IMG/VR virus record: IMGVR_UViG_3300038465_000091
Span: 62,001 to 126,000 of that record
Length of the DNA: 64,000 nucleotides
Reading direction: 5' to 3' (one strand)
In this document: piece by piece, positions 1 to 64,000 of the stretch
Layout of the letters: every line of letters begins with the position of its first letter
How positions within the stretch are numbered: position 1 is the first letter of the stretch
Made by a program: the position numbers and the translations under genes
The notes under the pieces: model-generated
What the model saw: the letters and a program-made list of their open reading frames with translations, nothing else
The model's database searches: none
What the model was told of the DNA's origin: nothing

Positions 1-158
1 GTTAGCTGGCACGCTGTTCTTTGCAGTCCCGAACTTCCTCCCCTGCGCTCAACGCCGGACTTGGTTGGGTATTTCACATCAACACTGCCGATGCGAATCT
101 TACACGCTTCCAAGCACAGGACGTATATCTACGCAGCAGCGGTCGTCCAATTCAACAC
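1..158 (-). ncRNA. rnpB: RNase P RNA (bacterial type), 5' portion; 3' part lies beyond the window start
   Basis: Minus strand reads GTGTTGAATTGGACGACCGCTGCTGCG...GCGCAGGGGAGGAAGTTCGGGACTGCAAAGAACAGCGTGCCAGCTAAC. This is colinear with the conserved bacterial RNase P 5' region (E. coli-type ...GGGGAGGAAAGTCCGGGCTCCATAGGGCAGGGTGCCAGGTAAC). P3 is closed by CTGCG/CGCAG, and the gene follows the tRNA cluster. Confidence 0.85.
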
Positions 159-234
159 AAATTTTCAAAGACCTAATAGACGATGCAAAAGCTTTGTTCT
201 GCACTCAATCACCCGATAAACTGGGCGATGATTT

Positions 235-309
235 TGGAGCACCCGGTCGGTGTCGAGCCGACTCATAATGGTTTTGCAGACCATTGCGTTCCCGTTTCGC
301 CACGGATGC
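235..309 (-). tRNA. tRNA-Cys(GCA)
   Basis: Cloverleaf GCATCCG...CGGGTGC-T-CCA; anticodon arm ATGGT-CTGCAAA-ACCAT; CCA encoded. Confidence 0.92.
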
Positions 310-313
310 AAAT

Positions 314-694
314 TTAAATGCGTTTCAATACCTGTGCTTCTTCAAAAGTCGCTAGGCGGTGATGATTAGCACAAAGCACATCACACTTTGCGGCTTCTCG
401 CTTCACTCGTACAAGGGACCAACCCTTCTTACGGGTTTCAGATAAATTCAGTTCTTTTGTCGCCCTATCGCGATGGGCAAAATCTAAACAGACTGGATGT
501 TCCCGCCATCCGCAAACTTTACAACCCATCTCCATTTTGTAAGCGTCCAGCCATTGACAAATAACGGCTATCCGCTTTTTATCATTCTTCCGCACCGCTT
601 TCAAGTGTCGTGCCTTCCGAACTGGATCGGCGTAATACCGCTTCCAGTACCCAGCACGATATTCCTTGCGCTTCTTGCAATCCTTCAACGGCAT
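314..694 (-). CDS. HNH-type (His-Me finger) endonuclease-like protein inserted in the tRNA cluster
   Basis: CKVCG...LDFAH...KCDVLCANHH motif; basic N-terminus; lies between two tRNA genes. Confidence 0.75.
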   Translation of the reverse strand: MPLKDCKKRKEYRAGYWKRYYADPVRKARHLKAVRKNDKKRIAVICQWLDAYKMEMGCKVCGWREHPVCLDFAHRDRATKELNLSETRKKGWSLVRVKREAAKCDVLCANHHRLATFEEAQVLKRI

Positions 695-699
695 AAATT

Positions 700-773
700 T
701 GGCGGGGATACGGAGAATTGAACTCCGATTTTATGATAGACAGTCAAATGTCCTACCCTTGAACGATATCCCC
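700..773 (-). tRNA. tRNA-Asp(GTC)
   Basis: GGGGATA/TATCCCC acceptor, G73, CCA; anticodon loop CT-GTC-TA. Confidence 0.9.
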
Positions 774-785
774 GTTCTTAAATTT

Positions 786-860
786 TGGTGGACACGGGGG
801 GATTTGAACCCCTTCTTTCACTTTGCAAGAGTGACGCATTCCCAGTTATGCTACCGGCCC
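786..860 (-). tRNA. tRNA-Ala(TGC) with irregular (bulged) acceptor stem
   Basis: TCACT-CTTGCAA-AGTGA anticodon arm; G3:U70; A73; CCA. Confidence 0.85.
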
Positions 861-1075
861 ATTTTTGCTGGTTTCGCGACACTCTTCGTGCCGTGTACCA
901 GATCAAACTCTAATTGCCGAACCACCATCAGGTCCATCTTGAACAGGGCTTCATCCTCGGTGTCGGCAGATGCGACTAGGCCGAGGGTGGGGTGAACCAC
1001 TTTGAATCCCCAATCATACCTCTCGACCTCCACGGTCGTTACCAGCTTGACGATGCGTTGTCTGTCGCGTTTCAT
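851..1075 (-). CDS. Small HicB-like (RNase H-fold antitoxin-like) protein
   Basis: ATG at 1075 after GGAG; VVHPTLGLVASADTEDEAL resembles the HicB P-x-L-x3-G/A-x-T-x-E-E-A signature. Confidence 0.45.
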   Translation of the reverse strand: MKRDRQRIVKLVTTVEVERYDWGFKVVHPTLGLVASADTEDEALFKMDLMVVRQLEFDLVHGTKSVAKPAKMGR

Positions 1076-1090
1076 CTTCTCTCCGAATCT

Positions 1091-1169
1091 TGGTACGCCG
1101 AGAGGGACTCGAACCCCCGATAATACTTGCTTGTAGGGCAAGTGGTTTCGCCGCTCACGCCATCGGCGT
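1091..1169 (-). tRNA. tRNA-Val(TAC)
   Basis: ACGCCGA/TCGGCGT acceptor, A73, CCA; anticodon arm CTTGC-CCTACAA-GCAAG; GGTTCGAGTCC T-arm. Confidence 0.9.
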
Positions 1170-1180
1170 AAATTTACCGC

Positions 1181-1214
1181 AAAAACAAAAAGGACGCCTT
1201 TTTAGGGGCGTCCT
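1181..1214 (-). terminator. Intrinsic terminator directly upstream of tRNA-Val (attenuator terminator)
   Basis: Minus strand AGGACGCC-CCTAAAAA-GGCGTCCT followed by TTTTGTTTTT. Confidence 0.85.
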
Positions 1215-1266
1215 CGGAATTCGTTGGTTTTAGGCTATTTAGCCACCCCAACCATCCAAGGACACC
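1207..1266 (-). promoter_or_regulatory. Antiterminator hairpin, mutually exclusive with the terminator
   Basis: GGTGTCCTTGGA (1255-1266, inside the leader ORF) pairs over 12 bp (2 G:U) with TCCGAGGACGCC (1207-1218), which contains the terminator 5' arm. The helix is extended by GTTGG/CCAAC and GGCTA/TAGCC. Confidence 0.8.
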
Positions 1267-1385
1267 ATATCTCCTACCGGCGCCGCGTCAGCGGCGACAG
1301 TACCGCGTTCGGCTGTACAAGCCGACAGGACCACGCCTGCACAGACGACCGTCACGACAACACCGTCTTGGAGAATGGAGTTCAT
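1239..1385 (-). CDS. Putative attenuator leader peptide (48 aa; Val/Ala/Gly/Asp/Cys-rich)
   Basis: MNSILQDGVVVTVVCAGVVLSACTAERGTVAADAAPVGDMVSLDGWGG*; the stop codon lies inside the antiterminator hairpin. Confidence 0.7.
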   Translation of the reverse strand: MNSILQDGVVVTVVCAGVVLSACTAERGTVAADAAPVGDMVSLDGWGG

Positions 1386-1397
1386 AAGCGTCTCTAT

Positions 1398-1427
1398 TTA
1401 CAATACTCGGTATTCAGGAAACTTGCA
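1398..1427 (-). promoter_or_regulatory. Sigma70-like promoter for the leader/tRNA operon
   Basis: Minus strand TTGCAA-17 nt-TATTGT, 12 nt upstream of the leader ATG. Confidence 0.55.
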
Positions 1428-1451
1428 ACAACTATTTTTCAGAAAAGTTTG

Positions 1452-1525
1452 AGGGCGCAACCACGGACGAACCGTGTGATCTTCTGTCTTGCTACGGCTA
1501 TCAGCCGCCTTCCGAACTGCGCCCC
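1452..1525 (-). ncRNA. Unidentified small structured RNA
   Basis: Closing stem GGGCGCA/TGCGCCC with internal hairpins CGGCT-GAT-AGCCG and CACGG-TTCGT-CCGTG. Confidence 0.4.
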
Positions 1526-1537
1526 GATGAAAATACA

Positions 1538-1688
1538 TCGGCTACAGTAACCCTGCACGTTGAACTGGTGCCAGCTAGAGTTCGGGACCGTTGCCACCGT
1601 TGCACCTGAGGTACACCGGATTATGCGGGTCATGACTCCCGTGACAGTGGGTTTTAGCCCTAGCCAGCCGTGCACAGTATGCAGCCGA
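1538..1688 (-). ncRNA. Unidentified ~150-nt rod-like structured RNA
   Basis: Nested helices TCGGCTGCA/TGTAGCCGA, TGCACG/CGTGCA, GCTAGGG/CTCTAGC, TGTCAC/GTGGCA; immediately downstream of tRNA-Ala. Confidence 0.5.
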
Positions 1689-1700
1689 ATCTCAAAATTT

Positions 1701-1775
1701 TGGTGGACCTAGAGGGAATTGAACCCCCGACATCAGCCTTGCAAAGGCTGCGTTCTCCCGCTGAACTATAGGCCC
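1701..1775 (-). tRNA. tRNA-Ala(TGC)
   Basis: GGGCCTA/TAGGTCC acceptor with G3:U70; CAGCC-TTTGCAA-GGCTG anticodon arm; CCA. Confidence 0.95.
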
Positions 1776-1973
1776 AACCCCTTTCGGACGCGGTACACGT
1801 GCTACCCGTCGTCCTTAGGGCTCCCCCTCGTGCGATCCTCATGCCCGTGACAGGGTGATTGAAGACGGGGGCTGCGGTGCATACTCTAGAACTGTCACGT
1901 CCTATTGCCTTTTACGGCAGAGCAGGGGCAGAACGCAGGCTCACATTAAGATAATACCGTAGTCTGGGGATTC

Positions 1974-2222
1974 TTACAAGCGGGTCGTGACTTCTTTGTA
2001 GATGCCATCCACCCGTTCAACGAATCCGTAAATGCCCGTGTGCTGTTCCAGCCAGCGGGTAGTCTTGTTGTCCGACCGTGTAGGACCGATCAGCTTGCCC
2101 AATCGATCTTCCAGCGTGCGGGCCTTCTTCTCGTTGCCGCACACGTGCCGCACGAACCTTTGACGCGGCGAAGCGTCGTAGTCATAGACCAGCAAGTTGA
2201 TGTAGACCTTTTCAGTCTTCAT
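1974..2222 (-). CDS. Hypothetical protein (82 aa)
   Basis: ATG at 2222 (MKTEKVYINLLV...), overlapping the end of the small upstream ORF. Confidence 0.6.
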   Translation of the reverse strand: MKTEKVYINLLVYDYDASPRQRFVRHVCGNEKKARTLEDRLGKLIGPTRSDNKTTRWLEQHTGIYGFVERVDGIYKEVTTRL

Positions 2223-2340
2223 GCGCCCCCGTCCAGCCGAGCACCCGCTCCAGCCCTGTCTCGAACATACCACCAGCCCACATGCGCCACAGGACGAACG
2301 CAACATTGAGCGATAAAACAACGACACCAGCGGTTTCCAT
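2212..2340 (-). CDS. Small putative membrane peptide (42 aa)
   Basis: AAGGGAG RBS; METAGVVVLSLNVAFVLWRMWAGG... hydrophobic stretch. Confidence 0.45.
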   Translation of the reverse strand: METAGVVVLSLNVAFVLWRMWAGGMFETGLERVLGWTGAHED

Positions 2341-2539
2341 AAAGGCACTCCCTTAAACTACGATCTCAATCAACTTCCCCGTATTCTTTGGGGGAGGGCG
2401 GGGCGCAGGATGACCGTAACTTCTTCGACCAGTAAACCACGTCTGGCTGTTAACGGCGTCCTGCGTCCCAAATGTTGTGGGTCGGTTGATTACCGACCAG
2501 TTAGCGTTGTTTCCGAGGCCGTAGCCTATAGAGATTAAG

Positions 2540-2624
2540 TCTCGGGGCGGCAGGAATCGAACCCAGCTAGCCTCCCACGCATTTCTTCTGTGGGTGTGCT
2601 TCCATTACACCATCGCTCCCGAGA
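2540..2624 (-). ncRNA. tRNA-like element with expanded anticodon loop, extended acceptor stem and no CCA
   Basis: D-arm GTGTAATGGAAGCAC; stem CCCAC/GTGGG with an 11-nt loop; T-arm GGTTCGATTCC; closing stem TCTCGGG/CCCGAGA. Confidence 0.65.
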
Positions 2625-2767
2625 TTTGAGTCGTTCAATTCGTGCCCATACGATCCACCTCAGATGGTTGGGTACTCCATTTGAACATCGTACCCGTACT
2701 AAACCGTTACGGGCAGAACGTGTCTGCCACGACTGGCTTTCGGGGTGCGTGTCCCTTAACGATTCCA

Positions 2768-3736
2768 TTATACCAAACTCAGGGGAGGAATCGCTAGGAA
2801 TCTGAAATTATTTTTCGTGGTGCCGTCCATCAGCGGACGGAACACCCACGCCTTGACCAGCCCCTCGTGCATTTCAACGTCGATCTTGAGCAGCCTGATG
2901 TTCGACTCGGTGCGGTAAATCATGTTCTCGCGAATCTCTTCGTACTCAGGCGTGCCTTTGGCGAACGTCTCGGTGACGGAGGTACGCTTGCCGCCTTCAT
3001 ACTTCTCTCGCGTGCGGTCCAGCGTCAACATGGTGCTTGCCTTCAACTCTTTCAGGTACTTGCGGTTCCCTGCAAGCTGCGGGCGAAGAACCTGCGCCAA
3101 CCACTGCTTGTTGCCTTCACACGAGAATTCGTAGGGCAGGAAATCACAGCCGAAGCAGCGCCCGACGCGGTAGCCAGAGTGGTTGTATTCCGACATCTGG
3201 TAGCCGTGGTGCACCATTTTCTGCTCGTCGGTGAGCTTCTGGCGGTTCTGACAGATGGTGCAGGTGCCCGTGTTAGCGATCTCGGCGGCGAGTGCTTCCG
3301 GGGTTTTGTTGGTGACGTTCGGCTTGCGGCCCTTCTCGATGAAGGGTTTCACTTCCTTGATAAACTTGCCGATTTCAACCAGTTCCCGCAGGTATTCCAT
3401 GTATTCCAGAATGATCGTGTTGGCGTAGCCATTCTTCTTTTCGAGGTTGCGGAGCAGCTTGGGGGCGCTGATGGGGGTCATGTAGCCGCTGATGTCGTAA
3501 CGCGGGTCGTTGTGGCTGAAGTCGTAGTCGTTGCTGGCCCGACGCTCAACGTAGAAAGGCTCGGCGGCGACGGTCATCGCTTGTTCAATGCAACGTGAAA
3601 CCGTGTCCTTGGCGTTCTGAAAATCGACGTTCCAGATGTGGTGTTCTTTGACGCCCAGTTCGAGGACCGACAAGGCGGTTTGAAAACGCTCGACGTTTGC
3701 TGGCTGGAGGGCGGCGGTGATTTTGTTCGTCTTCAT
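2768..3736 (-). CDS. Hypothetical protein with CxxC...HHG...C putative Zn-binding motif
   Basis: 322-aa ORF; GTCTICQ...MVHHGY...CFG; GGTATAAT promoter just upstream. Confidence 0.75.
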   Translation of the reverse strand: MKTNKITAALQPANVERFQTALSVLELGVKEHHIWNVDFQNAKDTVSRCIEQAMTVAAEPFYVERRASNDYDFSHNDPRYDISGYMTPISAPKLLRNLEKKNGYANTIILEYMEYLRELVEIGKFIKEVKPFIEKGRKPNVTNKTPEALAAEIANTGTCTICQNRQKLTDEQKMVHHGYQMSEYNHSGYRVGRCFGCDFLPYEFSCEGNKQWLAQVLRPQLAGNRKYLKELKASTMLTLDRTREKYEGGKRTSVTETFAKGTPEYEEIRENMIYRTESNIRLLKIDVEMHEGLVKAWVFRPLMDGTTKNNFRFLAIPPLSLV

Positions 3737-3793
3737 GTCCCTATTATACCCCGAAACTCGTTGAAACCGCTAGGAATTGCGGTATTATTTAGT

Positions 3794-4132
3794 ATGACAG
3801 ACCAACGCAAGGAACACGCCCTACGGTTAGAAGTTATTGAAAACAGGGTATTTATGGTTGTAAAAGAGGTAACCGACCGTAACGATCCCGAAATGTTACT
3901 AAAGGTTGGGGCTCCGAGTGATGAATATGACCCGATTTCGAGACGGATTGCCGAGGGTTGGGTGCATAACGGACAGGGACGGGTGGGTGAGACGGGGTTG
4001 GCACACATTATCGCCCTGCAATGGCATTATTCGTTCGGCGATTGGACGAAGCCCGTACAGTTTTTCTCCGTGTATTTCGAGATGGCTAAGGAAATGCTTC
4101 CACTAATGTCGTGGGATACCCCCACAGCCTAA
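3794..4132 (+). CDS. Hypothetical protein (DUF1871-like GAPxDEYD motif)
   Basis: ATG 5 nt after a GGTATTAT promoter motif (leaderless); DP...GAPSDEYD motif. Confidence 0.6.
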   Translation: MTDQRKEHALRLEVIENRVFMVVKEVTDRNDPEMLLKVGAPSDEYDPISRRIAEGWVHNGQGRVGETGLAHIIALQWHYSFGDWTKPVQFFSVYFEMAKEMLPLMSWDTPTA

Positions 4133-4293
4133 TTACAGGCTGCTGGAGCCCCCGCCCCATCCACTGGAGGCGCATCACACCACGCTTTGGCAGGATCGTT
4201 TTTCTGAACCCTGTGGTGCCCCACCACCGCTGAGACCCCGAGTACGAAGACCCAAATCAAACAGGCGATGAGAATTAGTGTGCGGGGTTTCAT
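4129..4293 (-). CDS. Small membrane/secreted peptide (54 aa)
   Basis: MKPRTLILIACLIWVFVLGVSAVV...; ATGA overlap with the upstream gene. Confidence 0.5.
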   Translation of the reverse strand: MKPRTLILIACLIWVFVLGVSAVVGHHRVQKNDPAKAWCDAPPVDGAGAPAACN

Positions 4294-4589
4294 CCGCTCA
4301 CCAGTCCGCCGCGAGGCGCGGGCGGCACATCAAGAGCGTTCGCTATCAGGACAGAGTTTAGCTCGCATTCCACAAACGCGATCTGGCTCGGGCAGAGCAG
4401 GATGAAATGATCTTTTGAGGGTTGACGTAACATACCAACCTGTGCATACTGGTTGAACATACGCTGCATCACAATCATGCGCTGCTGGTCGAATGTGATG
4501 TTTGGATCGTTAGCTGCCGGGGCGGTGATTTCTTGATCTTCTATTTCACCATCAACTCTGGTGATCTTAAATTTTAGCTGGATGTCCAT
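4290..4589 (-). CDS. Hypothetical protein
   Basis: 99-aa ORF with AAGGAAG RBS downstream of the reductase. Confidence 0.7.
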   Translation of the reverse strand: MDIQLKFKITRVDGEIEDQEITAPAANDPNITFDQQRMIVMQRMFNQYAQVGMLRQPSKDHFILLCPSQIAFVECELNSVLIANALDVPPAPRGGLVSG

Positions 4590-4637
4590 TATCTTCCTTT
4601 TCCTCGTCGATACGGAGACTATACGGAGAAAACGAGC

Positions 4638-6908
4638 TTATATCCATTTATACTGGAATTCGAGCGGCAACGGTGTGTGTTTTTGTAATTCCCCTAGAAA
4701 AGTTGGAGGCACTAACCCAGAAAACTCACACTGCCCCCCAGCGCAGGCCGATGTTTCCTCTATGGTGGTGGTATCTTCGTCCTCTATCAACTGACTATAA
4801 TCGACCACTACGGTCTCACGGCGCAAATCACACCAGAGCTTCCAGTTATTCACCTCTTTCAAACAGTAGCTCATGCGCCGAAGATCACCTTCGAAATATC
4901 GTTCGGCAAATTGTTTCGCCCGGCGAACCCAGTCAATCTGTTCGAGGGTAAACTTTTCGGATTCGGGAATGGCACCTAAAGCCGCGTCACACGCTTTCCA
5001 CAAATCGTCTGGGAAAACATGAAGTCCATCGACAATTAACCCCGAAGCCATCAGGCTACCGTCGCCATACATTCGAGCAATCTCCGTTGGGGTGTGGATA
5101 GCTAGAAATGGGGCCTGACGATAATCCAAATCCCCCATGTCCGACAACAAAGACACTCCCGCAAGATGCTCGCGGTTTTCGTAGATGAACCCTTCGACCG
5201 CATCCCATTCATCGGCTCTAACGTTGATCGTATTGGAAACGTTATGACGGAGCCACGGGGCGGTGCAGCGTTCAAGCACCTTGCCAGCCGCTACCCAATT
5301 TTGCTGGGTCAAACAGACGTGCTCCAATTGCGTGCGGGCGTTCTCCCCATCTTTCGTTTTTGCCGATTCACGAGTTTCGATGCAAAAGGAAATTATGCTG
5401 TCAGTGCCGTTCGCGCTCCAGAAACTCTTTTCGACGGCGCGAGGATTGTGCTTCTTGAAAAACAAGTATGGAGCTTCCAACTCGTTTGCCTGCACCCTGC
5501 GGATGTACCGCTTGGCGTGATGGAAATGGACGCCGCTGGATGTACCCAGCAGACACGCGGAATTTCCTGAGGGCTTCACGCAAGTGCTTCTGGCGGATGG
5601 GTTGATTCCAAGTTTCCGAGCAATATCCTCATTGACACTCACGACCAGTTGTGCCATTTCGCGCTGGGTCTCGGGGTTGAAAAGCACCTCAGGATTTTCC
5701 ATCATTCCTGTGATGGAAACCCCCAGAAGGGCCTCTCGTTCCACTATTCGCTTTGTTGCCTCTCCCAGATACGGGAAGTCTGTGTAAGCCGCCTGCAACG
5801 TGCCTATGATGGCACCCGCCCGTGCTGCTATGGCAAAATCTTCTTTGGTGCGGCATTTACCGCCATTGATTTCACACAAGTTGCAGAATGCCCAACCCGA
5901 TTCGCCTGTTGTGATATCGAGTGGGTACATTCCGATTTCCACACAAGGATTGAAGAGCATTTCCGTGGAATCGGACCACACAAACCCGGGCTCTCCGAAC
6001 TGCTTCACCGAACTCATGAATGCATGGAATTGTTCGCGTGTCGTGTCCGAGCGCAGAAGCAGGACGCTGTTGTTAGACCGCCCTCGCTGGGGATCGGTAT
6101 ACGACCAAGAACCTGTTTTGGCATTCAACATCAGATCGTCGTCAGGTGAGAAAACACAGATGGTAGCCGACCGTCTCACCCCGCCACTGAGCACCGCATC
6201 GCTGGCGTGCATCACCAGATCATAAGCGTCGATGGTACGCAATTTGGTTTGTCCGTTGCTGATGCAACGATCAAGCAACCCACGTATATTCTCCAAGGAT
6301 TTCTTGAGAGGTTCTGGGCCGGGAGCTTTACCGACGCCCGAAGAAAGATAACTCCCCTTCGGTCGGATTTTGCTATAATCAAATTTGACCGTAGTTCCAA
6401 GCCATTCCATCAGACCATCAGATGGGAAGTAGCTCGCAAGTAGTACACCGAGAGCGTCAGCCCAACCTTCGATTGAGTCTGGAATCGTGAACACTTTCTC
6501 GGGGAAAGACCCACCATTCATGCGGGAAGACAAAAAACTCGGAAGTTTGGCGATATGGTGTTTTTGTACTGAGAACCCCACACCACAACCACTTAGCAGG
6601 AGCCACAAAGCTTCTTGGAAAAATTTGATGCGGTCGCAGTAGGACACAACGCAGTTGTACATTCGGGCGTTGTTGCGGAGGATAGGTCGCCCGCCGTATT
6701 GAAGGGCTCTCTGAGAGCCTAGAACGCGCTTAGCCCTCACTTGGTTAAATGCCCATCGAATCTCTTCTTCGACCTGTGGGAAACGGTCTAAGTGCATTTG
6801 TTGCACACGGTCAACGGCTTCGTGCCAAATTTCTCGACGTTTCGTTGCTTGATCGTAACGGGCGTACTTTGAATTGAAGGTATAATCTTGTAGTGCTTTG
6901 ATGGACAT
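4638..6908 (-). CDS. nrdJ: Class II (adenosylcobalamin-dependent) ribonucleotide reductase
   Basis: YNC, GCGVGFSV, SGGVRRSA, NPCVEI, CNLCEING, TCVKPSG and C-terminal CAGGQCE redox pair; no adjacent beta-subunit gene. Confidence 0.9.
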   Translation of the reverse strand: MSIKALQDYTFNSKYARYDQATKRREIWHEAVDRVQQMHLDRFPQVEEEIRWAFNQVRAKRVLGSQRALQYGGRPILRNNARMYNCVVSYCDRIKFFQEALWLLLSGCGVGFSVQKHHIAKLPSFLSSRMNGGSFPEKVFTIPDSIEGWADALGVLLASYFPSDGLMEWLGTTVKFDYSKIRPKGSYLSSGVGKAPGPEPLKKSLENIRGLLDRCISNGQTKLRTIDAYDLVMHASDAVLSGGVRRSATICVFSPDDDLMLNAKTGSWSYTDPQRGRSNNSVLLLRSDTTREQFHAFMSSVKQFGEPGFVWSDSTEMLFNPCVEIGMYPLDITTGESGWAFCNLCEINGGKCRTKEDFAIAARAGAIIGTLQAAYTDFPYLGEATKRIVEREALLGVSITGMMENPEVLFNPETQREMAQLVVSVNEDIARKLGINPSARSTCVKPSGNSACLLGTSSGVHFHHAKRYIRRVQANELEAPYLFFKKHNPRAVEKSFWSANGTDSIISFCIETRESAKTKDGENARTQLEHVCLTQQNWVAAGKVLERCTAPWLRHNVSNTINVRADEWDAVEGFIYENREHLAGVSLLSDMGDLDYRQAPFLAIHTPTEIARMYGDGSLMASGLIVDGLHVFPDDLWKACDAALGAIPESEKFTLEQIDWVRRAKQFAERYFEGDLRRMSYCLKEVNNWKLWCDLRRETVVVDYSQLIEDEDTTTIEETSACAGGQCEFSGLVPPTFLGELQKHTPLPLEFQYKWI

Positions 6909-7067
6909 TTCTAATTTTCCTTACGAGGTCGGCGGCGGATAAAATTATTTGCTCGATGTATTAGCTTTCGAGATTGGGTGAACAGTTTCACGGGTGTTTT
7001 TCATTTCGCCTGTGTTGATGGGTTTTTCGTCAAGGGGCTTTTTCGTTTTCACAGTGCTGTTGGGAAA

Positions 7068-7745
7068 TTAAATTTTCCAGAAATCATACACCTTGCAGAG
7101 TTGGCTTACCCGCTTCTGAGTACCCAGCGGGTATTTGGTTTCATCATTCAAGTCTTCGTACCTCAAGTTGCCTGTGAGCACCAGATAACCATTGAAATCT
7201 CGTAAGGCATCGAGGATATCAAAGATAATCTCTCGCTTGAATTCCGAGCTACGTATTTTCTCGAATTCCCCAAGAAACAGGTAGGTACGAACCCCCACGC
7301 TGGCGAACCTCTCGATTGTCTGCGGTGTGATGATAGGAGACCCACTTTCACCCACTTCCCAACTACGGAACGCTTCCATCAACTTTTTGGCTGTGGTGCG
7401 AACGATGGCGGTACCGCTGATGTAAGCCGCTTTCCCCGCGAATTTAGGATTGAGCATCGACACGGAGATTAAGTCTCTATGGCTCTCCAAGATATGTCGA
7501 TACAAAGCGATTTCCATGACTGTCTTGCCAATAGAACTCGGCCCGAAGAACGCACGACCACGTTCGGGGTTGTTCTTAACGTCAACCCACATCCGTTTCT
7601 GAAGTTCATACGGCATCTCGGACTCTTCCGATGGACCCACGGTATCCCACCGTATGAACTCAAAATGCAGCGGAATTTTTGCTAGCCGGTTGGCGAGACG
7701 TTGATCGTCATCTGGAGGTTGGGGAAAATCCCTTACGTGGTTCAT
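7068..7745 (-). CDS. DnaC/IstB-like ATPase (helicase loader)
   Basis: Walker A GPSSIGKT; degenerate Walker B LFLGEF; LVLTGN; in an operon with the helicase. Confidence 0.7.
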   Translation of the reverse strand: MNHVRDFPQPPDDDQRLANRLAKIPLHFEFIRWDTVGPSEESEMPYELQKRMWVDVKNNPERGRAFFGPSSIGKTVMEIALYRHILESHRDLISVSMLNPKFAGKAAYISGTAIVRTTAKKLMEAFRSWEVGESGSPIITPQTIERFASVGVRTYLFLGEFEKIRSSEFKREIIFDILDALRDFNGYLVLTGNLRYEDLNDETKYPLGTQKRVSQLCKVYDFWKI

Positions 7746-8263
7746 TCTGACTTCCTAATCTTGGCGAGGCACACCTCGCAGCGGTTTGTAACACCGTACA
7801 CCACTGCTACTGGAATAAACTCTACCCTACAATCAGGTTCACAACAAACATTCCGCACATCCACCAAGTAAGACCCGGGAACATATTCGAGCTTGCCACT
7901 CCGCTTCTTGGTTTTCGGCGGTCTGGGGGCGGTGGTCATCAGTTTGGCGACGAACCCTTTACGTTTGAGGGCTTCCTCACCTTGATCGGTAAACCACATG
8001 TCCCCACCATCGGTATGAGCTTGAAGTTGAGCCATGATCTCACTCAGCTTGTACCCGAACCGCGTCTCGTCCCGTTCAAAAGTGACAGGAATGGGAGCCA
8101 CTGACAGGTGCTCGGGTGGAGACCCGACCAGCGAAGATTTAGATGAAAGGGACCCAGCCGATATGGTCAGGAACGAACTCGGGGTCTCGGGGACTTCACC
8201 AGCTTCTTTGCAAGCTTCAAGGTAGTCGAGGCGGCTGGTGAAATCTTCTCTACGAATGGTCAT
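7742..8263 (-). CDS. Hypothetical protein with C-terminal Cys motifs
   Basis: 173-aa ORF coupled to its neighbours; CCEPDC...CEVC. Confidence 0.7.
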   Translation of the reverse strand: MTIRREDFTSRLDYLEACKEAGEVPETPSSFLTISAGSLSSKSSLVGSPPEHLSVAPIPVTFERDETRFGYKLSEIMAQLQAHTDGGDMWFTDQGEEALKRKGFVAKLMTTAPRPPKTKKRSGKLEYVPGSYLVDVRNVCCEPDCRVEFIPVAVVYGVTNRCEVCLAKIRKSE

Positions 8264-8268
8264 TTTCT

Positions 8269-8724
8269 TTACTTTCCGTGCGCTACTGCGCTCTTTGCGT
8301 CTTCTGCTTGCAGTGGGTTCGGTTCAGGTTCGGTTCGGTTTGCTTCGGTTGTCCCGAGTGGCAGGTTCAATTTCACATCAATACTGAGAAAATGAAGCTT
8401 GCGGTTGTGCACCCTCCCTGTAAGGTCGCTGCACTGGCACTGCGGTTTTACTGCATTCCAACAGCGATGGCACTGTATACATGCTAGAGTTTTACTGTAA
8501 GTTTGCAGGAACTTTACAGTAGTTCTGTAGTCAGCTTTGATGTCCTTGGACAGCTTCCATGGGTCACGTGGTACATCTCCGAATACCCATTGTTGGAGGA
8601 GTATTTCGAGGAATATACCGCGCTGTGCCATAGTCATACTTCGGACATCTGGGTCGCTAAGCCAATCCTGCCAGATGATCGGTAGGTATGGCGGCACTCG
8701 GTCGAGTTTGTCTTGTTTACTCAT
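8269..8724 (-). CDS. YdaU/DUF1376-like phage replication initiator (N-terminal HTH) with Cys cluster
   Basis: PYLPIIWQDWLSDPDVRSMTMAQRGIFLEILLQQW matches the DUF1376 pattern; lies between helicase and loader. Confidence 0.7.
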   Translation of the reverse strand: MSKQDKLDRVPPYLPIIWQDWLSDPDVRSMTMAQRGIFLEILLQQWVFGDVPRDPWKLSKDIKADYRTTVKFLQTYSKTLACIQCHRCWNAVKPQCQCSDLTGRVHNRKLHFLSIDVKLNLPLGTTEANRTEPEPNPLQAEDAKSAVAHGK

Positions 8725-10330
8725 CTTCCAGCCCTACGTCAACGATGTCGGTTCGTGTGGTCGGGGGGCTCGTGCGTACGTCGTCATCGGTCATGAACTT
8801 CTCTGTTGACGCCGTTCCCCCGGTGACACCCGAGCCGATTTTCTCAACCACTCGTCCTGATCCGGGTGTGATTTCCATAAGAGCGAGCGGTGGTCGCTTC
8901 CCCTTGCGTACTTTGAGAGTTTCCATGATGAGTTCGTTCTTGCTCTTCATCTTCTCGTCCGAGTACACGGAAAAAATATAATCCATGTCATGTTGATACT
9001 CAGAAAAGTTGGCGATAGCGTTGAGATCGTAGAACGTACTGCCTTCATTGTTGGTGCTTTCTTCCTTTTCGGAGGCTTTCTTTGCCGCTTTGTTGGCCTC
9101 ACGGTTGACCTGCATTGGAGTTGCAACCACAAGCCCGCGACCATTATGGTAGTTGCGGGTGAGAATTTGAGTTTTGTGGATGGTGTCCTTGGTCTCCTGA
9201 TCGCGATAGCGGGAATCCCCCGCCGTAGCGAAACGGGCAAGATAATCGACCACAGCGAAATGGTAGTTTCCCTGATCGGCGAATGCTTCCAAATAGCCGA
9301 CGAAAGCTTCGAATGTGTTGATGTTCACGCTGGCTTGCACGTCGAGATGACCCGGAAGATTGACGTTGGTTTTCATGTCCCGCAGGATGCGAGCCATGTG
9401 AGCCCTGTGTTCGGGTGAGATCGTGATGCCAGACTCTTCGTCTCGTGCCAAATCCCAATCCGATATGGATGGTAATTCGACACCACAATCCTCGTAGTCC
9501 CCGTGCGAAGAATGTAGGAACGCCATGAATTCCCAGATTTCAAGTGGTGCGTGCTCGAAGCTGATGTAGAGCCCGTTGAATCCCTGTTTCAACCAATTGT
9601 AAACAACGGTATTAAGGATGGTGGTCTTACCATCACCGCTCATTCCAGCGATACCAACGAAGCTTAGGTTTTGTGGCCCGATGATGATTGCTTTGTCTAC
9701 GTGGGGCATCAACGTTTTCATGCGGGTTGCGGTGTCTTCTTCGGCTAGGCGTTTGTCTAGAGATTCGGCAACGGCGTCTATGTGCTCATGTAGGTATCCA
9801 GACTCGATCTCGGTCTCGGTGTAGACATCATCCATGAGTTGTTTGAGTAAATAGGCTTTGGCGTCCTTGACTCCGCTGGGGTCTTTGAACTTCCCCGTCT
9901 GTTTCGTCGGCCCAGCGTTGACAACATCCTCGGAATGTTTGAGAGCAAACCGTATGTGGTCCTTCTCAGCCTCTTTGATGACGCTTTCAATCAGAACGTT
10001 GATGTCAGAGATGGACTTCAGGCGGGTCTCGTCGATGTCGTTCAGACCTTTGAGTGCCGCAACCAATGTTTCCGACCACCCCATCCGAAGTTCGTGCTCA
10101 TCGGACGTTTTTACGAAGTCGCGAAGTGCGTTTTTGTTCGGCGGGAGTTGATGGAAGCGTTCTGAGTATTGGATGATGATGTCGAGAATTTTGTAGCACT
10201 CGTCATCCTCCAACTTTGCCCAGTTGCAGATTTTCTTTAGGGGTTTTGTGTTTTTACGGAGAACATCGAGGAGAGTTTGGTCTCCCGAGAGGAGGCGGTA
10301 CACCAATACATCGATTTTTACTTCGTTCAC
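8717..10330 (-). CDS. DnaB-like (SF4) replicative helicase
   Basis: AGMSGDGKT Walker A, YISFE, VVDYL, PMQVNR, KVRKG. Confidence 0.88.
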   Translation of the reverse strand: MNEVKIDVLVYRLLSGDQTLLDVLRKNTKPLKKICNWAKLEDDECYKILDIIIQYSERFHQLPPNKNALRDFVKTSDEHELRMGWSETLVAALKGLNDIDETRLKSISDINVLIESVIKEAEKDHIRFALKHSEDVVNAGPTKQTGKFKDPSGVKDAKAYLLKQLMDDVYTETEIESGYLHEHIDAVAESLDKRLAEEDTATRMKTLMPHVDKAIIIGPQNLSFVGIAGMSGDGKTTILNTVVYNWLKQGFNGLYISFEHAPLEIWEFMAFLHSSHGDYEDCGVELPSISDWDLARDEESGITISPEHRAHMARILRDMKTNVNLPGHLDVQASVNINTFEAFVGYLEAFADQGNYHFAVVDYLARFATAGDSRYRDQETKDTIHKTQILTRNYHNGRGLVVATPMQVNREANKAAKKASEKEESTNNEGSTFYDLNAIANFSEYQHDMDYIFSVYSDEKMKSKNELIMETLKVRKGKRPPLALMEITPGSGRVVEKIGSGVTGGTASTEKFMTDDDVRTSPPTTRTDIVDVGLEDE

Positions 10331-10544
10331 AGTCGCGTCCTTTACAGCGTGTCGGCGTTGTTAGTGGAAATACCGTCCTTTTCGAAAAAGTGGGGGTGTA
10401 GGACGGTGACCACCCCCACGAACTCGGTTCATCAACAATCAGACCGAGACGCATGTACTGCTTAATACCAGCTTTCAGGCGGTTCCACCGTATTAAACTA
10501 CTGGCGATGATTTCACCCGTTTGTGCTTTGCGTTTGAAAGGTAT

Positions 10545-11063
10545 ATGGACAACACAGTCGAGGTTAAGGTTCTCAAGTACCAGTTCTGGTTCAGGTCTAT
10601 CCATTGGCGTGAAGAGTTCGGGATCAAACCAGACCCTAAGCTCGACCGCAGGAGACAAATCCTCGCTTATGCCTTGACGGAAATATCCGTAGCGAAAACC
10701 AGATTAAAAATCAACAACATGGCGGAAGCGACCAAGGTGTTCATCGCTATCCCGATCTCGATCATCGACCGTATTTTTACAGTGTATAAAGGGTCCCTAC
10801 CCACCCCTCGGGTTTTTAAGACTTTGGGTTTGTACAAAGCCCCTGAGCCTCTCAAATATTCCCGTCGTGTTGAGAAAGAGGTCAGAGATCAGGAAGACGA
10901 AGCATTCAGGCGGGCCGAAGAGTTGCTCGAAAGTAAATACGGTAAGGAAGAGCTTCGGGAAACTCGTGAACTTGAGGCGGCGATACTAAAGGGGTCGAAA
11001 CTCAGGGGAGCCACGAGAGCTACGCCTGATCCTAGTGACGAGGAAATCAATGGCCGACGATAA
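10545..11063 (+). CDS. Hypothetical protein (possible tail assembly chaperone)
   Basis: GAAAGG RBS then ATG; first gene of the plus-strand tail module. Confidence 0.65.
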   Translation: MDNTVEVKVLKYQFWFRSIHWREEFGIKPDPKLDRRRQILAYALTEISVAKTRLKINNMAEATKVFIAIPISIIDRIFTVYKGSLPTPRVFKTLGLYKAPEPLKYSRRVEKEVRDQEDEAFRRAEELLESKYGKEELRETRELEAAILKGSKLRGATRATPDPSDEEINGRR

Positions 11064-12249
11064 CAAGGCGATGCAGGATTGGCAGCGTGCAAATCCGGGC
11101 AAGAAGGTTAACCGTGCCGCCTTCGGGGGTCAGTTCGAGGACACTCCCAAACGCCGCCCTCAGCCGAACTTTCGTCGCTCCATACCCACGGGTAAGGAGA
11201 TGCTGGAGCGAATTCAGAGCGGGGAGTACAAACCCGCTCCCACGGAATATCTAGCCACGGTGCGTAGGCAGGTGTCGGAAAACATCGAGGAACTCCTTGA
11301 GATGGGAGCCCGTATTCGTCCTCTGATGGGTGGGGATAAACAACTCGGCTGGGTGCGCGGTGTTCACCCATCGGAGCGTAAACAACTCAAACGTTGGATC
11401 AAGAATCCAGACGATTTCATCCTCAACATGGTTCTATTGGGCACCTCCTTTCTCGTCGAGGAAGTTGAGGCGATGTCCTCCGTCGAGGTGTACGAATTGA
11501 TTGAGGTCATCCGTAAGATGACCGACTATGACATGTCTTTATCGCCGTACATGTCCGCGTTTTCCTGCACCCAGATGTCGGAAACCTTGTGGTTTAGTAA
11601 GGGGGTAAAGCTTACCAACTATGAAAATCGGGTGGTCACTATGCCCGATGGGAAACGCATACAAATTTCCACCCCGCCAGATCAAGTGCGAATATGGGCG
11701 AGTCTCTGTACTTACCGCGAACAGGCCAAGAAGCGGTTGGATGAAAACTGGAATGCCCTACTCATTGTCCGCCCACAAGTGGGCAAAGGTGCCGAGCCCG
11801 TAGTAGCGGATTTGAAAAGAGTATCTCGATCTTTGGAAACGGACTCCATGGACCCATGGGCTCGAATTATCAAGAACGAGGATAAGAAGGCGGACGACGG
11901 TTGGGCACACGGCGGCGGCTCGTCTATGGAAGAGTTGATGCGGGAAATGAACGCCATGATTAAAGGCGACAAACACGAGCGAGTCATGGATGCATGGGGG
12001 CTACAGATGGAAGCTGAAGAGGCAAAACGACTGAAGAAGGTCGATGAGGTTCGTAAAACACGCAACACCACCGGGCAGGCGGGTGTGGTTGACGAGCGCA
12101 TAGAGTATTTCACCGAAACAGAGATGCGTGAACGTCAAGCCGCCCTCAAAGCGGGCAAGCTTCCGCCAGTCAAAGAGCGCATCAAGGAGAGGGAACGTCG
12201 GGAAACTGTTGAAACTAATGTTTCTAAGCTCCGAAGATACCGTGGATAA
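11050..12249 (+). CDS. Hypothetical protein (tail module)
   Basis: GAGG RBS; ~400-aa charged helical protein upstream of the tape measure gene. Confidence 0.75.
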   Translation: MADDNKAMQDWQRANPGKKVNRAAFGGQFEDTPKRRPQPNFRRSIPTGKEMLERIQSGEYKPAPTEYLATVRRQVSENIEELLEMGARIRPLMGGDKQLGWVRGVHPSERKQLKRWIKNPDDFILNMVLLGTSFLVEEVEAMSSVEVYELIEVIRKMTDYDMSLSPYMSAFSCTQMSETLWFSKGVKLTNYENRVVTMPDGKRIQISTPPDQVRIWASLCTYREQAKKRLDENWNALLIVRPQVGKGAEPVVADLKRVSRSLETDSMDPWARIIKNEDKKADDGWAHGGGSSMEELMREMNAMIKGDKHERVMDAWGLQMEAEEAKRLKKVDEVRKTRNTTGQAGVVDERIEYFTETEMRERQAALKAGKLPPVKERIKERERRETVETNVSKLRRYRG

Positions 12250-12304
12250 ATAAACAGCGAATCTTAAATTTCAACCTGTGGGTTGGATTATCAGGAGGCA
12301 AGTC

Positions 12305-12514
12305 ATGCCAGAAAACGATGGATGGGGGCACGCCCTCGAAAGTACGACAATTGCAGACGACCTAAAGGAGCTTAAGGGCTACCTTGACGGCAAGGACAAG
12401 CACGAGCAGGCGATGCAGGAGTTCACCGAGGTGGTGAATTCGGAAGAGCACGAACAGCTACTCAAAAAGTGGCAAGAGCAGCGAAACTCGACTAACCAGT
12501 CGAATAACCAGTAA
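12305..12514 (+). CDS. Small protein paralogous to the C-terminal part of the preceding gene
   Basis: AGGAGG RBS; NDGWGH...DKHEQAM versus DDGWAH...DKHERVM. Confidence 0.6.
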   Translation: MPENDGWGHALESTTIADDLKELKGYLDGKDKHEQAMQEFTEVVNSEEHEQLLKKWQEQRNSTNQSNNQ

Positions 12515-12528
12515 CTTAGGGGTGTTTT

Positions 12529-13206
12529 GTGGAAGAGCAAATTAAGCAACAGGCTGACCAAGTTGTACAGGCGCAGGCCGAGATTGTCTCTCATTCGGAA
12601 GAAAGTCCCCTCTCTTTGGACGATATCATCGCTGATCTTAAGGGGTTCGGGATCGAAGACCTCGAAGAGATCATCACGATCAAGATGAAGAACGGCAAAA
12701 AAGTCGATCTTCGTGTCTCAAACATTCCAACAACCGACGAAATGCAGTCGTTGCTGGCGGTGGAGGGGCAAAAGGGTTACATTTGGGTCAAGTCGGTAAA
12801 GATCGAAATCCTGTCCCGAGCAATATCTTGGGTCAACGGAAGAAGTCTTCGCAGCCTGACGCTCGAACAGCGACTCGTAGTCGATCCGACCGCTGTGGAC
12901 GACGCTGGGAAACCGATCAAGGCAATACGGGATGTTCAGGTCGTCTTTCGGAATCTCCTTAAGGGTTGGGGCGAAGAAATTGTTGAGGTTCTCTGGAAGG
13001 TTCTCATGACGCACTCTCAAGGTATTGAGGATCGATTGAGGTTGAGTTTACCAGAGTCCGCTCTCATGACCGAGGTCGAGTCACGCTTGATGGAACAGGC
13101 GCGGCAGCAAATCGACGCGGCAACGGAGTCGATCATTCAAGAATCAGTGGCGAAGCTGTATGACCCAGAGATTGACGGGCCGCTTCCCACCGAGGAGAAA
13201 AAGTAA
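12529..13206 (+). CDS. Putative tail assembly chaperone
   Basis: Acidic 225-aa protein immediately upstream of the tape measure gene. Confidence 0.6.
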   Translation: MEEQIKQQADQVVQAQAEIVSHSEESPLSLDDIIADLKGFGIEDLEEIITIKMKNGKKVDLRVSNIPTTDEMQSLLAVEGQKGYIWVKSVKIEILSRAISWVNGRSLRSLTLEQRLVVDPTAVDDAGKPIKAIRDVQVVFRNLLKGWGEEIVEVLWKVLMTHSQGIEDRLRLSLPESALMTEVESRLMEQARQQIDAATESIIQESVAKLYDPEIDGPLPTEEKK

Positions 13207-16200
13207 ATGGCAACTGGCGGTATTCCTCCGGGCGGCGGTGCCCCTCCAGCGGGTGGAGGTGGAGTTCCGCCCGATTCCACCATTTCCAACGCTGTGAACG
13301 AACTCAATAGCGCGGTTGATAGCGCGGCGACCACTAAGGCTTTGCAAGCAATTGCAGACGGTCTGACTAAGATGGGCTCGTCCGTAGAGACCACCAGCAA
13401 GAAAATCGGAAGGTTCCGTGACGATGTGAAAGGCATCATCATGTTCACCGACGACGCTGCTGAGGCCGTTAAAGGTTTCTCCGATAAAACCAAAGAACTT
13501 GCCAAGAACCTATTACAGGACAAGAGTTACAAACACACCAAAAGCTCTTTGACGGAAATGGTGAAGCTTCTCAAGGAGATGGCTAGCAGGACTAAAGATA
13601 ATAAGGCGCAATACGCCGGGATAACCGCACAGATCATCAAGATGGAAAGTGCCCAGAAAAAACTTGGAGAGACGACGGAGGGGGTTTTTGATAAGGCTGA
13701 AGGCGCTGTGGATGAGTACGCGAAAGCTTTGAATGACGCGGGAAAGGCGATGGGGCGATTGGCTGCCAGTAGTGCGAAGATGGGTAAGATGCGTCTTGGC
13801 GGCGAGGCTGTGGGTTCCATCCGACAAAACTTGATTGACGCGGGTATGATGAAGCCCGGCAGGTTTGAAAAATTCGCTGCCATGGGCATCGGTGCCAAGA
13901 AATTGAAGGAAGCCGCGCAGATAAAACAGGACGAGACGACGGCGGTTCGTAGCGCACGCCGCGCTTCGGCTCAATCAACGCTGGAGGATTTAGAGAAGAA
14001 GGGTCACATCAAATTACAGCGGAACGCGGACGGTGGAGTGAACTGGGGAGCGATGGCGGCTGATCGCAAGAGGGTCGCAAAGGCTGGCGGTGCGGCAGGT
14101 GCGGGTGATTTGGGAACAACCATGGCTGCGCTTCAACAAGCAGGCGCGACTCCAAAGGGTGGGCTCATGGGCAAGCTGACGGGCGGGGGGCTCGTAGAAG
14201 GTACGGTAGGTGCGGTAGCGGGACTAGCAGGTCAGATGGCTCTTCCCTTAGCGATTGCCGAAGCGGTTAAAGACATGATTGCTTCTCTCTTTGACAAAAA
14301 CGCCAATATGAATAAACAGGCTGAAACGCTCGCTGGTGGTGGTTTGATCGGGGGTACACGGGGGCAAACAGGCGCTCAAGATTTAATGGCTGCCCGTTCA
14401 AATTTGATGCCAACTTATGGGGTCAGTGCTTTGGGGCTCAACTACGACCGAAACATCAAGATGGCGCAGTCAGTCATAGAGTCGGGTTACGATGTATCAG
14501 AATTGGGACAAGGGGGTGTGCACGGCGCTAAGCGCGGAGATTTTGGTCCCGGCTCTTTCGGCGACATTCAAGAACTAGCAGCCACGACAGGGCGTGTGTC
14601 TGGCTTAGGGGATGATAAATCCATTGAGTTGACGATGAAACTGCTTATGCAATATCGTAAGTCAGTGGAGGGCACGAAAGACTTCATGACTAACCTGAAC
14701 AAGGATTTCAGAACGGCGGGGCTTTCGGTAACTAAATACGTTTCAATTCTCGATGAAATCACAGGGCAGTTTGACCGTATGAACAAATCTATCGACCAGA
14801 CTTCGGGGATTCTGCGTGCTCTTGGTACGACAGGGCGTATGACATCCGAAGACCTCGAAGCAAGCATGAAGACAATTCTCGGAGACCCCAAGCGTGATGT
14901 GGGTATGCAGATATTCCTAAATTCCCAGATGAGGAGACCGGGGGCTGGCGGCGGGGCAAGCGTGGCTACTGAAGCTGCCGCGAAGCAAGCTGTCTACGCT
15001 GGTACTGAAGCTGATAATGCGATTCAAGCGTTAACGGCTCTCGGCGCAGGTAAGGGGTTAACCGACAAACAGATTAAGGAAAAGATACAAACGCCGCAGG
15101 GTCGTGACGAGTTGAACGCGATGTTGACTGGGTTTTCATCAGACAACCCTATGGTTGATTCCAAAAAACTCAAAGCTGCTCAAGGGGCGCTTGAGACTGC
15201 GGGGAAAGAGGCGCAAAGAGGGCAGAAAATGGCAGCGTGGGCGGCAGGAACGCTGTCGGATAACGAAATGCAGGCCGTCAATATCGGTCTCGGTAAAAAT
15301 CCGCAGGTACAGGCAAACGAGAACTTAGCGGCTGCAAAAACGGTTATGCAATTAGCGGGTATAAGCACGAAGGCGCTATACGAAGAAGGTGGAGCCGCGA
15401 ATACTCAAGAGTTTGAACAAGCTTCGAAAACGTTCGGCCTTGCGCCCACATTTCTTAGTGACCAGCAAAAAATATTAAAAGAAGAAGGCGATGCTAGGTT
15501 AAAAGCCGCATTGACTAACGAGACCACTGCGAAAGACACATACGACATGTTCAGGGGGAAGGGAGGAATTGTCGGGCCTGACGCAGAACGACGGAAAAAC
15601 GCTGACGGAACGATGGAATCTTATAAGGAAGCCCTCGAACGGTGGACTAAGGAAAAGACGGCGGGGGGCTTTGGTGGGAAATTCCAGCAGCTTCTTCGAG
15701 GTCAGGATGAGGGCCTCATCGCTTCGTATGATTCAGCGGCATCAATAACAGCCGCGATGTCAAAGACAGATAAAGATAAGGCAAAAGCTGACATAGACGA
15801 GCAGGCCCGATCCGTAGGTATGGTGACTCAAACTTCGGCGGAAATTTTTGCGACGGCGTTCAGTTACTACTTCAATGCAATCATCGACATTCTCACAGAC
15901 ATATCGTCATTTTTTGGGGGCACATCGAAGGCGGATAAAGAGCAAGCAAAGAAAATGTCGCAGGATGCACAGACACCCCTCGCGGAGGCTCTGGTTCAAA
16001 ACGGACGCCTGATTGATGATATAAAGAATAGGCTTCTCACAGCGACAGGAAATGACAAGGACACTCTTAAAACGCAACTTGACGATGAACAAGGCAAACG
16101 CTTGAGGTTAGAGCAGGCAAAAGCGGGGGACAATCAATCCCCGCAACAAATGTCTAACGCCTTCGACATAGCGAAAGATGAGTTCAAGTACACGCAGGCA

Positions 16201-16482
16201 CAGATGTTGAAGGGGTTAGATGCTGCCGGAGATAAAATTGTCGATAACCTCGTGACCCTAACACCCGAACAGATGGCAAGTCAAAAGGATTTATTCGCCA
16301 ACATAGACCCAGCCTCGATGACCACGACGACGGACAAGAATGATAAAAACAAAGTAATCAACTATATCTACAACACACAATACGACACCACGCACAACAT
16401 GAAAACGGGCGTGATGGATGATGCCCAGAAGACGGTCGCCGCCCCGCCGCCGATGGAGCCCCCCGTTTTAACGGGGGGTTAA
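13207..16482 (+). CDS. Tail tape measure protein
   Basis: 1091 aa, Ala/Gly/Lys/Met-rich and helical; position between chaperones and baseplate genes. Confidence 0.75.
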   Translation: MATGGIPPGGGAPPAGGGGVPPDSTISNAVNELNSAVDSAATTKALQAIADGLTKMGSSVETTSKKIGRFRDDVKGIIMFTDDAAEAVKGFSDKTKELAKNLLQDKSYKHTKSSLTEMVKLLKEMASRTKDNKAQYAGITAQIIKMESAQKKLGETTEGVFDKAEGAVDEYAKALNDAGKAMGRLAASSAKMGKMRLGGEAVGSIRQNLIDAGMMKPGRFEKFAAMGIGAKKLKEAAQIKQDETTAVRSARRASAQSTLEDLEKKGHIKLQRNADGGVNWGAMAADRKRVAKAGGAAGAGDLGTTMAALQQAGATPKGGLMGKLTGGGLVEGTVGAVAGLAGQMALPLAIAEAVKDMIASLFDKNANMNKQAETLAGGGLIGGTRGQTGAQDLMAARSNLMPTYGVSALGLNYDRNIKMAQSVIESGYDVSELGQGGVHGAKRGDFGPGSFGDIQELAATTGRVSGLGDDKSIELTMKLLMQYRKSVEGTKDFMTNLNKDFRTAGLSVTKYVSILDEITGQFDRMNKSIDQTSGILRALGTTGRMTSEDLEASMKTILGDPKRDVGMQIFLNSQMRRPGAGGGASVATEAAAKQAVYAGTEADNAIQALTALGAGKGLTDKQIKEKIQTPQGRDELNAMLTGFSSDNPMVDSKKLKAAQGALETAGKEAQRGQKMAAWAAGTLSDNEMQAVNIGLGKNPQVQANENLAAAKTVMQLAGISTKALYEEGGAANTQEFEQASKTFGLAPTFLSDQQKILKEEGDARLKAALTNETTAKDTYDMFRGKGGIVGPDAERRKNADGTMESYKEALERWTKEKTAGGFGGKFQQLLRGQDEGLIASYDSAASITAAMSKTDKDKAKADIDEQARSVGMVTQTSAEIFATAFSYYFNAIIDILTDISSFFGGTSKADKEQAKKMSQDAQTPLAEALVQNGRLIDDIKNRLLTATGNDKDTLKTQLDDEQGKRLRLEQAKAGDNQSPQQMSNAFDIAKDEFKYTQAQMLKGLDAAGDKIVDNLVTLTPEQMASQKDLFANIDPASMTTTTDKNDKNKVINYIYNTQYDTTHNMKTGVMDDAQKTVAAPPPMEPPVLTGG

Positions 16483-16488
16483 CAACAG

Positions 16489-17973
16489 ATGCCAATTACA
16501 GCCTCCAATCCGATTGCACTCTCTCTCGCCAATGCGATTGCTCTGGCGAATGGGTACAATATTGTGGGCTCTGTCCCGAACAACAACAACAACCCGGGCT
16601 ATTTGAAAAACGGGGATGTGGGGTTTGGCGTGGACAGTATGAGAAACACCGTATACGGAACTTCCGAAATGGGGAACATTGCGCTGCAAGCCCAAGCCGC
16701 TCACATTTTGAATGGGGACAACAAAACTTTCAGTTACGATCCTAACAAAACTCCGCTGAGTATCGTAGGGGCAATCCTCGCACCGAATGATGCGACTTGG
16801 ATAAAGAACGTTTCCGCCTCATTGGGGGTCAACCCCGCAACTAAGCTGGGGGCTATTGCCAGCGGTTCGACTCGGGTCACACCCGCACTCCAGATTCTAC
16901 CCAGTAACAAGTTGGCACTGCAAGGGACACTACCGGGGCAGGTGCAACCATCGGACGCGGCATCGGCGGGTAACTCCACGTCCCCTCTCGGGTTTGACGT
17001 GACCGCCGCCGTCCCCGTGGCGGGAGCGACCGTTTATAGCTCGCAGGCGGTGCAAGCCAATGCCGTTAGTCAGAATCTTCAAATTTCCGATGCTTCCATG
17101 AGTGCAGCCCCGTGGTACCAAGACCACAATCTACTCACTGGAAATCAGCGTATTCGCGACAGCGTGTTGCCCGTAGCTTTTCAAGTGTACTTGAGTAAAT
17201 CGAGCAACTCATTGCTGATAAATCCCATGACAAAACAGCCAATCACCCTGCGGTTGAACGCATCTATAACCCAAATTACCATTTTAAGCAAACACGTTGT
17301 CAATCGCCAACCGACCCGCACTGGTATGCTCGTTACGTTTTGGGGTATGGCTGCCGACACCATTAGTGGTACGGCATCAACTGGCGTCTTCATAAACCAA
17401 CTTGGAGTCACGGACTACTTCAGTACAGCTAAAGCCACAGACGATATCACCACAAAAATCGGTATGGCGTATAGCAACGACCCAGACGTGGAGATGGCGG
17501 TAGCCGCCAATCCAGAAGCGTATCGAGTGGCGGCTCAGGACGGCTTCATGGAGTTCCTGAAATTGTTTCAGATGAATGGTAACGTATGGTATACATCGGC
17601 TACGACGACCGATCCCACTCAGTTGAATCAGTCTCAGGTAGCCCCCGCCGTGTGGCAACAAAACGCTGGTGCAACGAACATTCAGCAGAACGCCAGAAAT
17701 AACGACGTGCGATCTAAAGGGTATGTCGTAATGTCGTTCAGAAACAACTTGTATCTGGGGTACTTCAAATCGCTTTCATGGACAATGGACGCCGAGAAGC
17801 CGTTCCAATGGGTTTTCAATTTTACGTTTCAAGTGGAACGCACGCTCACGGCGTACTACTATCCAATAGCGCCAGCGGCCCCAACGGTTACGAATGTTCC
17901 GATCAACACTCACCAAACTCCAACTTTGGCCTTGCCGAGCCCACTGCCGCCGGGTCCATCTACAGGATCATAA
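16489..17973 (+). CDS. Baseplate/tail-tube-initiator-like protein with N-terminal lysozyme-like (NNPG) domain
   Basis: N-terminal NNNPGYL...WIKNVSASLGV; C-terminal YLGYFKSLSWTMDAEKPFQWVFNFTFQVE typical of myophage tube-initiator folds. Confidence 0.6.
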   Translation: MPITASNPIALSLANAIALANGYNIVGSVPNNNNNPGYLKNGDVGFGVDSMRNTVYGTSEMGNIALQAQAAHILNGDNKTFSYDPNKTPLSIVGAILAPNDATWIKNVSASLGVNPATKLGAIASGSTRVTPALQILPSNKLALQGTLPGQVQPSDAASAGNSTSPLGFDVTAAVPVAGATVYSSQAVQANAVSQNLQISDASMSAAPWYQDHNLLTGNQRIRDSVLPVAFQVYLSKSSNSLLINPMTKQPITLRLNASITQITILSKHVVNRQPTRTGMLVTFWGMAADTISGTASTGVFINQLGVTDYFSTAKATDDITTKIGMAYSNDPDVEMAVAANPEAYRVAAQDGFMEFLKLFQMNGNVWYTSATTTDPTQLNQSQVAPAVWQQNAGATNIQQNARNNDVRSKGYVVMSFRNNLYLGYFKSLSWTMDAEKPFQWVFNFTFQVERTLTAYYYPIAPAAPTVTNVPINTHQTPTLALPSPLPPGPSTGS

Positions 17974-17976
17974 GAT

Positions 17977-19107
17977 ATGGCAAACGCAAACGACATCAGC
18001 GACGTACAGACACAGGGAGTAGGCGGCAGCACGACTGGTTCACCTCAGGTGCTCCCCATTAGGGGAGAGAAACGCATCCTGCCAATTCCAGTCAACCCGC
18101 CAACGTTGATTCCTCAGTTTGAGCAAGCCTATAACCATTCAAGTTCAAATCTGGGCTCACCACAGGACGAGGGGTATTACCCAACAGGGCGAACGCAACT
18201 TATTGAGTATCAAGATTTTTACGTTCGCGCTGCATTGAAGCCTTTCGTAGACTATGTGACGATTCGCATCCTGAATCGAGGACAAAGCGCAACGGGAACT
18301 CCCGACCCAACAACTAACGCAATTTATCGGTTTCTCATCAACCCGAGTCAGGTTCAAATCAGTCGAGCAACGCTGGACGCACAGTCATTCGCTCGCTCTG
18401 GATGGCAGTTCGGTATATGGGGTGAGGATGCAGTTCACGTCACGCTTACGGGAAAGACGGCGGGGCAATACTGGTCTTTTGGTATCACCGATAGGTATCA
18501 ACAGTACAGCCAGTCCTACCGCAACCTCGAACAACTTCAGGTGGTATTCGAAAACAACGGCTACTGGTTTGAAGGAGAACAAGCCGCATCAGGCCCACTT
18601 TCCGCTGACTTTGCCCGTCGCCGTATTAAAATGCACCAAGACGTGGAACTTACCGTTGGGAACTTTGTTTGGTCGGGTATGTTTGAGAGTTTAGAGATTT
18701 CTCAAAATGCCGACACGCCGTTTCTTGTGGATTTTACCCTTGCGTTTACCGCGTGGAAGGAGCGATACCGATCTAGTTCCCCATACCCACTCCAAATCGC
18801 AAATAACACACAACGTGGAAATTCGTATTCTGCTTACGCTGCAACGCAATCCGCCACTGCAACGTCTCCGGGGACGGCACAGGCTACCGCCCAGCAACCA
18901 CCATCGGCAACACCCGTTGGTTTAGCCACACCCGCAACCCCCAACGTAAATTCAAATTCGCCAGCGGTTAACTCGTTTTTTACTGGGATCAACCTGTTTC
19001 CAGTGTCCCCCAACGTTAGTGACGCTACGCCCACACAAGTTCCTCTCGCACCCACGATTGGTGGGGGGAGTTTTTCAATTGTAACGGGCACGACTGGAGG
19101 TAAGTAA
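17977..19107 (+). CDS. Baseplate/tail-tube-initiator-like protein
   Basis: FLINPSQVQI...WGED...GMFESLEISQNADTPFLVDFTLAF; paralogous to the C-terminus of the previous gene. Confidence 0.6.
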   Translation: MANANDISDVQTQGVGGSTTGSPQVLPIRGEKRILPIPVNPPTLIPQFEQAYNHSSSNLGSPQDEGYYPTGRTQLIEYQDFYVRAALKPFVDYVTIRILNRGQSATGTPDPTTNAIYRFLINPSQVQISRATLDAQSFARSGWQFGIWGEDAVHVTLTGKTAGQYWSFGITDRYQQYSQSYRNLEQLQVVFENNGYWFEGEQAASGPLSADFARRRIKMHQDVELTVGNFVWSGMFESLEISQNADTPFLVDFTLAFTAWKERYRSSSPYPLQIANNTQRGNSYSAYAATQSATATSPGTAQATAQQPPSATPVGLATPATPNVNSNSPAVNSFFTGINLFPVSPNVSDATPTQVPLAPTIGGGSFSIVTGTTGGK

Positions 19108-22085
19108 TGCCTCTTACCCCAGAACAACAAGCAATCGTTGATGCCACAGGACCAGCGCAGACGACGACATCCGCTCTTTCCAGCCCGACAACAGCGAATG
19201 CGCCCCCAACCACAATTCGCAACATCTCGCAGACGGTTCAAGAGCGAGAAATTATCAAGATTGCCCCCGATTTAGCGGTGTACCTTGAGGGGTTCCCCTA
19301 TCTGGTGAACAACTTCATCAGTGACCCCGAAACAAACAACCCCTACACTGTCGTGGGGTTCAACGATTACGTCACATCGTTTAATGCGGGGTATGACACG
19401 GAGAACCTCATCCCAGCGGCGTCGATTCAACTTACCGTACCGAACCACGTCAAGCATCTTTTTCAAATGCCGGGCGGGAACAACCTTATTCAATCAATGA
19501 TGGCGGTGCAGGTTTTTGCAAAGGGCTACTACTTCGGCAACGACGGCTCAACGCTGTTTCGGCGAGTTTTTAAGGGGATTGTCAGCCACATCTCTATGGC
19601 TGACGATGGTAAGATGCTTTCAATTCAGGTGCAATGTAACGGCACTCTCCGCATGTTGGAGTTGATGCAGGTGGAATTGGCACCCGCTGTAATTTCGAAC
19701 TCCCCTATGGGCACCGTACCCACAAAAACAAATTTGGCGTACTGCAACCCCTACCTGATGATCGTGGACATGTTCCTTCGAAGAATCTCGACCGAGGGAT
19801 ATTACATTGGCACCGTTAACCAGAACAACCCCGCCTTTGGTGCCGAGATAAAAAATTCTTCGGACGCATATAATCAAGCAGTGCTTGCTGGGTTCGTCCC
19901 CAAGTGGCAAAGCATTCTCGACGGGTTGAAAAAAGACGTGCATTTCTATGGGGTCACGTACAAGGAGCCCGCGCTGAATGATCCAACGAAGCTAACCAAT
20001 CTGTCGCTCGTTTATGAAACACAGGACGACAACAAGAAGGGCGCAGCCAACGATAAAATCCCATCGCTAAATGAAACCCAGCAACTCGGGGCTCTTGCAC
20101 TCACTCAAATTGCCCCACTCCCCACCGTAGCCACGGGCACCGTACAAACCACTGCGCCAAGTTCTAACGCCCCTTTCCCCGCCATTCGGCAGTATCTTCC
20201 AGACATGGAAATAGCATCGATTCAACTTTTGAATGGGAAAATTGTCAATCGTTTGGATGAAGTTCGTCAGGTTCTTCACGCCATTCTTTATGAGGGGTAT
20301 CAGGATGTCGATGGTAAGATCATCTTCAAACCGCCCCTTTACAATTTGGATGTAGCAAACGACAACATTGGAACTGCTACAACCACAGTTCCCGCCGCAA
20401 ATAGCGGCGGTGCGGGTGCCACACTACCAAATTCGTCCACTTCCAATGGGGGTGCCAGCCAAGCAAACTCCGCGACCGAAATCACGGCTGCGAATAACCC
20501 GTTCGTTATCTATCTGTCGGAGATCATCACCGAGCAGGAGACCGAAGATGAGGCAGCCGTCCGAGTTACTCGTATGACGGTGCGGGGCAACTGGGAGCCT
20601 AGCTTTCAGTTCGCTGGTTCGGAAGATTATCTCCTCGAAACTGTGGAATATATCGATATTCCGAAGCTACAGAAATTTGGTCTTCGGGAAACCCCAACTC
20701 AGTCAGTCGGCTGGTTTAGAGATGGGGATAAATACGGTTTGTTTGCGTATGCGGTTTCGGAGACAATTCGTGCTAACCGTGGGTATCGCACATACACCTG
20801 CACGATCCCAATGCGCCCAGAACTCAAGCTCGGCTTCCCCGTGTTCCTGCCCCATCGAGACATGTACGGTTATGTCAAATCGATTCAGCTACAGTATAAT
20901 CAGGGCGGGGCGGCAACCATGACGGTTACTCTCGACGCTCTTCGTCGTCGCCCATTGCTGCCGACTCAAAGTACAACCGCCCAAGGAAGCCCAATAACCG
21001 TTTTTGCAAGTCAGCCAGATTTGGTCTATCAGTGGACAAGTGCCCCCGTTCCGCCAACTTCAGGTCAATCCCCCAGCACAACGGTGTCATCCACATACCC
21101 GCAGGGAAGTTCATTCGCCCTCGGCTCATCCCCCTCCAGTTCATTTACTGCGTTGAGTACAAGCTCGTCGAATTCCTGTCTCGTTCAACCCGCCCCGAAT
21201 TCTCCCGCGAATCTCGTGGGGTTGCCAGCGACGGTCCAGACGACACCAGATCAGGCACTAAATCCTCAACAGCAGGCAGTACTCAAAACTCAGCAAACAA
21301 GATTGGGCACTTCGATGGGGATTGAGCCCGACAGCGCGACAGCGTGTTTCCGTGTTCAAAACGATGTTTTTGCGCCGTATCAAATGCCTCTTTCCGTCAC
21401 CCAAACTGCGGGCAGTGTGCCTACATTATCCGCACCCCAAGGAAGTTATTCAACCAATGCGAACGGCGGGGGAGTCTTTAAGAAGCAGCGAGTTGTAGAT
21501 TCAGCGTATTATCACGATATTCGTCGCACAATGCCATTCACGGATGGTAAGGGTTATGAGGTTGTTGCACCATTCCCGTGGGGACGGTACATCACCCTGC
21601 GTCAGGCATTTAAGGAATTCACTCAGGATGGGTACGTCGTTAACCCCCTGTTGGTTGGCCCTGATTCCTACGTTCCCTCCGATCAGGTGCAGGCGCTCCT
21701 CGCAGCGGGATTGGTCACTCCCACGGGTCAGGGCGAGACGGTGGATCAACTGCTAACGCAAATGAGTAAAACAGCGATATCATCCGACACCACCATCATT
21801 GTCCTTTCATATTCAGGGCAAAATACAGTCTCGGATTCGGCGTTGATGACAACCGCTCAGCCCGATGTCAATTCGGCCATTCAGCAGCTTCAAAATACGA
21901 TCACCACCCAAAATCAGGCTATCGCCGTATTAGTAAGCGGTGGGGTTTCGCCAACACAGGCTACGGCTGACGCATTAGCGAGCATCACGACGCCCAACCC
22001 AACTGCAAATATAGGGCTTACATCTAGTCCTTCGTCACCGCCAAAGGATTTGTACCCGACCACGAATCAACAAGGAATTAAGTAA
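19107..22085 (+). CDS. Baseplate hub protein (gp27/GpD-like)
   Basis: RRVFKGIVS, YEGYQDVDGKIIFKPPLYN, IPMRPELKLGFPV...YVKSI motifs. Confidence 0.65.
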   Translation: MPLTPEQQAIVDATGPAQTTTSALSSPTTANAPPTTIRNISQTVQEREIIKIAPDLAVYLEGFPYLVNNFISDPETNNPYTVVGFNDYVTSFNAGYDTENLIPAASIQLTVPNHVKHLFQMPGGNNLIQSMMAVQVFAKGYYFGNDGSTLFRRVFKGIVSHISMADDGKMLSIQVQCNGTLRMLELMQVELAPAVISNSPMGTVPTKTNLAYCNPYLMIVDMFLRRISTEGYYIGTVNQNNPAFGAEIKNSSDAYNQAVLAGFVPKWQSILDGLKKDVHFYGVTYKEPALNDPTKLTNLSLVYETQDDNKKGAANDKIPSLNETQQLGALALTQIAPLPTVATGTVQTTAPSSNAPFPAIRQYLPDMEIASIQLLNGKIVNRLDEVRQVLHAILYEGYQDVDGKIIFKPPLYNLDVANDNIGTATTTVPAANSGGAGATLPNSSTSNGGASQANSATEITAANNPFVIYLSEIITEQETEDEAAVRVTRMTVRGNWEPSFQFAGSEDYLLETVEYIDIPKLQKFGLRETPTQSVGWFRDGDKYGLFAYAVSETIRANRGYRTYTCTIPMRPELKLGFPVFLPHRDMYGYVKSIQLQYNQGGAATMTVTLDALRRRPLLPTQSTTAQGSPITVFASQPDLVYQWTSAPVPPTSGQSPSTTVSSTYPQGSSFALGSSPSSSFTALSTSSSNSCLVQPAPNSPANLVGLPATVQTTPDQALNPQQQAVLKTQQTRLGTSMGIEPDSATACFRVQNDVFAPYQMPLSVTQTAGSVPTLSAPQGSYSTNANGGGVFKKQRVVDSAYYHDIRRTMPFTDGKGYEVVAPFPWGRYITLRQAFKEFTQDGYVVNPLLVGPDSYVPSDQVQALLAAGLVTPTGQGETVDQLLTQMSKTAISSDTTIIVLSYSGQNTVSDSALMTTAQPDVNSAIQQLQNTITTQNQAIAVLVSGGVSPTQATADALASITTPNPTANIGLTSSPSSPPKDLYPTTNQQGIK

Positions 22086-24508
22086 TGAACGTTCAGGATA
22101 ATTCAGTACTCTATCCACCGAGCCCTCTAACAAGAGGCCGAACGCAGTTGCAGTACGAGATTTTCATTGGTCGCGTGCTCTCGGTTGACCAAGAACGGAT
22201 AGTGTTGACGCTAGAAGACATCCGTGACGGTACGGTGTACAAGGAAGTTAGCATCTTCCCAAGCGAACACTCGTCCGTTGAAGCGACTGTTATCCAAATG
22301 CCAGAGCAGTTCTCAACCTGCGTGGCGTGTCATACAATGTACTTGCAGGGGTTCAGCCAGATTGCCATCATAAGCTGGATCACCAGTAACGTTACAAAGG
22401 CTTTGGACGCCATCGCCACTCGTCCGATTTCCGGCACTGTGATTCAAGGGCAGTCCGACCGTCTGCGCGGCACCTACCGAAAAGCTTACCCGGGGCAGAA
22501 GACCTCATCCTATACAGGCGGCTACACGGAAAAGATCGACACGGGTTGGGATCGTGCTGGGTATGACTTCAGTCGAGACCGCCTCGATCCTGAACGTCGG
22601 CAGTGGACTCAGATCACGGGGCGGCACGTCGGATACTCCGATGCGGGTCTCTCTTTTCGTGGCACGGTGAATCGCCCGAATGCGGTCAACATAACCCCCG
22701 CCGTACTGCCTGATGGGAGCTACCAGTACGTATACTATCTCGCACCGGGATCGCAGCCAACCGACCGCTACATGTCGGGTAAGCCCGATGTAATTCCGTT
22801 TGTTGAGAACACGGAACTCACGCAAGAGTTTGCTCTTGATTACCCGCTACCCGCCGAACTTCTTCAGACCGACCTGTTTGACCAGCTTCTCGGAACCACG
22901 CAATCTCCATGGACCCGCACGTCCATTGGTGCGCTCCCGATAACGGGAGCTACGCCCCCCACCACCGTCGATGCAACCGCCGTCATTCCGAAGGTTTTGG
23001 CGGATAACCAGACGTATCTCATACAGCAAGGTGTCGATCATCCGTATGACACCACGGCCACACCAGTAGGTCCGACACTGAATGAGGGTGCTACGCCGCA
23101 ACGTCGAGCGTTCATCGTGGAAAAGGTCGCGGGCACGCTCGTTGGGTACAACCGTTTCGACAAGGGGACCTACGGTCACGTACTTAAGCCAGCCCTGTTC
23201 CCCTACACATCACAAGGGCGCTTCGGTGCGGATGTGGATTCGAGCTATTTGGCGGTTAAGGATTCAACTAATCACGCTGAAGCTCGGCTCGCGGCGTCGG
23301 CTCTTGCAATTCGGTTTCCCCACGAGTACAACACGACTCGCCTTGACGTGACTAAAGAGGGATTCACGAGCATGGAAATCGGTTCTACACTTCCGAAAGA
23401 GAACAACCAATTCGGTGGTGACTACGAGCACCCCCACGGCGCGGGTCGGTCATTGGAAGCTCATTTTGTTGGCAGTGTCAAGGCGGTCATCGGTAAGAAC
23501 CGTGACGAGGAAGAAGCCATTGATCTTCAAGCGTTAGGGCAGGTGGTTGTTCGTATCGGGGCGGACGATCAGGGATTGCCTAACGCTCGTCGCAGCGTAC
23601 AGACACAGATTCGCGGCAAAGCCGATGCCCCAGCCGACCGTCAGTTGCAGTATTGGGACTCTAGCCATCTGGGACTAAAGGTTGCGGGGGATTCAGGCGT
23701 TAACGCTCAGGGCTACAATAAGACTGGTGCCGAAAGCATTTCACTTCAAGCAGCATTCGACGGAGCGGCGGTTATTCGCCTCGGAGCCCGCAACCCCGCC
23801 GCCCTTCGTCGGCATTTGATTAACGGTTACGTGGATGGTCAGGGGATCACCGCATACGGTGTGGGCAATTCAGGCCGAATCGACTCTCATACCGTTGGGC
23901 GTCCGAACTACGGTGGTGGGGACAGTAAGTACGCCTTCCACGACATGACAACGGCTGGCGCACCGACTTTGAACATGTTGCCTTACAACACGGCGGCATA
24001 CAACGCTCTTGGCACGCCCCTTCCAATTAACCCGAACGTGACGCCAGCAACTTCGGCTATGGACCAACACGGGTTGTCGTTTGATTTCCATTCAACTCGG
24101 GATATGTTAGTTCGCGTCGGGAAGAACCCGGGATCGGGTCAATCCATATTGATCGATTCGGCTGGCGGTTTAGTCGCGACTATTGGGAAGGACAACACGG
24201 GGCGTTCGATCACTGCATCGTTTGACGGCGGCGTGCAGATCACCATTGCAGCAAATAATAGCGGCAAGGCCCTCCAGCTTGAGCTTCTAGGTGATATTGA
24301 CATTGTACAGAAGGGCAACTTCCAATTCCTGTGCACGGGCGATCTTGTTACACAGTGTGTGACATGGAATCACGTCAGCCTGACGGATACTATCTTTACG
24401 CAACAGAAACTTGTTCAGTCGTCTTTGACACGCCATACAGTAGAGGCCCCCGATATCGTGCACAATCAAGGAACGCAGGTTCCAGCACCGGGGGGAGAGA
24501 ATAGCTAA
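22085..24508 (+). CDS. Baseplate central spike protein (gp5/GpV-like)
   Basis: N-terminal OB-fold-like GRVLSVD; C-terminal beta-helix-like repeats; follows the hub gene. Confidence 0.6.
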   Translation: MNVQDNSVLYPPSPLTRGRTQLQYEIFIGRVLSVDQERIVLTLEDIRDGTVYKEVSIFPSEHSSVEATVIQMPEQFSTCVACHTMYLQGFSQIAIISWITSNVTKALDAIATRPISGTVIQGQSDRLRGTYRKAYPGQKTSSYTGGYTEKIDTGWDRAGYDFSRDRLDPERRQWTQITGRHVGYSDAGLSFRGTVNRPNAVNITPAVLPDGSYQYVYYLAPGSQPTDRYMSGKPDVIPFVENTELTQEFALDYPLPAELLQTDLFDQLLGTTQSPWTRTSIGALPITGATPPTTVDATAVIPKVLADNQTYLIQQGVDHPYDTTATPVGPTLNEGATPQRRAFIVEKVAGTLVGYNRFDKGTYGHVLKPALFPYTSQGRFGADVDSSYLAVKDSTNHAEARLAASALAIRFPHEYNTTRLDVTKEGFTSMEIGSTLPKENNQFGGDYEHPHGAGRSLEAHFVGSVKAVIGKNRDEEEAIDLQALGQVVVRIGADDQGLPNARRSVQTQIRGKADAPADRQLQYWDSSHLGLKVAGDSGVNAQGYNKTGAESISLQAAFDGAAVIRLGARNPAALRRHLINGYVDGQGITAYGVGNSGRIDSHTVGRPNYGGGDSKYAFHDMTTAGAPTLNMLPYNTAAYNALGTPLPINPNVTPATSAMDQHGLSFDFHSTRDMLVRVGKNPGSGQSILIDSAGGLVATIGKDNTGRSITASFDGGVQITIAANNSGKALQLELLGDIDIVQKGNFQFLCTGDLVTQCVTWNHVSLTDTIFTQQKLVQSSLTRHTVEAPDIVHNQGTQVPAPGGENS

Positions 24509-27500
24509 TGAGCGCCCCTTCAGGTAGTCTTTTTCCGATCTTAACCCCGGGAGCAATCATCCGCCACACCCCTGCGGGCGACCCCACTGTCGAGCAATAC
24601 TACCATAAATCGATGGAGGACGGACGTTTGCTCGAAGCCAGCGTTGGAGATGCGAACAATCAACTGCTCGAATTGAAGATGCGGATCACCAAGGACATTA
24701 ACACTTGGCTGAGCATGAATCAACTTGCCGTAGATGGACAGCTTGGCCACACGCCCCGCGTGCCAAAGTACATTGCGGACTCGATTAAATTGTTGCAAAC
24801 CGTCAGTAAATATCAAAAAGAGTTGTCGGGCGTAATCACGGCGGTGCAACAAAATATCGCCCTACTCCTGACGATGAAGAATAGCCTAACCTCTATGGTT
24901 CAATCGAGCCTGAATGCTCTTGCGAACCTGCTGAACAACATCTGTAATTGGAATCTTCCGAAGATACCGTCTATTCCAAACCTGATCGCTGACGGACATT
25001 TCAACTGGAATGGATTTACCTTCTCTCCGTTGCAAGCGTTCGCGAAGTCAATCGGCAACCTTCCGAAATTCAATTTCAATTTTTCGTTTAGCCAGTGCAA
25101 TTTGCTGAGCTTGGGGTACAACCCCACGACTCAGCCTTCGTCGCTCACTCAGATGAACGGCAACGTCATCAATCCCTCGGCGCTTTTCATCCCACCGCTG
25201 GGCGGCACCATAGCGACTGAGAGCGAAACCCCAGCGCAGATGCAAGCGATTACATCGTTTCCAGTATACGCCGCGTTCAATCCGAACTCATCTATGTTGG
25301 GTGCGGTTCCCGACCCCCACACGATCATCTCGGATTACCAGATGCCGTCCGCGACGTACCAGAGCAACATCGTGAGCATTGTGCCCGCTCTTCGCGGCGA
25401 CACCGTAGAGCCAACCGATCTCGACTACGCCAATCCGAATCTGGTTGTTCGGCAGGCAAATCTCCGCAAGGATTTGGTGCACTACATCACACTGGAACAA
25501 GTGGTTGCTTCGAACTATGACCCGTATATCACATCCGCGTGGTTGTTTTATCTGCAAATCTGTCGTAATGGGCGTGGCGGCAATTGGCTAGCGAGTTTCC
25601 AAGCGGTTTACAATCAATACATCGTGCCGTCTCTCACCGCGTTGGCGAATAACCCCATTCCGTGGAATAACGTACTCGGGAGCTTGGGCGATTTTTACAT
25701 GGGTGTTTGGGTTGCTGGTACGACTTACGAAGCGGGCGACGTAATTGTCTACAACAGTGCATTTTACACCGCCCTTGCCGCGAACACGGGGCTTGAACCC
25801 GACACTAATCCCATCACTTGGCAAACTCCCCCGCCCACGGGTATCGTGTATCAAAACACGCCAACTGACATACCTCTGGTTGACACACTCGTCGCGGCTG
25901 GAGCGGGCACGCAAGCTCAATTAAACATCTTGTGGCGGCTATCTTACGTCGAGGCGTCCTTGTTGGGTTACACTCGGACGGCACTTTGGGACGGCGGTGG
26001 GGATTCGAACTACCTTTCGAGTTTCACTGGAACTGATCTTGATTATCAGCCCACCACGATAGGTACGAATATGACAAGTGAGATTCTGGGCTCGGGGACG
26101 GCGGCATACCCCGTATCCGTCATCATTCCGACCTCGATCAAGGCAATTTTTGATGAAGTTGTGGCTCAGGCGACCCTCAGTATCGCGAATGACACGACAT
26201 ACCAGTCGTCTTACCCGCGATTCAAGTATGTTTATGACCAATTTGCCACGGCAACTCTTGTGGATAGGTTTACTCAATTCTGGAGAACTTTCAACTACAA
26301 TTTATTGCTGCTGCTGGCTCAAGACCCATATCTCGTGTCGTTCGTCGCATCGTATGAGGGTGCGCTGGATTCTGCAATCGACCCGCTCGGCAGCCCCACG
26401 GACTACAACATCATATCGGCGGATGCCGCGAGTCGCAACCGTAGCTGGACTCCCGGGACTCCGCTGTTGAATATTCCCATTGCCCCTATCGTGGCATACG
26501 CAAACAGTACCCCGCCATCTGGCCCGACCAGTGGTTGGTCTTCGGCGACTCAATTTGACGCCAATACTTTCTTGCTGCGCCCCGACGTTCAGGCGCTTCC
26601 AGTTCCAACGCAGTTGGCTATGTTGCGAACGAATATTAGTTATGCGGGGTTGAGTCTATTTGTGCAACAAGCGGTTGCAGAAGTCGATAACCAAATTGCC
26701 AACGCTCAAAGCATTATCTCCTCATCACAACAGTTGGGGTTTGCGGTCGCCGCTTTAGGTGATACCACAGTGGTTCCTCAAGGAGCGGCAGGCGTAGCGG
26801 TGCAATTCGACGAGACAGATTTCGATCTCACGGGCAATGTCACCAGTCCGACCACGTTTACCATTCAAAGCGCGGGAGATTACGCAGGCTACGGGCAGGT
26901 TGTTTGGGATGCGACTGAAATGGGCAATTACACGATCACCGTGACCCAGAATGGGACCCCGATCTACACGATTTCATCCGACCCCTCGGCTTCGCCAGCC
27001 AACCCCCTGACGTTGCCATTCTCGTTCACGGGAAGTTTCGCGGTGGGAGACATTGTGCAGGTGGTTGCTTCCCAAAATACATCATCTCCGCAGAACGTGT
27101 TGCCGACAAGCTATTTCAGCATGATCCTTACGGGCGCAACCTCCGCTCCGTCTGTTGCCCTGATAGCGACGGATATTGCCAATAGTTTTGTGACGGACAA
27201 CCCCATCGCTGCTTTGACGGTTGTTAGGGTCCAACCCGATGGGAGTGTCGCCCCCGTGGACCCGTCTATACCACTCGTCACAGCCGTTACAACGGATGTC
27301 ACAGGCGCGTTCGTGGCAGTTACAGTGGCGACACCCGCCTACGGCAACCCGTACAATTTCACCGTTGGGCAGGTGAATCCAGTTGTGTTTTCAGGTTTGC
27401 ACGTGGCGACTTTCTTAAACGGTCAGGCGGGAACGATCTTCGCTACGCCGACAACCACCACGTTTGTCGTTCAACTTTTCACTCCCACGTCTCACGTGAG

Positions 27501-27849
27501 CTATTCTGCGGTTGAAACCTCGGGCTCCGTGCTGTATGCTATTGATAGTTCGGGCGTCGTACTCGCCCCGCTTCCAGATGGTGTCACCCTCACATCGGCT
27601 GCCGCTGGCGATGCAGTGTCCGTAGGGACCGAGTATGGTGGATTGTTCTCGGCTACGGGAGCCAACCTCACGATTGGCGGCCTTCTCTATGCGGGGCTGG
27701 GCGGCGTCGTTACCCAGAGCTACCAAGACCTCATCAACGGCCCTGCTGTTGGTCCAGTGGGCTGGATCATCTGCGTTGGTAGAGCAATCTCCGCGACCGA
27801 GTTCATCTACGAACCGCACCTTCCGACCCGTTACGCGGCGTTCTTCTAA
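24508..27849 (+). CDS. Virion structural protein with CBM5/12-like carbohydrate-binding module and C1q-like segment
   Basis: WVAGTTYEAGDVIVYNSAFYTALAANTGLEP...W; VQFDETDFD...FTIQSAGDY. Confidence 0.65.
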   Translation: MSAPSGSLFPILTPGAIIRHTPAGDPTVEQYYHKSMEDGRLLEASVGDANNQLLELKMRITKDINTWLSMNQLAVDGQLGHTPRVPKYIADSIKLLQTVSKYQKELSGVITAVQQNIALLLTMKNSLTSMVQSSLNALANLLNNICNWNLPKIPSIPNLIADGHFNWNGFTFSPLQAFAKSIGNLPKFNFNFSFSQCNLLSLGYNPTTQPSSLTQMNGNVINPSALFIPPLGGTIATESETPAQMQAITSFPVYAAFNPNSSMLGAVPDPHTIISDYQMPSATYQSNIVSIVPALRGDTVEPTDLDYANPNLVVRQANLRKDLVHYITLEQVVASNYDPYITSAWLFYLQICRNGRGGNWLASFQAVYNQYIVPSLTALANNPIPWNNVLGSLGDFYMGVWVAGTTYEAGDVIVYNSAFYTALAANTGLEPDTNPITWQTPPPTGIVYQNTPTDIPLVDTLVAAGAGTQAQLNILWRLSYVEASLLGYTRTALWDGGGDSNYLSSFTGTDLDYQPTTIGTNMTSEILGSGTAAYPVSVIIPTSIKAIFDEVVAQATLSIANDTTYQSSYPRFKYVYDQFATATLVDRFTQFWRTFNYNLLLLLAQDPYLVSFVASYEGALDSAIDPLGSPTDYNIISADAASRNRSWTPGTPLLNIPIAPIVAYANSTPPSGPTSGWSSATQFDANTFLLRPDVQALPVPTQLAMLRTNISYAGLSLFVQQAVAEVDNQIANAQSIISSSQQLGFAVAALGDTTVVPQGAAGVAVQFDETDFDLTGNVTSPTTFTIQSAGDYAGYGQVVWDATEMGNYTITVTQNGTPIYTISSDPSASPANPLTLPFSFTGSFAVGDIVQVVASQNTSSPQNVLPTSYFSMILTGATSAPSVALIATDIANSFVTDNPIAALTVVRVQPDGSVAPVDPSIPLVTAVTTDVTGAFVAVTVATPAYGNPYNFTVGQVNPVVFSGLHVATFLNGQAGTIFATPTTTTFVVQLFTPTSHVSYSAVETSGSVLYAIDSSGVVLAPLPDGVTLTSAAAGDAVSVGTEYGGLFSATGANLTIGGLLYAGLGGVVTQSYQDLINGPAVGPVGWIICVGRAISATEFIYEPHLPTRYAAFF

Positions 27850-28058
27850 ACCTGTAACCCATTGTGGTCATTGGGTTTATAAAAAACCACCCTAGTTTAC
27901 CCAATATCACCCCCTATATGTACCCGTTTCACCCGAAGTCAAAGATAAGTCCTTTGTCTTCAATGGTTTATATTCATAGATATTAGGCATTTTAGGTTGG
28001 TATAATGGCAGGAGCGATGATAGAATGAAACATTGTCCGAAAAAGAAAGGGGACGAAC

Positions 28059-28610
28059 ATGAAAAACACACGAGCACTATTGCTACTCGCTGTTCTAACA
28101 GTTATCCCGATCTTCGCTCAGGCTCAGGCCGTGGATACCGAAAAGGTGATCGCCATGTCACAGGCGGTTGCTCAGGCTGAGGGCTTTGGCGTACCACACA
28201 CGATTCCCACCCGTTATCACAACCCGGGAAATATCCGCAGCACTCGTAACGGACACCACTACGCGGGGCAAGTCGGACTCAACCATAGCGGCTACGTGAT
28301 CTTCAAGAATGATTCTTACGGCTGGCGGGCTCTTCGTGAGCAGCTTACCTTGATGGCATCGGGGCAGTCAGCCCACTATGGCGTTGACATGACCATCACA
28401 CAGGTCGCCAAGCGATACGCGACAAACTGGCGGGTATGGGCAAAGAACGTTTCCAATCGACTCGACGTACCGCCGACCACCACCCTGCGGGCGTATTTCA
28501 CACCTGAGGAACCCGTGGCTCCGAGCATGGAGAACGTCGAGATCGCTCAGATTGATCTGAGCGACATCCTGAATGTCGCAATTTCACTCCCAGTTCTCTC
28601 GAAAAATTAG
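28059..28610 (+). CDS. Secreted lysozyme-like (NPGNIR-family) cell-wall hydrolase
   Basis: Signal peptide; AQAEG...YHNPGNIR...YVIF...GWRAL...RYA...WAKNV; own TGGTATAAT promoter. Confidence 0.65.
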   Translation: MKNTRALLLLAVLTVIPIFAQAQAVDTEKVIAMSQAVAQAEGFGVPHTIPTRYHNPGNIRSTRNGHHYAGQVGLNHSGYVIFKNDSYGWRALREQLTLMASGQSAHYGVDMTITQVAKRYATNWRVWAKNVSNRLDVPPTTTLRAYFTPEEPVAPSMENVEIAQIDLSDILNVAISLPVLSKN

Positions 28611-28632
28611 TATCATAGGGAAGAGGCATTAC

Positions 28633-28923
28633 ATGAAAGTGATCCGCACTGAGTTGCCGCCCGAGTTGCACGACTATTTGGTCTCCGTTGTTCGGCAGCA
28701 TTCGCTTGCTGGGCATGAGCCCGACGAGAGCATGATGCTTTTCCACCTGTGGGATTCCGTTACCAAGCGAGCACAGGTTGTCGAACTCGAAATGCCGAAA
28801 GCCACTACCGCACCAGTCCACCAGTCACCAAACGGTACGGTTCATTCGGACGGCTCCGTGGAAATGCGGACAGTTCAGGTTCCTAACCCACCAGCCGACG
28901 AGGATGATCTAGGGGATCGGTAA
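28633..28923 (+). CDS. Hypothetical protein
   Basis: GAGG RBS, 96 aa. Confidence 0.6.
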   Translation: MKVIRTELPPELHDYLVSVVRQHSLAGHEPDESMMLFHLWDSVTKRAQVVELEMPKATTAPVHQSPNGTVHSDGSVEMRTVQVPNPPADEDDLGDR

Positions 28924-29195
28924 TGCTGCCCCTTCTTCGCCTCTTCGTGTTGCACCACCTTCATCTCGTGATCGCAATGGACGCCGCGCTCCACGGTCTG
29001 ACCATCGGCTTGTCCATCCTTGCGTTGGTCTGGGTATTCAAACTCATCAAGGTGGTCAAGAACCAACCCAGTACAAGTTTAACCGCTTTGGTCACCGCCT
29101 ACTGCATGGTTCCAATTGTTCTATTCATAGTCATTGACACGTTCCGCAGTCTCTACGCTTGCGCTACCCAGTATCCGCAATGGTGGAATCGCTAA
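28923..29195 (+). CDS. Small membrane protein (holin candidate)
   Basis: Two hydrophobic segments; lies between two putative peptidoglycan hydrolase genes. Confidence 0.5.
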   Translation: MLPLLRLFVLHHLHLVIAMDAALHGLTIGLSILALVWVFKLIKVVKNQPSTSLTALVTAYCMVPIVLFIVIDTFRSLYACATQYPQWWNR

Positions 29196-29235
29196 TCCCC
29201 TGACTTTCAGCCTCTTTTACAGAGGATTGAAGGTC

Positions 29236-30021
29236 ATGCTAGATGATAAAAGTTTGTTGGAACTGTGCTTGCGAATATCGGGAGCTTTTGAGAACGGTTC
29301 TGGGTCCTCGTATACGGCGGTAAGCGGAAACTTTGACGGTATGGGTATAAGTTGTGGCTGTCTTCAATGGAACGCGGGGCAGGGCACCCTCCAGACCCTC
29401 GTCAAGAACATTGCCGCCGCCACGGGCTGGGATAAAGCCAAGACGTTCTTCTCCTCCGACATCCAGCAGTTCGCCTCGCTCCAGCCCGCCGCCGCCATTG
29501 CATGGGTTCAACAGCACTACCTCACGACAGGCAGCACGAACCTTGACCCCGGGGCAAAGGCTCGCTGGGTTAGCTTCCTGAATCAACCGGAGAGCGTAGA
29601 CGCTCAAGTTCAGATGGCGACTAATGGTGTCCTCGGTCACGCCAAGCGGGAAGTCGCGACCTACTGCTCCGATTACATCGACCGCAATCGCCCGTATGCA
29701 TTCTTCTTTGATCTCGTCACGCAGGAGGGCGGCATGACCGTGGGCAAGCAGACTGTTCCGCCAGTTCCCGTGGGAACCCTCCCCGATATTTCGGACGCCT
29801 TGAACTTCGCCAGCACGCACGACGCGATCTGCACCATGACGTGGAAGACCAACTCCAGCAGTGACCAGCTTGCCCAGCTTCTTCTGCACTACGCATACGC
29901 CCGCTCGATGTTCGCAAATCCTCAGTTTCAATGGGATACTTTGTCACGGCGGGGCACCATCGCGTGTCGCGGCGGGGTGGTTCACGAAGCTACGCTCGAC
30001 TTCACGTCGATCCTCGACTAG
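29236..30021 (+). CDS. Putative endolysin (lysozyme-like fold)
   Basis: SGAFE...GNFDGMGISCGCLQWNAGQGTLQ...FFDLVTQEGG...SRR motif. Confidence 0.65.
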   Translation: MLDDKSLLELCLRISGAFENGSGSSYTAVSGNFDGMGISCGCLQWNAGQGTLQTLVKNIAAATGWDKAKTFFSSDIQQFASLQPAAAIAWVQQHYLTTGSTNLDPGAKARWVSFLNQPESVDAQVQMATNGVLGHAKREVATYCSDYIDRNRPYAFFFDLVTQEGGMTVGKQTVPPVPVGTLPDISDALNFASTHDAICTMTWKTNSSSDQLAQLLLHYAYARSMFANPQFQWDTLSRRGTIACRGGVVHEATLDFTSILD

Positions 30022-30662
30022 AGCGCCACGTCCAAATACGCCAAATCTTGGGCAAAATCGATATTTACAACCATGTGGGATTGAGAAGAATCACCCGATA
30101 CGGGTATGCCGGGGGCGGGAGGGCTTCCGTCTATTATGGCTGGCGCTTGATTCCCAGCGTCAGGTGTGTAGATGATGCTGATGATGCCATCGGCATACGA
30201 TAGGCCCGAGGGCGTGAATCCCTGAACCGCCAATGCGGGTGTGGGGAGGAACGCCGCATAGTTGTTACTCATCATGTATTGATCCGCAAGACCGAACGTC
30301 ATCCACATCCTCAACTGATCTGCCTGCGGGACGGGCGTACTTTGCTCCACAATCGTCATAGCTACGGGAGAAAGCAGTATTAGACCATAGGCGGGGAATG
30401 CTGCCTGAAAGTCACGTGAAGGTTGTGGTCCCTGAGTGACAGCACAGACGCTTGGGTTGGCAAGTTCCAAGTACCACGAGGCGTATATCGGATTTGTCGG
30501 CGGCGAACCAACCAACTGCTGTATCCCGTTGAGGTATAAAGTCCCATCGGCGGCGAAACCGTAGTGGTTGTTGGTCGTCGGGTTGTAGAAGGAGTCGTTG
30601 TTGTACGCCTGAATCAGCGTTGTTGCGACGATGTTCTGATCGAGGTAGTCGTAATTCGCCAT
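30018..30662 (-). CDS. Hypothetical virion-type protein (inverted orientation)
   Basis: 214 aa, AGGA RBS, composition like neighbouring structural proteins. Confidence 0.7.
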   Translation of the reverse strand: MANYDYLDQNIVATTLIQAYNNDSFYNPTTNNHYGFAADGTLYLNGIQQLVGSPPTNPIYASWYLELANPSVCAVTQGPQPSRDFQAAFPAYGLILLSPVAMTIVEQSTPVPQADQLRMWMTFGLADQYMMSNNYAAFLPTPALAVQGFTPSGLSYADGIISIIYTPDAGNQAPAIIDGSPPAPGIPVSGDSSQSHMVVNIDFAQDLAYLDVAL

Positions 30663-30750
30663 GGGTATTCCTACAAAAGAAGAGAAAAGTCAAGTTCCGC
30701 GTTTTGTTTTATGTTTTCCGACTATTGTTGCTCTTCCTTAGGGGTACATT

Positions 30751-31224
30751 ATGGGTACGGTTTCAAAGGACCTGAAAGGGCTACAATTTGGGCTTTTGAT
30801 TGTTCAACGTGAGGGTGAGCCTCAAGGGAAACACCACCTACCCGTATGGATATGTCGCTGCATCTGCGGGGTAGAAAAGCCTTTTCGCTACGACACTCTC
30901 CAAGACGGCAGGGCAAAAAGTTGTGGCTGCGCTACCCAAAGGTTTAGAAAAACAAAGCTCGAAAAACGCCACAGCCTCGTAAACCAGCGATTCGGACGGC
31001 TGTTCGTTCTTTGGCGGGTGGGGTCGGTGAAATATGGTAAAACGCCTTCTTCCCATTCTTTGTGGGAATGTAAATGCGATTGCGGAAAAATTGTCAAGGT
31101 CGCAGGCCGTTACCTGCGTGCGGGCACCAAGAAAAGTTGTGGTTGTTTGAAGAGAGACATGATTTATTTGATGCGTGAATTATCTAAACACGGATACTTG
31201 CAGTCGGCGATGGGGGCTCACTAA
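30751..31224 (+). CDS. Homing-endonuclease-associated protein with two DLxGxxFG...CxCxCG...SCGC repeats (no nuclease domain)
   Basis: KDLKGLQFGLL...WICRCICG...KSCGC and LVNQRFGRL...WECKCDCG...KSCGC. Confidence 0.75.
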   Translation: MGTVSKDLKGLQFGLLIVQREGEPQGKHHLPVWICRCICGVEKPFRYDTLQDGRAKSCGCATQRFRKTKLEKRHSLVNQRFGRLFVLWRVGSVKYGKTPSSHSLWECKCDCGKIVKVAGRYLRAGTKKSCGCLKRDMIYLMRELSKHGYLQSAMGAH

Positions 31225-34200
31225 TGTCTTCTACTTACGATTGGCAGAAAACGTATCCTACGGTTTGCAGTCGCACGTTAGACCCGACCGGGAAAAACCT
31301 GACGACTATCGTTGGTATGCACGACCGTCAAATCACCGACGCCGATATCAACCTCATTCAGGACCTTCAGGATTACAAACGCCAGCGACTCCTCAACGAT
31401 CAGGTCACCTCGGGGTGCTTGACCTACGTCCCCTTCCAGTTTGCGCCTTTGGTTTCGAACACGTTTTACGTTCCCGCCTTTGACATCCTTTTCAACGGTG
31501 AGGTAATCTCAATTCAAGGCAATAACTCATCCGCCTTGACGCTCAACGCGGTGACGCTACCCACACCCCCAGCTTGGTCTTCGGGCACGGCGGAAGAAGA
31601 CGCCAGATTGTACATCGCATTTGTCGAAGTTTGGTATCAGTCGTTGAACCCGCAGACGGGGCAAGGCTACTATATCGATCCTATTACGGGGTTGCGATTC
31701 TTTTACCCGTATGGCGGCGTCAATCCAGTCTCAACGAACGCCGAAATAGTTCCCGATGATTCAGTTGACCCCTTCCAAGGATTGTTCACCACCGAACGCG
31801 CCCAGATTCAGTGGCGTATCAATGTCCAGCGTGTGGGGCTCAACTACGACTTCACACAGTTTCAGTATGGTCTCGACCCATCGACGGCAACCAACCCCTA
31901 TGCTCGCATGGCGGTGTACGCGCAGGCGCTCCAGTCCGCCCCCAATACATCCTCTTCTATTTATCAATTCACGAACATGGGTCCGATCAACGGCGATACG
32001 GCGGTGTGGCGTGCTGGTGATGGTAACGTTTTCAATTCACTCGGTACCATGGATGGTTACAGTTACGCTTTCCCGCTCGCGATCATCTTTCAGAAAAACT
32101 CGGGCAACTTCGACATCGCCAACAATTTGTGGGGTTCCGCTAACTCTAATCCGCCCGCATACTGGCTAGCTTTGCCGTTTGCCCAGCAGGGTGTCAATGG
32201 TCTACTTTCGTCAGGCATCTCGGGCCGTTTCGATTCTCGTCTCGCCGATCAGATTTTCCAAGACAACGTGGTGGATACTCGTTCGACGATTAACCTCGCT
32301 GGTTGGGACATGGACGCTCTATGCCGCTACGGGTTTGGCGATCTCGTACAGGGTGAAACCCAACTTGCGATCTCTCGTGGAGATGCGGCGGTTTCCCCCG
32401 CCAACGCGGAAAATTGCGGCTCACGACTGAATTACTATGTTTCCATGGCTCCAGCGGGTATCATCAACACCAACACTATCGGTGCGTGGGATGGATTTTC
32501 AAATGGATTCAGTAGTGATCTTCGCACCTTCACATCGACCATTGCGGTTTCGACCAGCGGTAAATCTCTCGGCAACATCGGTCAGCCGTGGATTAGTGGA
32601 CCACCTCAAGGCGATGCATTCACGATTACCCTACCCGTCAACTCAACGGCAACCATCCAATCCGTTGCGGTGACCGCGCTGGTGACCAACCAATTGACGG
32701 GCGCTAATACGCCCGCCGCCTTGCTGAAGGGGCAGGTGACGATCAACGGTCTGGGCTCCAAGTCGGCGACCGTGCAGTTGACCGATGCGTTGGGCGGCAC
32801 CGCGTTTGATCCGGGTACAAACAATATTTACGCAACAGTTGGGGTCCAGTACCCCGCAGGATCGAACATCGATCTCCATCACGTCCCTTATGTGGTGGAC
32901 GGCGGTCAGTTGTTTGACAACTCTACAGGCATTACGATGCCCGTATATGGCGTTTCTGAATATCAAGTACAGTCGCCGCAACTTGCGTTGCAAGCACAGG
33001 CGGTTTGGGCAGTCAACCCCGAATACTCGGACACAGTGTTTGGCACTCGAATTTGGGTGCAAATTCCGGGCTCTTCGGGACAATCACAAACATTGGGCAC
33101 CCAGACGTATACAACATTCGTTATTTCTCGCATCGACCTCAATGAGTCAGTGAATGGCTTGTACGGCGTCAGTGCGTGGGATTCACAGGTAGGTCCGAGC
33201 GTACTTTACCCCATTTCAAATCGCGTGATGAACGGAAACAACTTTGTTCTGACGATCCAACAGGCGGTTCCCGCGTCATCCACGTTGGTCGTTGAATTCG
33301 TAGCACAAAATACCGCTCAGTTGGCCTACAACGCTCCCGTAAAGGGCGTCACTGAGATTGAGGAAACGGTTCTGTTTGGTAATTATACCGGACCTTTCTT
33401 TACGACCGACCAACGTGTGCAGGCGGTTTCGACGGTGTACAACGGCGCGATTGCAAACACCACCACGGTTATCTTGGCGGCTCAGCAGCCCAACATCAGC
33501 ACCCTATCGACTGGGTGCAGCATCAAAGGTATCTCGGGCGACGATACGGGGAATAGATTCATCTGGGTTTCCGATGGGGCTACGCCTACGTCAAACTTTA
33601 CCGCCATAACCATACCAGCAACCAGCATCACCATTAACAACGGTGTCGTTACCTTGGTTGTTCCGGGTAATCTATCGTCAAAGCAGTTTTTCTTCGTGGG
33701 ATCAATTCTTCCAGCATTTGATCCGCTCTCAAAGTTGATCGTTGAGATGCACTACATTCCGTATCAGGGCGAGGGCGTATTGAATCGTGATTATGAATTC
33801 TTACACGCCGAAGACAACGCTCTCATCACCACCAACGGCACTGGTTCCGCCCCCATTGTTGGATTGAAGGACATCTATCCTTACAATCGTGAACTACCGA
33901 TTGCAATCACTATGCCCGCTCAGCCCGGTTGGAGCGATGCTACGCTTGCCAATGCCCCGCTTGAAACGTTCTTTGATTCAAACTTCGTCGCCATGCGAGT
34001 AAACAACGTAGAGCACACGTTCTTGGCCCCACTACATACCAATGATTTCATCCCTCCGATCAATAGGGATATTCGTAAATCTGTGCGCTTCGTGGCTGCG
34101 GCCACAGGCGGCAGGGGCTTCGCGACGGCTGTGCCACATCTAGGCTTCGCTATTGCCCCGCCAACTGCCCGCACGGTATTAGGTGCGAACCTACAAACCA

Positions 34201-35132
34201 CCACTGCACCCATCACGTTGTACGTTAACAACGTCACTGGTCTCGACAGTAATAGCGGACTGTCGCTGGCTACGGCGAAGCTGACAATCCTATCCGCAAT
34301 GAATGAACTACCGCCCGTTCTTAGCTTCCCATGCGTCATCGAGCTTGCGGATACGGTAGTAGCCTACAACCTCACCAGTATCCAAAGCAGCGGTGGGCTG
34401 GAGGAAATTACGCTAGGAGATGGTGTGAGTGAAAGTCTCTTCGCGTTCGCTTTGGCTAACTTGTCCCGTGTAATACAGGGCGAGGGTCGTTTGGTCATCT
34501 CGATTCAATCAGGGTCGAGTAATCAGGCGGTCATCGACGCTACGGGGTTTGCGGGCACGGGCACTGGTCCGACGTATGCGTTCTACACCGATACAAGCCG
34601 CGTGATCTTTAACGGCATCATGTTCAAAGGGTTCCAAGACGCCGCGATCAAGGGTAGAAACGCCGACATTCAATTTGTGAATTGCAGTTGGACGGATAAT
34701 CTTCAAGCAGGTTCTTACGAAGAGGCGTGCGGCGTTGTCATCGACGGAGGCAGTATCACGCTGCCGAGTTCAGGTGTGGGGCACATCGGAACAGGCGGTA
34801 CAAGCATCAGTGCTACGAGTGTCAACATGCTTTTGGAGACGAGCCCCGCCGCTTTGAACACGGCTCCGTTCTTTGTAGTTGAGCGCGGATCGAACCTGAC
34901 ACTCATGACGCACGGTGTCAGCGGCTTGCAGGAAAATCTCCCGCAAGTATCTCCGTTCATTATCGTGGCTCAAGCGGAATTGAATAGTAGCGTTGTAGTT
35001 ACGGCAGATTTTCAAACTTGGGGAAGTTGCGTGCTTGAAGCAAATTCAGTCTTGGCTCAGACCGTTCAAACAAATTCGTTTCTCGGCGGCGTGATAGCGG
35101 ACGTTACGTCAAGTACGGTGACACAATTATAA
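31224..35132 (+). CDS. Large baseplate wedge/tail fibre protein with C-terminal beta-helix
   Basis: 1302 aa; DADINLIQD N-terminus; LYVNNVTGLDSNSGLS...TI pectin-lyase-like entry motif. Confidence 0.65.
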   Translation: MSSTYDWQKTYPTVCSRTLDPTGKNLTTIVGMHDRQITDADINLIQDLQDYKRQRLLNDQVTSGCLTYVPFQFAPLVSNTFYVPAFDILFNGEVISIQGNNSSALTLNAVTLPTPPAWSSGTAEEDARLYIAFVEVWYQSLNPQTGQGYYIDPITGLRFFYPYGGVNPVSTNAEIVPDDSVDPFQGLFTTERAQIQWRINVQRVGLNYDFTQFQYGLDPSTATNPYARMAVYAQALQSAPNTSSSIYQFTNMGPINGDTAVWRAGDGNVFNSLGTMDGYSYAFPLAIIFQKNSGNFDIANNLWGSANSNPPAYWLALPFAQQGVNGLLSSGISGRFDSRLADQIFQDNVVDTRSTINLAGWDMDALCRYGFGDLVQGETQLAISRGDAAVSPANAENCGSRLNYYVSMAPAGIINTNTIGAWDGFSNGFSSDLRTFTSTIAVSTSGKSLGNIGQPWISGPPQGDAFTITLPVNSTATIQSVAVTALVTNQLTGANTPAALLKGQVTINGLGSKSATVQLTDALGGTAFDPGTNNIYATVGVQYPAGSNIDLHHVPYVVDGGQLFDNSTGITMPVYGVSEYQVQSPQLALQAQAVWAVNPEYSDTVFGTRIWVQIPGSSGQSQTLGTQTYTTFVISRIDLNESVNGLYGVSAWDSQVGPSVLYPISNRVMNGNNFVLTIQQAVPASSTLVVEFVAQNTAQLAYNAPVKGVTEIEETVLFGNYTGPFFTTDQRVQAVSTVYNGAIANTTTVILAAQQPNISTLSTGCSIKGISGDDTGNRFIWVSDGATPTSNFTAITIPATSITINNGVVTLVVPGNLSSKQFFFVGSILPAFDPLSKLIVEMHYIPYQGEGVLNRDYEFLHAEDNALITTNGTGSAPIVGLKDIYPYNRELPIAITMPAQPGWSDATLANAPLETFFDSNFVAMRVNNVEHTFLAPLHTNDFIPPINRDIRKSVRFVAAATGGRGFATAVPHLGFAIAPPTARTVLGANLQTTTAPITLYVNNVTGLDSNSGLSLATAKLTILSAMNELPPVLSFPCVIELADTVVAYNLTSIQSSGGLEEITLGDGVSESLFAFALANLSRVIQGEGRLVISIQSGSSNQAVIDATGFAGTGTGPTYAFYTDTSRVIFNGIMFKGFQDAAIKGRNADIQFVNCSWTDNLQAGSYEEACGVVIDGGSITLPSSGVGHIGTGGTSISATSVNMLLETSPAALNTAPFFVVERGSNLTLMTHGVSGLQENLPQVSPFIIVAQAELNSSVVVTADFQTWGSCVLEANSVLAQTVQTNSFLGGVIADVTSSTVTQL

Positions 35133-35141
35133 GGATCAAAA

Positions 35142-38100
35142 ATGCCTAATCCTCCAAATCTCGGTTACGTGGGTCCAGTATCGGCGCTCATTGACAACAA
35201 CAATGTCTTGACCGTTAGCTGGGTGCCGCCGACAGGTCCCGCTTACACAAATTGGGAAATCATCCTCAATGGGAACCCCACCGCGTCCATACCTGCTCCA
35301 TCCCCGTACACGGGAACGCCGCTGTTTTACACGACGACGTTGACCGCAGGCTCGTGGACGATGGACATGCTCACCAACATTGCGGGCAGTCCACCCCAGT
35401 CATTTGACTGGGAAGCGTATAACTCGACTCTTAACGTATGGCAGTCAGTTGCTCCTCCAACGGGATCGTATCTTGCCTTCCCCGACGCCATCCCTTCGGC
35501 GGATGTTGTATTCAGCAGCCTTACCCTCGAACTCGGGCAGCCCTTGACTCTTACGCTTCAGTCCGCGTACACGGGTGCCGATCAATGGCAGGTCCTCTGG
35601 CCTGATGGCTCGAACACGGGGTGGTTGCCACTCTCCGCATCTCTCCTGACTAAGCAGTTCTCGATCTCGGGTCCGTTGGACGTTGTAATTCAGTCCCGCA
35701 GACTTTACAACACTTCGTCAAACAGTCCAGCCGTCATTCTGATGCGGCAACTTACGGTTCAAATATTCGTTGTCGATCAGCAGTACACGGGGACGACCAC
35801 GACATCATCTTCCTTGACAGGCACGCTAGGTATCGGCGGTCAACAGGGATTTGAGATCACAGGCGCAACGGGCGTAGGCTCGGTCGCCAATCCATGGGAA
35901 GTGGCTGCTCGTGCGATTGTACGTGACACGGTTACTAACGAACTCAAGCTGCTCGTTGCGACGACTCGCTTCTCCAATGCTTCCTCCCTGCTGGGTACGA
36001 TGGGTATCGACGTATTCCCCATTGAAGGACGCCCAAAGATCAAGGAACTGATCCAGCCCGTTTACGAAAACAGCTTTAACTCACTTACATCTTCGGTCCC
36101 AGTAAACATCACGACAACGCAATTGCCGACAAGCATCTACGTCGGTAAGCCGATGGCCGAATTCCAAATGCAGGCATCGGGCGGCACTACGCCGTATGCT
36201 TGGTACACGGACGGCTTGCCTGATGGCTTGAAACTGAGCATTAACGGCGTACTGAGTGGAACCCCCTTGGCCTTAGGCACTGCCTCTATCAACTTTGCGG
36301 TGCAAGATTCCAGCGTGCCTTTCTATATTGCGGAAGCAGCATTCCCCATCACGATAAGTACCGATTTATTGGTGGAGCTTGCATTGGGTCAAACCGATGC
36401 TAACGGTAACCCGCTATCTCAGTTGGGCAATTCGCTTGGTATAGCGAAGATCGATGCGCCCTATTCCGTGCAGATGATAGTTGGAAACGTCAACCCAGCC
36501 AACCCAATTCCGGGTGGATTGCCGCCGTATACGTGGAGTATCCCCGCAGGTAGCCTACCTATCGGACTCAGCATCAATCCAAACACGGGACTGATCTCGG
36601 GCACTCCGAGCACATACAACTCGACCTCGGACTTTGGCAAGACATTCTCAGCGGTCATTCAGGTAACGGACGCTATCGGTGCCATCGCCACACAAACGTA
36701 TCAGATAACGTTGGAACCAGCCGTGCTCCAGTTCGGCAATCTCTCCCAACCAACTATTTACGCGGATCAGCAATTCAAACTGACGATTCCAATCTTTGGT
36801 GGGTTTTCGCCGTATTCGATCACGGCGGCAGGCTCAGGGTTCTTTCCAGCGGGGGGAACAAGCGCATACTACGGTCCAGTAACCCTCGTGGACGGGCAAA
36901 TTCAGGTCGATGTCAACTATCCAATTGCGGGCTCGTACTCGTTCATTGTTATCGCTCAGGACAGTCCGTCCCCCATTGGGTATGTGCCTGTAACACTTGC
37001 TCAGCAGGTTACGCGCCAATTCACCGTCGTTGTCGAGGCCGCTCTTAGCGATCCATTTCTCGTCCCAGCTTTCGTGGGCCATGTGTGGGGCTACGCAGAC
37101 ACGCAAGTGAACGGCGGCTATAAAGCAACGCCGATTGCCATAACCGGAGACTTCGCAGGTTTCACGCTCGGTGGAGTATTTGTCAGCCTGAATTCCGCCG
37201 CGCCAGCTTTCGGGGGCAACACCCTGTATACGGGCACACTCGGATTTTGTAGTGGGGGCGGAAACAATGCTTATTTGGGCAAGACTTTCGTTGTCTCGGG
37301 ATTCCAAAACCCGACGAACAACGGCACATTCCTGTGCACTGCGTCCGACACGACACACCTGACGTTGAACAATCCTAATGGCGTAGCGGAAACGATACCA
37401 GCCCTTGGCTACAGTTCATTTCTTACCACAGCTATCCCTACGCCCCTTCCAGCGGGCTCTACTGGCACGCCAGCTAGCCCCGTTGCCCCGTTTGCTTTAA
37501 CGACCTTGTATACGGGAACGGTTTTAGGCGGGGCGAATAACGCCCTTGTTGGACAAGATTTCATTGTCTCGGGATTCGCTCCTCTCTCGGGAAACAACGG
37601 TACATTCTACTGCGTAGGGTCCACCGCAGCCACCTTGACGCTGAGTAACCCAAACGGGACGAACGTGACCGTCCCTAGCACTGCGTACTCGTTAATCTCA
37701 GCAATCAGCGGGTCCGGAGCGGGGTCCCTCGTCACCGTTGAATTAGGTTCGGCGGCTAATTACGCCCTGCTCGCCTACAGTGGGATCACGAACGCTGATC
37801 CAGCGACCTCGATTTCGGGAGGTGTTATTGGCTCAGCCCCAATCATGAGCATCACGGGCTTTAATCCCCCTACGGCGACCGTAGACAACGCTGACGCTCC
37901 TGCGGCCCGTCTCGACGGTAACGCCGCGTTTGGTTATTATAGTGGCCTGACCCCAACTCAATCGAGTCTAAACAACTTGAGCACGAACAATGGCGGGGGC
38001 GGCGTAGGGGTTTATCGCGCTGGCATCTTCTCAGGCGGTGCTTTGGACATGCCTACCAGTATCACCCTTGATGCTCAGGGCAATGCGAACGCGGTCTTTG

Positions 38101-41100
38101 TGTTCATTTCCGCGTCTACGACTCAACTTCAAAGCGGTGCATCCATCCTCTTGCTCAACGGCGCACAGGCTGCGAATGTTGTCTGGGTGGTCGGAAGCTC
38201 CTTCACGCAGTTCGGCACGGCTGGCACAATGGTTGGTACTATTCTCGCTTACGCGAGTATCACCCTTGGTGGTGGGACATTAAACGGCAGGGCGCTAGCC
38301 GTAGGCGGCGGCAATGGGGCCGTGACCATCGCGGCTGCCGAAGCCATTACGGTATCGGCGGGCGCGGGTTCGCCATCAACCACAATTTACACCGCCGATT
38401 TGGGCACGTTCTCACCGTCCCTATCGGGCAACTTTACAGTTAGCGGGTTTGACTACACGGGAAACAACGGCACCTTCGCTATCGTGTCTAACACATCCAG
38501 CCAATTGATTCTGGCTAATCCAAATGGCTCGCCAACCCTTGACTCTATCGGCAGCCCGCCAATAGCCATCGGCACCGCCACTCAAGTAGCAATTGCGGTA
38601 CAGTCGGCGGCAAAGGCGTTGCAAGCAACAGCTTTGTCAAACGGCATCACGGTTGCTATCGACCCAGTAATCCCAGAGGTAGAATTTAGTGGTCCTCCGT
38701 CTGGAGTTTATGGCAACGTACAATACATGGTGCCTCTCCTGCTTCAATTGGCAGGTACCACCGTTGCTACGACCTCGCAAGTGTACACAGTACTAACGCA
38801 CGATGACGCGACACTCCTCGGTTGGGTGACGGGTACAGACATTGGAACGATAAGCACGGTCACACGCCCCTACGTTGTCGGGGAAGTGGTTGGTTTGAAC
38901 CCGCGTCAACCGTACTACAACTCGCCAGATGTTCCTCAGATTACCCCAACGAGCCCCGTACCGAGTGACGCTCCATGGATCGCCACGATGCCCATCACAG
39001 TGTCGGGCAATGCCCTACCATTGGGTCTTTCGCTCGATGCAAATACGGGGTTGATCTACGGGACACTCACGGGCGTGGCTACAGGTCCCAGTGTTATCCA
39101 ATACGTAGGTGCGATGGGCATAATCCACGGCACGGTGACCATCACTTGGAACACTGTAGTGAGTGCTTTCTCTCCGATTGATAACCTTCAGGATAGCGTG
39201 CCGCTTGGTACGATACTGAACAGGACAAGCAACACCAGCTATATAGCCGTACCTGCGGGAGTCACACCAGCATCGGCATCCATATACTACATAAGAGGCG
39301 CTGCTCAAGGGGCACTCCCAGCGGGCTTAACCCTTGACTCCACCCCAACGGGTCAGAATTTCTATATCACAGGCGCAGCCACAGAGAGTGGGTATTTTGA
39401 CGTTTGGTTTCAGGTGACCGCAAACACGGGCACCGCGTACTTGTACCATCGTATATCCATCGATTTTACCGCCCCGTTGACGATTGTAACTACATCACTG
39501 CCCAGTATTAGTCAACAGGCTTACTCCGCGCAAACACAGGGGTTTGGCGGCGTGCCTCCTTACACGTGGTCAGCGGTTTTCCCAGCAGGCGCGGCGGGGC
39601 TCAGTATCTCGCCATCCACGGGTATAATTTCAGGCACGCTGTCGTCTTTCCCTGTAATTAGCCCCACCGACTTCGACAACGTTGCAATTACTTTAACAGA
39701 CTTCCGAGGCTCCACCACTACAGCGCAGCTTGACCTCACGTACAATAACAGTTTGCGGCTTACGACGAACCGCATAGCGACCATTACCGACGATCTTAAC
39801 GGGTATTCGTTTCAAATGACGGCTGCGGGCGGCATAGCGCCGTACACTACATGGGCTGAGATTGGCACGCTGCCAACAGGCATCACGTTTAATGGCAGCA
39901 CGGGTTTGTTTTCGGGGGTTTATTCTGGTGCCACGGGATTAAGTTTTCCCATCACCATTGCAGTGACGGATAGTACACCCCTGACGACTGCACCCATACC
40001 ATTTACCATAACTACTGGCGGCTTGTCTGGAAGTATTAACGACAGCGGAGTAGGGCCTATCCCGCGTGGCGAAGCTTATCAAGGCACGCTTTCAACGGCG
40101 TGTATGACAACTCCTGTACAGTGGCAAGTTGCGCCTACCACCGGATATCCAAATCTTCTTCCTTCGGGGCTGTCATTACAAGTCAACGGCACGGGAGCAA
40201 CAGCAACGATTGCTGGCATTTATTCAGGTCCTATAATTCTGCCTACAAGTCCGTATCCAGTCAGGGTTATTGCGGTAGATAGTCTAGGCGATACGGCAGA
40301 GGCTATCGTAGAGTTCAGTACCGATACAAACCTGACCATCATCGGATGGGACTATGCGTTGTCCCCTATCGGCGTGCAGCCATTTCCGCTTCCCAACGCT
40401 GTTATTACTGGCAGCTATCCGCCGCCAAGCGGCGGTGGGATTCAGCTTGTAGCAATTCACGGCGTACCCTCGGGCGTACTGGCGAACGGATACAATCAGT
40501 ACGTTTGGAACACCATACCTTCAGGTCAGTTCCCATTCAATGGGATTTCGCTCTCCTCGACTGGCGTGCTCTCGGGCGCAGCTACGACGCTGTTTAGTCA
40601 GAGTTTTGACTTTGTGGTGTCGGATAGTCTCACACCGCCTAACACCGCCCCCCCAGTCACCACTACGTTTGCTTCGCAGACTTCGGCACTCGTTATCACC
40701 ACGTCATCGTTACCACAAGCAACCGCTGGCGTAGTGTACAACGGAACAGGGTTCCAACTGCAACAAACGGGAGCGGTGGGTTCCTTCACATTTTCCGTTG
40801 TCGGCGGCACCCTACCTTCAGGGCTTTCGTTGTCACCTACAGGTTTGATTACGGGCACTACGCTTCAGGTAGGAAGCACCCCCATCACGTTCCGTGTGAC
40901 GGACAGCACGTCGGCCTACTTCAACAGAACCTTGACGTTTACGGTTATTTCTGGGTTGGCGCTGAAGACGGGTATCGATTACGAGGATTCAACTGCGTAT
41001 GGCTACATCGGATATGTTGATACGGGCAACGTGGTTGGTATTGCACCGCGCACAAACCTGTCATTCTATGTGGTTGCAACGGGCGTAATTACCACCGATC

Positions 41101-41354
41101 CTGCCGCGCTCGGAATAATTGTCAGTGGCGGGTTTGGTGTCGGGACCGTGACCATTTCGGGCGGCGTGGCAAAAATTCCACTGACCGGGGCATTTTCATC
41201 GGGCACCATCGGAAATGTCAACCCCATATCCATTTCTGTCACCGATTCTGGCATAACTGCTACAGCAACTTTTAATTGGGTGGTTTATAACGACGGAGTG
41301 TTGCGACTGGTCGCTAACAACGCATTCCCAGTCAAGTTAACGACGCCGAACTAA
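35142..41354 (+). CDS. 2070-aa virion adhesin with multiple putative Ig (He_PIG) repeats and a DUF3494 ice-binding-like domain
   Basis: Repeated GG(T/V)xPYxW...LPxGLS(I/L)xxxTGxISGTP; internal LGSAANYALLA...TLDAQGNANAVFVF...NGAQAANVVWVVGSS...GTILA...LNGRALA. Confidence 0.85.
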   Translation: MPNPPNLGYVGPVSALIDNNNVLTVSWVPPTGPAYTNWEIILNGNPTASIPAPSPYTGTPLFYTTTLTAGSWTMDMLTNIAGSPPQSFDWEAYNSTLNVWQSVAPPTGSYLAFPDAIPSADVVFSSLTLELGQPLTLTLQSAYTGADQWQVLWPDGSNTGWLPLSASLLTKQFSISGPLDVVIQSRRLYNTSSNSPAVILMRQLTVQIFVVDQQYTGTTTTSSSLTGTLGIGGQQGFEITGATGVGSVANPWEVAARAIVRDTVTNELKLLVATTRFSNASSLLGTMGIDVFPIEGRPKIKELIQPVYENSFNSLTSSVPVNITTTQLPTSIYVGKPMAEFQMQASGGTTPYAWYTDGLPDGLKLSINGVLSGTPLALGTASINFAVQDSSVPFYIAEAAFPITISTDLLVELALGQTDANGNPLSQLGNSLGIAKIDAPYSVQMIVGNVNPANPIPGGLPPYTWSIPAGSLPIGLSINPNTGLISGTPSTYNSTSDFGKTFSAVIQVTDAIGAIATQTYQITLEPAVLQFGNLSQPTIYADQQFKLTIPIFGGFSPYSITAAGSGFFPAGGTSAYYGPVTLVDGQIQVDVNYPIAGSYSFIVIAQDSPSPIGYVPVTLAQQVTRQFTVVVEAALSDPFLVPAFVGHVWGYADTQVNGGYKATPIAITGDFAGFTLGGVFVSLNSAAPAFGGNTLYTGTLGFCSGGGNNAYLGKTFVVSGFQNPTNNGTFLCTASDTTHLTLNNPNGVAETIPALGYSSFLTTAIPTPLPAGSTGTPASPVAPFALTTLYTGTVLGGANNALVGQDFIVSGFAPLSGNNGTFYCVGSTAATLTLSNPNGTNVTVPSTAYSLISAISGSGAGSLVTVELGSAANYALLAYSGITNADPATSISGGVIGSAPIMSITGFNPPTATVDNADAPAARLDGNAAFGYYSGLTPTQSSLNNLSTNNGGGGVGVYRAGIFSGGALDMPTSITLDAQGNANAVFVFISASTTQLQSGASILLLNGAQAANVVWVVGSSFTQFGTAGTMVGTILAYASITLGGGTLNGRALAVGGGNGAVTIAAAEAITVSAGAGSPSTTIYTADLGTFSPSLSGNFTVSGFDYTGNNGTFAIVSNTSSQLILANPNGSPTLDSIGSPPIAIGTATQVAIAVQSAAKALQATALSNGITVAIDPVIPEVEFSGPPSGVYGNVQYMVPLLLQLAGTTVATTSQVYTVLTHDDATLLGWVTGTDIGTISTVTRPYVVGEVVGLNPRQPYYNSPDVPQITPTSPVPSDAPWIATMPITVSGNALPLGLSLDANTGLIYGTLTGVATGPSVIQYVGAMGIIHGTVTITWNTVVSAFSPIDNLQDSVPLGTILNRTSNTSYIAVPAGVTPASASIYYIRGAAQGALPAGLTLDSTPTGQNFYITGAATESGYFDVWFQVTANTGTAYLYHRISIDFTAPLTIVTTSLPSISQQAYSAQTQGFGGVPPYTWSAVFPAGAAGLSISPSTGIISGTLSSFPVISPTDFDNVAITLTDFRGSTTTAQLDLTYNNSLRLTTNRIATITDDLNGYSFQMTAAGGIAPYTTWAEIGTLPTGITFNGSTGLFSGVYSGATGLSFPITIAVTDSTPLTTAPIPFTITTGGLSGSINDSGVGPIPRGEAYQGTLSTACMTTPVQWQVAPTTGYPNLLPSGLSLQVNGTGATATIAGIYSGPIILPTSPYPVRVIAVDSLGDTAEAIVEFSTDTNLTIIGWDYALSPIGVQPFPLPNAVITGSYPPPSGGGIQLVAIHGVPSGVLANGYNQYVWNTIPSGQFPFNGISLSSTGVLSGAATTLFSQSFDFVVSDSLTPPNTAPPVTTTFASQTSALVITTSSLPQATAGVVYNGTGFQLQQTGAVGSFTFSVVGGTLPSGLSLSPTGLITGTTLQVGSTPITFRVTDSTSAYFNRTLTFTVISGLALKTGIDYEDSTAYGYIGYVDTGNVVGIAPRTNLSFYVVATGVITTDPAALGIIVSGGFGVGTVTISGGVAKIPLTGAFSSGTIGNVNPISISVTDSGITATATFNWVVYNDGVLRLVANNAFPVKLTTPN

Positions 41355-41372
41355 GGCGTCAAAGGGTGAACA

Positions 41373-43658
41373 ATGGCACAAGTAACAGAAACAATTACCG
41401 TAACGGTGACAGGAGCAAACCCCTCTACAAAAACGTACTCCGTTCTTGTGGATGTAGGCACGGGTGCGGGTAGCCTGTCTATCCCTCTCACGGGCACCAA
41501 CGCGGGGACGGATACGGTAACGGCGTCCATGACATCGCATTCGCCTCTCTTTACGTCGAATCCTGTCCAAGTCGCATGGTGGGGAGCTACACAAATATTG
41601 CCGCTTCTTGGCGCTGTCATAGAAACTCCGATGCCTTTTCTCCAGAGTGCGGCGGCGGGGTCTACAACTCCGGGAAATATTCTTACGGTGTATTACAACG
41701 ATTCCAACACTCATGGTAATTGGGTTGCCCTTCAGAATTCGTTCAATGCAGGACCCGCCTATGTATATCTATCAGGCGGCTCATTACCAGCCCTATATGC
41801 TAATGGTCCATACCACGGAAGCGTGTGGAAGGTTATAGCTATGGGTAACGATGTGCCTCCGGGTGAAAGCGATCAACACAACTATTTTCAGATCACGGTA
41901 GGCGGTCCCGCTGTTTACGTGAATGCCGAATATGGTGCCGCACAAGCACAGCAGGCTATAGTTAGTCCTATTCTCGCTCCTCCAATAGGAACAGCAGGAA
42001 CCGCGCAATTGCGGTTGACGCCAGTTGCCAACGGTAGTAATAACTGGCAACAGCAAGGCTCGGGCTACGCTCTAAACTTGACAATTCAGAATGTAGTGTA
42101 CACCACCATCCCGTACATCCCAGTTTTGGAGGGTGTTACGGGTGGTGTTTTCCTCTACGATAGCGCATCACCTCGATTTGATTTCGGTGAAATTGGTGGA
42201 ATTCCTATAACCTATCCTCCAGTCGGCGGTGCTTCCCCATCTGCCGCCGCAGTCACAGCGGCAGGCGCGGTGAGTTTGTCAGGCGATAATACAGCTTGGC
42301 AGGGCTTGTTCACGCTTACGTACAGCGGCACATCCCCGACAGGTTTTTACACGCTAGCATACAATGGTGGTCCAGCGGTATTTGGCGTTGATGTTACCAA
42401 CTTGGTAATCACGGCAGACGACATTGCGTGGTACGACAGCGCAAATGACAGTCTCGATCTTTTCCCCATATCCAGTGGCGGGGTTTTGCAGTACCCAATT
42501 CAGGTAGCGTACATGGTCATGCCTGATCGAACTGGAATTACTGTCACTCCGTCTACGTTGCAGGCTAACGGTTCGGCTCAGACACTCAATGTTAACCTGC
42601 CCAAATCGTTGAGTCCCGAACAGCAAGGGCTGTATGGTACGGGCGATGCGGTTAACGCTCCAACAGTTTCCACCACGGGCGGCGTCACCGTCACCACACC
42701 ACCTTCCGTGGTTTTGGACAGCAACGGCTACCTCACGGGTTGGACTATGAAGGTCACGGTACCTTCAAGTTCATCCAGCGGCTCTTTTCAACTGACCTTT
42801 GGAGTTACGGGCACGCTCACGTATCTGAGCGGTAATTTGTTTGTGACTAACACCGTCACCTACATTTCAGGAGCATCGCCGCTTGCCACTATCGGCACAG
42901 TTAGCAACTCGTACGCGCTACCCACAAACTACTCGTTCGTCGTTGGGGGTGGGAGGACAGGCACCGCACCGAACTACACCATCACAGGGCCAATCACACT
43001 CACCGCGATTGTATTTTCCACCGACAATGGCGCGTTTACGGGAAATTTCTTTCGTATCTTGGGTGCAACTAAAACCTCATTGGGGGCCGCTACGGTTGGA
43101 TCGCCCACCCCCGTCGCTGGTGGGTACCACACCCAATTGACTTTGGGAGTAACCTCCGTGTTTGCTTGGGGCACACCTCTTAGCCTCGGGTACACGGCTA
43201 CAGACACTCTAAGCACCCTGTCAGTTTCTTATACTGACACAAACACCTATAACAACGGTAATCCAAATCCGGGTGGTGGAGGCGGCGGCGGTGAATGCTT
43301 CACAGGTTCCGTTGAAATTAAGGCTCCAGAAGGCTTCGTAGCATTTGAGGACTTCGCGGACGAGACCGAACCGTTCGAGATCGTCAATGAGACGGGCACT
43401 CACAAGGCCGAACTTGTGGTGCACGAGAACTACGCAGGCTGGATGGTTGAACTCGATGGCGGCAAGCTCGTCACCTTGGATCACGCTATGAAGATGTCGG
43501 ACGGCACATGGGATCGTGCAGATGAGAAGTACGCCGACCTGCCTCACGTGTGGTTTGAGGGCACCGTCTACAACCTGCACGTGCTGTCTGATGATCCAGC
43601 GGATAAACATTACATTCTGTTCAACGGCGACGTGGCGCACAACGTCAAGATCGTCTAA
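41373..43658 (+). CDS. Tail fibre-like protein with C-terminal Hint autoprocessing domain
   Basis: Poly-Gly linker, then CFTG...VTLDH...VYNL...AHNVK. Confidence 0.8.
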   Translation: MAQVTETITVTVTGANPSTKTYSVLVDVGTGAGSLSIPLTGTNAGTDTVTASMTSHSPLFTSNPVQVAWWGATQILPLLGAVIETPMPFLQSAAAGSTTPGNILTVYYNDSNTHGNWVALQNSFNAGPAYVYLSGGSLPALYANGPYHGSVWKVIAMGNDVPPGESDQHNYFQITVGGPAVYVNAEYGAAQAQQAIVSPILAPPIGTAGTAQLRLTPVANGSNNWQQQGSGYALNLTIQNVVYTTIPYIPVLEGVTGGVFLYDSASPRFDFGEIGGIPITYPPVGGASPSAAAVTAAGAVSLSGDNTAWQGLFTLTYSGTSPTGFYTLAYNGGPAVFGVDVTNLVITADDIAWYDSANDSLDLFPISSGGVLQYPIQVAYMVMPDRTGITVTPSTLQANGSAQTLNVNLPKSLSPEQQGLYGTGDAVNAPTVSTTGGVTVTTPPSVVLDSNGYLTGWTMKVTVPSSSSSGSFQLTFGVTGTLTYLSGNLFVTNTVTYISGASPLATIGTVSNSYALPTNYSFVVGGGRTGTAPNYTITGPITLTAIVFSTDNGAFTGNFFRILGATKTSLGAATVGSPTPVAGGYHTQLTLGVTSVFAWGTPLSLGYTATDTLSTLSVSYTDTNTYNNGNPNPGGGGGGGECFTGSVEIKAPEGFVAFEDFADETEPFEIVNETGTHKAELVVHENYAGWMVELDGGKLVTLDHAMKMSDGTWDRADEKYADLPHVWFEGTVYNLHVLSDDPADKHYILFNGDVAHNVKIV

Positions 43659-43666
43659 GGGGAGAC

Positions 43667-44974
43667 ATGGCGACCACGAATCCGTATAAGTACGCCTACC
43701 CGGGTCCACCGTTCAATTGGCTCGGGCATGTCTCCGAAACTCAGTTCAAAGCCTTTCAAAGTTGGTACACAGCTTTGAATATCAGTGCGCCCGCGTCTTC
43801 CGCCGCCACGTCTCCCGGAAGCACGAGCACAAATCCCGCCGCCCCGCCGGGCGCGGGAACCACCACTCCCATAACCCCACAGTCGAATTCGTCAACCACC
43901 AATGCAGCGGCTCTGGCTGCGACCATCGTCAAGAATTTCGAAGGATTCAGTGCAACAGCATATCCCGATCCTGCGGGACAGACGAAAACGTATTCCATTG
44001 GGTATGGGCATCAGATTGTTCCGGGTGATGGGCTTTCTACGTCATCGGTAGTGACGATGGATCAAGCGAATACGCTTTTGATGTCCGACCTGTCGGCGTC
44101 GATCAATACCGTCAACAATTCCGTAATGTCGCCGACACCCTTGGAGCCCACTCAGACGGCGGCTTTAGTCTCGCTGGCGTACAACATCGGCGGCACTGCT
44201 TTTAAGAATTCTACACTGGTTTCTGATCTCAACAGCGGCAATACGGCTGCGGCAGCGGCTCAATTTAACAACTGGGTGTACGCTGGCGGGACTGTAAATT
44301 CGTCGTTGGTTGCTCGGCGTACACAGGAGCAAGCACTTTTCAGCACGGGCGTCATCCTAAGCAACTCGGGCAACCCGACCGTCAACGCCGCCAATGCCGC
44401 CAACAGCGGTGGGTCGATGACCACCCAGCTTCATTACCAGATTCGTGCTCAGCAGTTACGGAAGACCGCAGGAGCTTTGGAACAGTACTACCAAACGGTG
44501 AATGAAATCTCGCTAGGCGTGCTGACTCCATCGTTTGCAAAAGCCGCATGGCAACCACCTACGGGCGGGTACTTCCAGTACGCTCATCGGGACGATCACC
44601 TACCGATGGTTGCAATGGGGCAGGTCAAGACCTACCTGAAGGATCGGCTCCAACGTCAGGATGAAGCGGTTTTTCACATGAATCATGCTCGCAATATCAT
44701 TGAAAAGATTGAAGATAAGGCACAATATCAAGCGGATGCTAAGACCCAAATCCCCAACTTAATCGCTCAAATCAACGGCTATTTTGCTCTCCCGCAGTAT
44801 GCTCCCGTGCTGGTTAAAGATCAAACTGATGTATACCCAACGGATAGCACAACACCCAGATATCGAGTTCACGAACTCGATAATCCGACCATTTTCGAAC
44901 TCGAACAACACGGTCGTGCTCTCCCGGGAGGTCCAGTTGATCTGAAGGAAACACCACAACCCGCTACTGGCTAG
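43667..44974 (+). CDS. Baseplate-associated protein with inserted GH24 phage-lysozyme domain
   Basis: FEGFSATAYPDPAG...SIGYGH...ALVSLAYNIG...LVARRTQE. Confidence 0.85.
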   Translation: MATTNPYKYAYPGPPFNWLGHVSETQFKAFQSWYTALNISAPASSAATSPGSTSTNPAAPPGAGTTTPITPQSNSSTTNAAALAATIVKNFEGFSATAYPDPAGQTKTYSIGYGHQIVPGDGLSTSSVVTMDQANTLLMSDLSASINTVNNSVMSPTPLEPTQTAALVSLAYNIGGTAFKNSTLVSDLNSGNTAAAAAQFNNWVYAGGTVNSSLVARRTQEQALFSTGVILSNSGNPTVNAANAANSGGSMTTQLHYQIRAQQLRKTAGALEQYYQTVNEISLGVLTPSFAKAAWQPPTGGYFQYAHRDDHLPMVAMGQVKTYLKDRLQRQDEAVFHMNHARNIIEKIEDKAQYQADAKTQIPNLIAQINGYFALPQYAPVLVKDQTDVYPTDSTTPRYRVHELDNPTIFELEQHGRALPGGPVDLKETPQPATG

Positions 44975-45025
44975 TAGCGAATTTGGATATTAAAACTGTG
45001 AAACTATTTGAATGAGGAATAATTT

Positions 45026-45154
45026 GTGAGGAAATTGAGAAAAGACCTTACGGGTCAACGGTTTGGTAGGTGGACAGTTGAGAGACTTCAGAGTCGTCAA
45101 CCCACAATCTGGAAGTGTCGATGCGATTGCGGGACTGTAGGGGCGGCGGTCTAA
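45026..45154 (+). pseudogene. Truncated homing-endonuclease remnant
   Basis: MRKLRKDLTGQRFGRWTV...WKCRCDCGTVGAAV*; TAATG-coupled to the next gene. Confidence 0.7.
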
Positions 45155-45948
45155 TGTCATTCGACTACAACGTTTTGGTAATCGATCCAACCACACAGCA
45201 ACCCATTGGCGCGTGCGATCACCAACAGAGTTTTGAAAGATACGTTTGCGACTTTAATGATTTTAAGACGTTGCACTACGCCGGGAATACCGCGTTGAAT
45301 ATGCGGGCTCCAATCAACGGCACGGATATGGTTCGGATGTGGATTTCCGAGGAAGAGGTCCGGCAAAATGATCCTACGTATGGGTGGACAATCGTGCGTG
45401 ACCCAGCCCGACTGGATGCCGTTAACGCAACCGATCAGTTTTACAAGGTCATGTTTGTGAAGCCTGTCCGCCTCGTGGTGCCGTTGATCGAGGTGTCGTA
45501 CTTAACCTCACAGGGGTACTGCCTGAAGTGTAGTGCCATAGGCTTTCTAAACGATTTTAAGAATGCGTCCTCAGGAAGTTTCGTACGAGTCACCCAGCAG
45601 GTAAAACTGGCCCAAAAGGGGTTGAAATGGGTTTTGACATCTCAGTGCGCTTTCTACCCGACATTTGTTTGTCCTCTTAAGAGTTATGTTGGCAAGAAAT
45701 TGGGTATTCAACTAACAGACACCGACATTCAGAATGCCGTACAAACCGCTCTGAGCACAATGCAGCGAGTGCAACAGGCTCAAAATACGGTCCAAGTGCT
45801 CGACCCGTTGGAAATGATTAAAGATATCCAGTACGTAACGGCGCAGGTCGCCGCTGATGATCCGACAACCATACAGGTCGGGGCTATGATTACGACATTC
45901 AGCGGCACGTCAGTTCCTCTGTCGTTTCAGATGATGGTGAATAACTAA
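45154..45948 (+). CDS. Baseplate wedge protein (gp25-like C-terminus)
   Basis: Directly upstream of baseplate J; C-terminal DPLEMIKDI...DDPTTIQV. Confidence 0.55.
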   Translation: MSFDYNVLVIDPTTQQPIGACDHQQSFERYVCDFNDFKTLHYAGNTALNMRAPINGTDMVRMWISEEEVRQNDPTYGWTIVRDPARLDAVNATDQFYKVMFVKPVRLVVPLIEVSYLTSQGYCLKCSAIGFLNDFKNASSGSFVRVTQQVKLAQKGLKWVLTSQCAFYPTFVCPLKSYVGKKLGIQLTDTDIQNAVQTALSTMQRVQQAQNTVQVLDPLEMIKDIQYVTAQVAADDPTTIQVGAMITTFSGTSVPLSFQMMVNN

Positions 45949-48900
45949 TGCCGACTCCCGTGACATCGCTTACCGCGCTTCAGTTGGTGACGCCGATATT
46001 ACCGAATAATGTCCAGACGATCTCCGTAGATTCATCCGTACTTCCCGTCGTGATCGTCGCTGACGCGAATACAACTCGCATCGAGGTGTCGATCTACAAC
46101 ACAACTTACGTGGCGACAACGTTCACTACCGCAACAGTCAATGGGGTGACTCAAAACACATTTTCTATCAGCGTTCCCTTGATTCCTACGGTTCTGGAAG
46201 CCACAGTTCAAATCCTTGGGCGAAACTATAACCCCTTCGGTGCTTGGGCACCACTCACCACGTTCCCGACTGGCTACACTTTCGTTGATCCTAATGGAAA
46301 CGTGCAAGTCGCCACAGTCGGCGGCGTTTCGGGCAGTTATGGGTTGGTTGGCAGCCCACCCACCATCCCAGTGCAACCCCCGTGGAGTGCACAGAAGGGT
46401 GGAGTCACATTAGATGGCAGCGGTGCTACGATAATCACGTGGACGAATGTTGGCGTCCTCGCTGTTTCTCCGACCATCAAGTTTTCGCTGATCTTTTTCC
46501 AGAGCAACCTCGCCGTCCAGTTCGGCCCGCCATCGGGTATTCAGGCATTCAAGGATCAGACAGATTGCACCCTTCAGTGGGTCACTCCGTCGTTTACAAC
46601 CCCGAACATCAGCCTTGTCGGGGTGCGAGTCCTGCTTTCGACGGACCCCGCAGGCATCAATCCGCCGTTCGTTCAATTCGGCGATCTGGTGCAGGACATT
46701 TCAAGCTCCGTCAACACGGTGATTGATTCTGAAACGACTACATCCACGGTCGGCAACACGACCGTTACCACCACCTCTTCGACGACGATGCCGACGAACT
46801 ATAGTACAGTGGACGTACCCTCGTCGTTCTTTGGCGCTGCCCCAGAGTTTTACGCGATGTTCTCCACGGTCATTCAGGAGACCAACCCCAACTCAACCAC
46901 CATCTATGAATCTCAGCAGAACGGTCCTCTGACTTGCGGATTCGTGAACCTCAAAGTGGTCAGTCCAACTGATTTCCCAGTGCTCCAACGTCAACAGGAT
47001 ATCGCTGGGCGCATTATAAGTCAGATCATGCGGCAGCAACCGAATCTTGATCTTTCACCACGCTCGGAAATTCGCGATGTGGTCGTCGATCCGATTGCCG
47101 TGGAATTATCAAGCATGAGTGTCCGCGAGTGGTTTGCTCGTTGCTCCGCATCTATCTCGGCTATCAGTCAAGTTGATAACGCGAGTGGCAACGGGATATC
47201 CGATCCTTTCAATAGCAGCCCCTACAAACCCCAGATAGCCCGCGCATACGGCCTTAACGCCTCCAACACTCAAAGTTTAATCGACACTCAGTTCAACATT
47301 CTCGGCGAACAGGCGGGACTGACCCGAGGTGGGACAACTTCGGCCACTACAATTTTGACGTTCTTCACGTACACGCAGCCCACGCAAAGCATTACAATTC
47401 CCGAGAACGCTACGGTCGCGACCATCGCCGACGCCAACACCCCAGCCTTGAATTTCATCACCCGAGGTTCGGCGGTGCTCGATGTAAACAACCTGAACTC
47501 TTACTACAACGCGGTACAAGGCTGGTGGGCGGTCACCGTACCTGCGGAATGCACGGTCGCGGGCTCCGTAGGAAACGTCGGTGCGGGTACGATCCGTTCC
47601 GTCGTGAATGGGTTGCCATCGGGTATCAACGTTACAAACCTTGTGGCGGCTCAGTATGGCTCCGACCAGCAATCCAACTCTCAGTTTGCGGCTTTAATTC
47701 AAGCACGTCTCGTCACGGGCGTGGATACGGGCACGCGGCACGGCTACCGTGTAACTGCCTTGCAGACTCCGGGCATCATATCGGCTGTAATCGTGGCGGC
47801 TGGTGACATAGATATGCTTCGAGATTGGGACCCAATTCGTCAGAAGCACGTCTTCGGTTGCGTGGATATTTACACTCGCGGTACGACACTTACCCAGCAG
47901 GACGAAAGCGTTACGTTTACATACGGAACCACAGGAACTTACGGCAACTTGCTAACGTATCTACCTCTCGTACTATCCGATTCGCAGTTGATCCGTTTCA
48001 ACATTCCGACATTCAACACGTTGACCTCCCCAATATACACGGCTGTGGAACTCGTCGTGACTCGCGGGTCGAGCAATTTCTACCTCGGCATTGAACGCGC
48101 CCAAATCGATAATGTGGGCGGTAATATTTTCATCAATCCGAACGACCCATGCTATCAGTACGTTGGATCGGGAGCTACTACGGCCAAGATTCCGTTGCTT
48201 ATTAACGGCAACCCAGCTACCAACCAAACAGCGGTTGCCGCCCTCGCTAGTGCTTCGGGTTCCTACACTTTTGGATTGTTTGCACGTCTTCAATCATCGT
48301 TGCTTCATACCCCAATTCTTCAACCCGTCATCGATGTAGATTCGGTTACAGGCGAAACGGGGGAAACGGGGTCTGTTAGCAGTCCCCTGATCGAACTCAT
48401 TCACACCTCGGATTTTCTATTGTACGGCGGCTCCAACAAGGCGGGTGATGAGGTTAACGTATCGACAACCACGAGTGCCCCCGTCACCAAGACAATCACG
48501 GCGAGCACCGCCACTCCCGCCATTATCGATATTGCAATGGATGTGCCGCTCAGCGCGACTGGTGTGCCACAAGACATCATATCGGTGTTGAGTACGGACC
48601 TTTCAACCAAATACATTTGGGGTGTCGATTACACCGTCGTCGCATTGGATACCTACCACACTTATGGGCTGAATCTGCTGACCTCCACGGTTCCGATCAC
48701 CAACATCGAGATTTCAGGCGATGTACTGACGGTCACAGGTCCCAATAACTTTGGTGCGGGGGCAGTTGTCGCTCTTAGCCAACTCGGAGTCGCCCAATTC
48801 TTAAGCGGACAGAACGTCACCGTCGCCACGGCCTCACCTTCGCAGTTTACGGCAACCTATTCTCACGCTGATTATGCATCGGCCACAGATTCAGGGCTCG

Positions 48901-50219
48901 CTACGGGATCAGCAATTCAAAACTTCGAGCAGGTGGTGGTCACGTACAACCAGTTCACGGTGTACGAGCGTCCGTCGCTCATTACGGGCGAGCAGCACAT
49001 CCTCACGGGAGTGATTCCCACGCCGCTGAACAATGCCTTCAGCTTCGTAGATGATGTTTGGTTACCCGAAAGTTATGCCCCGGGTGTACCCGTTTATCCG
49101 CCCGATCTGTACCACACCCTCACGCTCGATGGTTGGGACGGCTCGTACAATACCACGGATGGCGGACTGGATGTGGTTGGCTCCACTGGACTCGTCGGGG
49201 CTCAAGTTCCATACCTTAATCGTTACATCAAGGTCACGTATAACGGTGCAGTTATGCGCGAAAACATCGACTTTACCCTTAACCAAGACCCGAATACGGA
49301 AGCATGGCAATTAACTCGTATCGGAACTGGCAGCATTCCAGACGGGCAGACCGTCGTGGTTTCGTACTTCGCTACGGAGACGTTCACGGTCAGCACCGAA
49401 TACCCAGCTTTCGTGCAGATTCTTGCAAACCAGATTGCAATCACCAAATCTGCGGCTGCGGACGTGCTTATTAAGGCGATGGTCGCAAGCCCAGTAGACA
49501 TTACGATGACCGTTACGCTTCAAGCAAATGCGTCACCCGAGGTGGTCGATTCTCAAATCCGTACGGCGATTAGCATCGTGCTCGACAACGCGCAGGGTAC
49601 ACTCTACCAGTCGGAGTTGGTTGGTCAGGTTCAGGCGATCACGGGCGTCACCAGCGTCAACTTACCGTTGCTTCGTTGTGCAAAAGCCGATGGTTCGTAT
49701 GATATTGGAGTCGTTGTCCCTACGCAAACCCCGTGGATTCCTCTGGTCCAAGACCCACTTTTCGCTCCGCTGGGGGCGACGGCATTGCCGACAAACAGCT
49801 TTATCACAACGTCAAAAGTTTTAGCCGACAGCACCATCCCATCGGGGGGATTGGCGGACGCTGTTGTTGATATGCTGTATCAAGGGCAGCTATTCCGCCG
49901 AGCATCATCGGTCGCAGATTTCCTAGCCAATAGTCCAGCAGCGGTGACTATTGCCAGCACAGCCGTGCCGGGGTCATTCTACATCTTCGGTGAAAATGAT
50001 AACGTGAATGGCACGCCGACTTCAGCATACGACGGGAGGATTGCAATCGTGGTGCCGCAAGATGTCGCCAACCCCGGTTTGTACAGCTACTTCGTGACCT
50101 ATCAGGTTTACGATGAGACGGGTGCAAGCGACATCACCGTATCGTCCACCGAATACCTGACGACTGGCAATATCGTCATCAACTATGTGACGCCCCCAGC
50201 TACGACGACGGGACAATAA
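45948..50219 (+). CDS. Baseplate J/gp6-like wedge protein
   Basis: DLSPRSEIRD, GLTR, AECTVAGSVGNVGAGTI, G.DQQSN, GCVDIY, LYQSELV...ITGVTSV. Confidence 0.8.
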   Translation: MPTPVTSLTALQLVTPILPNNVQTISVDSSVLPVVIVADANTTRIEVSIYNTTYVATTFTTATVNGVTQNTFSISVPLIPTVLEATVQILGRNYNPFGAWAPLTTFPTGYTFVDPNGNVQVATVGGVSGSYGLVGSPPTIPVQPPWSAQKGGVTLDGSGATIITWTNVGVLAVSPTIKFSLIFFQSNLAVQFGPPSGIQAFKDQTDCTLQWVTPSFTTPNISLVGVRVLLSTDPAGINPPFVQFGDLVQDISSSVNTVIDSETTTSTVGNTTVTTTSSTTMPTNYSTVDVPSSFFGAAPEFYAMFSTVIQETNPNSTTIYESQQNGPLTCGFVNLKVVSPTDFPVLQRQQDIAGRIISQIMRQQPNLDLSPRSEIRDVVVDPIAVELSSMSVREWFARCSASISAISQVDNASGNGISDPFNSSPYKPQIARAYGLNASNTQSLIDTQFNILGEQAGLTRGGTTSATTILTFFTYTQPTQSITIPENATVATIADANTPALNFITRGSAVLDVNNLNSYYNAVQGWWAVTVPAECTVAGSVGNVGAGTIRSVVNGLPSGINVTNLVAAQYGSDQQSNSQFAALIQARLVTGVDTGTRHGYRVTALQTPGIISAVIVAAGDIDMLRDWDPIRQKHVFGCVDIYTRGTTLTQQDESVTFTYGTTGTYGNLLTYLPLVLSDSQLIRFNIPTFNTLTSPIYTAVELVVTRGSSNFYLGIERAQIDNVGGNIFINPNDPCYQYVGSGATTAKIPLLINGNPATNQTAVAALASASGSYTFGLFARLQSSLLHTPILQPVIDVDSVTGETGETGSVSSPLIELIHTSDFLLYGGSNKAGDEVNVSTTTSAPVTKTITASTATPAIIDIAMDVPLSATGVPQDIISVLSTDLSTKYIWGVDYTVVALDTYHTYGLNLLTSTVPITNIEISGDVLTVTGPNNFGAGAVVALSQLGVAQFLSGQNVTVATASPSQFTATYSHADYASATDSGLATGSAIQNFEQVVVTYNQFTVYERPSLITGEQHILTGVIPTPLNNAFSFVDDVWLPESYAPGVPVYPPDLYHTLTLDGWDGSYNTTDGGLDVVGSTGLVGAQVPYLNRYIKVTYNGAVMRENIDFTLNQDPNTEAWQLTRIGTGSIPDGQTVVVSYFATETFTVSTEYPAFVQILANQIAITKSAAADVLIKAMVASPVDITMTVTLQANASPEVVDSQIRTAISIVLDNAQGTLYQSELVGQVQAITGVTSVNLPLLRCAKADGSYDIGVVVPTQTPWIPLVQDPLFAPLGATALPTNSFITTSKVLADSTIPSGGLADAVVDMLYQGQLFRRASSVADFLANSPAAVTIASTAVPGSFYIFGENDNVNGTPTSAYDGRIAIVVPQDVANPGLYSYFVTYQVYDETGASDITVSSTEYLTTGNIVINYVTPPATTTGQ

Positions 50220-52918
50220 TGGCGACAATAACCAACATTGTCGAGACAGCGGGTAGCGTCGTCACACTCACCGTCAACAGTGGGTACACGTTCGCAGTGG
50301 GTAGTATCGTCCAGATGTGGGGATTGACCACGGGCTGGTGGTTGAATGGGCGAATTGTCACCCTTTTAACGGGTACGACCAACACGTCACTGGTATTCGC
50401 CGATCCGACGCAAAACGGTCCTCAACCCTCAGTTGAGGAAACGGGTCAAGTAGCGATATTCATACCCCAAAACGTGCTGCCTGACGAGTTGTATCTCCAG
50501 CCAAGAGAAAATCTACTTCCTTATGAAGACGCACGTTTCAACTCTTTGATTCAATCCGTTGCAAACTTCTACATGACTCGCAACGACCAGAGCACATGGG
50601 GCAACTGTCTTCGCGCTGTTGCCATGGAGTTGTCAAGACTGGAATATTACTACGCCTACGACCTTATCAACAAAGTTCCGTCCTATTTGACGCCGCCAGA
50701 TATCCGCCGACGTTGGGCTGATCCGTGCTATGTGAGTTCCTATTGGCCGAGTCCCACACAGTTTGATCTCGATTTCAAAACGATGCTCGTGGATTTGATC
50801 GCCGCCTACCGTCTGGGCTCCACTGTGGTCAGTATCCAAGACGTGATCTTTGCCTACACGGGCATCAACATTGTGGTGGAAGAACTTTACAAATTCATTG
50901 GTGATGGTTTCTACGATCAATCCGACCGTAACGCAATCAAAGTCAGCGTCAATGTCGGCAATGTCGGCGGTCTTAATTCGTTACAGGACATTACCAATCT
51001 GGTTCAATTACAGAGCATCGTTCAAAGTCTTTATGGGGCTATCGACCTTGCAAAAGCCGCCCACGTGGGGCTTGAATTCACTACGGTTTTTGGTGAAGGC
51101 GAAGATTTGGACTGTTTAATAAGCCCAAGGTACGTGACTCAACAGATGTACGATACGCTTTCCGCTGCGATGCAAGGGTACTATCATCTGGATTCTTATG
51201 TAACGGTCAACCCAGTCCTGTTCTGGAAGCCCCTCACATCATTTGTCAACCCCAATCAAACGAATGGACTGGGGCTTGTCATTACGGATTCAAACGGCAA
51301 CCTCCAGATGGTCACCGCGATCACGACGGGTCAGACTGGTTCATCGCAGCCCGTGTGGAATCTCGCCGCTGGGGGCGTCACCGTTGACGGCAACGTGACG
51401 TGGACGAACATTTCTGCCACAGTGACGGATGTCCAGATCGTGAATAACCTGCTGACAGCAACCGTGAGCAATACATTTCTGCCAGTCACACCCACCCCCG
51501 CGACGATCAAGTTCGTGGGTCTGGGCAATGCTCAATTCCTTAATGGGCAGCAGGTGACGGTGCTTACGTCGAGCCCAACGGGATTCACCGCGACCTACGT
51601 GAGCAACGCTTACGTCACCAACGTTCAGATCGTGGGGACAACGCTCACGGTGTTGTACGCGAACAATTTTCAGCCCAATATGACCGTTGAATTTTCTGGG
51701 CTGCTCGATGCAACCTTTTTGAACGGGCAGCAGGTGGTAGTGGACACCATCATATACGGCGGTTCGCCAACTGTCGCTATTGGATTCACGGCGACGTTCT
51801 CGTTTGGTTCCCCACCAGCCGACTATCCATCCACGGCTGACTCAGGTACGGCTGCCGTGATTAGCTACCCGCTTACGCCAGAAACATTCGGCACCATCGC
51901 GTACTTCCCAGCCACACCGATACCCATTGCTCAGTATCAGGCGTTGACACCTCAGTTCCAGACCTTGTATCAGGCTCAGTACCTCAACTACTGTTGCCCC
52001 AACTATTTGCCTAATCAGTCCTGCGCGGATGTTCCGCCCGATGAACAACCGGGCATCACCGATACGCTCCGCATCATCATTCGTGAATTCGAACAACCAC
52101 CATTCGCTCCGATGCTTATTCAGGCCCCAGTTCTGGGCAGACCGTCTTTGGAAAATGGCGTCCTCACACCCGCCGAACTTATTGAATGGGATAATGAGGT
52201 AGCGAACACGTTGTTTGGGCATGAGCCCACGACAACCCTCGCGGCTTGGGGCTACAGGGTATCCGCAACTCCCGATCCGAACCTCTCAGTTATTACGACA
52301 GGTCAAAAATTGACGCCCGCGCAGTGGGCAGCTTTGCCACAGATTACTTTCACAATTACGAACGTGGTTTCGGACGGCAAGAATGCGACATACACTTACA
52401 CCGCATTGGCGAGTACCCCCGCCGCCGCGACTCCCATTGTCCCGCCGTACTTGCAATTACACGAAGGAGAACTCGTCACCATTGGGGGTTGCACAAACGG
52501 TCTTCTAAACGGTACAGCGAAGATCAAGGATGTAACGGCAACCACATTCCAAATCCCGAACCCTAACGTGGTCGTGTCGGCTCCACAGACCGCTTCAGGC
52601 AACGTCGCTCCGCTGCTTCAGTCAGCATACACGCTTCAGTACGGAAGCTACCAGTTGCTTATATCGCCGCCCGCACCGCTTGCGCCGTACCTCGGAGTTA
52701 CGCCCATCCTCAGTGCCCCGACAAACTGGGTGGAGATTGTACTCAACGTCCCGTTTGTCTTCGGTGTCCCATTGGCTCCGAATGAATACAACTTAGAAAT
52801 CACGGGTGAAGTCGCGAACTGGGATCAGACGCACCAGATGGGACTTTTGGCCCCTAGATTATCGCAAGTCTGGGAAATTTCTGGTGGAGATCAGTATTAC
52901 ATCTTTGAAGAAACGTAA
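50219..52918 (+). CDS. Baseplate/tail protein (gpI-like core with inserted beta modules)
   Basis: Follows baseplate J; DLAKAAHV motif; repeated ITNV...LTV...GL...FLNGQ.VTV modules. Confidence 0.65.
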   Translation: MATITNIVETAGSVVTLTVNSGYTFAVGSIVQMWGLTTGWWLNGRIVTLLTGTTNTSLVFADPTQNGPQPSVEETGQVAIFIPQNVLPDELYLQPRENLLPYEDARFNSLIQSVANFYMTRNDQSTWGNCLRAVAMELSRLEYYYAYDLINKVPSYLTPPDIRRRWADPCYVSSYWPSPTQFDLDFKTMLVDLIAAYRLGSTVVSIQDVIFAYTGINIVVEELYKFIGDGFYDQSDRNAIKVSVNVGNVGGLNSLQDITNLVQLQSIVQSLYGAIDLAKAAHVGLEFTTVFGEGEDLDCLISPRYVTQQMYDTLSAAMQGYYHLDSYVTVNPVLFWKPLTSFVNPNQTNGLGLVITDSNGNLQMVTAITTGQTGSSQPVWNLAAGGVTVDGNVTWTNISATVTDVQIVNNLLTATVSNTFLPVTPTPATIKFVGLGNAQFLNGQQVTVLTSSPTGFTATYVSNAYVTNVQIVGTTLTVLYANNFQPNMTVEFSGLLDATFLNGQQVVVDTIIYGGSPTVAIGFTATFSFGSPPADYPSTADSGTAAVISYPLTPETFGTIAYFPATPIPIAQYQALTPQFQTLYQAQYLNYCCPNYLPNQSCADVPPDEQPGITDTLRIIIREFEQPPFAPMLIQAPVLGRPSLENGVLTPAELIEWDNEVANTLFGHEPTTTLAAWGYRVSATPDPNLSVITTGQKLTPAQWAALPQITFTITNVVSDGKNATYTYTALASTPAAATPIVPPYLQLHEGELVTIGGCTNGLLNGTAKIKDVTATTFQIPNPNVVVSAPQTASGNVAPLLQSAYTLQYGSYQLLISPPAPLAPYLGVTPILSAPTNWVEIVLNVPFVFGVPLAPNEYNLEITGEVANWDQTHQMGLLAPRLSQVWEISGGDQYYIFEET

Positions 52919-52922
52919 ACCC

Positions 52923-53618
52923 ATGAATTACTTAGACTTACAATACGGTGTTTGTGGCGTTTACGCAATTATGAATTGTGTCAATGGGCAGGTTTACATC
53001 GGTTCGGCGATGGACATCAAACGTCGTTGGGTCGTTCATGTTAACCGACTACGAGCGGAAACTTATACTACCCACACCAGTCCCATTCTTTGGTCGGCGT
53101 GGAAGAAGTACGGTGAATCCAGCTTCGATTTTTTCGTTCTTGAAGAAGTGCCTGACCGCCTCTGGTTGATGGTTCGAGAGCAACTTTGGCTCAACGATGT
53201 TCAACCGTGGAAGCGGGAAAATGGCTATAACATTCTTCCTACCGCTGAGAGTAGGCTAGGGCACATAGCATCCGAGGAAACGCGACGTAAATCATCTGTC
53301 GCTACAACGCGAGCTAAACTCGGGAAACCGCTCTCACAAGAACACTGTGAGGCTATTTCTAGAGGACATATCGGTAAACCTTGGACTGATAAACAACGGG
53401 AGGCTGATAGAAGTAGGGCTTACATAACGGAAGATTGGCGAGCCGCCAATTCTGTCCGTACTTCTGGCGAAACCAATCCATTCTTCGGTAAGACTCACCC
53501 ATCCGAACTCTTACCGACTCTTCAACAAGCCGCTGTATTGGGTCGCCATACTCGCTGGCACGTAAACCGTGGCATCGTCAATCCCGCTTGTGGACTTTGT
53601 GAAATAGGGGTTTCATAG
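52923..53618 (+). CDS. GIY-YIG homing endonuclease with NUMOD3 repeats
   Basis: GVYAIMNCVNGQVYIGS...RW..H...KYGE..F.F.VLE...RE...GYN; HIASEETRRK and NPFFGKTH. Confidence 0.9.
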   Translation: MNYLDLQYGVCGVYAIMNCVNGQVYIGSAMDIKRRWVVHVNRLRAETYTTHTSPILWSAWKKYGESSFDFFVLEEVPDRLWLMVREQLWLNDVQPWKRENGYNILPTAESRLGHIASEETRRKSSVATTRAKLGKPLSQEHCEAISRGHIGKPWTDKQREADRSRAYITEDWRAANSVRTSGETNPFFGKTHPSELLPTLQQAAVLGRHTRWHVNRGIVNPACGLCEIGVS

Positions 53619-53622
53619 GTAT

Positions 53623-54990
53623 ATGCTTGAACACCCGCCTATCATGTACCACGGGACGAGCCATGAGAATCGTCAAAGTATTTTGGAACATGGTTTGTTG
53701 CGATCCAAGGGCGAAGCTGCACAGATGGGCGGCTATGGTGGAATCTTTCTCTCCTCAAAATACACGCCTCAAGGCGGTGGAATTGATGAATGGGAAGTAG
53801 ACGTGAGGGGCCTTGATCTTGAAGAGGACGATACAACTATCCCCGAAGATGAAGAAGACACATGGTGGGTTACCTACGATGTGGACATACCACCAGAACG
53901 GTTAAAATTGATGTCAAAAGAAAAACAGGCATCTTCTAAGCTCTCATACATCTCGTCGCCGCAAGGCATTCTGGAACTTAACGTCATCCGTGACGCAAAC
54001 CCCCGCGTGACTTTGGTGTTAGACCTCGGAATTCCCAATTTTACCGTGTTTTCCATGACCTTACCGCTGGTGGAAAACCAGCCCCAAGCCATGTCCGAAC
54101 TCTTGGCGGAAGCTATTCATGTCCTCTGCGATGAGGTCGCGAACTTCATGCTCGTGATGGACTATCAGCAGGAAATAATAGTGCAAATTTATAGTACCGT
54201 GCTCAATTGCTACAAAGGAATGAGTAAGGAGACGGACTCAGACAAAACCACGGGCGACTTGACGGAGGACGATTTTGTTAAGACGTACGCGGGCACTTTC
54301 AACCTGCCTCAATCATTCGTGAATGAAACGCAAAACCGCGTAGTCACCGCAGCCAAAGTTATCAAGCGCCCACCGAAGTGCCGTAGGATTGAATTCTCGA
54401 CGGAGAAGCCCGCAAAACCCACGACAAGCGATGTGGCTCGGGTGATCCGTCAGTACCGAGGACGTTCGCTTAGGACACAGCCAAAGCCGCTGTTTGTTGT
54501 GGTATACGATCAAGTTGGTCGTCCTTCGGGCACGCTCCCGCTCGGCCCGCAGTTTAAGAACAAGTTGCTCAATTTGGTCAATAAGAGGGGCTCCGCAGAA
54601 TTCACTAACGCCGTCACGCTGGACAACGAACATGAGATGCGTTATCTTGCGGTGGACGGTATCCCCGGCACAATCACAATCGACGGTCGCATCTACAGAC
54701 CAACAGCCACGGCGGGGCTCGATACGGCACTTTACTCGGGGGATGAGGGCGACTGGTTGGTAAAGCTTATGGATGGGCGGATTGTAGGACCCTTCCCCGG
54801 GCGTCCATGCTTTATTGACTTACGGCGTCTGAACTACCCCATTCCGAAGAATCGTAACCGCTGGCATCTTTTGAGTGAGGGGGATATTCCCGATCCTGAA
54901 CCTGAAGAGCCCGAGGAAAGCGACGAAAATGGCGTATTAGAACCTGAGGGCGGTAGTCAGGACGAAAACGCGGGGAAAATTACCCTTTAG
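53623..54990 (+). CDS. Multidomain protein with N-terminal ADP-ribosyltransferase-like (Tpt1/KptA-fold) domain
   Basis: MYHGTS..N..SILEHGL...GIFLS...EVD...IPPERL. Confidence 0.55.
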   Translation: MLEHPPIMYHGTSHENRQSILEHGLLRSKGEAAQMGGYGGIFLSSKYTPQGGGIDEWEVDVRGLDLEEDDTTIPEDEEDTWWVTYDVDIPPERLKLMSKEKQASSKLSYISSPQGILELNVIRDANPRVTLVLDLGIPNFTVFSMTLPLVENQPQAMSELLAEAIHVLCDEVANFMLVMDYQQEIIVQIYSTVLNCYKGMSKETDSDKTTGDLTEDDFVKTYAGTFNLPQSFVNETQNRVVTAAKVIKRPPKCRRIEFSTEKPAKPTTSDVARVIRQYRGRSLRTQPKPLFVVVYDQVGRPSGTLPLGPQFKNKLLNLVNKRGSAEFTNAVTLDNEHEMRYLAVDGIPGTITIDGRIYRPTATAGLDTALYSGDEGDWLVKLMDGRIVGPFPGRPCFIDLRRLNYPIPKNRNRWHLLSEGDIPDPEPEEPEESDENGVLEPEGGSQDENAGKITL

Positions 54991-55018
54991 GACTATCCCC
55001 CGCTATAACGAGGACATC

Positions 55019-55648
55019 ATGCGTAATTTTGACCAATTCGGTAGCGTTGTGTCGGACGTGAACGTCAGCATCAAGCGACAGGACACGGGCGAGACCCTGT
55101 ATCAAGCTCACAACGTCATTGTAAACACTTCAAAATTTTTGTTCGCTCGTCTTATGGCGAACGTATTCCCCAATGACCCGAATCCTCCGTACCAGCAAGG
55201 GCACGAACCCCTGTACGGCGTGTGGGGCTTGGCTCTCGGCGCAGGTTCCGCACAGTGGGCTCCAGAGACACAGCCCGATCCGACGCCCGTGCAGACGGCA
55301 CTCGTCGCCGAGTTTCTCCGTAAAAAGTTGTCCAAAGTCAACTTCGTGGACAGCAATCAAAACCCTCTGAGTACGTTGAGTACCGTGGTTGATTTCCAAA
55401 CCACGATCAATGCGACCACGGACAACATCACGCAAGGCATCCGTGAGATGGGCTTGATCGGCGGCGGCACTTTCGGTACAAATCCACCAAGCACACAGAC
55501 ACTCATGGAGACGGCTCCGTATTTCAATCCGAGCGCCATTCCTCCGGGTCCTGCGAACAGTGTCATATTGGTAAATTATCTTACCCTACCGCCGCTCGTT
55601 CTCCCACCCGGCGTGAATGTAATCATCAGTTGGATTTTACAATTTTAG
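55019..55648 (+). CDS. Baseplate/tail-fibre attachment protein
   Basis: HNVIVN...LALGAG...TALVAE..RK...IREMGL.GG...ISWILQF. Confidence 0.65.
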   Translation: MRNFDQFGSVVSDVNVSIKRQDTGETLYQAHNVIVNTSKFLFARLMANVFPNDPNPPYQQGHEPLYGVWGLALGAGSAQWAPETQPDPTPVQTALVAEFLRKKLSKVNFVDSNQNPLSTLSTVVDFQTTINATTDNITQGIREMGLIGGGTFGTNPPSTQTLMETAPYFNPSAIPPGPANSVILVNYLTLPPLVLPPGVNVIISWILQF

Positions 55649-55684
55649 CGACTGAAAAAATCTGACTTCCTCAGTGTAGTTGTA

Positions 55685-55966
55685 GTGACTGAAAACATGC
55701 TTTCCTTTTGGCCCCACATTCCGTTCGCACACATAGCCAGTGCCGTCGCCGGCGGAATTCTGGGCTATCCGTTCAAGGCAGCTTGGGACTGGTGGATCGA
55801 GACGTTCTGGATCGGCTTCAAGCTGGGTATCAAAGAATCGGAAGGCGGCAGGCGACTCATAGCGGCTTTTAATCAAGGCAAAGCCGAGGCGGAAGCGAGG
55901 ACTCTGGCGAAGCATCCCGAACTCAAGTCTGCACTCGACGAAATACACGCGAAAGAGGCCCAGTAA
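55685..55966 (+). CDS. Small membrane protein
   Basis: Hydrophobic N-terminal half. Confidence 0.55.
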   Translation: MTENMLSFWPHIPFAHIASAVAGGILGYPFKAAWDWWIETFWIGFKLGIKESEGGRRLIAAFNQGKAEAEARTLAKHPELKSALDEIHAKEAQ

Positions 55967-56112
55967 TGGCATTTTTCAAACGGTTCGCAGCGAAGGTCAA
56001 CGAAGAGGATAACGTCGTCTGCACTGCGGAAGAAGTTGACGAAGTGGTGAAAGACCGCAAGAAGCGGAAGAAGAAAAAGAAGGAAGACGATTCCTCGGAC
56101 ACCGATTCCTAA
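55966..56112 (+). CDS. Small basic/acidic protein (48 aa)
   Basis: TAATG coupling; MAFFKRFAAKV...KKRKKKKKEDD. Confidence 0.5.
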   Translation: MAFFKRFAAKVNEEDNVVCTAEEVDEVVKDRKKRKKKKKEDDSSDTDS

Positions 56113-56140
56113 AATCGCTCCCGCCGCAGTATTAGACCCT

Positions 56141-57013
56141 ATGGACAATGTAGAATGCGGGGATAGTTTAGCGGTAAAACAGCCGACCCAATCGGAAATC
56201 GGGGGTTCAAATCCAGCCTCTCCGCTCCAATCTGCACGCCAACTTGCCGAGCAACGATTCAAGACCAATCCAGTAATGTGTTTCCAGCGACATCTAATTG
56301 AAGCTTCCGCCGAGCTTAATCCTCGGGAAAAATACCCTAAAGAATTCCTGCTTCACGAAGGTGTGCGGGAGATCACTCGTGCTGAGTGTGCGACATTCAT
56401 TGAGCAGTATGAATACCTCGGCACCCTCGGTCGCGGTAGCGTGTACTACGGGTTGTTCATGCCGAATGGCGAGATGGTTGGGGCCAACTGCTTCTGCACA
56501 AGTGGCGGCGGGATTGGGAACATTTGTGGGCCTGAGTACGCGGGTAAGACCGCTAACCTAGCCCGTGGGTGTTGTGTCCTCCACGCCCCCGTCAACGCGG
56601 GCTCGTTCTTTACTGCTCGTTCAATCAAGATGGCGTATGCGAAATACGGATGGCAAGTGTACTTTGCTTACAGTGACCCCAACGCCAGTGAGAACGGCAA
56701 GCTTTACAAAATCCTGAACTGGTACTATCTTGGCGCGGGCCTCAACCATAGTGGCGGGCATAGTGACTGGTATAAGGACGGCAACAGGATCAAAAGCTAC
56801 GCCGTGTTCCGCGATGGCGGCAAGGCCCTAGTGAAGTACGGCTATGAGCCGGGCACAGGCGGGCAATGGGCGTGGCTGCGAGCTAATGGTTGGGAGCAGA
56901 GAATTGATCCCGACAAAGGGAAATTCTGCTGGTTTGAGGGCAACAAACGCGAAGTACGAGCCGCAAAAGCGGCGTGTCGCTACCCCCTTGATCTACCATT
57001 CCCAGAAAAATAA
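56141..57013 (+). CDS. mom: Mom-like (GNAT-fold) DNA adenine modification protein
   Basis: VREI...FIEQYEYLG...YYGLF...LARGCC...PVNAGSFF...AYSDP...GKLYK..NWYYLG. Confidence 0.75.
   Translation: MDNVECGDSLAVKQPTQSEIGGSNPASPLQSARQLAEQRFKTNPVMCFQRHLIEASAELNPREKYPKEFLLHEGVREITRAECATFIEQYEYLGTLGRGSVYYGLFMPNGEMVGANCFCTSGGGIGNICGPEYAGKTANLARGCCVLHAPVNAGSFFTARSIKMAYAKYGWQVYFAYSDPNASENGKLYKILNWYYLGAGLNHSGGHSDWYKDGNRIKSYAVFRDGGKALVKYGYEPGTGGQWAWLRANGWEQRIDPDKGKFCWFEGNKREVRAAKAACRYPLDLPFPEK
56157..56229 (+). ncRNA. tRNA-Gly-like element embedded in frame in the 5' end of the mom-like gene
   Basis: GCGGGGA/TCTCCGC acceptor, U73, CCA; D-arm GTTT-AGCGGTA-AAAC; T-loop GGTTCAAATCC; shortened anticodon arm CCGA-CCCAA-TCGG. 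Confidence 0.8.
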
Positions 57014-57156
57014 ATCAACTAAAATCTTCGAACTTGTGGTATTATGTAAATGCGGGATGATATCCCGCTAGTACGAGGGTCAGGGCGCAATGACCATCAC
57101 AACAGACGCGCCCCTTGGGTTTCAAAGAAACTCATTGTACAAACGAGGAGGGTCAA

Positions 57157-58143
57157 ATGACCATTACTCAGAGCACGATCTCTAAATCCACCCAGACTGT
57201 CGAAAAGCCGACATCGGCTTTCATTTATGACAGCGAAGGAAATCGTTATCAGGTTTCCTTTGAAATTGTTACACCTGATGCATCCCGAGCATACCGCTCA
57301 AAACGGGTTGGGAATCGCAAAGAAACTAACATCGACAAATATGGTGCGGACATGGTGAACGGTCGGTGGACCGTCACAGGTCAGCCCATCATTTTCGATG
57401 AAAATGACGAGTTGAACGACGGCAACAACCGCACGGGGGCATCCGACAAGTTCAATGTCTCCTTCGAGACTCTCGTTGTTCGCGGAGTTCAGACCGCCGC
57501 ACACCTGAACATCGACACGGGCGCATCTCGTACCCTTCTCAACGCCCTCCAGTTCATCAATCACAATCTTTCCGAAAGTGAGAAGATGGACTACATCGGC
57601 ACGGTCGGATACATGTTGAAACGTATCGTGCAGGTAGATATGGGACGCGCCGTCGCTTCAAACTCCTTCACCACTCGCTCCGAAGAACTCGAAGCATTGA
57701 AAACGTACAAGTCGGGTACGCCCGAATGTGCCGCTGGCGTGGAAGACATCGTGGCCTTAGTACAACATTTCAAGGTCGGGCGTGAGTTGCTCGGTTTCTT
57801 GACATGGCTGTACTCCCGTAAGGCTTACGGTTATAAGGGGAAGATGAAAGAGTTCCTCGAAGCCTACCAGCCCAAGGACCCAAGTGCATCGACGAAGTGG
57901 AACCATCCTGCTCAGGTGCTCTACCGCAAGTTGAGCAAGTCGAATCTGAACAAGAGTGAGCGTCTTGGTGTGGCGATGGCCGCTATCAATTCGTACATCT
58001 TGGACAACCCGCTGCCCAAAACTGCCACTGGCGATTCTTACCTTAAGGTGCCTCGGCTGTTTGAGGTTGGCGACACGGGTGAAATTATTCGCACGAGCAA
58101 TCCGAAGCCCCCAAAGACGAAAAGGGCTGTAGCGGGCAACTAA
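57157..58143 (+). CDS. ParB/Srx-like domain protein
   Basis: DMVNGRW..TGQPIIFD....LNDGNNR...VVRG...IDTG..RT; GAGGAGG RBS. Confidence 0.7.
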   Translation: MTITQSTISKSTQTVEKPTSAFIYDSEGNRYQVSFEIVTPDASRAYRSKRVGNRKETNIDKYGADMVNGRWTVTGQPIIFDENDELNDGNNRTGASDKFNVSFETLVVRGVQTAAHLNIDTGASRTLLNALQFINHNLSESEKMDYIGTVGYMLKRIVQVDMGRAVASNSFTTRSEELEALKTYKSGTPECAAGVEDIVALVQHFKVGRELLGFLTWLYSRKAYGYKGKMKEFLEAYQPKDPSASTKWNHPAQVLYRKLSKSNLNKSERLGVAMAAINSYILDNPLPKTATGDSYLKVPRLFEVGDTGEIIRTSNPKPPKTKRAVAGN

Positions 58144-58162
58144 ACTACTGTACCCTATTCCC

Positions 58163-58193
58163 ACCCCCCGCCTTTTGGCGGGGGTTTTCTTTT
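58163..58193 (+). terminator. Intrinsic terminator
   Basis: CCCCCGCC-TTTT-GGCGGGGG followed by TTTTCTTTT. Confidence 0.85.
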
Positions 58194-58241
58194 GTGGTGT
58201 TATTTCATTCGTCTCGGCGTATTATGTAGGAAGGAGATTTT

Positions 58242-58460
58242 ATGCAGCGGCATCGACGGTGTGGAGAGCACAGGAAATTTGCCTCACAAAAAGAGGCTGA
58301 TGAAGAGTTAGGCAAGGTTGCGTTGTGGGGAATGAGACGCGGGGGCGACACGTGGCGGTTGCTCAAGGTGTTCCCCTGCGGGGATCATTGGCACATCGGC
58401 AGGGATTGGGCGTCGAAGTTTATGCTTCCCGAAGACAAATCTGTTGGAAAGTCAGTTTAG
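58242..58460 (+). CDS. Small hypothetical protein (C...C..HWH)
   Basis: AAGGAG RBS; upstream promoter motif. Confidence 0.65.
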   Translation: MQRHRRCGEHRKFASQKEADEELGKVALWGMRRGGDTWRLLKVFPCGDHWHIGRDWASKFMLPEDKSVGKSV

Positions 58461-59290
58461 GGTCGTCCCGGATAGCCGTTACGCGGTTTGCCCTCACCTA
58501 ACCGCACCCGCTCATACTTATCGAACTCACAAAGGCAATTCTGGAGGTCCTGCATGTGGATTTCCGGCATACCCACGTTGGCGACCAATGGTTTGATCTG
58601 CCGCCGCAGGTCGAGCATGGTGTCTAACCACATTGACTCTTGCCAGCTTTGATCCACGGGGTAATTCATGACGCGATTCAACCCGCGTTTACTGCCCGGT
58701 CCGCTGCACGCCCAGTCCGACCAATCCACACAGTTTTCAAGTAGGTAGGTGTATTTCGTGTCGCACACGATTTGTCCCCCGAGAAAGCTGCCCAAGCCGT
58801 TAAACTCGGTCAGACGTTTGTGGAAGGTCGCAAGGCTCCACGCTTCTTCGGTGATGTAGTCGCGTTGACACCAAAGAGGGTTGAGAACTTCGCTGGCGAG
58901 ATACCTCGCCTTGGATGCAAATCCTGCCTTTGCGGGTACGATGTAGACGCCCGTGAAGACTTTCTCTTTCGCCTGCTTGCGGCGTTCGAGCACTTCGACG
59001 AAATGCATCGGGTCAAACGGGACGGGGTAGCCAAGCTCTTCGAGCGTGTCGGGCCAATTTACGAGACGGGCGACTGCCATCGCAAACCATACCTCAGGTT
59101 CATCAACGTGTGGTTGACGCCAGTTCTTGGCAATCCACTGCGTCACCTTGTCAAGTTCACGATACACGTTGCAGAAACGATAGGCTTGCAGGATGGGGTC
59201 TTCTGTCCAAGGTTTCGGGTACCCAGCGGTTTTGGCTTCGTAGATCGCGTGCCGTTCGGTGATCCATGCAAAAAGGGCTTCAATTCTCAT
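58457..59290 (-). CDS. Amino acid:DNA transferase-like protein (aGPT-PPlase1 / 5-hmdU kinase helical-domain family; thymidine hypermodification)
   Basis: ERHAIY......PKPWTEDPILQAYRFCNVYRELDKVT...NWP...FTGVY...GLGSFLGGQIVCD...GPGSKRGL...QNCLCEFDKY. Confidence 0.85.
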   Translation of the reverse strand: MRIEALFAWITERHAIYEAKTAGYPKPWTEDPILQAYRFCNVYRELDKVTQWIAKNWRQPHVDEPEVWFAMAVARLVNWPDTLEELGYPVPFDPMHFVEVLERRKQAKEKVFTGVYIVPAKAGFASKARYLASEVLNPLWCQRDYITEEAWSLATFHKRLTEFNGLGSFLGGQIVCDTKYTYLLENCVDWSDWACSGPGSKRGLNRVMNYPVDQSWQESMWLDTMLDLRRQIKPLVANVGMPEIHMQDLQNCLCEFDKYERVRLGEGKPRNGYPGRP

Positions 59291-59350
59291 CTTTTCAATA
59301 ATACCACAATTCTCTTCACTTTCGACTATATTACTGAGGACCTTTTCCTG

Positions 59351-61069
59351 ATGAACCCGCTTTTCCAGAAAAAGACAAACGACGAACAAGACCCCATCAT
59401 CCTGCCGCAAGATGATAACCAGCAAGGGGATATGCTCGATCCAGCTACCCAACAAGTTGTCGCTCCACCGCCCGTAGCTCCCGCCGAGGATGAGAAAGTC
59501 GTCGAACAGAGTCGGATGGCAGCCCAGAAAAGCGCGGCTGCTCATACCCCATGGGATGTCTACCTTCGAGGGAAATGGGTCAATCGTGTTTTTACGGTGC
59601 CGAACATGACTGCCGACGACGTGAAGCGTGGTCTGGTAGATCATGATGGTCTCAACCCAGCCATTGAAGTGCGGTCTGGACAGGGGCGAAACGTCCCGGG
59701 TAGTGTCCCACTCAATCGGATAGGCTCCAACCCCCTACTTCAAAAAAGGGGTGCGGGTGCACCTATTGGCATGGATCAGGATCAGCAGACCTGTCGCAGA
59801 TGCAAACAGCCGATTCAACAGGGCCAAATGGTTTCGTGGGAAAGTGGTAGTGAGACTCACGCGGGCGTCTGTCCACCTCCACCCCCAACCGCCGTAAAGG
59901 AGCAGAGCCGTCTCATGTTTCCTAAGGGGTATGAGCCAAAGCAACCGCCAACGGCCCCCCAGCGGCCCCAGAAGCCCCCTACGCAGCCCCAGTACGCTTC
60001 GGCTGAGAAAGTAGCCACACGACGTAAGATCAGCGGCTACGTGCCCGCCACAAGCTGGGGCGTACCGCAGGAATGCGCTCATCAAGTTGCCCATGCCCTT
60101 GCCAACGCGGGTGTGCGTGATTTTGACGTGGCGACGGACGAAAAACTGCATGTGGCATACTTTTCATTCGGCAACGAGGTCGAGATGGAGGTCAGCGCAG
60201 ATATTGTTTGTGAATACTTTGGTCCTCAGATCGCCGCATCCAAGGGCAAATGGATTGGTTGGCAGTGCCGTCCCGAGCGCCAACCGAGAGTGCCTGACGT
60301 GAACATGCCACTGAGCAAGATGAATAGCAAGCGGGCTGGCAGCCAAGGCACCCGTGAAGCCGTCGCCAAGTTGCAAAGACTCGGCATCAAGACTACGGCG
60401 GACCTCGACAAATGGATCAAGGAGCACCCGAAGACTGAGACCAAGGGACCCTACGCGGGCTCGCGGTCGCTCATGAGCCGTTACGACGCCCTGAACGAGC
60501 TTGTGGGCACCTTCGCCGCCACGTGGATTCTACACGATTTGGCGACCGACGCCGCTGTTAGGGAAGGGCTCCCCAAGAGAGGATTCTTCTCCCCCGAGGA
60601 TGCCAAGCGGTTCCGCGACGACAATCAGGGCAGCAACGTCGCTTTGAATCAGGATGAAGAGGGCAGCCAACTGTGGGAGAAAGTGCCCGATAACGAGTTA
60701 CTTAGGAAGAAAGAGGGGGCGGTTCCGCCTCCCCCACCTCAGCCGCCAGCTTCGCATGTCAGGGAAGCACCAGCACCTCGCAAACCCGCCCCGCCGCAGG
60801 GTTCGCCGAATGTCACCTTTCCATCGGACATGCCTGACATTTATATTGGAGGTGAGCCGCCACGAGGCGCACCAGCGGATTTCGGTGGGGCTGTCTTCCC
60901 CAATCCAAAGGGGTTAGCGCCAACGCTGGATACAGCCCCGCCTCCACCTCGGCCTGAGCTTAATGCAACCCATGAAATGGGCGTATATAAGGGCGATATG
61001 AAAATGGACATGACCAATGCAGACGTGTCGGACGTGGTGCCAAACCCATTGCAGCCCCGTGAACAGTAA
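59351..61069 (+). CDS. Proline-rich modular protein (probable head-associated protein)
   Basis: GAGG RBS then MNPLFQKK; short domains separated by low-complexity linkers. Confidence 0.7.
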   Translation: MNPLFQKKTNDEQDPIILPQDDNQQGDMLDPATQQVVAPPPVAPAEDEKVVEQSRMAAQKSAAAHTPWDVYLRGKWVNRVFTVPNMTADDVKRGLVDHDGLNPAIEVRSGQGRNVPGSVPLNRIGSNPLLQKRGAGAPIGMDQDQQTCRRCKQPIQQGQMVSWESGSETHAGVCPPPPPTAVKEQSRLMFPKGYEPKQPPTAPQRPQKPPTQPQYASAEKVATRRKISGYVPATSWGVPQECAHQVAHALANAGVRDFDVATDEKLHVAYFSFGNEVEMEVSADIVCEYFGPQIAASKGKWIGWQCRPERQPRVPDVNMPLSKMNSKRAGSQGTREAVAKLQRLGIKTTADLDKWIKEHPKTETKGPYAGSRSLMSRYDALNELVGTFAATWILHDLATDAAVREGLPKRGFFSPEDAKRFRDDNQGSNVALNQDEEGSQLWEKVPDNELLRKKEGAVPPPPPQPPASHVREAPAPRKPAPPQGSPNVTFPSDMPDIYIGGEPPRGAPADFGGAVFPNPKGLAPTLDTAPPPPRPELNATHEMGVYKGDMKMDMTNADVSDVVPNPLQPREQ

Positions 61070-61120
61070 GAAGTTAAATATTCCTAGCCAAAATCCTCAG
61101 ACTTCTGGTATCATGTAATA

Positions 61121-61390
61121 GATGGTCGTAAGCCCCGCAAGGGGTAAAAGGCACTGGTACTGATTTTCAGACAGGGGTTCGACTCCCCTCAGGTCCACCA
61201 TAAATTTTTGCACCACCTTATGGGCCTGCCCCGGTTTCGATGGAGACGGTATGGGATGGCAGCCAGCGACCCGAGCGCAAGGGTGTACCCTCGTTAAACA
61301 GGCATTCAAAAAAGTAAACGCTGAAGCTCCAAAGGCTTTCGCTGCTCATGCTTAATGAGCCAGACCCCGTGGGTCTGTTCCTCAACACGG
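61121..61390 (+). ncRNA. ssrA: Circularly permuted two-piece tmRNA; tag (A)AEAPKAFAAHA
   Basis: Acceptor piece ends ...GACAGGGGTTCGACTCCCCTCAGGTCCACCA (61200). A 21-nt spacer follows, then the coding piece starts GGGCCTG (61222), which pairs with CAGGTCC (G3:U70). Tag ORF at 61320-61355 follows GTAAAC. Outer boundaries are approximate. Confidence 0.9.
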
Positions 61391-61396
61391 CAAGAA

Positions 61397-61422
61397 CGCC
61401 CGCGCAAGCGGGCATTTTTGTT
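61397..61422 (+). terminator. Intrinsic terminator after tmRNA
   Basis: GCCCGC-GCAA-GCGGGC-ATTTTTG. Confidence 0.8.
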
Positions 61423-61467
61423 TCTGGTTGACAATCTGAATTCCAAAGGCTAGTATAGGGGCACATT

Positions 61468-62529
61468 ATGGCAAACGACAAGGTTAGGGAAGCACTCAAA
61501 GCCGCCGCGAGCTTCAAGGCACGCGGCATCAAGAAAGCCGCTCTGGGCGTAGTTGCGGAGTACGAAGCGAAGAAAGCCAAGGACTACGACGACATCAACG
61601 GCTCCAAAGACAAGTGTGCCGACTGCGGTGTCAAATCCGGCAAGCCCCACAAAGAATCCTGCAATGGTGGACTGCACGATATAAAGTCCAAGAAGGCCGC
61701 TCCCGGCGATCCGATCCAACGTGACCAACCCGCCGCCCAAGCCGACCCCGCCATCCCCGATCCGACTGCTCAACCTGCCGCTCCCGTTGCCCCACCCGTG
61801 GAAGAGGTCGAAGAGGCAGAGGAGACTCCCGAAGCTAAAGCCGCTCGCGTGCGTGAAGCACTTGAGACCGAGTTAGGCGACGACGATCTGGTGACGGCTG
61901 TCCTCGAATTTCTGGAAGCCGAAAAATTCGACTACGACGATTACAGCGTCGATGTCACGGATAACAGCGACGGCACAGCCACGGTCGCTGGCTACATCAT
62001 TGCCCCCAACGACGACATTCCAGAAAGCATCGCTCTGGCACAGGTCCGTAGCGATTTGGAAAGCGAGCCTGAGCTTTTCAATCAGGATTGGCTCCAAGGA
62101 CACATCGACGAGGTGCGCCTCCGTGACCATCTGTACTCAGACACGGAGGAAATGATCCGTGATTCCCCCGACTCTTATGGGTGGGTGCCCGGAGGCGGCG
62201 AAGAACTCGTCCGCTTTAACGCCGAGGGTGAAGAAGAGGATGACGGCGAGTACGATTCGGCTGGTGAGCCCATTGTAGAGGAGACCGAACCCTCCGACGA
62301 CTGGCTTGAAGAGAAGACCAATGAACTCCTCCGCTATCCCGTGCAATACCTGACGGACATGTTAGGCGAAGAGGACGGCATCAAACAGGCGATATCGATT
62401 GCTGGGATCGACATTAACGCAGCGGCAGAAGAAGCGGTTGCAGCCGATGGCTGGCAGCACTTCCTGTCCCGTTATGACGGAAACTCGTACGATCTCGCTT
62501 CTGGCGGGGTTTATTGGCGAGAAAATTAA
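61468..62529 (+). CDS. Acidic hypothetical protein with basic N-terminal leader
   Basis: 353-aa ORF; basic N-terminus with CxxC..H..C, acidic C-terminal domain ending HFLSRYDG. Confidence 0.75.
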   Translation: MANDKVREALKAAASFKARGIKKAALGVVAEYEAKKAKDYDDINGSKDKCADCGVKSGKPHKESCNGGLHDIKSKKAAPGDPIQRDQPAAQADPAIPDPTAQPAAPVAPPVEEVEEAEETPEAKAARVREALETELGDDDLVTAVLEFLEAEKFDYDDYSVDVTDNSDGTATVAGYIIAPNDDIPESIALAQVRSDLESEPELFNQDWLQGHIDEVRLRDHLYSDTEEMIRDSPDSYGWVPGGGEELVRFNAEGEEEDDGEYDSAGEPIVEETEPSDDWLEEKTNELLRYPVQYLTDMLGEEDGIKQAISIAGIDINAAAEEAVAADGWQHFLSRYDGNSYDLASGGVYWREN

Positions 62530-62530
62530 C

Positions 62531-62737
62531 ATGAGCCAAATCAGTCCCGTCTACCACGTAAATCGTCATGGTGGTGCGGCCTGTGAGCACTGTTTGGGTA
62601 TTGTCCGCTGCGCCTCGTGGTGCCTCACCAAGAACACTGAAATTTTCTACGCCTACGACATCCTTGTCCATCCAGAAACCCTGACCGAACAAGATAGAAT
62701 TACTCTTCACGCTCTCGGCGTGCTTTGGACTAACTAA
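62531..62737 (+). CDS. Small Cys/His-containing protein
   Basis: CEHC...C...C. Confidence 0.6.
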   Translation: MSQISPVYHVNRHGGAACEHCLGIVRCASWCLTKNTEIFYAYDILVHPETLTEQDRITLHALGVLWTN

Positions 62738-62763
62738 AATCCTCAAAAAGCGGTATTATCTAA

Positions 62764-63009
62764 TAGCTCCGGTGACCGTGGGCAGCAGCCGTTTCTGATT
62801 CCGAAAGTATTCCCACGGGTGTATCTGACTTTGCCATGGGCAAAAGGGTTGCTGGTGCCCTCCGTGGTCGGTTCGCAAACACACCGTAAGCACCGCGATG
62901 GGTCGAAAGCGAACTAGGCCCTCCTTGGTTTCAGGAATAGGCTGAGGCGTCGGCGGTGGTCAGGCGGTTGAGCCATGGTGACCGAGACGGAACTCCATGG
63001 CCGGAGCTA
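62764..63009 (+). ncRNA. Unidentified ~245-nt structured RNA
   Basis: Terminal stem TAGCTCCGG/CCGGAGCTA starts right after a GGTATTAT promoter motif; several internal helices. Confidence 0.6.
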
Positions 63010-63024
63010 ATTTTAGGAGAAAGC

Positions 63025-63801
63025 ATGAATCTCAAGTTTTGGGAGTGGTTTAAGAAAAAACAGGAGACCGATCCAACTCTCCTCGATCCTTTCGAAGGCA
63101 GCGTACTCAAAGAGTATCAGGATGCCGTAGGAATACGGCGTATCCCGATGCAGGTCACTGATCGCCACGATCTCACCACGAGTGAAGTCGCCAACCCCGA
63201 CCTCGGTAAAGATGATGCCGAGACTCTCAAGAAGAAACTCAAGTCCGGCATCCACCAGTCTGTTATGACTGGTCCCGATACGCACAGAGTCAGCGGCGTG
63301 CGAGTAATATCGGAAGAGGGCGGCACTGTCGAGGTCATCAAAAAGATCGACAAGTCCAAGCTGTACGAACTTGGCTATGACATTACGGAAGAAAATGAAA
63401 CTTTCGTGAAGAACCTTGGATTAGAGCCTGAACCTTCGCTTTTCCTCGGACTCTCTCAAATACGGAAAAACGTGGAAGGTACGTCAGAGGAAGAGCGACT
63501 TCATTCAGAAGGCGTTGACTTCCATCACTACTCAGGTAAGCCTGCAAATCGTCCTTCGGAAATGCAGCCCAATGAACTAATGGGGGGTTCGGAGCCAGCC
63601 GAATCGTATCCGACTGCCGTGGCTGAACTTGTTGTGCCTGAACTGGAAGAAAGCATCAAGGCCAGAATTGAGGCATTCCACGCTGGAGCCAAGAATCATG
63701 ACCCCTCGTGCCCATGCTACGAGCATTGCATGGAGCATATCGACAAGTTGGGTCAGGAGTACGACTGCTTCCACGTCTGTAACTGCAAAGGGAAACAATG
63801 A
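63025..63801 (+). CDS. Hypothetical acidic protein with Cys/His-rich C-terminus
   Basis: AGGAG RBS, MNLKFWEW... Confidence 0.7.
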   Translation: MNLKFWEWFKKKQETDPTLLDPFEGSVLKEYQDAVGIRRIPMQVTDRHDLTTSEVANPDLGKDDAETLKKKLKSGIHQSVMTGPDTHRVSGVRVISEEGGTVEVIKKIDKSKLYELGYDITEENETFVKNLGLEPEPSLFLGLSQIRKNVEGTSEEERLHSEGVDFHHYSGKPANRPSEMQPNELMGGSEPAESYPTAVAELVVPELEESIKARIEAFHAGAKNHDPSCPCYEHCMEHIDKLGQEYDCFHVCNCKGKQ

Positions 63802-64000
63802 CGATCAAGGGGACCTTGCACTTGTATAGCGAGACGGGAACCGAAGGCGGCTATTGGGCGATTCAGGATGAGCGGTTCATTCAACCGCCGACCGAGGAAT
63901 GGCCGCATGAGCGGTGGTCCTACGACGGTCTACATGCTCTCAACGACGGCGACCACCTGAAAATTTTCCATCCTGACGGCACGCTCCTGTGGGAAGGTGA
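63798..64000 (+). CDS. Hypothetical protein (partial; runs off the window)
   Basis: ATGA overlap; MTIKGTLHLYSETGTEGGYWAIQDERF... open to the end. Confidence 0.6.
   Translation, partial: MTIKGTLHLYSETGTEGGYWAIQDERFIQPPTEEWPHERWSYDGLHALNDGDHLKIFHPDGTLLWEG

What the first reader, a model, noticed from the sequence alone, without database searches (positions are those of the whole stretch)
1..158. Phage-encoded RNase P RNA with a variant P4 motif and a long P3
Seen: a clear RNase P 5' region on the minus strand, with GAGGAAGTTC in place of the canonical GAGGAAAGTC and about 90 nt enclosed by P3. It sits at the distal end of the attenuated tRNA operon. Established: RNase P matures tRNA and tmRNA 5' ends and is uncommon in phages. 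Inference: the phage supplies its own ribozyme to process its tRNAs, two-piece tmRNA and tRNA mimics. Only the 5' ~160 nt are visible here.
Basis: partly seen in the sequence, partly recalled or inferred. Interest (0 to 1): 0.72.

Follow-up and report, generated by a model that had tools for sequence, protein, structure and literature searches.

The report
Phage-encoded, expressed RNase P ribozyme
A huge peat-soil phage carries a complete RNase P RNA (the ribozyme that trims tRNA 5' ends) inside its tRNA gene cluster; the RNA is abundant in metatranscriptomes and belongs to a large phage family, apparently undescribed, marked by an altered but still base-paired catalytic helix P4.

Summary
Window 162..1 (minus strand) is the 5' 162 nt of a ~421-nt bacterial type-A RNase P RNA (RPR). 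It continues 259 nt beyond the window edge in the same 223.5-kb IMG/VR virus record.

- **Model match:** Rfam RF00010 scores 139.4 bits (cut-off 100), E 5e-44, over the full model.
- **P4 variant:** GAGGAAGUUC is at window 40-31. The 3' strand (UCCCGGCUA) compensates: A67-U359 becomes G-C, C71-G356 becomes G-C, and G68-C358 becomes U.G. Helix length and the bulged U are kept.
- **Long P3:** it is 101 nt and present in the RNA. Its 62-nt core is about 91% identical to a module at the tip of P12 in related phage RPRs.
- **Structure:** across 19 relatives, 96% of base-pair cells are canonical and 50 of 80 pairs show compensatory changes. P13/P14 are absent.
- **Expression:** four peat metatranscriptomes give high-depth contigs that match the RPR with no differences, three of them confined to it.
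- **Distribution:** the same P4 signature defines 64 distinct RPRs in viral and metagenome contigs. No cellular rnpB among 185,579 species genomes has it; the only three bacterial hits are MAG contigs.
- **Protein subunit:** no phage RnpA was found.
- **Correction:** the gene lies mid-cluster, not at the distal end. Eight more tRNAs follow, the first 7 nt after the P1 3' strand.

Catalysis and substrates remain untested.

The parts
1..162 (-). 5' 162 nt of the ~421-nt phage RNase P RNA. The remaining 259 nt lie just outside the window, at G000:C1:61742-62000 (L001:1242-1500).
   Evidence: RF00010 full-length hit, 139.4 bits, E 5e-44. P1/P2 pairing sets the 5' end at window 162. An RNA contig ends at L001 1662 = window 162.
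151..162 (-). P1 5' strand (AUUUGUGUUGAA). It pairs with UUCAACACGAAU at L001 1253-1242.
   Evidence: 12 contiguous pairs. In 19 relatives, 98% of cells are canonical and 8 of 12 pairs show compensatory change.
142..150 (-). P2 5' strand (UUGGACGAC). It pairs with GUCGUCCAA immediately after the GGAAUG of J18/2.
   Evidence: 9 perfect pairs. 3 of 9 pairs covary in relatives.
41..141 (-). Expanded P3 (101 nt). The basal helix is CUGCG (window 136-132) paired with CGCAG (window 47-43).
   Evidence: MFE -37.1 kcal/mol, z -2.1. Relative L288 shows compensatory swaps in the basal helix and in the GCUUGG/CCAAGU helix. An RNA contig covers it without any joint.
57..118 (-). 62-nt structured module inside P3: a basal GCUUGG/CCAAGU helix, internal loops and an 11-bp apical hairpin. 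In relatives L237, L274, L242 and L281 the same module sits at the tip of P12.
   Evidence: 90-92% identity. Local alignment score 94-99 against at most 29 for 200 shuffles.
27..40 (-). CR-I and P4 5' strand, GAGGAAGUUCGGGA (E. coli numbering A66 G67 U68 [U69] C70 G71 G72 G73 A74).
   Evidence: It pairs with UCCCGGCU (U353-U360) at L001 1266-1259. 100% of P4 cells are canonical in 19 relatives.
1..26 (-). 5' strands of P5 (window 26-23), pseudoknot P6 (GAAC, 19-16), P7 (14-10) and P8 (9-5), plus the P8 loop (4-1).
   Evidence: Model alignment. Covariation includes P6 GAAC/GUUC changing to GGAC/GUCC.
163..234 (-). Leader between tRNA-Cys and the RPR: two hairpins, then a motif (UAUUAGGUCUUUGAAA) conserved directly before P1 in relatives.
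   Evidence: Whether it is a promoter (-10-like) or a processing site is unresolved. The promoter scan was not above shuffles.
235..309 (-). tRNA-Cys(GCA), the gene immediately upstream on the same strand, with encoded CCA.
   Evidence: ARAGORN and RF00005, 52.2 bits.
317..694 (-). 126-aa HNH-like endonuclease ORF inside the tRNA cluster.
   Evidence: 36% identical (E 2e-12) to the ORF inserted in the RPR of relative L030. No Pfam hit at 1e-3.
700..1775 (-). Upstream tRNA genes on the same strand: Asp 700-773, Ala 786-860, Val 1091-1169, Ala 1701-1775. These are candidate substrates.
61104..61446 (+). Permuted (two-piece) tmRNA gene, a possible further substrate. No link to the RPR was tested.
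   Evidence: RF04321, 69.7 bits against a cut-off of 47, and ARAGORN.

Best explanation
**What it is.** This is a functional, phage-encoded catalytic RNA subunit of RNase P, derived from the bacterial type-A form.

**How it most likely works**
1. It is transcribed with the phage tRNA array, possibly also from a promoter of its own just upstream.
2. It is released as a stable ~420-nt RNA. The 3' side is probably freed by RNase P cleavage at the 5' end of tRNA-Gly(UCC), which starts 7 nt after the P1 3' strand.
3. It folds into the standard P1-P12, P15-P19 architecture with both pseudoknots (P4 and P6).
4. It assembles with the host RnpA protein, since the phage has none detectable.
5. It cleaves the 5' leaders of the phage's roughly 37 CCA-encoding pre-tRNAs, and perhaps the pre-tmRNA. 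This would secure tRNA maturation during infection.

**Shown**
- Identity and completeness.
- Structure supported by covariation.
- Intact core motifs.
- A compensated P4.
- Expression as an abundant discrete RNA.
- Genomic embedding in tRNA arrays.
- Membership of a phage-restricted family.

**Inferred**
- Catalysis.
- Use of host RnpA.
- The substrates.
- The processing route.
For: **Identity**
- RF00010 matches full length at 139.4 bits.

**Core motifs, all present**
- CR-I.
- ACAGAGA (J11/12).
- GGGUGAAA (J12/13).
- AAAUAGG (the CCA-binding L15).
- GNRA loops on P9 and P18.
- CCUAGAGGAAUG.
- ACAAAAUCCCGGCUA (CR-V).

**P4**
- It keeps 8 pairs plus the bulged U.
- Every change is paired or wobble.
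- Further covariation occurs in the family: 74/353 switches between G-C and A-U, and 71/356 goes from G-C to A-U.

**Covariation**
- In 19 distinct relatives, 96.4% of 80 projected pairs are canonical and 50 of 80 pairs show compensatory change.
- With shifted partners the figures are 34-43% and 6-15 pairs.

**Expression**
- X16: a 388-nt contig, depth 180, no differences.
- X9: depths 328 and 33, with one contig ending at L001 1662.
- X13: depth 12.8.
- X7: depth 78.8.
- Flanks are at 0-22.

**Context**
- The neighbouring tRNA genes read by eye (Cys, Asp, Ala, Val in the window, Gly downstream) encode CCA.
- A tRNA starts 0-10 nt after the model-defined 3' end of the RPR here and in four relatives.

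**Phage setting**
- The DNA is held in at least six independent peat or permafrost DNA runs.
- Relatives include complete 350-360-kb virus genomes.
Against: - No activity data exist.
- No RnpA was found in the record, which is only 71% complete, nor in three relatives at least 90% complete. A protein partner is therefore assumed.
- P13/P14 are missing and P12 is only 4 bp, so the specificity domain is weakened.
- G74 is A in this member, paired with U353. By my recollection of the universal consensus, G74 is conserved.
- All four RNA contigs stop at L001 1262-1264, inside the P4 3' strand and 20 nt short of the predicted end. Contigs cannot define ends, but if this were the true 3' end the RNA could not form P4.
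- Contig depth is a poor measure of expression, and DNA carry-over cannot be formally excluded. A 10- to 100-fold excess over the flanks argues against it.
Confidence: 0.75

Rival explanations
1. It is a non-catalytic decoy or sponge. The RNA keeps the fold needed to bind host RnpA or pre-tRNAs, and acts by sequestering them. This would shut down or redirect host tRNA maturation rather than cleave anything itself.
For: No phage RnpA was found, so the RNA must compete for the host protein. It is very abundant. P4, the catalytic helix, is the one core element that differs from all cellular RPRs. A virus-encoded RNase P-like RNA without activity has been reported for camelpox (PMC3001073).
Against: The P4 changes are compensated and fall at positions that, by my recollection, vary across the domains of life. 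The bulged U, C70, A65/A66, the CCA-binding L15 and the T-loop-binding junctions are all conserved across 19-64 divergent members. That is more constraint than a protein sponge would need. A phage with 37 tRNA genes of its own would also harm itself by blocking RNase P.
Confidence: 0.1
2. It is an active RNase P with altered specificity. Its main job would be something other than bulk pre-tRNA trimming, for example processing the two-piece tmRNA precursor or phage polycistronic mRNAs, or cleaving host RNAs.
For: The specificity domain is reduced (no P13/P14, mini P12). The periphery is remodelled: a 62-nt module has moved from P12 to P3. A permuted tmRNA gene is in the same genome. Some family members lack the S-domain altogether, with total lengths of 202-250 nt.
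Against: The T-loop-recognition junction sequences and the CCA-binding loop are retained. The gene sits among tRNA genes in many relatives. No substrate evidence exists either way.
Confidence: 0.1
3. It is a decaying host-derived passenger gene, an assembly chimera or bacterial contamination of the virus record.
For: IMG/VR does contain host rnpB genes at the edges of small proviral contigs (334 bits, canonical P4). My searches for terminase and capsid Pfam families in this record found nothing.
Against: - The region is held entire in at least four independent DNA runs.
- The gene is syntenic, with the same tRNA order, in relative G008, whose helicase is 84% identical.
- The helices covary, and the RNA is expressed.
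- The P4 signature is absent from cellular rnpB.
- The MAGs that hold it also have a canonical rnpB on another contig.
- The window also encodes an endolysin-domain protein, a Mom-family protein, a class II RNR and many large ORFans.
Confidence: 0.03

Closest known systems
Bacterial type-A RNase P RNA (Rfam RF00010; E. coli M1 RNA, Thermotoga maritima RPR)
   Same: The architecture is shared: P1-P12, P15-P19, the P4 and P6 pseudoknots, CR-I to CR-V, GNRA loops on P9 and P18, and the CCA-binding L15. The score is above the family cut-off.
   Different: - It is encoded by a phage, inside a tRNA array.
- P4 has G67-C359, U68.G358 and G71-C356, where the E. coli sequence and the Rfam consensus have A-U, G-C and C-G.
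- There is no P13/P14, and P12 is 4 bp.
- P3 is 101 nt.
- There is an extra GNRA hairpin after P17.
- No cognate RnpA gene is present.
Reduced or diverged RPRs of CPR bacteria (PMC8172020)
   Same: Loss of P13/P14 and large helix extensions also occur there, and those RNAs likewise need manual refolding after cmsearch.
   Different: Those are the cell's only rnpB. I did not check their P4 sequences. This one is an extra, viral copy with a clade-specific P4.
Canonical-P4 RPR genes inside other huge-phage records of IMG/VR
   Same: Full-length RF00010 hits (166-308 bits) lie deep inside complete virus genomes. G031 also shares a helicase homologue with this phage at 28% identity.
   Different: They keep GAGGAAAGUCCGGG. 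They are either separate acquisitions or the ancestral state. I did not analyse them further.
Translation-related gene sets of huge phages (tRNAs, tmRNA, SmpB, release factors; Al-Shayeb et al. 2020, PMC7162821)
   Same: The biological theme is the same: large phages bringing their own translation-supply genes.
   Different: That paper does not mention RNase P. A ribozyme for tRNA maturation would be an added layer.
[quoted passage not shown]
   Same: It is a virus-encoded RNA with RPR-like secondary structure.
   Different: It has only partial resemblance and no pre-tRNA processing activity was reported. Here the full model is matched and all core motifs are present.
Phage T4 tRNA gene cluster with co-transcribed small stable RNAs, matured by host RNase P (my own knowledge, not checked here)
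   Same: Stable non-tRNA RNAs are embedded in a phage tRNA operon and released by tRNA-processing enzymes.
   Different: T4 depends on host RNase P and does not encode the ribozyme.

Membership tests
Bacterial RNase P RNA class A (RF00010) | Covariance-model score at or above the curated gathering score, over the full model. | tested here: met
   139.4 bits against 100, model positions 1-367, E 5e-44.
Bacterial RNase P RNA class A (RF00010) | P4 pseudoknot between CR-I and CR-V with a bulged U. | tested here: met
   8 pairs plus a bulged U. Three pairs differ from E. coli and the Rfam consensus, and all remain paired or wobble. 100% of cells are canonical in 19 relatives, with covariation at 71/356 and 74/353.
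Bacterial RNase P RNA class A (RF00010) | The near-invariant bacterial P4 sequence GAGGAAAGUCCGGG / CCCGGCUUA. | tested here: not met
   It reads GAGGAAGUUCGGGA / UCCCGGCUA. The variant occurs in no cellular rnpB found among 185,579 species genomes.
Bacterial RNase P RNA class A (RF00010) | P1-P2-P3 stack closing the molecule. | tested here: met
   P1 has 12 bp and P2 has 9 bp, contiguous, and both covary. P3 is present but expanded to 101 nt.
Bacterial RNase P RNA class A (RF00010) | P15-L15 (GG for the tRNA 3'-CCA), P16, P17 and the P6 pseudoknot. These are the type-A hallmarks that distinguish it from type B. | tested here: met
   AAAUAGG is present. P15, P16 and P17 covary. P6 changes from GAAC/GUUC to GGAC/GUCC.
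Bacterial RNase P RNA class A (RF00010) | Specificity domain with the P7-P11 cruciform and the J11/12 and J12/13 conserved junctions. | tested here: met
   P7-P11 are paired and covary. ACAGAGA and GGGUGAAA are present.
Bacterial RNase P RNA class A (RF00010) | P13 and P14. | tested here: not met
   All 43 model positions are deleted. The OWN-type relatives whose sequences were printed read GUGAAACG(A/G)GCAAUCU with nothing between (the 19-sequence set was not inspected for this). Such loss is reported as not unusual in some bacteria (PMC8172020).
Bacterial RNase P RNA class A (RF00010) | Pre-tRNA 5'-leader cleavage activity. | not testable with these tools
   This needs an in vitro or complementation assay.
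Bacterial RNase P holoenzyme | A cognate RnpA protein (PF00825) encoded by the same genome. | tested here: not met
   No hit in G000 (71% complete) or in five relatives, three of them at least 90% complete. Controls were positive.
Expressed stable RNA | A discrete, abundant transcript matching the gene. | tested here: met
   Four metatranscriptomes give contig depths of 12.8-328 over L001 1262-1662 against 0-22 in the flanks, with no joints. Exact ends were not determined.

The most novel reading that the evidence does not exclude
The GUUC-type RPRs would be an old lineage of RNase P restricted to viruses. Its fixed P4 signature and its stripped or reshuffled periphery would be adaptations rather than drift.

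**Features that would then be adaptive**
- No P13/P14.
- A P12 module moved to P3.
- HNH genes inserted in the RNA.
- Members of only about 200 nt without a specificity domain.

**What the adaptation might be**
- Working with a different protein, or with none.
- Staying active while the phage disables or outcompetes the host enzyme.

The smallest members would then be the smallest bacterial-type RNase P ribozymes known.
Probability: 0.2. Interest if true: 0.93.

Novelty: new variant of a known kind. Interest (0 to 1): 0.84.

Why it matters
RNase P RNA is treated as a universal cellular housekeeping ribozyme. I found no report of a phage-encoded one:

- A 2024 comprehensive RNase P review does not mention one in the terms I searched.
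- The huge-phage survey does not mention RNase P.
- The GenBank phage collection gives no annotated phage RNase P RNA by blastn with three queries; the only matches are unannotated metagenome records and bacterial contigs filed as phage.

If the RNA is active, huge phages supply the maturation catalyst as well as tRNAs, tmRNA and translation factors. That extends how far a virus can take over translation.

The family also offers a natural experiment on the ribozyme core. A P4 helix with three altered pairs is fixed across 64 divergent RNAs. Peripheral modules are swapped between helices. Sizes range from about 200 to over 800 nt. All of this can be tested directly with standard RNase P assays.

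Tried and rejected
- **blastn of the RPR against GenBank phages:** no match. Canonical RPR queries hit only unannotated metagenome 'Bacteriophage sp.' records and bacterial contigs filed as phage.
- **The covariance model's own 5' boundary (window 86):** rejected in favour of window 162. The model's P1/P2 is mostly non-canonical, whereas the long form gives 21 perfect pairs, is chosen by the model in L028, and is covered by RNA.
- **My first reading of P4** (one A and one U deleted, leaving an A.A mismatch): rejected. An ungapped alignment gives the same helix length with compensatory swaps.
- **Bacterial genome scan for the P4 19-mer:** 102 hits, close to the roughly 70 expected by chance. 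Most are one conserved protein gene, and only 3 are RPR-like.
- **Phage hallmark searches:** Terminase_6N and Phage_capsid Pfam searches of the record found nothing. PHROGs on ten large ORFs gave only an endolysin domain. Phage identity therefore rests on other evidence.
- **Promoter and terminator scan of the locus:** not above shuffles for promoters.
- **RnpA searches:** negative.
- **Is the 62-nt P3 module a general mobile element?** It occurs once in the genome and only inside RPRs of other loci, with 0 IMG/VR hits for its conserved 21-mer.
- **My P1 helix-length test:** shuffled tails were too permissive (shuffle median 8 bp) to be useful. The column-wise covariation count replaced it.
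- **Host identification:** not achieved. The only hints are the two-piece tmRNA and an Alphaproteobacteria MAG bin that holds a related contig.

Full report
**1. What is in the window**

On the minus strand, GAGGAAGTTC lies at window 40-31. With the window alone, Rfam's class-A RNase P model gives only a 3'-truncated partial match (window 63-1, 17.3 bits, E 0.0016). Nothing reaches the gathering score.

The window is G000:C1:62001-126000 of a 223,506-bp IMG/VR virus record that CheckV estimates as 71% complete. When the adjoining DNA is added, RF00010 matches over its whole length: model positions 1-367, 139.4 bits against a cut-off of 100, E 5e-44, at G000:61741-62086 minus. It is the only such match in the record.

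**2. True boundaries and the long P3**

The model begins P1 at window 86, using a GUGUUGA copy at window 85-79. That leaves 11 of its 18 P1/P2 pairs non-canonical.

- A second GUGUUGA further 5' gives a much better solution. P1 at window 162-151 pairs with UUCAACACGAAU. P2 at window 150-142 pairs with GUCGUCCAA, directly after the GGAAUG junction. Together these are 21 contiguous pairs.
- That leaves 101 nt (window 141-41) for P3.
- In the closest relative (L028 = G008) the model itself picks the long form: 379 nt, 165 bits.
- Relative L288 carries compensatory swaps in the basal P3 helix (CUGCG/CGCAG becomes CCUCG/CGAGG) and in the inner GCUUGG/CCAAGU helix (which becomes GAUUGG/CCAAUU).
- RNA contigs cover P3 without any joint.

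The whole RNA is L001:1662-1242, about 421 nt.

**3. P4**

The alignment to E. coli needs no gaps.

- The 5' strand reads A66 G67 U68 [U69] C70 G71 G72 G73 A74.
- The 3' strand reads U353 C354 C355 C356 G357 G358 C359 U360.

Compared with E. coli (AAG[U]CCGGG / CCCGGCUU), the helix has the same eight pairs and the same bulged U.

| Pair (E. coli numbering) | E. coli | This RNA | Type of change |
|---|---|---|---|
| 67/359 | A-U | G-C | compensatory |
| 71/356 | C-G | G-C | compensatory flip |
| 68/358 | G-C | U.G | wobble |
| 74/353 | G-C | A-U | compensatory |

This is my reading.

By my recollection of the universal CR-I and CR-V consensus (GNAANNUCNGNG and ACNNNANNCNGNNUA), positions 67, 68 and 71 are the variable ones. 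A65, A66, U69, C70 and G72 are retained. This was not checked against a source here.

**4. Rest of the structure**

The model alignment and a projection of the helices onto relatives show:

- P5.
- The P6 pseudoknot (GAAC with GUUC in the P17 loop).
- P7, P8, and P9 with a GCAA loop.
- P10/P11.
- J11/12 ACAGAGA.
- A 4-bp P12.
- J12/13 GGGUGAAA.
- P15 with AAAUAGG (the loop that binds the tRNA 3'-CCA).
- P16 and P17.
- An extra GNRA-capped hairpin after P17, found only here and in the closest relatives.
- P18 with a GCGA loop.
- P19 with a GUAA loop.

P13 and P14 are absent: all 43 model positions are deleted.

I collected 19 distinct RPRs of this type from viral and metagenome contigs and aligned them with MAFFT. 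Projected from this RNA, 96.4% of cells in 80 base pairs are canonical, and 50 of the 80 pairs show a compensatory double change. Shifting the 3' partner by 1-3 columns gives 34-43% and 6-15 pairs. The structure was derived from one of these sequences, which favours the unshifted version somewhat. The margin is nevertheless large, and the pseudoknots P4 and P6 also covary.

Loss of P13/P14 is reported as not unusual in some bacteria (PMC8172020).

**5. Genomic setting**

The record has 37 tRNA genes and a two-piece tmRNA gene. The RPR is inside one same-strand tRNA array, not at its end.

- Upstream in the window: Ala, Val, Ala, Asp, an HNH-like ORF, then Cys.
- Downstream beyond the window: Gly(UCC), Gly, Ala, Glu, Val, Ala, Val, Glu.
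- tRNA-Gly(UCC) begins 7 nt after the P1 3' strand.

A tRNA starts 0-10 nt after the model-defined 3' end of the RPR in this phage and in L028, L029, L032 and L033. In L029 a tRNA also ends 10 nt before the RPR. The tRNA genes I read by eye (Cys, Asp, Ala and Val in the window, Gly downstream) encode CCA, which matches the retained L15.

No RnpA (PF00825) is detectable in this record or in five relatives, three of which are at least 90% complete. Positive controls worked.

**6. Expression**

The locus is held in full by several peat and permafrost DNA runs and in part by peat metatranscriptomes. I laid the contigs of four RNA runs on L001:1-3400.

| Run | Contig length (nt) | Word depth | L001 span | Note |
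|---|---|---|---|---|
| X16 | 388 | 180 | 1262-1649 | no differences |
| X9 | 178 | 328 | 1262-1439 | |
| X9 | 283 | 32.6 | 1410-1662 | ends exactly at the predicted 5' end |
| X13 | 320 | 12.8 | 1263-1560 | |
| X7 | 740 | 78.8 | 1264-2003 | runs on through tRNA-Cys into the HNH ORF |

- The flanks are at 0-22.
- No joints fall inside the RPR, so the long P3 is part of the RNA.
- Loose ends in X9 show that related RPR variants are also present in the RNA.
- Contigs carry no strand and do not define ends.

All four runs stop at 1262-1264, which is 20 nt short of the predicted 3' end and inside the P4 3' strand. I cannot explain this with the data available. Random-priming end loss or assembly tip-clipping are possible causes.

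**7. A phage family with this P4**

- The 19-mer GAGGAAGTTCGGGNCTNCA occurs in 24 IMG/VR contigs. In 22 of these records RF00010 finds a match spanning the whole model, at 26-165 bits and 202-650 nt. Only four exceed the cut-off.
- All share the 3' strand N-CCCGGCUA.
- With JGI metagenome contigs added (76 stretches), I count 64 distinct cores. Their P4-to-P4 spans run from 158 to 808 nt.
- Covariation within P4: pair 74/353 is G-C in 29 of the 64 cores and A-U in 20 for the two commonest strand combinations. Pair 71/356 is A-U instead of G-C in four.
- The carriers are large. Examples are G020 (350,089 bp, terminal repeats, 100% complete) and G009 (359,890 bp, 90% complete). Sizes implied by completeness for the others are mostly 200-400 kb.
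- They are not all close kin. The helicase at window 8720-10330 is 84% identical in G008 and 40% in G014, and is undetected in G009 and G020.

**8. Absent from cells**

The same pattern in one genome for each of 185,579 species gives 102 hits, near the roughly 70 expected by chance for 17 fixed bases in 596 Gb. Nearly all are one conserved protein gene or unrelated sequence. Only three have a P4 3' strand at the right distance, and all three are MAG contigs. Two of those MAGs also have a canonical rnpB (277 and 253 bits) on another contig. The variant copies therefore look like co-binned phage DNA.

Canonical-P4 RPRs do occur in IMG/VR in two settings:

- At the edges of small proviral contigs, where they are probably host flank (334 bits).
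- Deep inside huge-phage genomes: G031 (463 kb), G047 (369 kb with terminal repeats), G032 and G041.

RPR genes thus occur in more than one huge-phage lineage.

**9. The P3 expansion is a relocated module**

The 62 nt at window 118-57 are 90-92% identical to a segment at the tip of P12 in relatives L237, L274, L242 and L281. The local alignment score is 94-99, against at most 29 for 200 shuffles.

- Here P12 is a 16-nt hairpin and P3 is long.
- In L237, L274 and L242, P3 is short and P12 carries the module. L281 carries the module in P12 but also has a long P3 of unrelated sequence.
- The closest relatives (L010, L241, L294, L288) have a truncated form in P3.
- The module occurs nowhere else in the genome or in the other loci.

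Because it works from two different helices, a position-specific tertiary contact seems unlikely. A protein-binding or stabilising role is my guess only.

**10. Interpretation**

The best-supported reading is an active phage RNase P RNA. It would be made with the phage tRNAs, freed by tRNA-processing cuts, and used with host RnpA to mature phage tRNAs. Identity, structure, conservation, expression and context are shown. Catalysis, protein partner, substrates and processing are inferred.

- A decoy role or an altered specificity cannot be excluded.
- A passenger gene or a chimera is contradicted by synteny, covariation, expression and independent DNA runs.

**11. Literature**

In the held library I found no description of a phage-encoded RNase P RNA.

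- The huge-phage survey does not mention RNase P (PMC7162821).
- Neither does the phage G paper, the P finder paper or, for the terms I searched, a 2024 RNase P review.
- Phrase searches returned only the inactive camelpox RNase P-like RNA.
- Further searches gave nothing relevant.

Subscription journals are not covered, so prior description cannot be excluded.

Noticed in passing
L030:1501-2150 (minus), record G009, 359,890 bp: This relative's RPR is 650 nt because a 130-aa HNH endonuclease ORF (L030 1657-2049, minus) sits directly after GUGAAACG, where P13/P14 would be. The ORF is 36% identical (E 2e-12) to the ORF at window 317-694. I did not determine whether the insert is spliced out or tolerated.
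   Followed up: partly
L042/L043 (202 nt) and L034/L035/L037 (250 nt): Some family members are very small and appear to lack the specificity domain, yet they keep P1, P4 and the 3' core. L042/L043 carry a compensatory G-C to A-U change in P4 (GUUCAGGA / UCCUGGCU).
   Followed up: partly
IMG/VR records G031 (463 kb), G047 (369 kb, terminal repeats), G032, G041, G049, G054, G056: Other huge-phage records hold full-length RPR genes with the canonical P4, at 166-308 bits, far from contig ends. Their relation to the GUUC-type family was not analysed.
   Followed up: no
window 79-85 and 152-158 (minus): GUGUUGA occurs twice, once as part of the P1 5' strand and once inside the apical hairpin of the P3 module. 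The second copy misleads the covariance model into a short P1. An alternative pairing is conceivable but was not tested.
   Followed up: partly
L001 1262-1264 (about 238 nt beyond the window edge): RNA-derived contigs from all four metatranscriptomes stop within 3 nt of each other inside the P4 3' strand, 20 nt before the predicted 3' end. The cause is unknown.
   Followed up: no
window 163-185 (minus): A leader motif, TAT(A/T)(T/G)TAGG(T/C)CTTTGAAA, directly precedes P1 in this RPR and in relatives, even where the P1 sequence differs. It may be a -10-like promoter element or a processing site.
   Followed up: no
window 1190-1215 (minus): A terminator-like hairpin (9 pairs, followed by a T-rich tail) lies just upstream of tRNA-Val inside the tRNA array.
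   Followed up: no
G000:C1:129385-129543 (outside the window): ARAGORN calls a tRNA with anticodon CUA (labelled Pyl) and next to it a tRNA with a four-base anticodon. This may point to amber suppression or recoding in this phage.
   Followed up: no
window 61104-61446 (+): A permuted two-piece tmRNA gene (RF04321, 69.7 bits) with predicted tag peptide AEAPKAFAAHA. By my recollection, two-piece tmRNAs are typical of Alphaproteobacteria, some Betaproteobacteria and cyanobacteria, which is a weak host hint.
   Followed up: no
window 4641-6908 (-), 43667-44971 (+), 56141-57010 (+): A class II ribonucleotide reductase insertion domain, an endolysin-domain protein and a Mom-family protein. Eight other ORFs of 376-1302 aa have no PHROG match.
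   Followed up: partly

Follow-up and report, generated by a model that had tools for sequence, protein, structure and literature searches.

Close to the start of the window, a stretch of 64,000 nucleotides from the IMG/VR virus record IMGVR_UViG_3300038465_000091 (positions 62,001 to 126,000), an array of stable RNA genes lies on the minus strand behind a short leader (Table 1). The leader consists of a promoter, an ORF of 48 codons and an intrinsic terminator, and is followed by tRNA-Val, a small ORF, tRNA-Ala, tRNA-Asp, an HNH endonuclease gene, tRNA-Cys and the gene for RNase P RNA, the whole of which lies on the contig (139 bits). Beyond the window the array continues with two tRNAs each for Gly, Ala, Glu and Val. 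Taken together, the tRNAs decode all GNN codons (Val, Ala, Asp, Glu, Gly) plus Cys, and the identical Val/Ala/Asp/Cys/Gly/Glu set is found at all of the about 20 loci, in RNA operons of 13–16 genes. An earlier note made from the sequence alone had described the promoter (TTGCAA-17-TATTGT), the ORF, the terminator before tRNA-Val and the order of the genes behind it, and all of these were found as read; the name "HicB-like" that it gave to the 74-residue ORF has no profile support in Pfam or NCBIfam.

Table 1. Features of the leader and of the RNA gene array, with positions in the window.
Feature	Position	Strand	Basis or remark
Upstream promoter-like site, TTGTAA-17-TATTAT	1951..1979	minus	promoter scan; kept in L002, L004
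tRNA-Ala(UGC), 5' of leader	1701..1775	minus	missing from L023, L026, L029
Leader promoter; -35 TTGCAA 1428-1423, 17-nt spacer, -10 TATTGT 1405-1400	1400..1428	minus	read from sequence and relatives: hexamers kept, spacers vary
Leader ORF, 48 codons + TAA	1239..1385	minus	homologues P0002-P0014
UCUCC, codons 4-5, predicted to pair with internal GGAGA; candidate "region 1"	1370..1374	minus	
H1, GC-rich 11-bp hairpin within ORF	1276..1301	minus	fold and alignment
Shine-Dalgarno-like AGGAGA, 5 nt 5' of in-frame GUG	1270..1275	minus	purine-rich equivalent in all variants
Antiterminator 5' strand (A), codons 40-44	1255..1266	minus	fold and alignment
Antiterminator inner hairpin; TAA stop (1241-1239) at apical loop	1223..1252	minus	two sequence types keep hairpin
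Shared strand (B), partner of A or, via 1215-1207, of terminator 3' arm	1207..1218	minus	
Intrinsic terminator; 9-bp stem 1215-1190, 8-nt loop, U5GU5 tract 1191-1181	1181..1215	minus	terminator scan
tRNA-Val(UAC), first gene 3' of terminator, 11 nt past U tract	1091..1169	minus	same order in relatives
Conserved 74-aa ORF	851..1075	minus	normal coding substitution pattern
tRNA-Ala(UGC)	860-786	minus	
tRNA-Asp(GUC)	773-700	minus	
HNH endonuclease gene	694-314	minus	PHROG E = 1e-19
tRNA-Cys(GCA)	309-235	minus	
Class A RNase P RNA, 5' part, cut by window edge	1..86 (about)	minus	

The leader promoter scores 8 of 12 in the promoter scan, under its cut-off, and the motif occurs only once. A sigma-70-type promoter precedes the leader ORF in all 17 variants of the element, the relatives having hexamers of the types TTGACA and TATTAT or TAATAT, and the consensus -35 TTGACA is present in L008, L023, L026, L029 and L030. 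Transcription would start at about position 1393 and give a 5' UTR of about 8 nt, in which the window phage has no clear Shine-Dalgarno sequence, so that its efficient translation has to be assumed. The 5' UTRs of the divergent relatives are slightly longer and carry AGG or AAGG. The promoter-like site further upstream is a putative driver of the first tRNA-Ala and may run on into the leader; no terminator is predicted between the two. Since this tRNA and the site ahead of it lie upstream, the element follows the first tRNA in the window phage. The sequence between them (1945-1776) shows no significant fold (z = -1.0), and a motif seen twice, CTGTCACGGG, is at chance level. The divergent relatives L023, L026 and L029 have no upstream tRNA, and a consensus TTGACA-17 promoter together with the leader heads the whole array, which means that transcription of the array must pass the terminator.

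The distance from the terminator to tRNA-Val is 11–20 nt in all relatives but one, L019, where an ORF is inserted 3' of the terminator. An independent promoter at this place, which the earlier note had named as an argument against its own proposal, thus has no room. No other strong terminator-like sites were found on the minus strand across the whole RNA gene array, and the later tRNAs may have promoters within it.

The leader peptide contains 10 Val and 7 Ala residues, both encoded by all four of their codons, 7 Gly, 4 Asp and 2 Cys, the same counts as given before, and 1 Glu, together 31 of the 47 residues after Met. Such a number is reached by only 0.04% of the 47-residue windows in the phage's own proteins, where these six amino acids make up 35%. 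They account for 56–67% of the leader residues in 17 of 17 variants. In the pooled leaders Cys is enriched 3.9 times, Ala 2.1, Val 2.0, Gly 1.8 and Asp 1.2 times, and no residue outside the six exceeds 1.06 times. All of the top five in this ranking (C, A, V, G, D) come from the six that had been defined beforehand, for which the chance is 6/15504; Glu is not enriched (1.0 times), there is no tight run of regulatory codons, and codons for Ile, Leu, Thr, Ser and Asn are also present.

About 60% of the leader codons are GNN or UGY, that is, codons decoded by the tRNAs of the operon. The agreement is better than first claimed, as the 7 Gly are accounted for by the Gly tRNAs past the window edge and the array has Glu tRNAs as well. 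The run of Val codons, on the other hand, which the earlier note had pointed out, is not conserved (Val varies from 4 to 11 per variant, and two variants have only 34–35 codons), and it was rejected as the regulatory core. Much of the nucleotide conservation of the ORF is RNA-structural, and the GC-rich helices could therefore yield part of the GNN richness as a by-product. The match between codons and tRNAs is a single evolutionary observation, because all variants belong to one phage lineage with one tRNA set.

In total 17 distinct versions of the element were found, on phage contigs from soil and peat. The ORF, whose loss among relatives would have spoken against the earlier proposal, is kept in every one of them, with lengths of 34–51 codons that all differ by multiples of 3 and with a TAA stop that keeps its place throughout the alignment; the other two frames, checked in 11 variants, have 1–5 stops each. 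The variable columns in the last 24 codons are distributed as 1/9/7 over the three codon positions, compared with 22/17/42 in the adjacent 75-codon gene of the same loci, and the replacements remain within GNN (D/G/E, A/V, G/D). The N-terminal half changes freely in length and sequence and keeps its composition, and the C-terminal half is conserved as protein, with the core motif ERGTVAADAAAVGD followed by VS.xGW. The peptide matches no family in Pfam, PHROGs or NCBIfam. Neither were there leader paralogues in front of other tRNA groups, the covariance model R1 finding a single copy at each locus and no further one in the window. Among sequenced phages no close relatives were found, only the tRNA segments giving matches.

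The terminator stem has 9–10 GC-rich base pairs in the different variants and is followed by U5GU5; in the window phage the sequence after the stem is TTTTTGTTTTT, ending at 1181. Upstream of it, strand A (GGTGTCCTTGGA) and strand B (TCCGAGGACGCC) form the 12-bp helix that had been proposed from the sequence, with 10 Watson-Crick and 2 G-U pairs. A helix of this length over the terminator arm appears in 0.5% of dinucleotide shuffles, and the 120-nt fold of the leader and terminator region has a z of -4.95. All 9 nucleotides of the terminator 5' arm lie inside the A:B helix, and because strand B is common to both structures the A:B helix excludes the terminator. The geometry is the same in all variants: relative to the stop codon, A spans -25 to -14 and the first nucleotide of B is at +21 to +23.

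The relatives have compensatory changes in both of the mutually exclusive folds. For H1 and A:B together, 96.9% of the alignment cells are paired and three pairs are changed on both sides, for the terminator helix 100% are paired and two pairs are changed on both sides, and in either case 0 of 500 shuffles reach the covariation score. Few independent events underlie these counts. In strand B of L027 an A has changed to G, together with U-to-C changes in strand A and in strand C, the terminator 3' arm, as would be expected if B pairs with both partners. In L030 two Ala codons have changed synonymously, turning a C-G pair of H1 into U-A, and compared with the gene next to it H1 has an 8-fold lower diversity at third codon positions. 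H1 is possibly a pause or timing hairpin for the RNA polymerase.

Whole-transcript energies favour the antiterminator by 1.7–6.1 kcal/mol in 11 variants and the terminator by 3.7–7 kcal/mol in four divergent ones, and the gap between the two states is thus only 2–7 kcal/mol; calculated as isolated hairpins, the states have -26 to -34 versus -13 to -18 kcal/mol. The full-length terminated transcript of about 210 nt folds at -77 to -91 kcal/mol (z = -4.0). No conserved anti-antiterminator (1:2) pairing was found among the relatives. The UCUCC near the start of the ORF and the internal GGAGA are predicted to be paired in 10–11 of 11 sequences, which is weak evidence since the two do not vary, and the pairing also appears in the fold where the terminator is enforced. 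In L023 and L026 other upstream segments pair with A. The sequence GAGACGC at the 5' end was tried as a "region 1" of the family, pairing with A or the terminator 3' arm, and was rejected as it is absent in L023, L026 and L029.

We consider that the element is a ribosome-mediated (leader-peptide) transcription attenuator which gates the stable RNA operon of this large soil phage, and would give this reading a probability of roughly 60%. Transcription would enter the ORF from the leader promoter, in the window phage from the upstream promoter as well. When A, which lies in the final quarter of the ORF, pairs with B, a long hairpin would form around the stop codon and the polymerase would read through; when B instead pairs with C, the intrinsic terminator would form just ahead of tRNA-Val. 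A first ribosome that keeps pace would have reached the final ~11 codons or the stop as B emerges, so that A would be occupied, B would pair with C and transcription would end. If the ribosome lags within the first ~37 codons, A:B would form and the polymerase would go on to transcribe tRNA-Val with the remaining tRNAs and RNase P RNA. With some 60% GNN or UGY codons in the leader, the transit time of the ribosome would report the supply of the corresponding charged tRNAs, which would be the signal that is sensed, and the outcome would be a negative feedback on the phage's tRNA synthesis. The phage would thus probably measure its own decoding capacity to set its tRNA output.

The ORF and the promoter pattern, the two exclusive helices with their invariant geometry, the make-up of the leader's codons and its place in front of the array can all be read from the sequence and its comparison with the relatives, whereas the coupling of translation to termination and the direction of the response would follow from the model. 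The earlier note had let a ribosome that completes the peptide block the antiterminator. A stall map based on a footprint model agrees with this in part: with the A-site at codons 1–37 the antiterminator forms, and during the last ~11 codons the terminator. At the stop codon, on the other hand, the ribosome sits in the loop between the two strands rather than over strand A, and as a standard footprint leaves 10 of the 12 A nucleotides free, blocking at this point is a steric argument only. The interpretation in the earlier note as a whole is partly supported by the comparison. The physiological trigger may be codon demand, decay of host tRNAs or anticodon nucleases.

The choice between the two structures could also be made without a ribosome, by an RNA switch that responds to a phage or host protein, uncharged tRNA in the manner of a T-box, temperature or folding kinetics, or the A:B hairpin could be an RNase III-type processing or stability site which parts the leader from the tRNA precursor. 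The nucleotides of H1, A, B and C are more conserved than the peptide needs, the 5' UTR is very short with a poor Shine-Dalgarno, and the long, irregular hairpin of ~21 bp resembles the phage RNase III substrates, which are established for the early RNAs of T7. Such an element would leave unexplained why the indels are multiples of 3, why the frame is open in 17 variants and why the distances from the stop to A and B are fixed, and for a fixed processing site an overlapping terminator kept by compensatory changes would be superfluous. An Rfam search of window positions 1-2400 with E up to 1 gave only the tRNAs and RNase P and no T-box or other family at the leader, and a T-box riboswitch was rejected on this ground. 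We regard a translation-independent element as unlikely, and judge in the same way an ordinary small-protein gene followed by a leaky terminator, where the peptide of 34–51 residues would be functional, the tRNAs would be made by constitutive partial read-through and the hairpin over the stop codon would stabilise the mRNA or tune its translation. The protein-level conservation of the C-terminal half would agree with a functional peptide, and gene callers have annotated the ORF as a hypothetical protein in several metagenomes. Purifying selection on a protein does not, however, freeze first codon positions while second positions (D/G/E, A/V) vary as much as third, nor would it leave the N-terminal half free in length and sequence and yet keep its composition. 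Besides the missing family match, a constitutive strong terminator 11 nt before a promoterless operon of 13–16 RNA genes would be wasteful, and the overlap of antiterminator and terminator arms with its covariation would be left unexplained.

That the terminated leader transcript acts in trans as a stable small RNA, beside or instead of attenuation, appears quite improbable. There is a precedent in rnTrpL of Sinorhizobium, which is derived from an attenuator (PMC6614838), and the transcript is very stable and can pair its 5' end with its own 3' arm in the window phage. This pairing is missing in the divergent relatives, no target is known, and the conservation of the frame would not be accounted for; such a role could exist alongside the attenuator and does not compete with it as an explanation. 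The least credible reading, to which we attach hardly any weight, is a small secreted lipoprotein, for instance of the superinfection-exclusion or spanin-like kind. It is suggested by residues 8–23 of the window copy, a hydrophobic Val/Ala/Gly run that ends with L-S-A-C like a lipobox. A lipoprotein is expected to have a basic n-region, then at least 7 residues of hydrophobic core and a lipobox of the form [LVI][ASTVI][GAS]C, a combination that the leader does not show: a positively charged N-region is lacking, the lipobox pattern fits only some of the variants, the relatives having VGVC, TVAC, LIDC or a Cys elsewhere, and the hydrophobic stretch is down to 3–6 residues or interrupted by Arg, Lys or Asp. 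As neither lipobox nor core is conserved in the family alignment, the signal peptide was rejected.

The preferred reading, a leader-peptide attenuator, has much in common with the attenuators of amino-acid biosynthesis: a short ORF with many regulatory codons, an intrinsic terminator immediately 5' of the regulated genes, an antiterminator and a terminator that use one common strand, and, as proposed here too, an outcome decided by the place of the leading ribosome as the shared strand emerges. The leader resembles ilvL and thrL in being multivalent, several amino acids having their codons in it. It differs in that it is encoded by a phage and would control tRNAs and RNase P RNA and not enzymes, and its regulatory codons (one entire first-base class plus Cys) make up about 60% of the ORF and are dispersed, not clustered in a short run. 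The 5' strand of the antiterminator moreover lies within the ORF, with the stop codon in the antiterminator hairpin loop, and no conserved counterpart of a 1:2 anti-antiterminator was found.

To our knowledge the nearest functional precedent is the pheM leader of the E. coli pheST operon, an attenuator for phenylalanyl-tRNA synthetase that responds to charged cognate tRNA. It is likewise a leader-peptide attenuator over a component of the translation apparatus, but it controls a protein enzyme, senses one amino acid and belongs to a cellular genome, whereas the phage leader, as proposed, would sense the very species that the operon produces, tRNAs. T-boxes also let the status of tRNA gate the read-through of a terminator, by an antiterminator that competes with it; they bind the uncharged tRNA directly and have no leader ORF, while the phage leader is without T-box signature.

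Arrays interspersed with small ORFs and HNH genes are also seen in the tRNA clusters of T4, T5 and mycobacteriophages, and compared with those clusters an array of exactly one codon class (GNN) and Cys, with RNase P RNA in addition, is unusual. The clusters have been explained as counter-defence or codon compensation, with the proposed role of replacing tRNAs that are lost to host nucleases or decay (PMC10264068, PMC11464382, PMC11555353). In the literature searched, these three papers included, control of a phage tRNA array by attenuation has not been reported.

A separate observation concerns Tunturi_5, a phage of Tunturiibacter psychrotolerans and the nearest one in culture to this lineage, of which there is no isolate. 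Here an unannotated ORF of 54 codons and a terminator of similar geometry, non-homologous to the leader described here, are located 5' of a tRNA array, the first tRNA beginning ~100 nt past the terminator. Its terminator persists in the full-context fold, a second frame is open as well, the agreement in composition is weak (27 of 53), and no relatives were found. As a second, independent example it is ambiguous, and we mention it as a lead only.

Why phages carry tRNAs and how their expression is timed is an old question, answered at present either by codon compensation or by the replacement of tRNAs that host defences destroy. Leader-peptide attenuation has so far been a textbook mechanism of amino-acid biosynthesis. 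It is conceivable, and we propose it with less confidence than the attenuator itself, at somewhat below even odds, that phages can run a closed-loop sensor of tRNA supply, in which scarcity of the cognate tRNAs (GNN and Cys) makes the leader release the tRNAs together with the ribozyme that matures them. The scarcity could be caused by the codon demand of the phage, by RNA turnover in the host or by host anticodon nucleases. If the leader does sense decoding capacity, at least some phages would make tRNAs on demand, leader-peptide attenuation would be extended to stable RNA genes as a new kind of target, and this would be the first attenuator in which the sensed molecule and the product are identical, the same tRNAs. 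The element is short and self-contained, which makes it testable in reporter constructs, and it might be used as a natural sensor for the supply of a chosen set of tRNAs. If true, this could be a general and overlooked regulation of stable RNA operons. The array itself, with tRNAs for all GNN codons and Cys and always with RNase P RNA, points to a possible selective pressure that acts on a single codon class.

The leader that the earlier note had picked out from the sequence, a short ORF with a terminator and an antiterminator between a promoter and tRNA-Val, is real and reproducible across one phage lineage (17 versions), and its architecture is, from the sequence comparisons, well supported as that of an attenuator.

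Features of the leader and its surroundings (window coordinates unless another locus is named)
Feature	Position	Strand	Remark
Promoter-like site	1979-1951	minus	
tRNA-Ala(UGC)	1775-1701	minus	upstream of leader
Spacer, tRNA-Ala(UGC) to leader promoter		minus	~270 nt, poorly conserved
Leader promoter	1428-1423 (TTGCAA), 1405-1400 (TATTGT)	minus	17 nt between hexamers
Leader ORF	1385-1239	minus	48 codons
H1, GC-rich 11-bp hairpin inside ORF	1301-1276	minus	
A, antiterminator 5' strand	1266-1255	minus	in ORF end
B, strand shared by both structures	1218-1207	minus	
Intrinsic terminator	1215-1190 (stem)	minus	T tract to 1181
tRNA-Val(UAC)	1169-1091	minus	11 nt past T tract
Past tRNA-Val, in order		minus	74-aa ORF, tRNA-Ala, tRNA-Asp, HNH gene, tRNA-Cys, start of class A RNase P RNA
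Array beyond window	7652-9167 of L001, the window's own contig		Gly(UCC), Gly(GCC), Ala(GGC), Glu(CUC), Val(CAC), Ala(CGC), Val(GAC), Glu(UUC)
322-aa gene	2768-3736	minus	TATAAT hexamer 6 nt before ATG
Permuted (two-piece) tmRNA gene	61104-61446	plus	Rfam RF04321, 69.7 bits

The window is part of a source contig of 223.5 kb (3300038465_000091, IMG/VR), which has the RNase P RNA at full length (139 bits). The tRNAs of the window and of the contig's continuation can together read all 16 GNN codons and Cys. The array anticodons are Val UAC/CAC/GAC, Ala UGC/GGC/CGC, Asp GUC, Glu UUC/CUC and Gly UCC/GCC, with CCC also present in relatives, and the only non-GNN tRNA in the array is Cys(GCA); this make-up of the array was noted in six loci (L001, L002, L012, L018, L020 and L024). 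No tRNA of another codon class was found within 2.5-6 kb on either side of the array. The array is a non-random assortment, in which one first-base codon class is packaged together. ARAGORN gives the tag peptide of the permuted tmRNA as AEAPKAFAAHA, and with tRNAs, RNase P RNA and tmRNA the phage has stable RNAs of three translation-related kinds. The HicB likeness given to the ORF between tRNA-Val and tRNA-Ala was the sole descriptive claim of the earlier note that could not be confirmed.

Relatives were sought by a protein-pattern scan of viral contigs, a word-based protein search, a metagenome scan and a profile search of 1.84 billion representative proteins. About 20 loci with 17 distinct versions of the element were obtained, every one of them in soil and peat samples; it is a shallow family with a single tRNA set throughout. 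No close relative was found among sequenced phages, the nearest cultured one being the Acidobacteriota jumbo phage Tunturi_5, with 34% identity in a single neighbouring protein. In all loci the Val/Ala/Asp/Cys/Gly/Glu array is led by tRNA-Val, which lies 11-20 nt past the terminator everywhere except in L019, and the RNase P RNA follows a tRNA-Cys in all loci long enough to reach it. Three loci (L023, L026 and L029) have no tRNA upstream of the leader; the whole array begins there with the leader and its near-consensus promoter (TTGACA, 17 nt, GAATAT or TAATAT), which implies that transcription of at least the first tRNAs must cross the terminator. Two of them have a sigma-70 region 2/4 gene on the strand of the leader, some 0.5-1 kb ahead of its promoter (L023 4374-5099, L026 4882-5559), and this phage sigma factor may be relevant to transcription of the operon. 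The exception, L019, has an ORF (920-1324) inserted between terminator and tRNA-Val; its start has paired Cys-x-x-Cys codons, compare HNH or zinc-finger homing endonucleases, and having no obvious promoter of its own it would rely on read-through. In L004 the gene homologous to the 322-aa gene of the window is closely followed by a tRNA-like gene (ARAGORN, 4700-4774) whose anticodon has four bases, agtt, and the equivalent of which is uncalled in the window.

Several features of the leader ORF are evidence that it is read by ribosomes and is not an ordinary protein gene. Its length varies from 34 to 51 codons among the 17 variants, with all differences being multiples of three, the TAA stop occupies identical alignment columns in all 17, and the other two frames each hold 1-5 stops in the 11 variants checked. 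The peptide has a semi-conserved start (MN..), a variable part rich in V/I/G/A/T with a Cys in every variant, and a conserved core, ERGTVAADAAAVGD, with a short tail behind it. Over the final 24 codons (window 1239-1310 and 10 relatives) the variable columns at codon positions 1/2/3 number 1/9/7, with few independent events because there are only two tail haplotypes, as compared to the usual pattern, 22/17/42, in an adjacent 75-codon gene of the same loci. The first positions are mostly G and frozen, and the amino acid shifts inside the GNN class (D/G/E, A/V, G/D). It seems that the codon class, and not the amino acid, is what selection acts on here.

The residue and codon counts of the earlier note were exact on recount, and the composition they pointed to is a property of the family: V/A/D/E/G/C make up 56-67% of all 17 peptides. 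Pooled and compared with the phage proteome, C is enriched 3.9x, A 2.1x, V 2.0x, G 1.8x, D 1.2x and E 1.0x, with no remaining residue above 1.06x. The five most enriched residues are all among the six amino acids for which the array has tRNAs (chance 6/15504 for a pre-defined six of twenty), which counts as one family-level observation and not seventeen since the variants are related. Of the 47-residue windows that the phage's own proteins offer, only 0.04% match the richness of the window's leader, and the GC-rich helices may be the source of some of the GNN richness.

These helices form two exclusive structures. The 12-bp helix between A and B was found exactly as the earlier note had claimed, and closes a long irregular hairpin with the stop codon in the apical loop; alternatively, nine nucleotides of B pair with C, the 3' arm, as the terminator. 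With the window taken by itself, 0.5% of dinucleotide shuffles of the ORF gave a helix of 12 bp or more over the terminator 5' arm, and the fold of the 120-nt region had a z of -4.95; the evidence from the relatives is stronger. In the 17-sequence alignment 96.9% of the cells of H1 plus A:B were paired, with three pairs changed on both sides, and 100% of those of the terminator, with two; for neither did any of 500 shuffles reach the covariation score. The most telling case is L027, in which an A of strand B has become G, and in both strand A and strand C a U has become C. The apical part of the terminator is lineage-specific in sequence with pairing always kept, and in L030 a C-G pair of H1 is exchanged for U-A through two synonymous Ala codon changes. 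Third-position diversity is 0.027 in the H1 block as compared to 0.226 in the neighbouring gene, which shows that the RNA itself is constrained.

If the leader were the gene of a small protein, followed by a leaky terminator, the substitution pattern of the ORF would stay unexplained, as would the overlap and co-variation of the two helices and the strong terminator placed 11 nt ahead of an RNA operon that has no promoter. A switch or processing site of RNA alone does not explain why the frame is conserved and the stop codon fixed. A stable small RNA derived from the attenuator is compatible with the attenuator model, not opposed to it. A lipoprotein precursor was also considered and is contradicted by the family alignment.

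As isolated hairpins the antiterminator reaches -26 to -34 and the terminator -13 to -18 kcal/mol, while in whole-transcript folds the two states are 2-7 kcal/mol apart, the antiterminator being ahead in 11 variants and the terminator in four divergent ones. Such a predicted near-balance is a requirement of a switch. Of the six features by which class I leader-peptide attenuators can be told from sequence, five were found. For the sixth, a 1:2 or pause element, the picture is mixed: the family comparison gave no conserved anti-antiterminator, and H1 may be a pause hairpin. Unlike in known attenuators, the target is tRNAs and RNase P RNA, the carrier is a phage, the regulatory codons extend across a codon class and the antiterminator loop contains the stop codon. 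Nothing relevant combining attenuation with phage tRNA genes appeared in the literature searched; recent phage tRNA work concerns anticodon nuclease evasion and codon use (PMC10264068, PMC11464382, PMC11555353).

Tunturi_5 has an unannotated 54-codon ORF and intrinsic terminator (L022 2083-2300; PP885688.1 239171-239388) upstream of an array of Gln, Gly, Thr, Pro, His, Ala and Phe tRNAs, the first about 100 nt past the terminator. Folded locally, this terminator has its 5' arm paired with a G-rich strand located 24-16 nt ahead of the stop codon, and the stop codon is in an inner hairpin loop, the same geometry as in the window's leader; the full-context fold retains the terminator. No relatives of this candidate leader were found, and we regard it as a lead only.

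A weak point of the attenuator reading is that the predicted 5' UTR of the leader is about 8 nt in this phage, without a clear Shine-Dalgarno; purine-rich ribosome-binding sites are present at many window genes, and a Shine-Dalgarno-like AGGAG ahead of an in-frame GUG is conserved inside the leader. Together with the TATAAT so close to the 322-aa gene, the short UTR suggests that leaderless or very short-leader mRNAs are used by the phage or its host.

Relative to the stop codon, A is 25 to 14 nt upstream in all variants and B starts 21-23 nt downstream. We masked a standard ribosome footprint, -15 to +12 around the ribosomal A site, codon by codon, and each time folded the RNA available with the polymerase on the U tract. 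With the ribosomal A site at codons 1-37 the antiterminator formed, and in the last ~11 codons the terminator. The earlier note had a ribosome at the stop codon covering the antiterminator strand; most of strand A is behind the ribosome there, and the block would be steric, because the ribosome sits in the loop between A and B. The attenuator would then work as a kinetic race between ribosome and polymerase, in which a ribosome keeping pace would give termination, and one held up at any point before the last quarter of the ORF would give read-through. Since the operon's own tRNAs decode about 60% of the codons up to there, the length of the delay would report on their supply. The functional claims are all inferences, and on-demand replenishment of tRNAs by the phage is, if unproven, a plausible role of the leader.

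What the first reader, a model, noticed from the sequence alone, without database searches (positions are those of the whole stretch)
37730..38360. DUF3494 ice-binding-like domain embedded in a giant Ig-repeat virion protein
Seen: within the 2070-aa ORF, an apparently complete DUF3494-type sequence (LGSAANYALLAYSGITN...ITLDAQGNANAVFVF...LLNGAQAANVVWVVGSS...GTILAYASITL...LNGRALA). It is flanked by three copies of an F-x-VSGF...NNGTF module and by He_PIG repeats. Established: DUF3494 beta-solenoids are the commonest microbial ice-binding proteins, often displayed on Ig-repeat stalks. Inference: the virion may bind ice or another ordered surface, or be protected during freeze-thaw, which suggests a cold soil, peat or permafrost habitat.
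Basis: partly seen in the sequence, partly recalled or inferred. Interest (0 to 1): 0.7.

Follow-up and report, generated by a model that had tools for sequence, protein, structure and literature searches.

The report
Ice-binding-type domains on phage fibres
A giant phage from peat and permafrost carries a complete ice-binding-type (DUF3494) domain in a huge fibre-like protein, plus five more copies on four other proteins. This use of the domain appears unreported for phages, and whether it binds ice is still untested.

Summary
The 2070-aa ORF (35142-41354, +) holds a full-length PF11999 domain (aa 877-1065, window 37770-38336; 91.5 bits against a cut-off of 28.7). It models confidently (pLDDT 94) as the ice-binding-protein beta-solenoid and matches only solved ice-binding proteins.

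The domain sits between small FxVSGF..NNGTF beta modules with floppy linkers, inside a stalk of nine He_PIG Ig repeats. The gene lies in a conserved baseplate gene block of a jumbo phage (223.5-kb record, about 71% complete).

New findings:
- The genome carries six DUF3494 domains on five proteins, and one of these proteins has tail-fibre motifs.
- These domains and 42 from IMG/VR contigs form a virus-only clade. It has no match in GenBank phages, PHROGs or phage entries of BFVD.
- The domain is an exchangeable cassette. Positional orthologs keep it, swap its allele (41% identity against 66-80% in the flanks) or lack it. A complete 332-kb relative has none.
- The face homologous to the mapped ice-binding site is the most conserved surface (22/27 outward residues A/G/S/T). 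dN/dS is 0.07-0.12.

Ice binding remains untested. The family also occurs in ice-free habitats.

The parts
35142..41354 (+). Giant fibre-like ORF, 2070 aa (P0001)
   Evidence: Positional orthologs of 1566-2098 aa sit in the same gene block in 8 related phage loci.
35142..36131 (+). N-terminal region, aa 1-330. It is the most conserved part (95% identity to L149, 47-57% to distant orthologs) and is the likely virion-attachment end.
   Evidence: No Pfam or PHROG match. The attachment role is inferred from the usual tail-fibre pattern.
36126..36713 (+). Two He_PIG Ig-like repeats (aa 329-405 and 435-524)
37188..37451 (+). FxVSGF..NNGTF module 1 (aa 683-770), a small four-strand beta domain
   Evidence: pLDDT 72-91. 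No Pfam family.
37467..37715 (+). FxVSGF..NNGTF module 2 (aa 776-858)
37770..38336 (+). DUF3494 / PF11999 beta-solenoid (aa 877-1065), an exchangeable cassette
   Evidence: Kept, swapped or absent in orthologs.
38196..38216 (+). b-face rung beta4, SSFTQFG (aa 1019-1025). S1019 and T1022 align with AnpIBP S153 and T156, whose Tyr mutants lose ice binding.
   Evidence: alignment to 7bwx and PMC7277481. These positions are near-invariant in the viral clade. The other rungs are aa 880-885, 902-905, 966-971, 992-997, 1038-1043 and 1059-1064.
38355..38591 (+). FxVSGF..NNGTF module 3 (aa 1072-1150)
   Evidence: Lower model confidence.
38901..40946 (+). Array of seven He_PIG Ig-like repeats (aa 1254-1935)
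40947..41354 (+). C-terminal region (aa 1936-2070) with no family match. It is a possible distal tip.
   Evidence: no match. The role is inferred.
31224..35132 (+). Upstream 1302-aa structural-block ORF, syntenic in all ortholog loci
   Evidence: 49-87% identity
41373..43658 (+). Downstream 761-aa ORF, syntenic and variable (32-68% identity)
43667..44974 (+). Phage_lysozyme-domain protein, 435 aa
45948..50219 (+). 1423-aa protein with a Baseplate_J-like domain (baseplate wedge)

Best explanation
Shown:
- The stretch encodes a complete, well-folded DUF3494 (IBP-1) beta-solenoid.
- It lies in a central slot of a 2070-aa Ig-repeat protein, bounded by flexible linkers. The gene sits in the conserved baseplate/tail gene block of a jumbo phage from peat and permafrost. 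A complete 332-kb relative has a tail-sheath match, so the lineage is probably contractile-tailed.
- It is one of six paralogous domains on five proteins of this genome.
- It belongs to a virus-only clade.
- It behaves as a cassette that is kept, swapped or absent between positional orthologs.
- It is under purifying selection.

Inferred mechanism: the domain is an accessory adhesion module displayed many times over on virion fibres. It works through its flat, conserved Thr/Ser/Ala/Gly b-face, which binds an invariant, repetitive ligand rather than a host-specific receptor. I take ice, or the ordered water layer on ice, as the leading candidate. Multivalent display would stick virions to ice grain surfaces, or locally inhibit recrystallisation. 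Either effect would keep virions intact and hold them in the unfrozen water films where hosts persist during freeze-thaw.
For: Family and fold.

Phage and structural context:
- Ribonucleotide reductase, DnaB helicase, lysozyme, Baseplate_J, homing endonucleases and tRNAs.
- The block is conserved in 8 loci.
- The complete 332-kb relative has a Phage_sheath_1C match.
- The 479-aa paralog matches tail-fibre PHROGs at E 6e-9 to 1e-7 and carries tail-fibre motifs.

Six domains on five ORFs, 41-79% identical to each other.

Virus-only bipartition of 48 domains, SH-aLRT 97. Cellular genomes reach 44% identity or less.

Cassette behaviour.

Constant-ligand signal:
- dN/dS is 0.071 in the 1066-aa paralog against its L014 ortholog. 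There the domain is 91% identical while the C-terminal parts are 54% and 25% identical.
- b-face outward positions have mean entropy 0.95 bits, against 1.28 for other positions.
- 22 of 27 outward residues are A/G/S/T. AnpIBP S153 and T156 correspond to S1019 and T1022 (PMC7277481).

Habitat: permafrost and peat runs.

In peat RNA libraries: short contigs 100% identical to the gene, including inside the domain.

Every PF11999 structure matched in the PDB searches is deposited as an ice-binding or antifreeze protein.
Against: - No assay has been done, and ice binding cannot be read from sequence.
- The same b-face conservation is seen in cellular soil homologs. PF11999 occurs in caves, sediments and hot springs, possibly binding other surfaces (PMC11645318, PMC12337378).
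- One viral-clade member comes from a run labelled only 'soil metagenome'.
- A complete relative has no copy, so the domain is dispensable.
- Allele swapping (41% against 66-80% in the flanks) resembles receptor-binding-protein mosaicism.
- Virion location of P0001 is inferred. No PHROG tail-fibre family matches it.
- The b-face mapping rests on a pairwise alignment at about 33% identity.
- RNA-library contigs could be DNA carry-over.
Confidence: 0.4

Rival explanations
1. The domain is a generic adhesin for a surface other than ice. It would tether virions to peat polysaccharides, biofilm matrix, humic or mineral surfaces. This is analogous to Ig-like capsid domains that hold phages in mucus (own knowledge). 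The cold habitat would then be incidental.
For: Reviews state that DUF3494 occurs in many ice-free habitats and may bind other substrates (PMC11645318, PMC12337378). The closest cellular homologs are ordinary soil bacteria, including Streptomyces, Bradyrhizobium and Danish soil genome bins. A clade member comes from a 'soil metagenome' run. The conserved b-face fits any invariant ligand.
Against: No non-ice ligand has ever been demonstrated for PF11999. The window's phage is found only in peat and permafrost runs. The b-face has the small-residue, hydroxyl-ladder composition of proven ice-binding sites.
Confidence: 0.3
2. The domain is a host-recognition module. It would be a receptor-binding or primary-adsorption domain for a host surface polysaccharide, with the paralogs and swapped alleles widening or shifting host range.
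For: The domain sits on fibre proteins, one of which has tail-fibre motifs. The six copies are 41-79% identical. Allele replacement occurs in orthologs (L153: 41% against 66-80% in the flanks; 837-aa paralog domain a: 52%, dN/dS 0.35). Beta-solenoids are common in phage receptor-binding proteins (own knowledge).
Against: The candidate binding face is the most conserved surface, not the most variable. In the pair of the 1066-aa paralog and L014, the domain is conserved (91%) while the C-terminal region diverges to 25%, so specificity probably lies in the C-terminal region. In P0001 the domain is central, not at the tip. Variable spots lie in loops at aa 937-960 and 1023-1031, which leaves some room for this reading.
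Confidence: 0.17
3. The domain is a purely structural element. It would act as a rigid spacer or assembly and stability domain of the fibre, with no external ligand.
For: It lies in the middle of the protein between linkers. Positional orthologs function without it.
Against: Six copies are maintained under purifying selection. A solvent-exposed face is more conserved than the core positions of the same face (0.95 against 1.13 bits). A spacer would not need that.
Confidence: 0.08
4. The protein is not part of the virion. It would be a phage-carried auxiliary gene whose product is released or displayed by the infected cell, for example to protect the host from freezing.
For: Ice-binding proteins are usually secreted. 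In another phage contig, a 374-aa clade member lies beside the terminase gene rather than among tail genes.
Against: P0001 sits inside a conserved block of abutting structural ORFs with lysozyme and baseplate genes. It has Ig-repeat fibre architecture. One paralog has tail-fibre motifs. No signal peptide is evident by eye; no predictor was run.
Confidence: 0.05

Closest known systems
Canonical DUF3494 ice-binding proteins: EfcIBP 6eio, AnpIBP 7bwx, IBPv 5uyt, FfIBP 4nu2, Cryosericum IBPs 9lhn
   Same: Same Pfam family and fold: E 3e-29 to 6eio with the six-domain profile, TM 0.7-0.86. The b-face Ser/Thr/Ala/Gly ladder is kept, including the equivalents of AnpIBP S153 and T156. The 837-aa paralog has two domains, as IBPv does.
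   Different: Only 29-34% identical to the closest of these structures. Those are small secreted proteins of cells, whereas this one is embedded in 479-2070-aa phage fibre-like proteins. It forms a separate virus-only clade. Activity is untested.
SfIBP_1 of Shewanella frigidimarina (6bg8), a DUF3494 with tandem Ig-like domains proposed as an ice adhesin, and the MpIBP RTX ice adhesin (PMC5550230, PMC5014055)
   Same: An ice-binding-type module held on a long Ig-repeat stalk. This is the closest analogy for how it might work: tethering a particle to ice.
   Different: The anchor would be a phage particle, not a cell envelope. The domain is central rather than terminal. The Ig repeats are of the He_PIG type. 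MpIBP has an unrelated fold.
DUF3494 proteins of Hyperionvirus sp., a giant eukaryotic-virus genome bin
   Same: These are the only viral proteins in BFVD with this fold (3 hits, TM 0.65-0.76).
   Different: A giant virus of eukaryotes, not a phage. Identity is 18-29%, and no fibre context is known.
Phage tail fibres and tailspikes with modular, exchangeable binding domains
   Same: Conserved N-terminus with variable distal parts, domain shuffling between fibre genes, a position in the baseplate block, and tail-fibre motifs in the 479-aa paralog.
   Different: The DUF3494 fold was found in none of 50,697 GenBank phage records (tblastn) and in none of 38,880 PHROG families. Classical tailspike beta-helices have a different fold (own knowledge).

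Membership tests
Pfam PF11999 (DUF3494 / Ice_binding) | Profile match above the curated gathering score, over the full length | tested here: met
   91.5 bits against 28.7, covering profile 2-204 of 208. All six genome copies score 85-117 bits.
Pfam PF11999 (DUF3494 / Ice_binding) | IBP-1 fold: a discontinuous triangular beta-solenoid braced by one long alpha-helix | tested here: met
   AF2 pLDDT 94.1 and pTM 0.90, with one long helix (aa 919-934) plus stacked strands. The top 31 PDB hits are all DUF3494 ice-binding proteins.
Functional ice-binding proteins | [quoted passage not shown] | tested here: inconclusive
   By alignment to 7bwx, 22 of 27 outward residues are A/G/S/T, and S153/T156 correspond to S1019/T1022 (PMC7277481). 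These positions are conserved in the viral clade. The same holds in soil homologs of unknown function, and no model coordinates were available to measure flatness.
Functional ice-binding proteins | Measured thermal hysteresis, ice-recrystallisation inhibition or ice shaping | not testable with these tools
   Needs recombinant protein.
Functional ice-binding proteins | Organism lives where ice forms | tested here: met
   Runs holding the gene are labelled permafrost metagenome and peat metagenome. A clade relative comes from an unspecified 'soil metagenome'.
Ice adhesins (SfIBP_1 type) | DUF3494 joined to tandem Ig-like stalk domains | tested here: met
   Nine He_PIG-type repeats flank the domain.
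Ice adhesins (SfIBP_1 type) | Anchored to a cell surface, with a signal peptide or membrane or outer-membrane anchor | tested here: not met
   The gene is encoded in a phage structural block. No anchor family was found. Any anchor would be the virion, so this works like an ice adhesin at most and is not a member.
Phage tail or side fibre | Gene lies in the tail/baseplate module, conserved in position | tested here: met
   The order 1302-aa ORF, giant ORF, 761-aa ORF, lysozyme, 277-aa ORF, Baseplate_J-like ORF is seen, as far as each locus extends, in all 8 ortholog loci.
Phage tail or side fibre | Sequence match to known tail-fibre families | tested here: inconclusive
   P0001 matches only phrog_38322 (unknown function). 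The 479-aa DUF3494 paralog matches four tail-fibre PHROGs.
Phage tail or side fibre | Presence in purified virions | not testable with these tools
   Uncultured phage.

The most novel reading that the evidence does not exclude
A lineage of soil, peat and permafrost phages has captured the DUF3494 ice-binding fold and spread it over several virion fibres (six domains on five proteins here). The particle itself would then bind ice, making this the first virion-displayed ice-binding system. Virions would survive freeze-thaw and stay concentrated at ice-grain boundaries, where hosts sit in unfrozen films.
Probability: 0.38. Interest if true: 0.85.

Novelty: new variant of a known kind. Interest (0 to 1): 0.7.

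Why it matters
How virus particles persist and keep finding hosts in seasonally or permanently frozen soils is poorly understood. These soils hold large carbon stocks whose turnover depends on microbes and their viruses.

A virion coated with many ice-binding-type modules would be a concrete, testable adaptation. Natural controls already exist: positional orthologs, and a complete related genome, that lack the domain.

If the ligand is not ice, the clade still has value. It offers a tractable system for finding what the many DUF3494 proteins of ice-free habitats bind. It would also add a new fold to the set of phage fibre adhesion modules.

The domains may also be of biotechnological interest as multivalent ice-binding scaffolds.

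Tried and rejected
- tblastn of the domain against 50,697 GenBank phage records found no match. No PHROG matched any of the six domains.
- Paper searches for DUF3494 or ice-binding together with phage or virus returned nothing relevant.
- A search for PDB codes 9LHN and related entries, and a search for IMG sample numbers, each returned nothing. Sample metadata beyond the run labels could therefore not be obtained.
- Terminase (PF17289, PF03237) and sheath (PF04984, PF17482) families were not found in the 71%-complete record. Only the complete relative gave a sheath match.
- The FxVSGF module has no Pfam family. The Atlas feature search gave only weak leads (E1_FCCH-like 0.90, Phage_tail_3 0.89), so the module's fold class is unresolved.
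- No donor or host was identified. The nearest cellular tips are at least 1.37 substitutions per site away and span many phyla.
- My first by-eye assignment of b-face rungs placed TSITLD (aa 972-977) on the b-face. The alignment to 7bwx showed that the beta2 rung is GALDMP (aa 966-971), so I corrected this.
- dS is saturated between P0001 and L149 in the domain, so there is no dN/dS value for that pair.
- Model coordinates are not exposed, so b-face flatness and Thr spacing were not measured.
- The peat RNA-library contigs show presence, not proven transcription.
- A wrong reading frame in one alignment call and a length error in one Atlas call were simple slips and were corrected.
Full report
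**1.

The + strand ORF 35142-41354 encodes 2070 aa. Pfam finds two families in it. He_PIG scores 97.9 bits in six stretches. PF11999 Ice_binding matches aa 877-1065, covering profile positions 2-204 of 208, at 91.5 bits against a gathering score of 28.7 (E 7.4e-26). The cut-out segment scores 97.3 bits.

The FxVSGF..NNGTF module is a real repeat of about 80 aa. It occurs at aa 683-770, 776-858 and 1072-1150. An iterated HMM finds nine He_PIG-type Ig repeats, two at aa 329-524 and seven at aa 1254-1935.

AlphaFold2 on aa 858-1085 with 105 homologs gives pLDDT 94.1 and pTM 0.90. The 31 best PDB matches are all DUF3494 ice-binding proteins (AnpIBP, EfcIBP, IBPv, FfIBP, the Cryosericum IBPs, TisAFP, LeIBP, ColAFP, SfIBP_1), with TM 0.67-0.86. 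The next hit has E 0.43.

A model of aa 683-1150 shows the solenoid at pLDDT above 94. The FxVSGF modules appear as small four-strand beta domains (pLDDT 66-91), joined by low-confidence Pro/Ser/Thr-rich linkers. The modules match no Pfam family. The Atlas gave only weak leads to small viral beta modules.

**2. Context: a jumbo phage, and a structural gene block**

The window is bases 62001-126000 of an IMG/VR virus record of 223,506 b that CheckV rates 71% complete. It encodes:
- a ribonucleotide reductase and a DnaB-like helicase;
- a Phage_lysozyme protein (43667-44974);
- a 1423-aa protein with a Baseplate_J domain (45948-50219);
- HNH and GIY-YIG homing endonucleases;
- a Mom-like protein;
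- a cluster of five tRNAs.

The giant ORF lies in a run of abutting large ORFs. The gene order is: 1302-aa ORF, giant ORF, 761-aa ORF, lysozyme, 277-aa ORF, Baseplate_J protein. This order is seen, as far as each locus extends, in all eight related loci examined. One of those loci is on a 332,300-b record rated 100% complete, and that record has a tail-sheath match. Virion location of the giant protein is therefore a reasonable inference, but it is not shown.

**3. It is one of six copies**

A whole-record search finds six PF11999 domains on five ORFs, of 2070, 1066, 1160, 479 and 837 aa. The 837-aa ORF carries two. The domains are 41-79% identical to each other.

The 479-aa protein matches four tail-fibre PHROGs at aa 322-393 and carries typical tail-fibre motifs. 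The 837-aa protein also starts with an FxVSGF module.

**4. A virus-only clade, unseen in reference phages**

Two peptide patterns alone retrieved 57 IMG/VR loci, at up to 85% identity. The best match in species-representative bacterial and archaeal genomes is about 44% identical. Those matches come from soil and peat genome bins and isolates across many phyla.

In a tree of 140 domains, the six copies plus 42 IMG/VR domains form one bipartition (SH-aLRT 97) with no cellular sequence inside. The six copies are scattered through that clade rather than clustered together. No donor or host can be named.

The fold is missing from the phage reference sets I could check:
- tblastn against 50,697 GenBank phage records gives no match.
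- No PHROG family matches any of the six domains.
- In BFVD the fold appears only in three proteins of a giant eukaryotic virus, Hyperionvirus.
- Papers on DUF3494 diversity do not mention phages or viruses.

In another, smaller phage contig, a 374-aa clade member sits beside the terminase gene. The module has therefore spread across phage types.

**5. The domain is an exchangeable cassette**

Positional orthologs of the giant protein were found through its N-terminus. They fall into four groups:

| Ortholog loci | Length | State of the DUF3494 slot |
|---|---|---|
| L149 | 2083 aa | Domain kept (71% identical; whole protein 72%) |
| L151-L153 | 2098 aa | Domain present but only 41% identical, while the flanks are 66-80% identical: an allele swap |
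| L150 | 2005 aa | Domain 57% identical; the region before it only 24% identical |
| L154-L159 | 1566-1927 aa | He_PIG repeats but no PF11999. L158 lacks the domain plus one FxVSGF module. L157/L159 lack aa 677-1160. The others have unrelated sequence or extra modules there |

Related records rated 58%, 54% and 33% complete hold 5, 2 and 2 domains. The complete 332-kb relative holds none.

**6. Which ligand?**

The domain is under purifying selection:
- In the pair of the 1066-aa paralog and L014, dN/dS is 0.071.
- In that pair the domain is the best-conserved part (91% identity), while the C-terminal parts are 54% and 25% identical.
- In the pair of the 837-aa paralog and L018, the second domain gives dN/dS 0.12. 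The first gives 0.35 at 52% identity, which looks like another swap.

The ice-binding site of AnpIBP (7bwx) has been mapped by mutagenesis and crystallography. [quoted passage not shown]

The HMMER alignment maps these rungs onto P0001:

| Rung | P0001 residues | Sequence |
|---|---|---|
| beta1 | 880-885 | SGITNA |
| loop | 902-905 | MSIT |
| beta2 | 966-971 | GALDMP |
| beta3 | 992-997 | STTQLQ |
| beta4 | 1019-1025 | SSFTQFG |
| beta5 | 1038-1043 | ASITLG |
| beta6 | 1059-1064 | GAVTIA |

Of the outward residues, 22 of 27 are A/G/S/T. AnpIBP S153 and T156 correspond to S1019 and T1022.

Across the 48 viral-clade domains, these outward positions have a mean entropy of 0.95 bits. Inward b-face positions have 1.13 bits and all other positions 1.28 bits. 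Variability concentrates in loops at aa 937-960 and 1023-1031.

A conserved exposed face argues for an invariant ligand. It argues against that face being a diversifying host-receptor site. The test does not single out ice, however. Cellular soil homologs show the same pattern. Published surveys also find the Ser/Thr b-face columns in sequences from rock and subsurface habitats (PMC12337378).

**7. Habitat and expression**

The gene is held at 0.88-0.99 of sampled words in runs labelled permafrost metagenome and peat metagenome, from several studies between 2018 and 2025.

Two peat metatranscriptome runs contain short contigs 100% identical to parts of the gene, including 37807-38139 inside the domain. 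DNA carry-over cannot be excluded.

A clade member from another record comes from runs labelled only soil metagenome.

**8. Verdict**

The feature is a genuine DUF3494 domain in a new setting. It is a mobile, multi-copy adhesion-type module on fibre-like structural proteins of uncultured soil, peat and permafrost phages.

My estimates are:
- about 0.4 that it binds ice or ice-ordered water on the virion;
- about 0.3 that it binds another invariant environmental surface;
- about 0.17 that it takes part in host recognition;
- the remainder for a purely structural role or a role outside the virion.

Membership of PF11999 is established. Membership of the functional class of ice-binding proteins is not. 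I rate it a new variant of a known kind, with interest 0.7.

Noticed in passing
G000 outside the window: genome 53038-56238(-), 175126-178608(+), 198515-199954(-), 200688-203201(-); loci L007-L010: Five further DUF3494 domains lie on four other large ORFs of the same phage record (1066, 1160, 479 and 837 aa). The 837-aa protein has two domains about 190 aa apart, and the 479-aa protein has tail-fibre motifs.
   Followed up: yes
window 235-1775 (-) and 61104-61446 (+): A cluster of five tRNA genes (Cys, Asp, Ala, Val, Ala). ARAGORN also calls a permuted tmRNA-like gene with tag AEAPKAFAAHA. The tmRNA call is unverified.
   Followed up: no
window 30751-31224 (+) and 52806-53618 (+): An HNH and a GIY-YIG homing endonuclease gene are inserted between large structural ORFs (phrog_374 at E 4.5e-28, phrog_314 at E 3e-27).
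   Followed up: no
window 56141-57013 (+): A Mom-like DNA modification protein (phrog_1384, E 6e-17), hinting at modified phage DNA.
   Followed up: no
window 24508-27849 (+): A 1113-aa structural-block ORF has a CBM_5_12 carbohydrate-binding-module match just under the cut-off (24.8 against 26.2 bits, aa 401-438). It is another possible adhesion module on the virion.
   Followed up: no
window 37744-38107 in DNA run X6: Logan contigs of a permafrost DNA run break repeatedly inside the DUF3494 region, with loose ends and a variant contig (14 differences in 148 bases). This fits assembly collapse between paralogous domain copies or co-occurring strains.
   Followed up: partly
L160:470-6610 (IMG sample 3300037230, 44-kb contig): A 374-aa viral-clade DUF3494 protein lies about 800 bases downstream of a Terminase_6N gene and before an 820-aa ORF. 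In this different, smaller phage the domain sits near head and packaging genes.
   Followed up: no
L064:7205-15055: A 2616-aa protein on a 162-kb IMG/VR contig has two DUF3494 domains that fall outside the main viral clade, nearest to cellular sequences. This is possibly an independent acquisition or a misclassified contig. L065 to L068 behave likewise.
   Followed up: partly
L154 and L155 orthologs (aa about 100-1270): Orthologs that lack DUF3494 carry up to five FxVSGF..NNGTF modules, including one near the N-terminus. The small module is itself a shuffled building block of these fibres.
   Followed up: partly
L060, L061: ORFs 100% identical at the nucleotide level to the 1160-aa paralog occur on separate IMG/VR contigs from other samples. 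The same phage therefore recurs across samples.
   Followed up: partly
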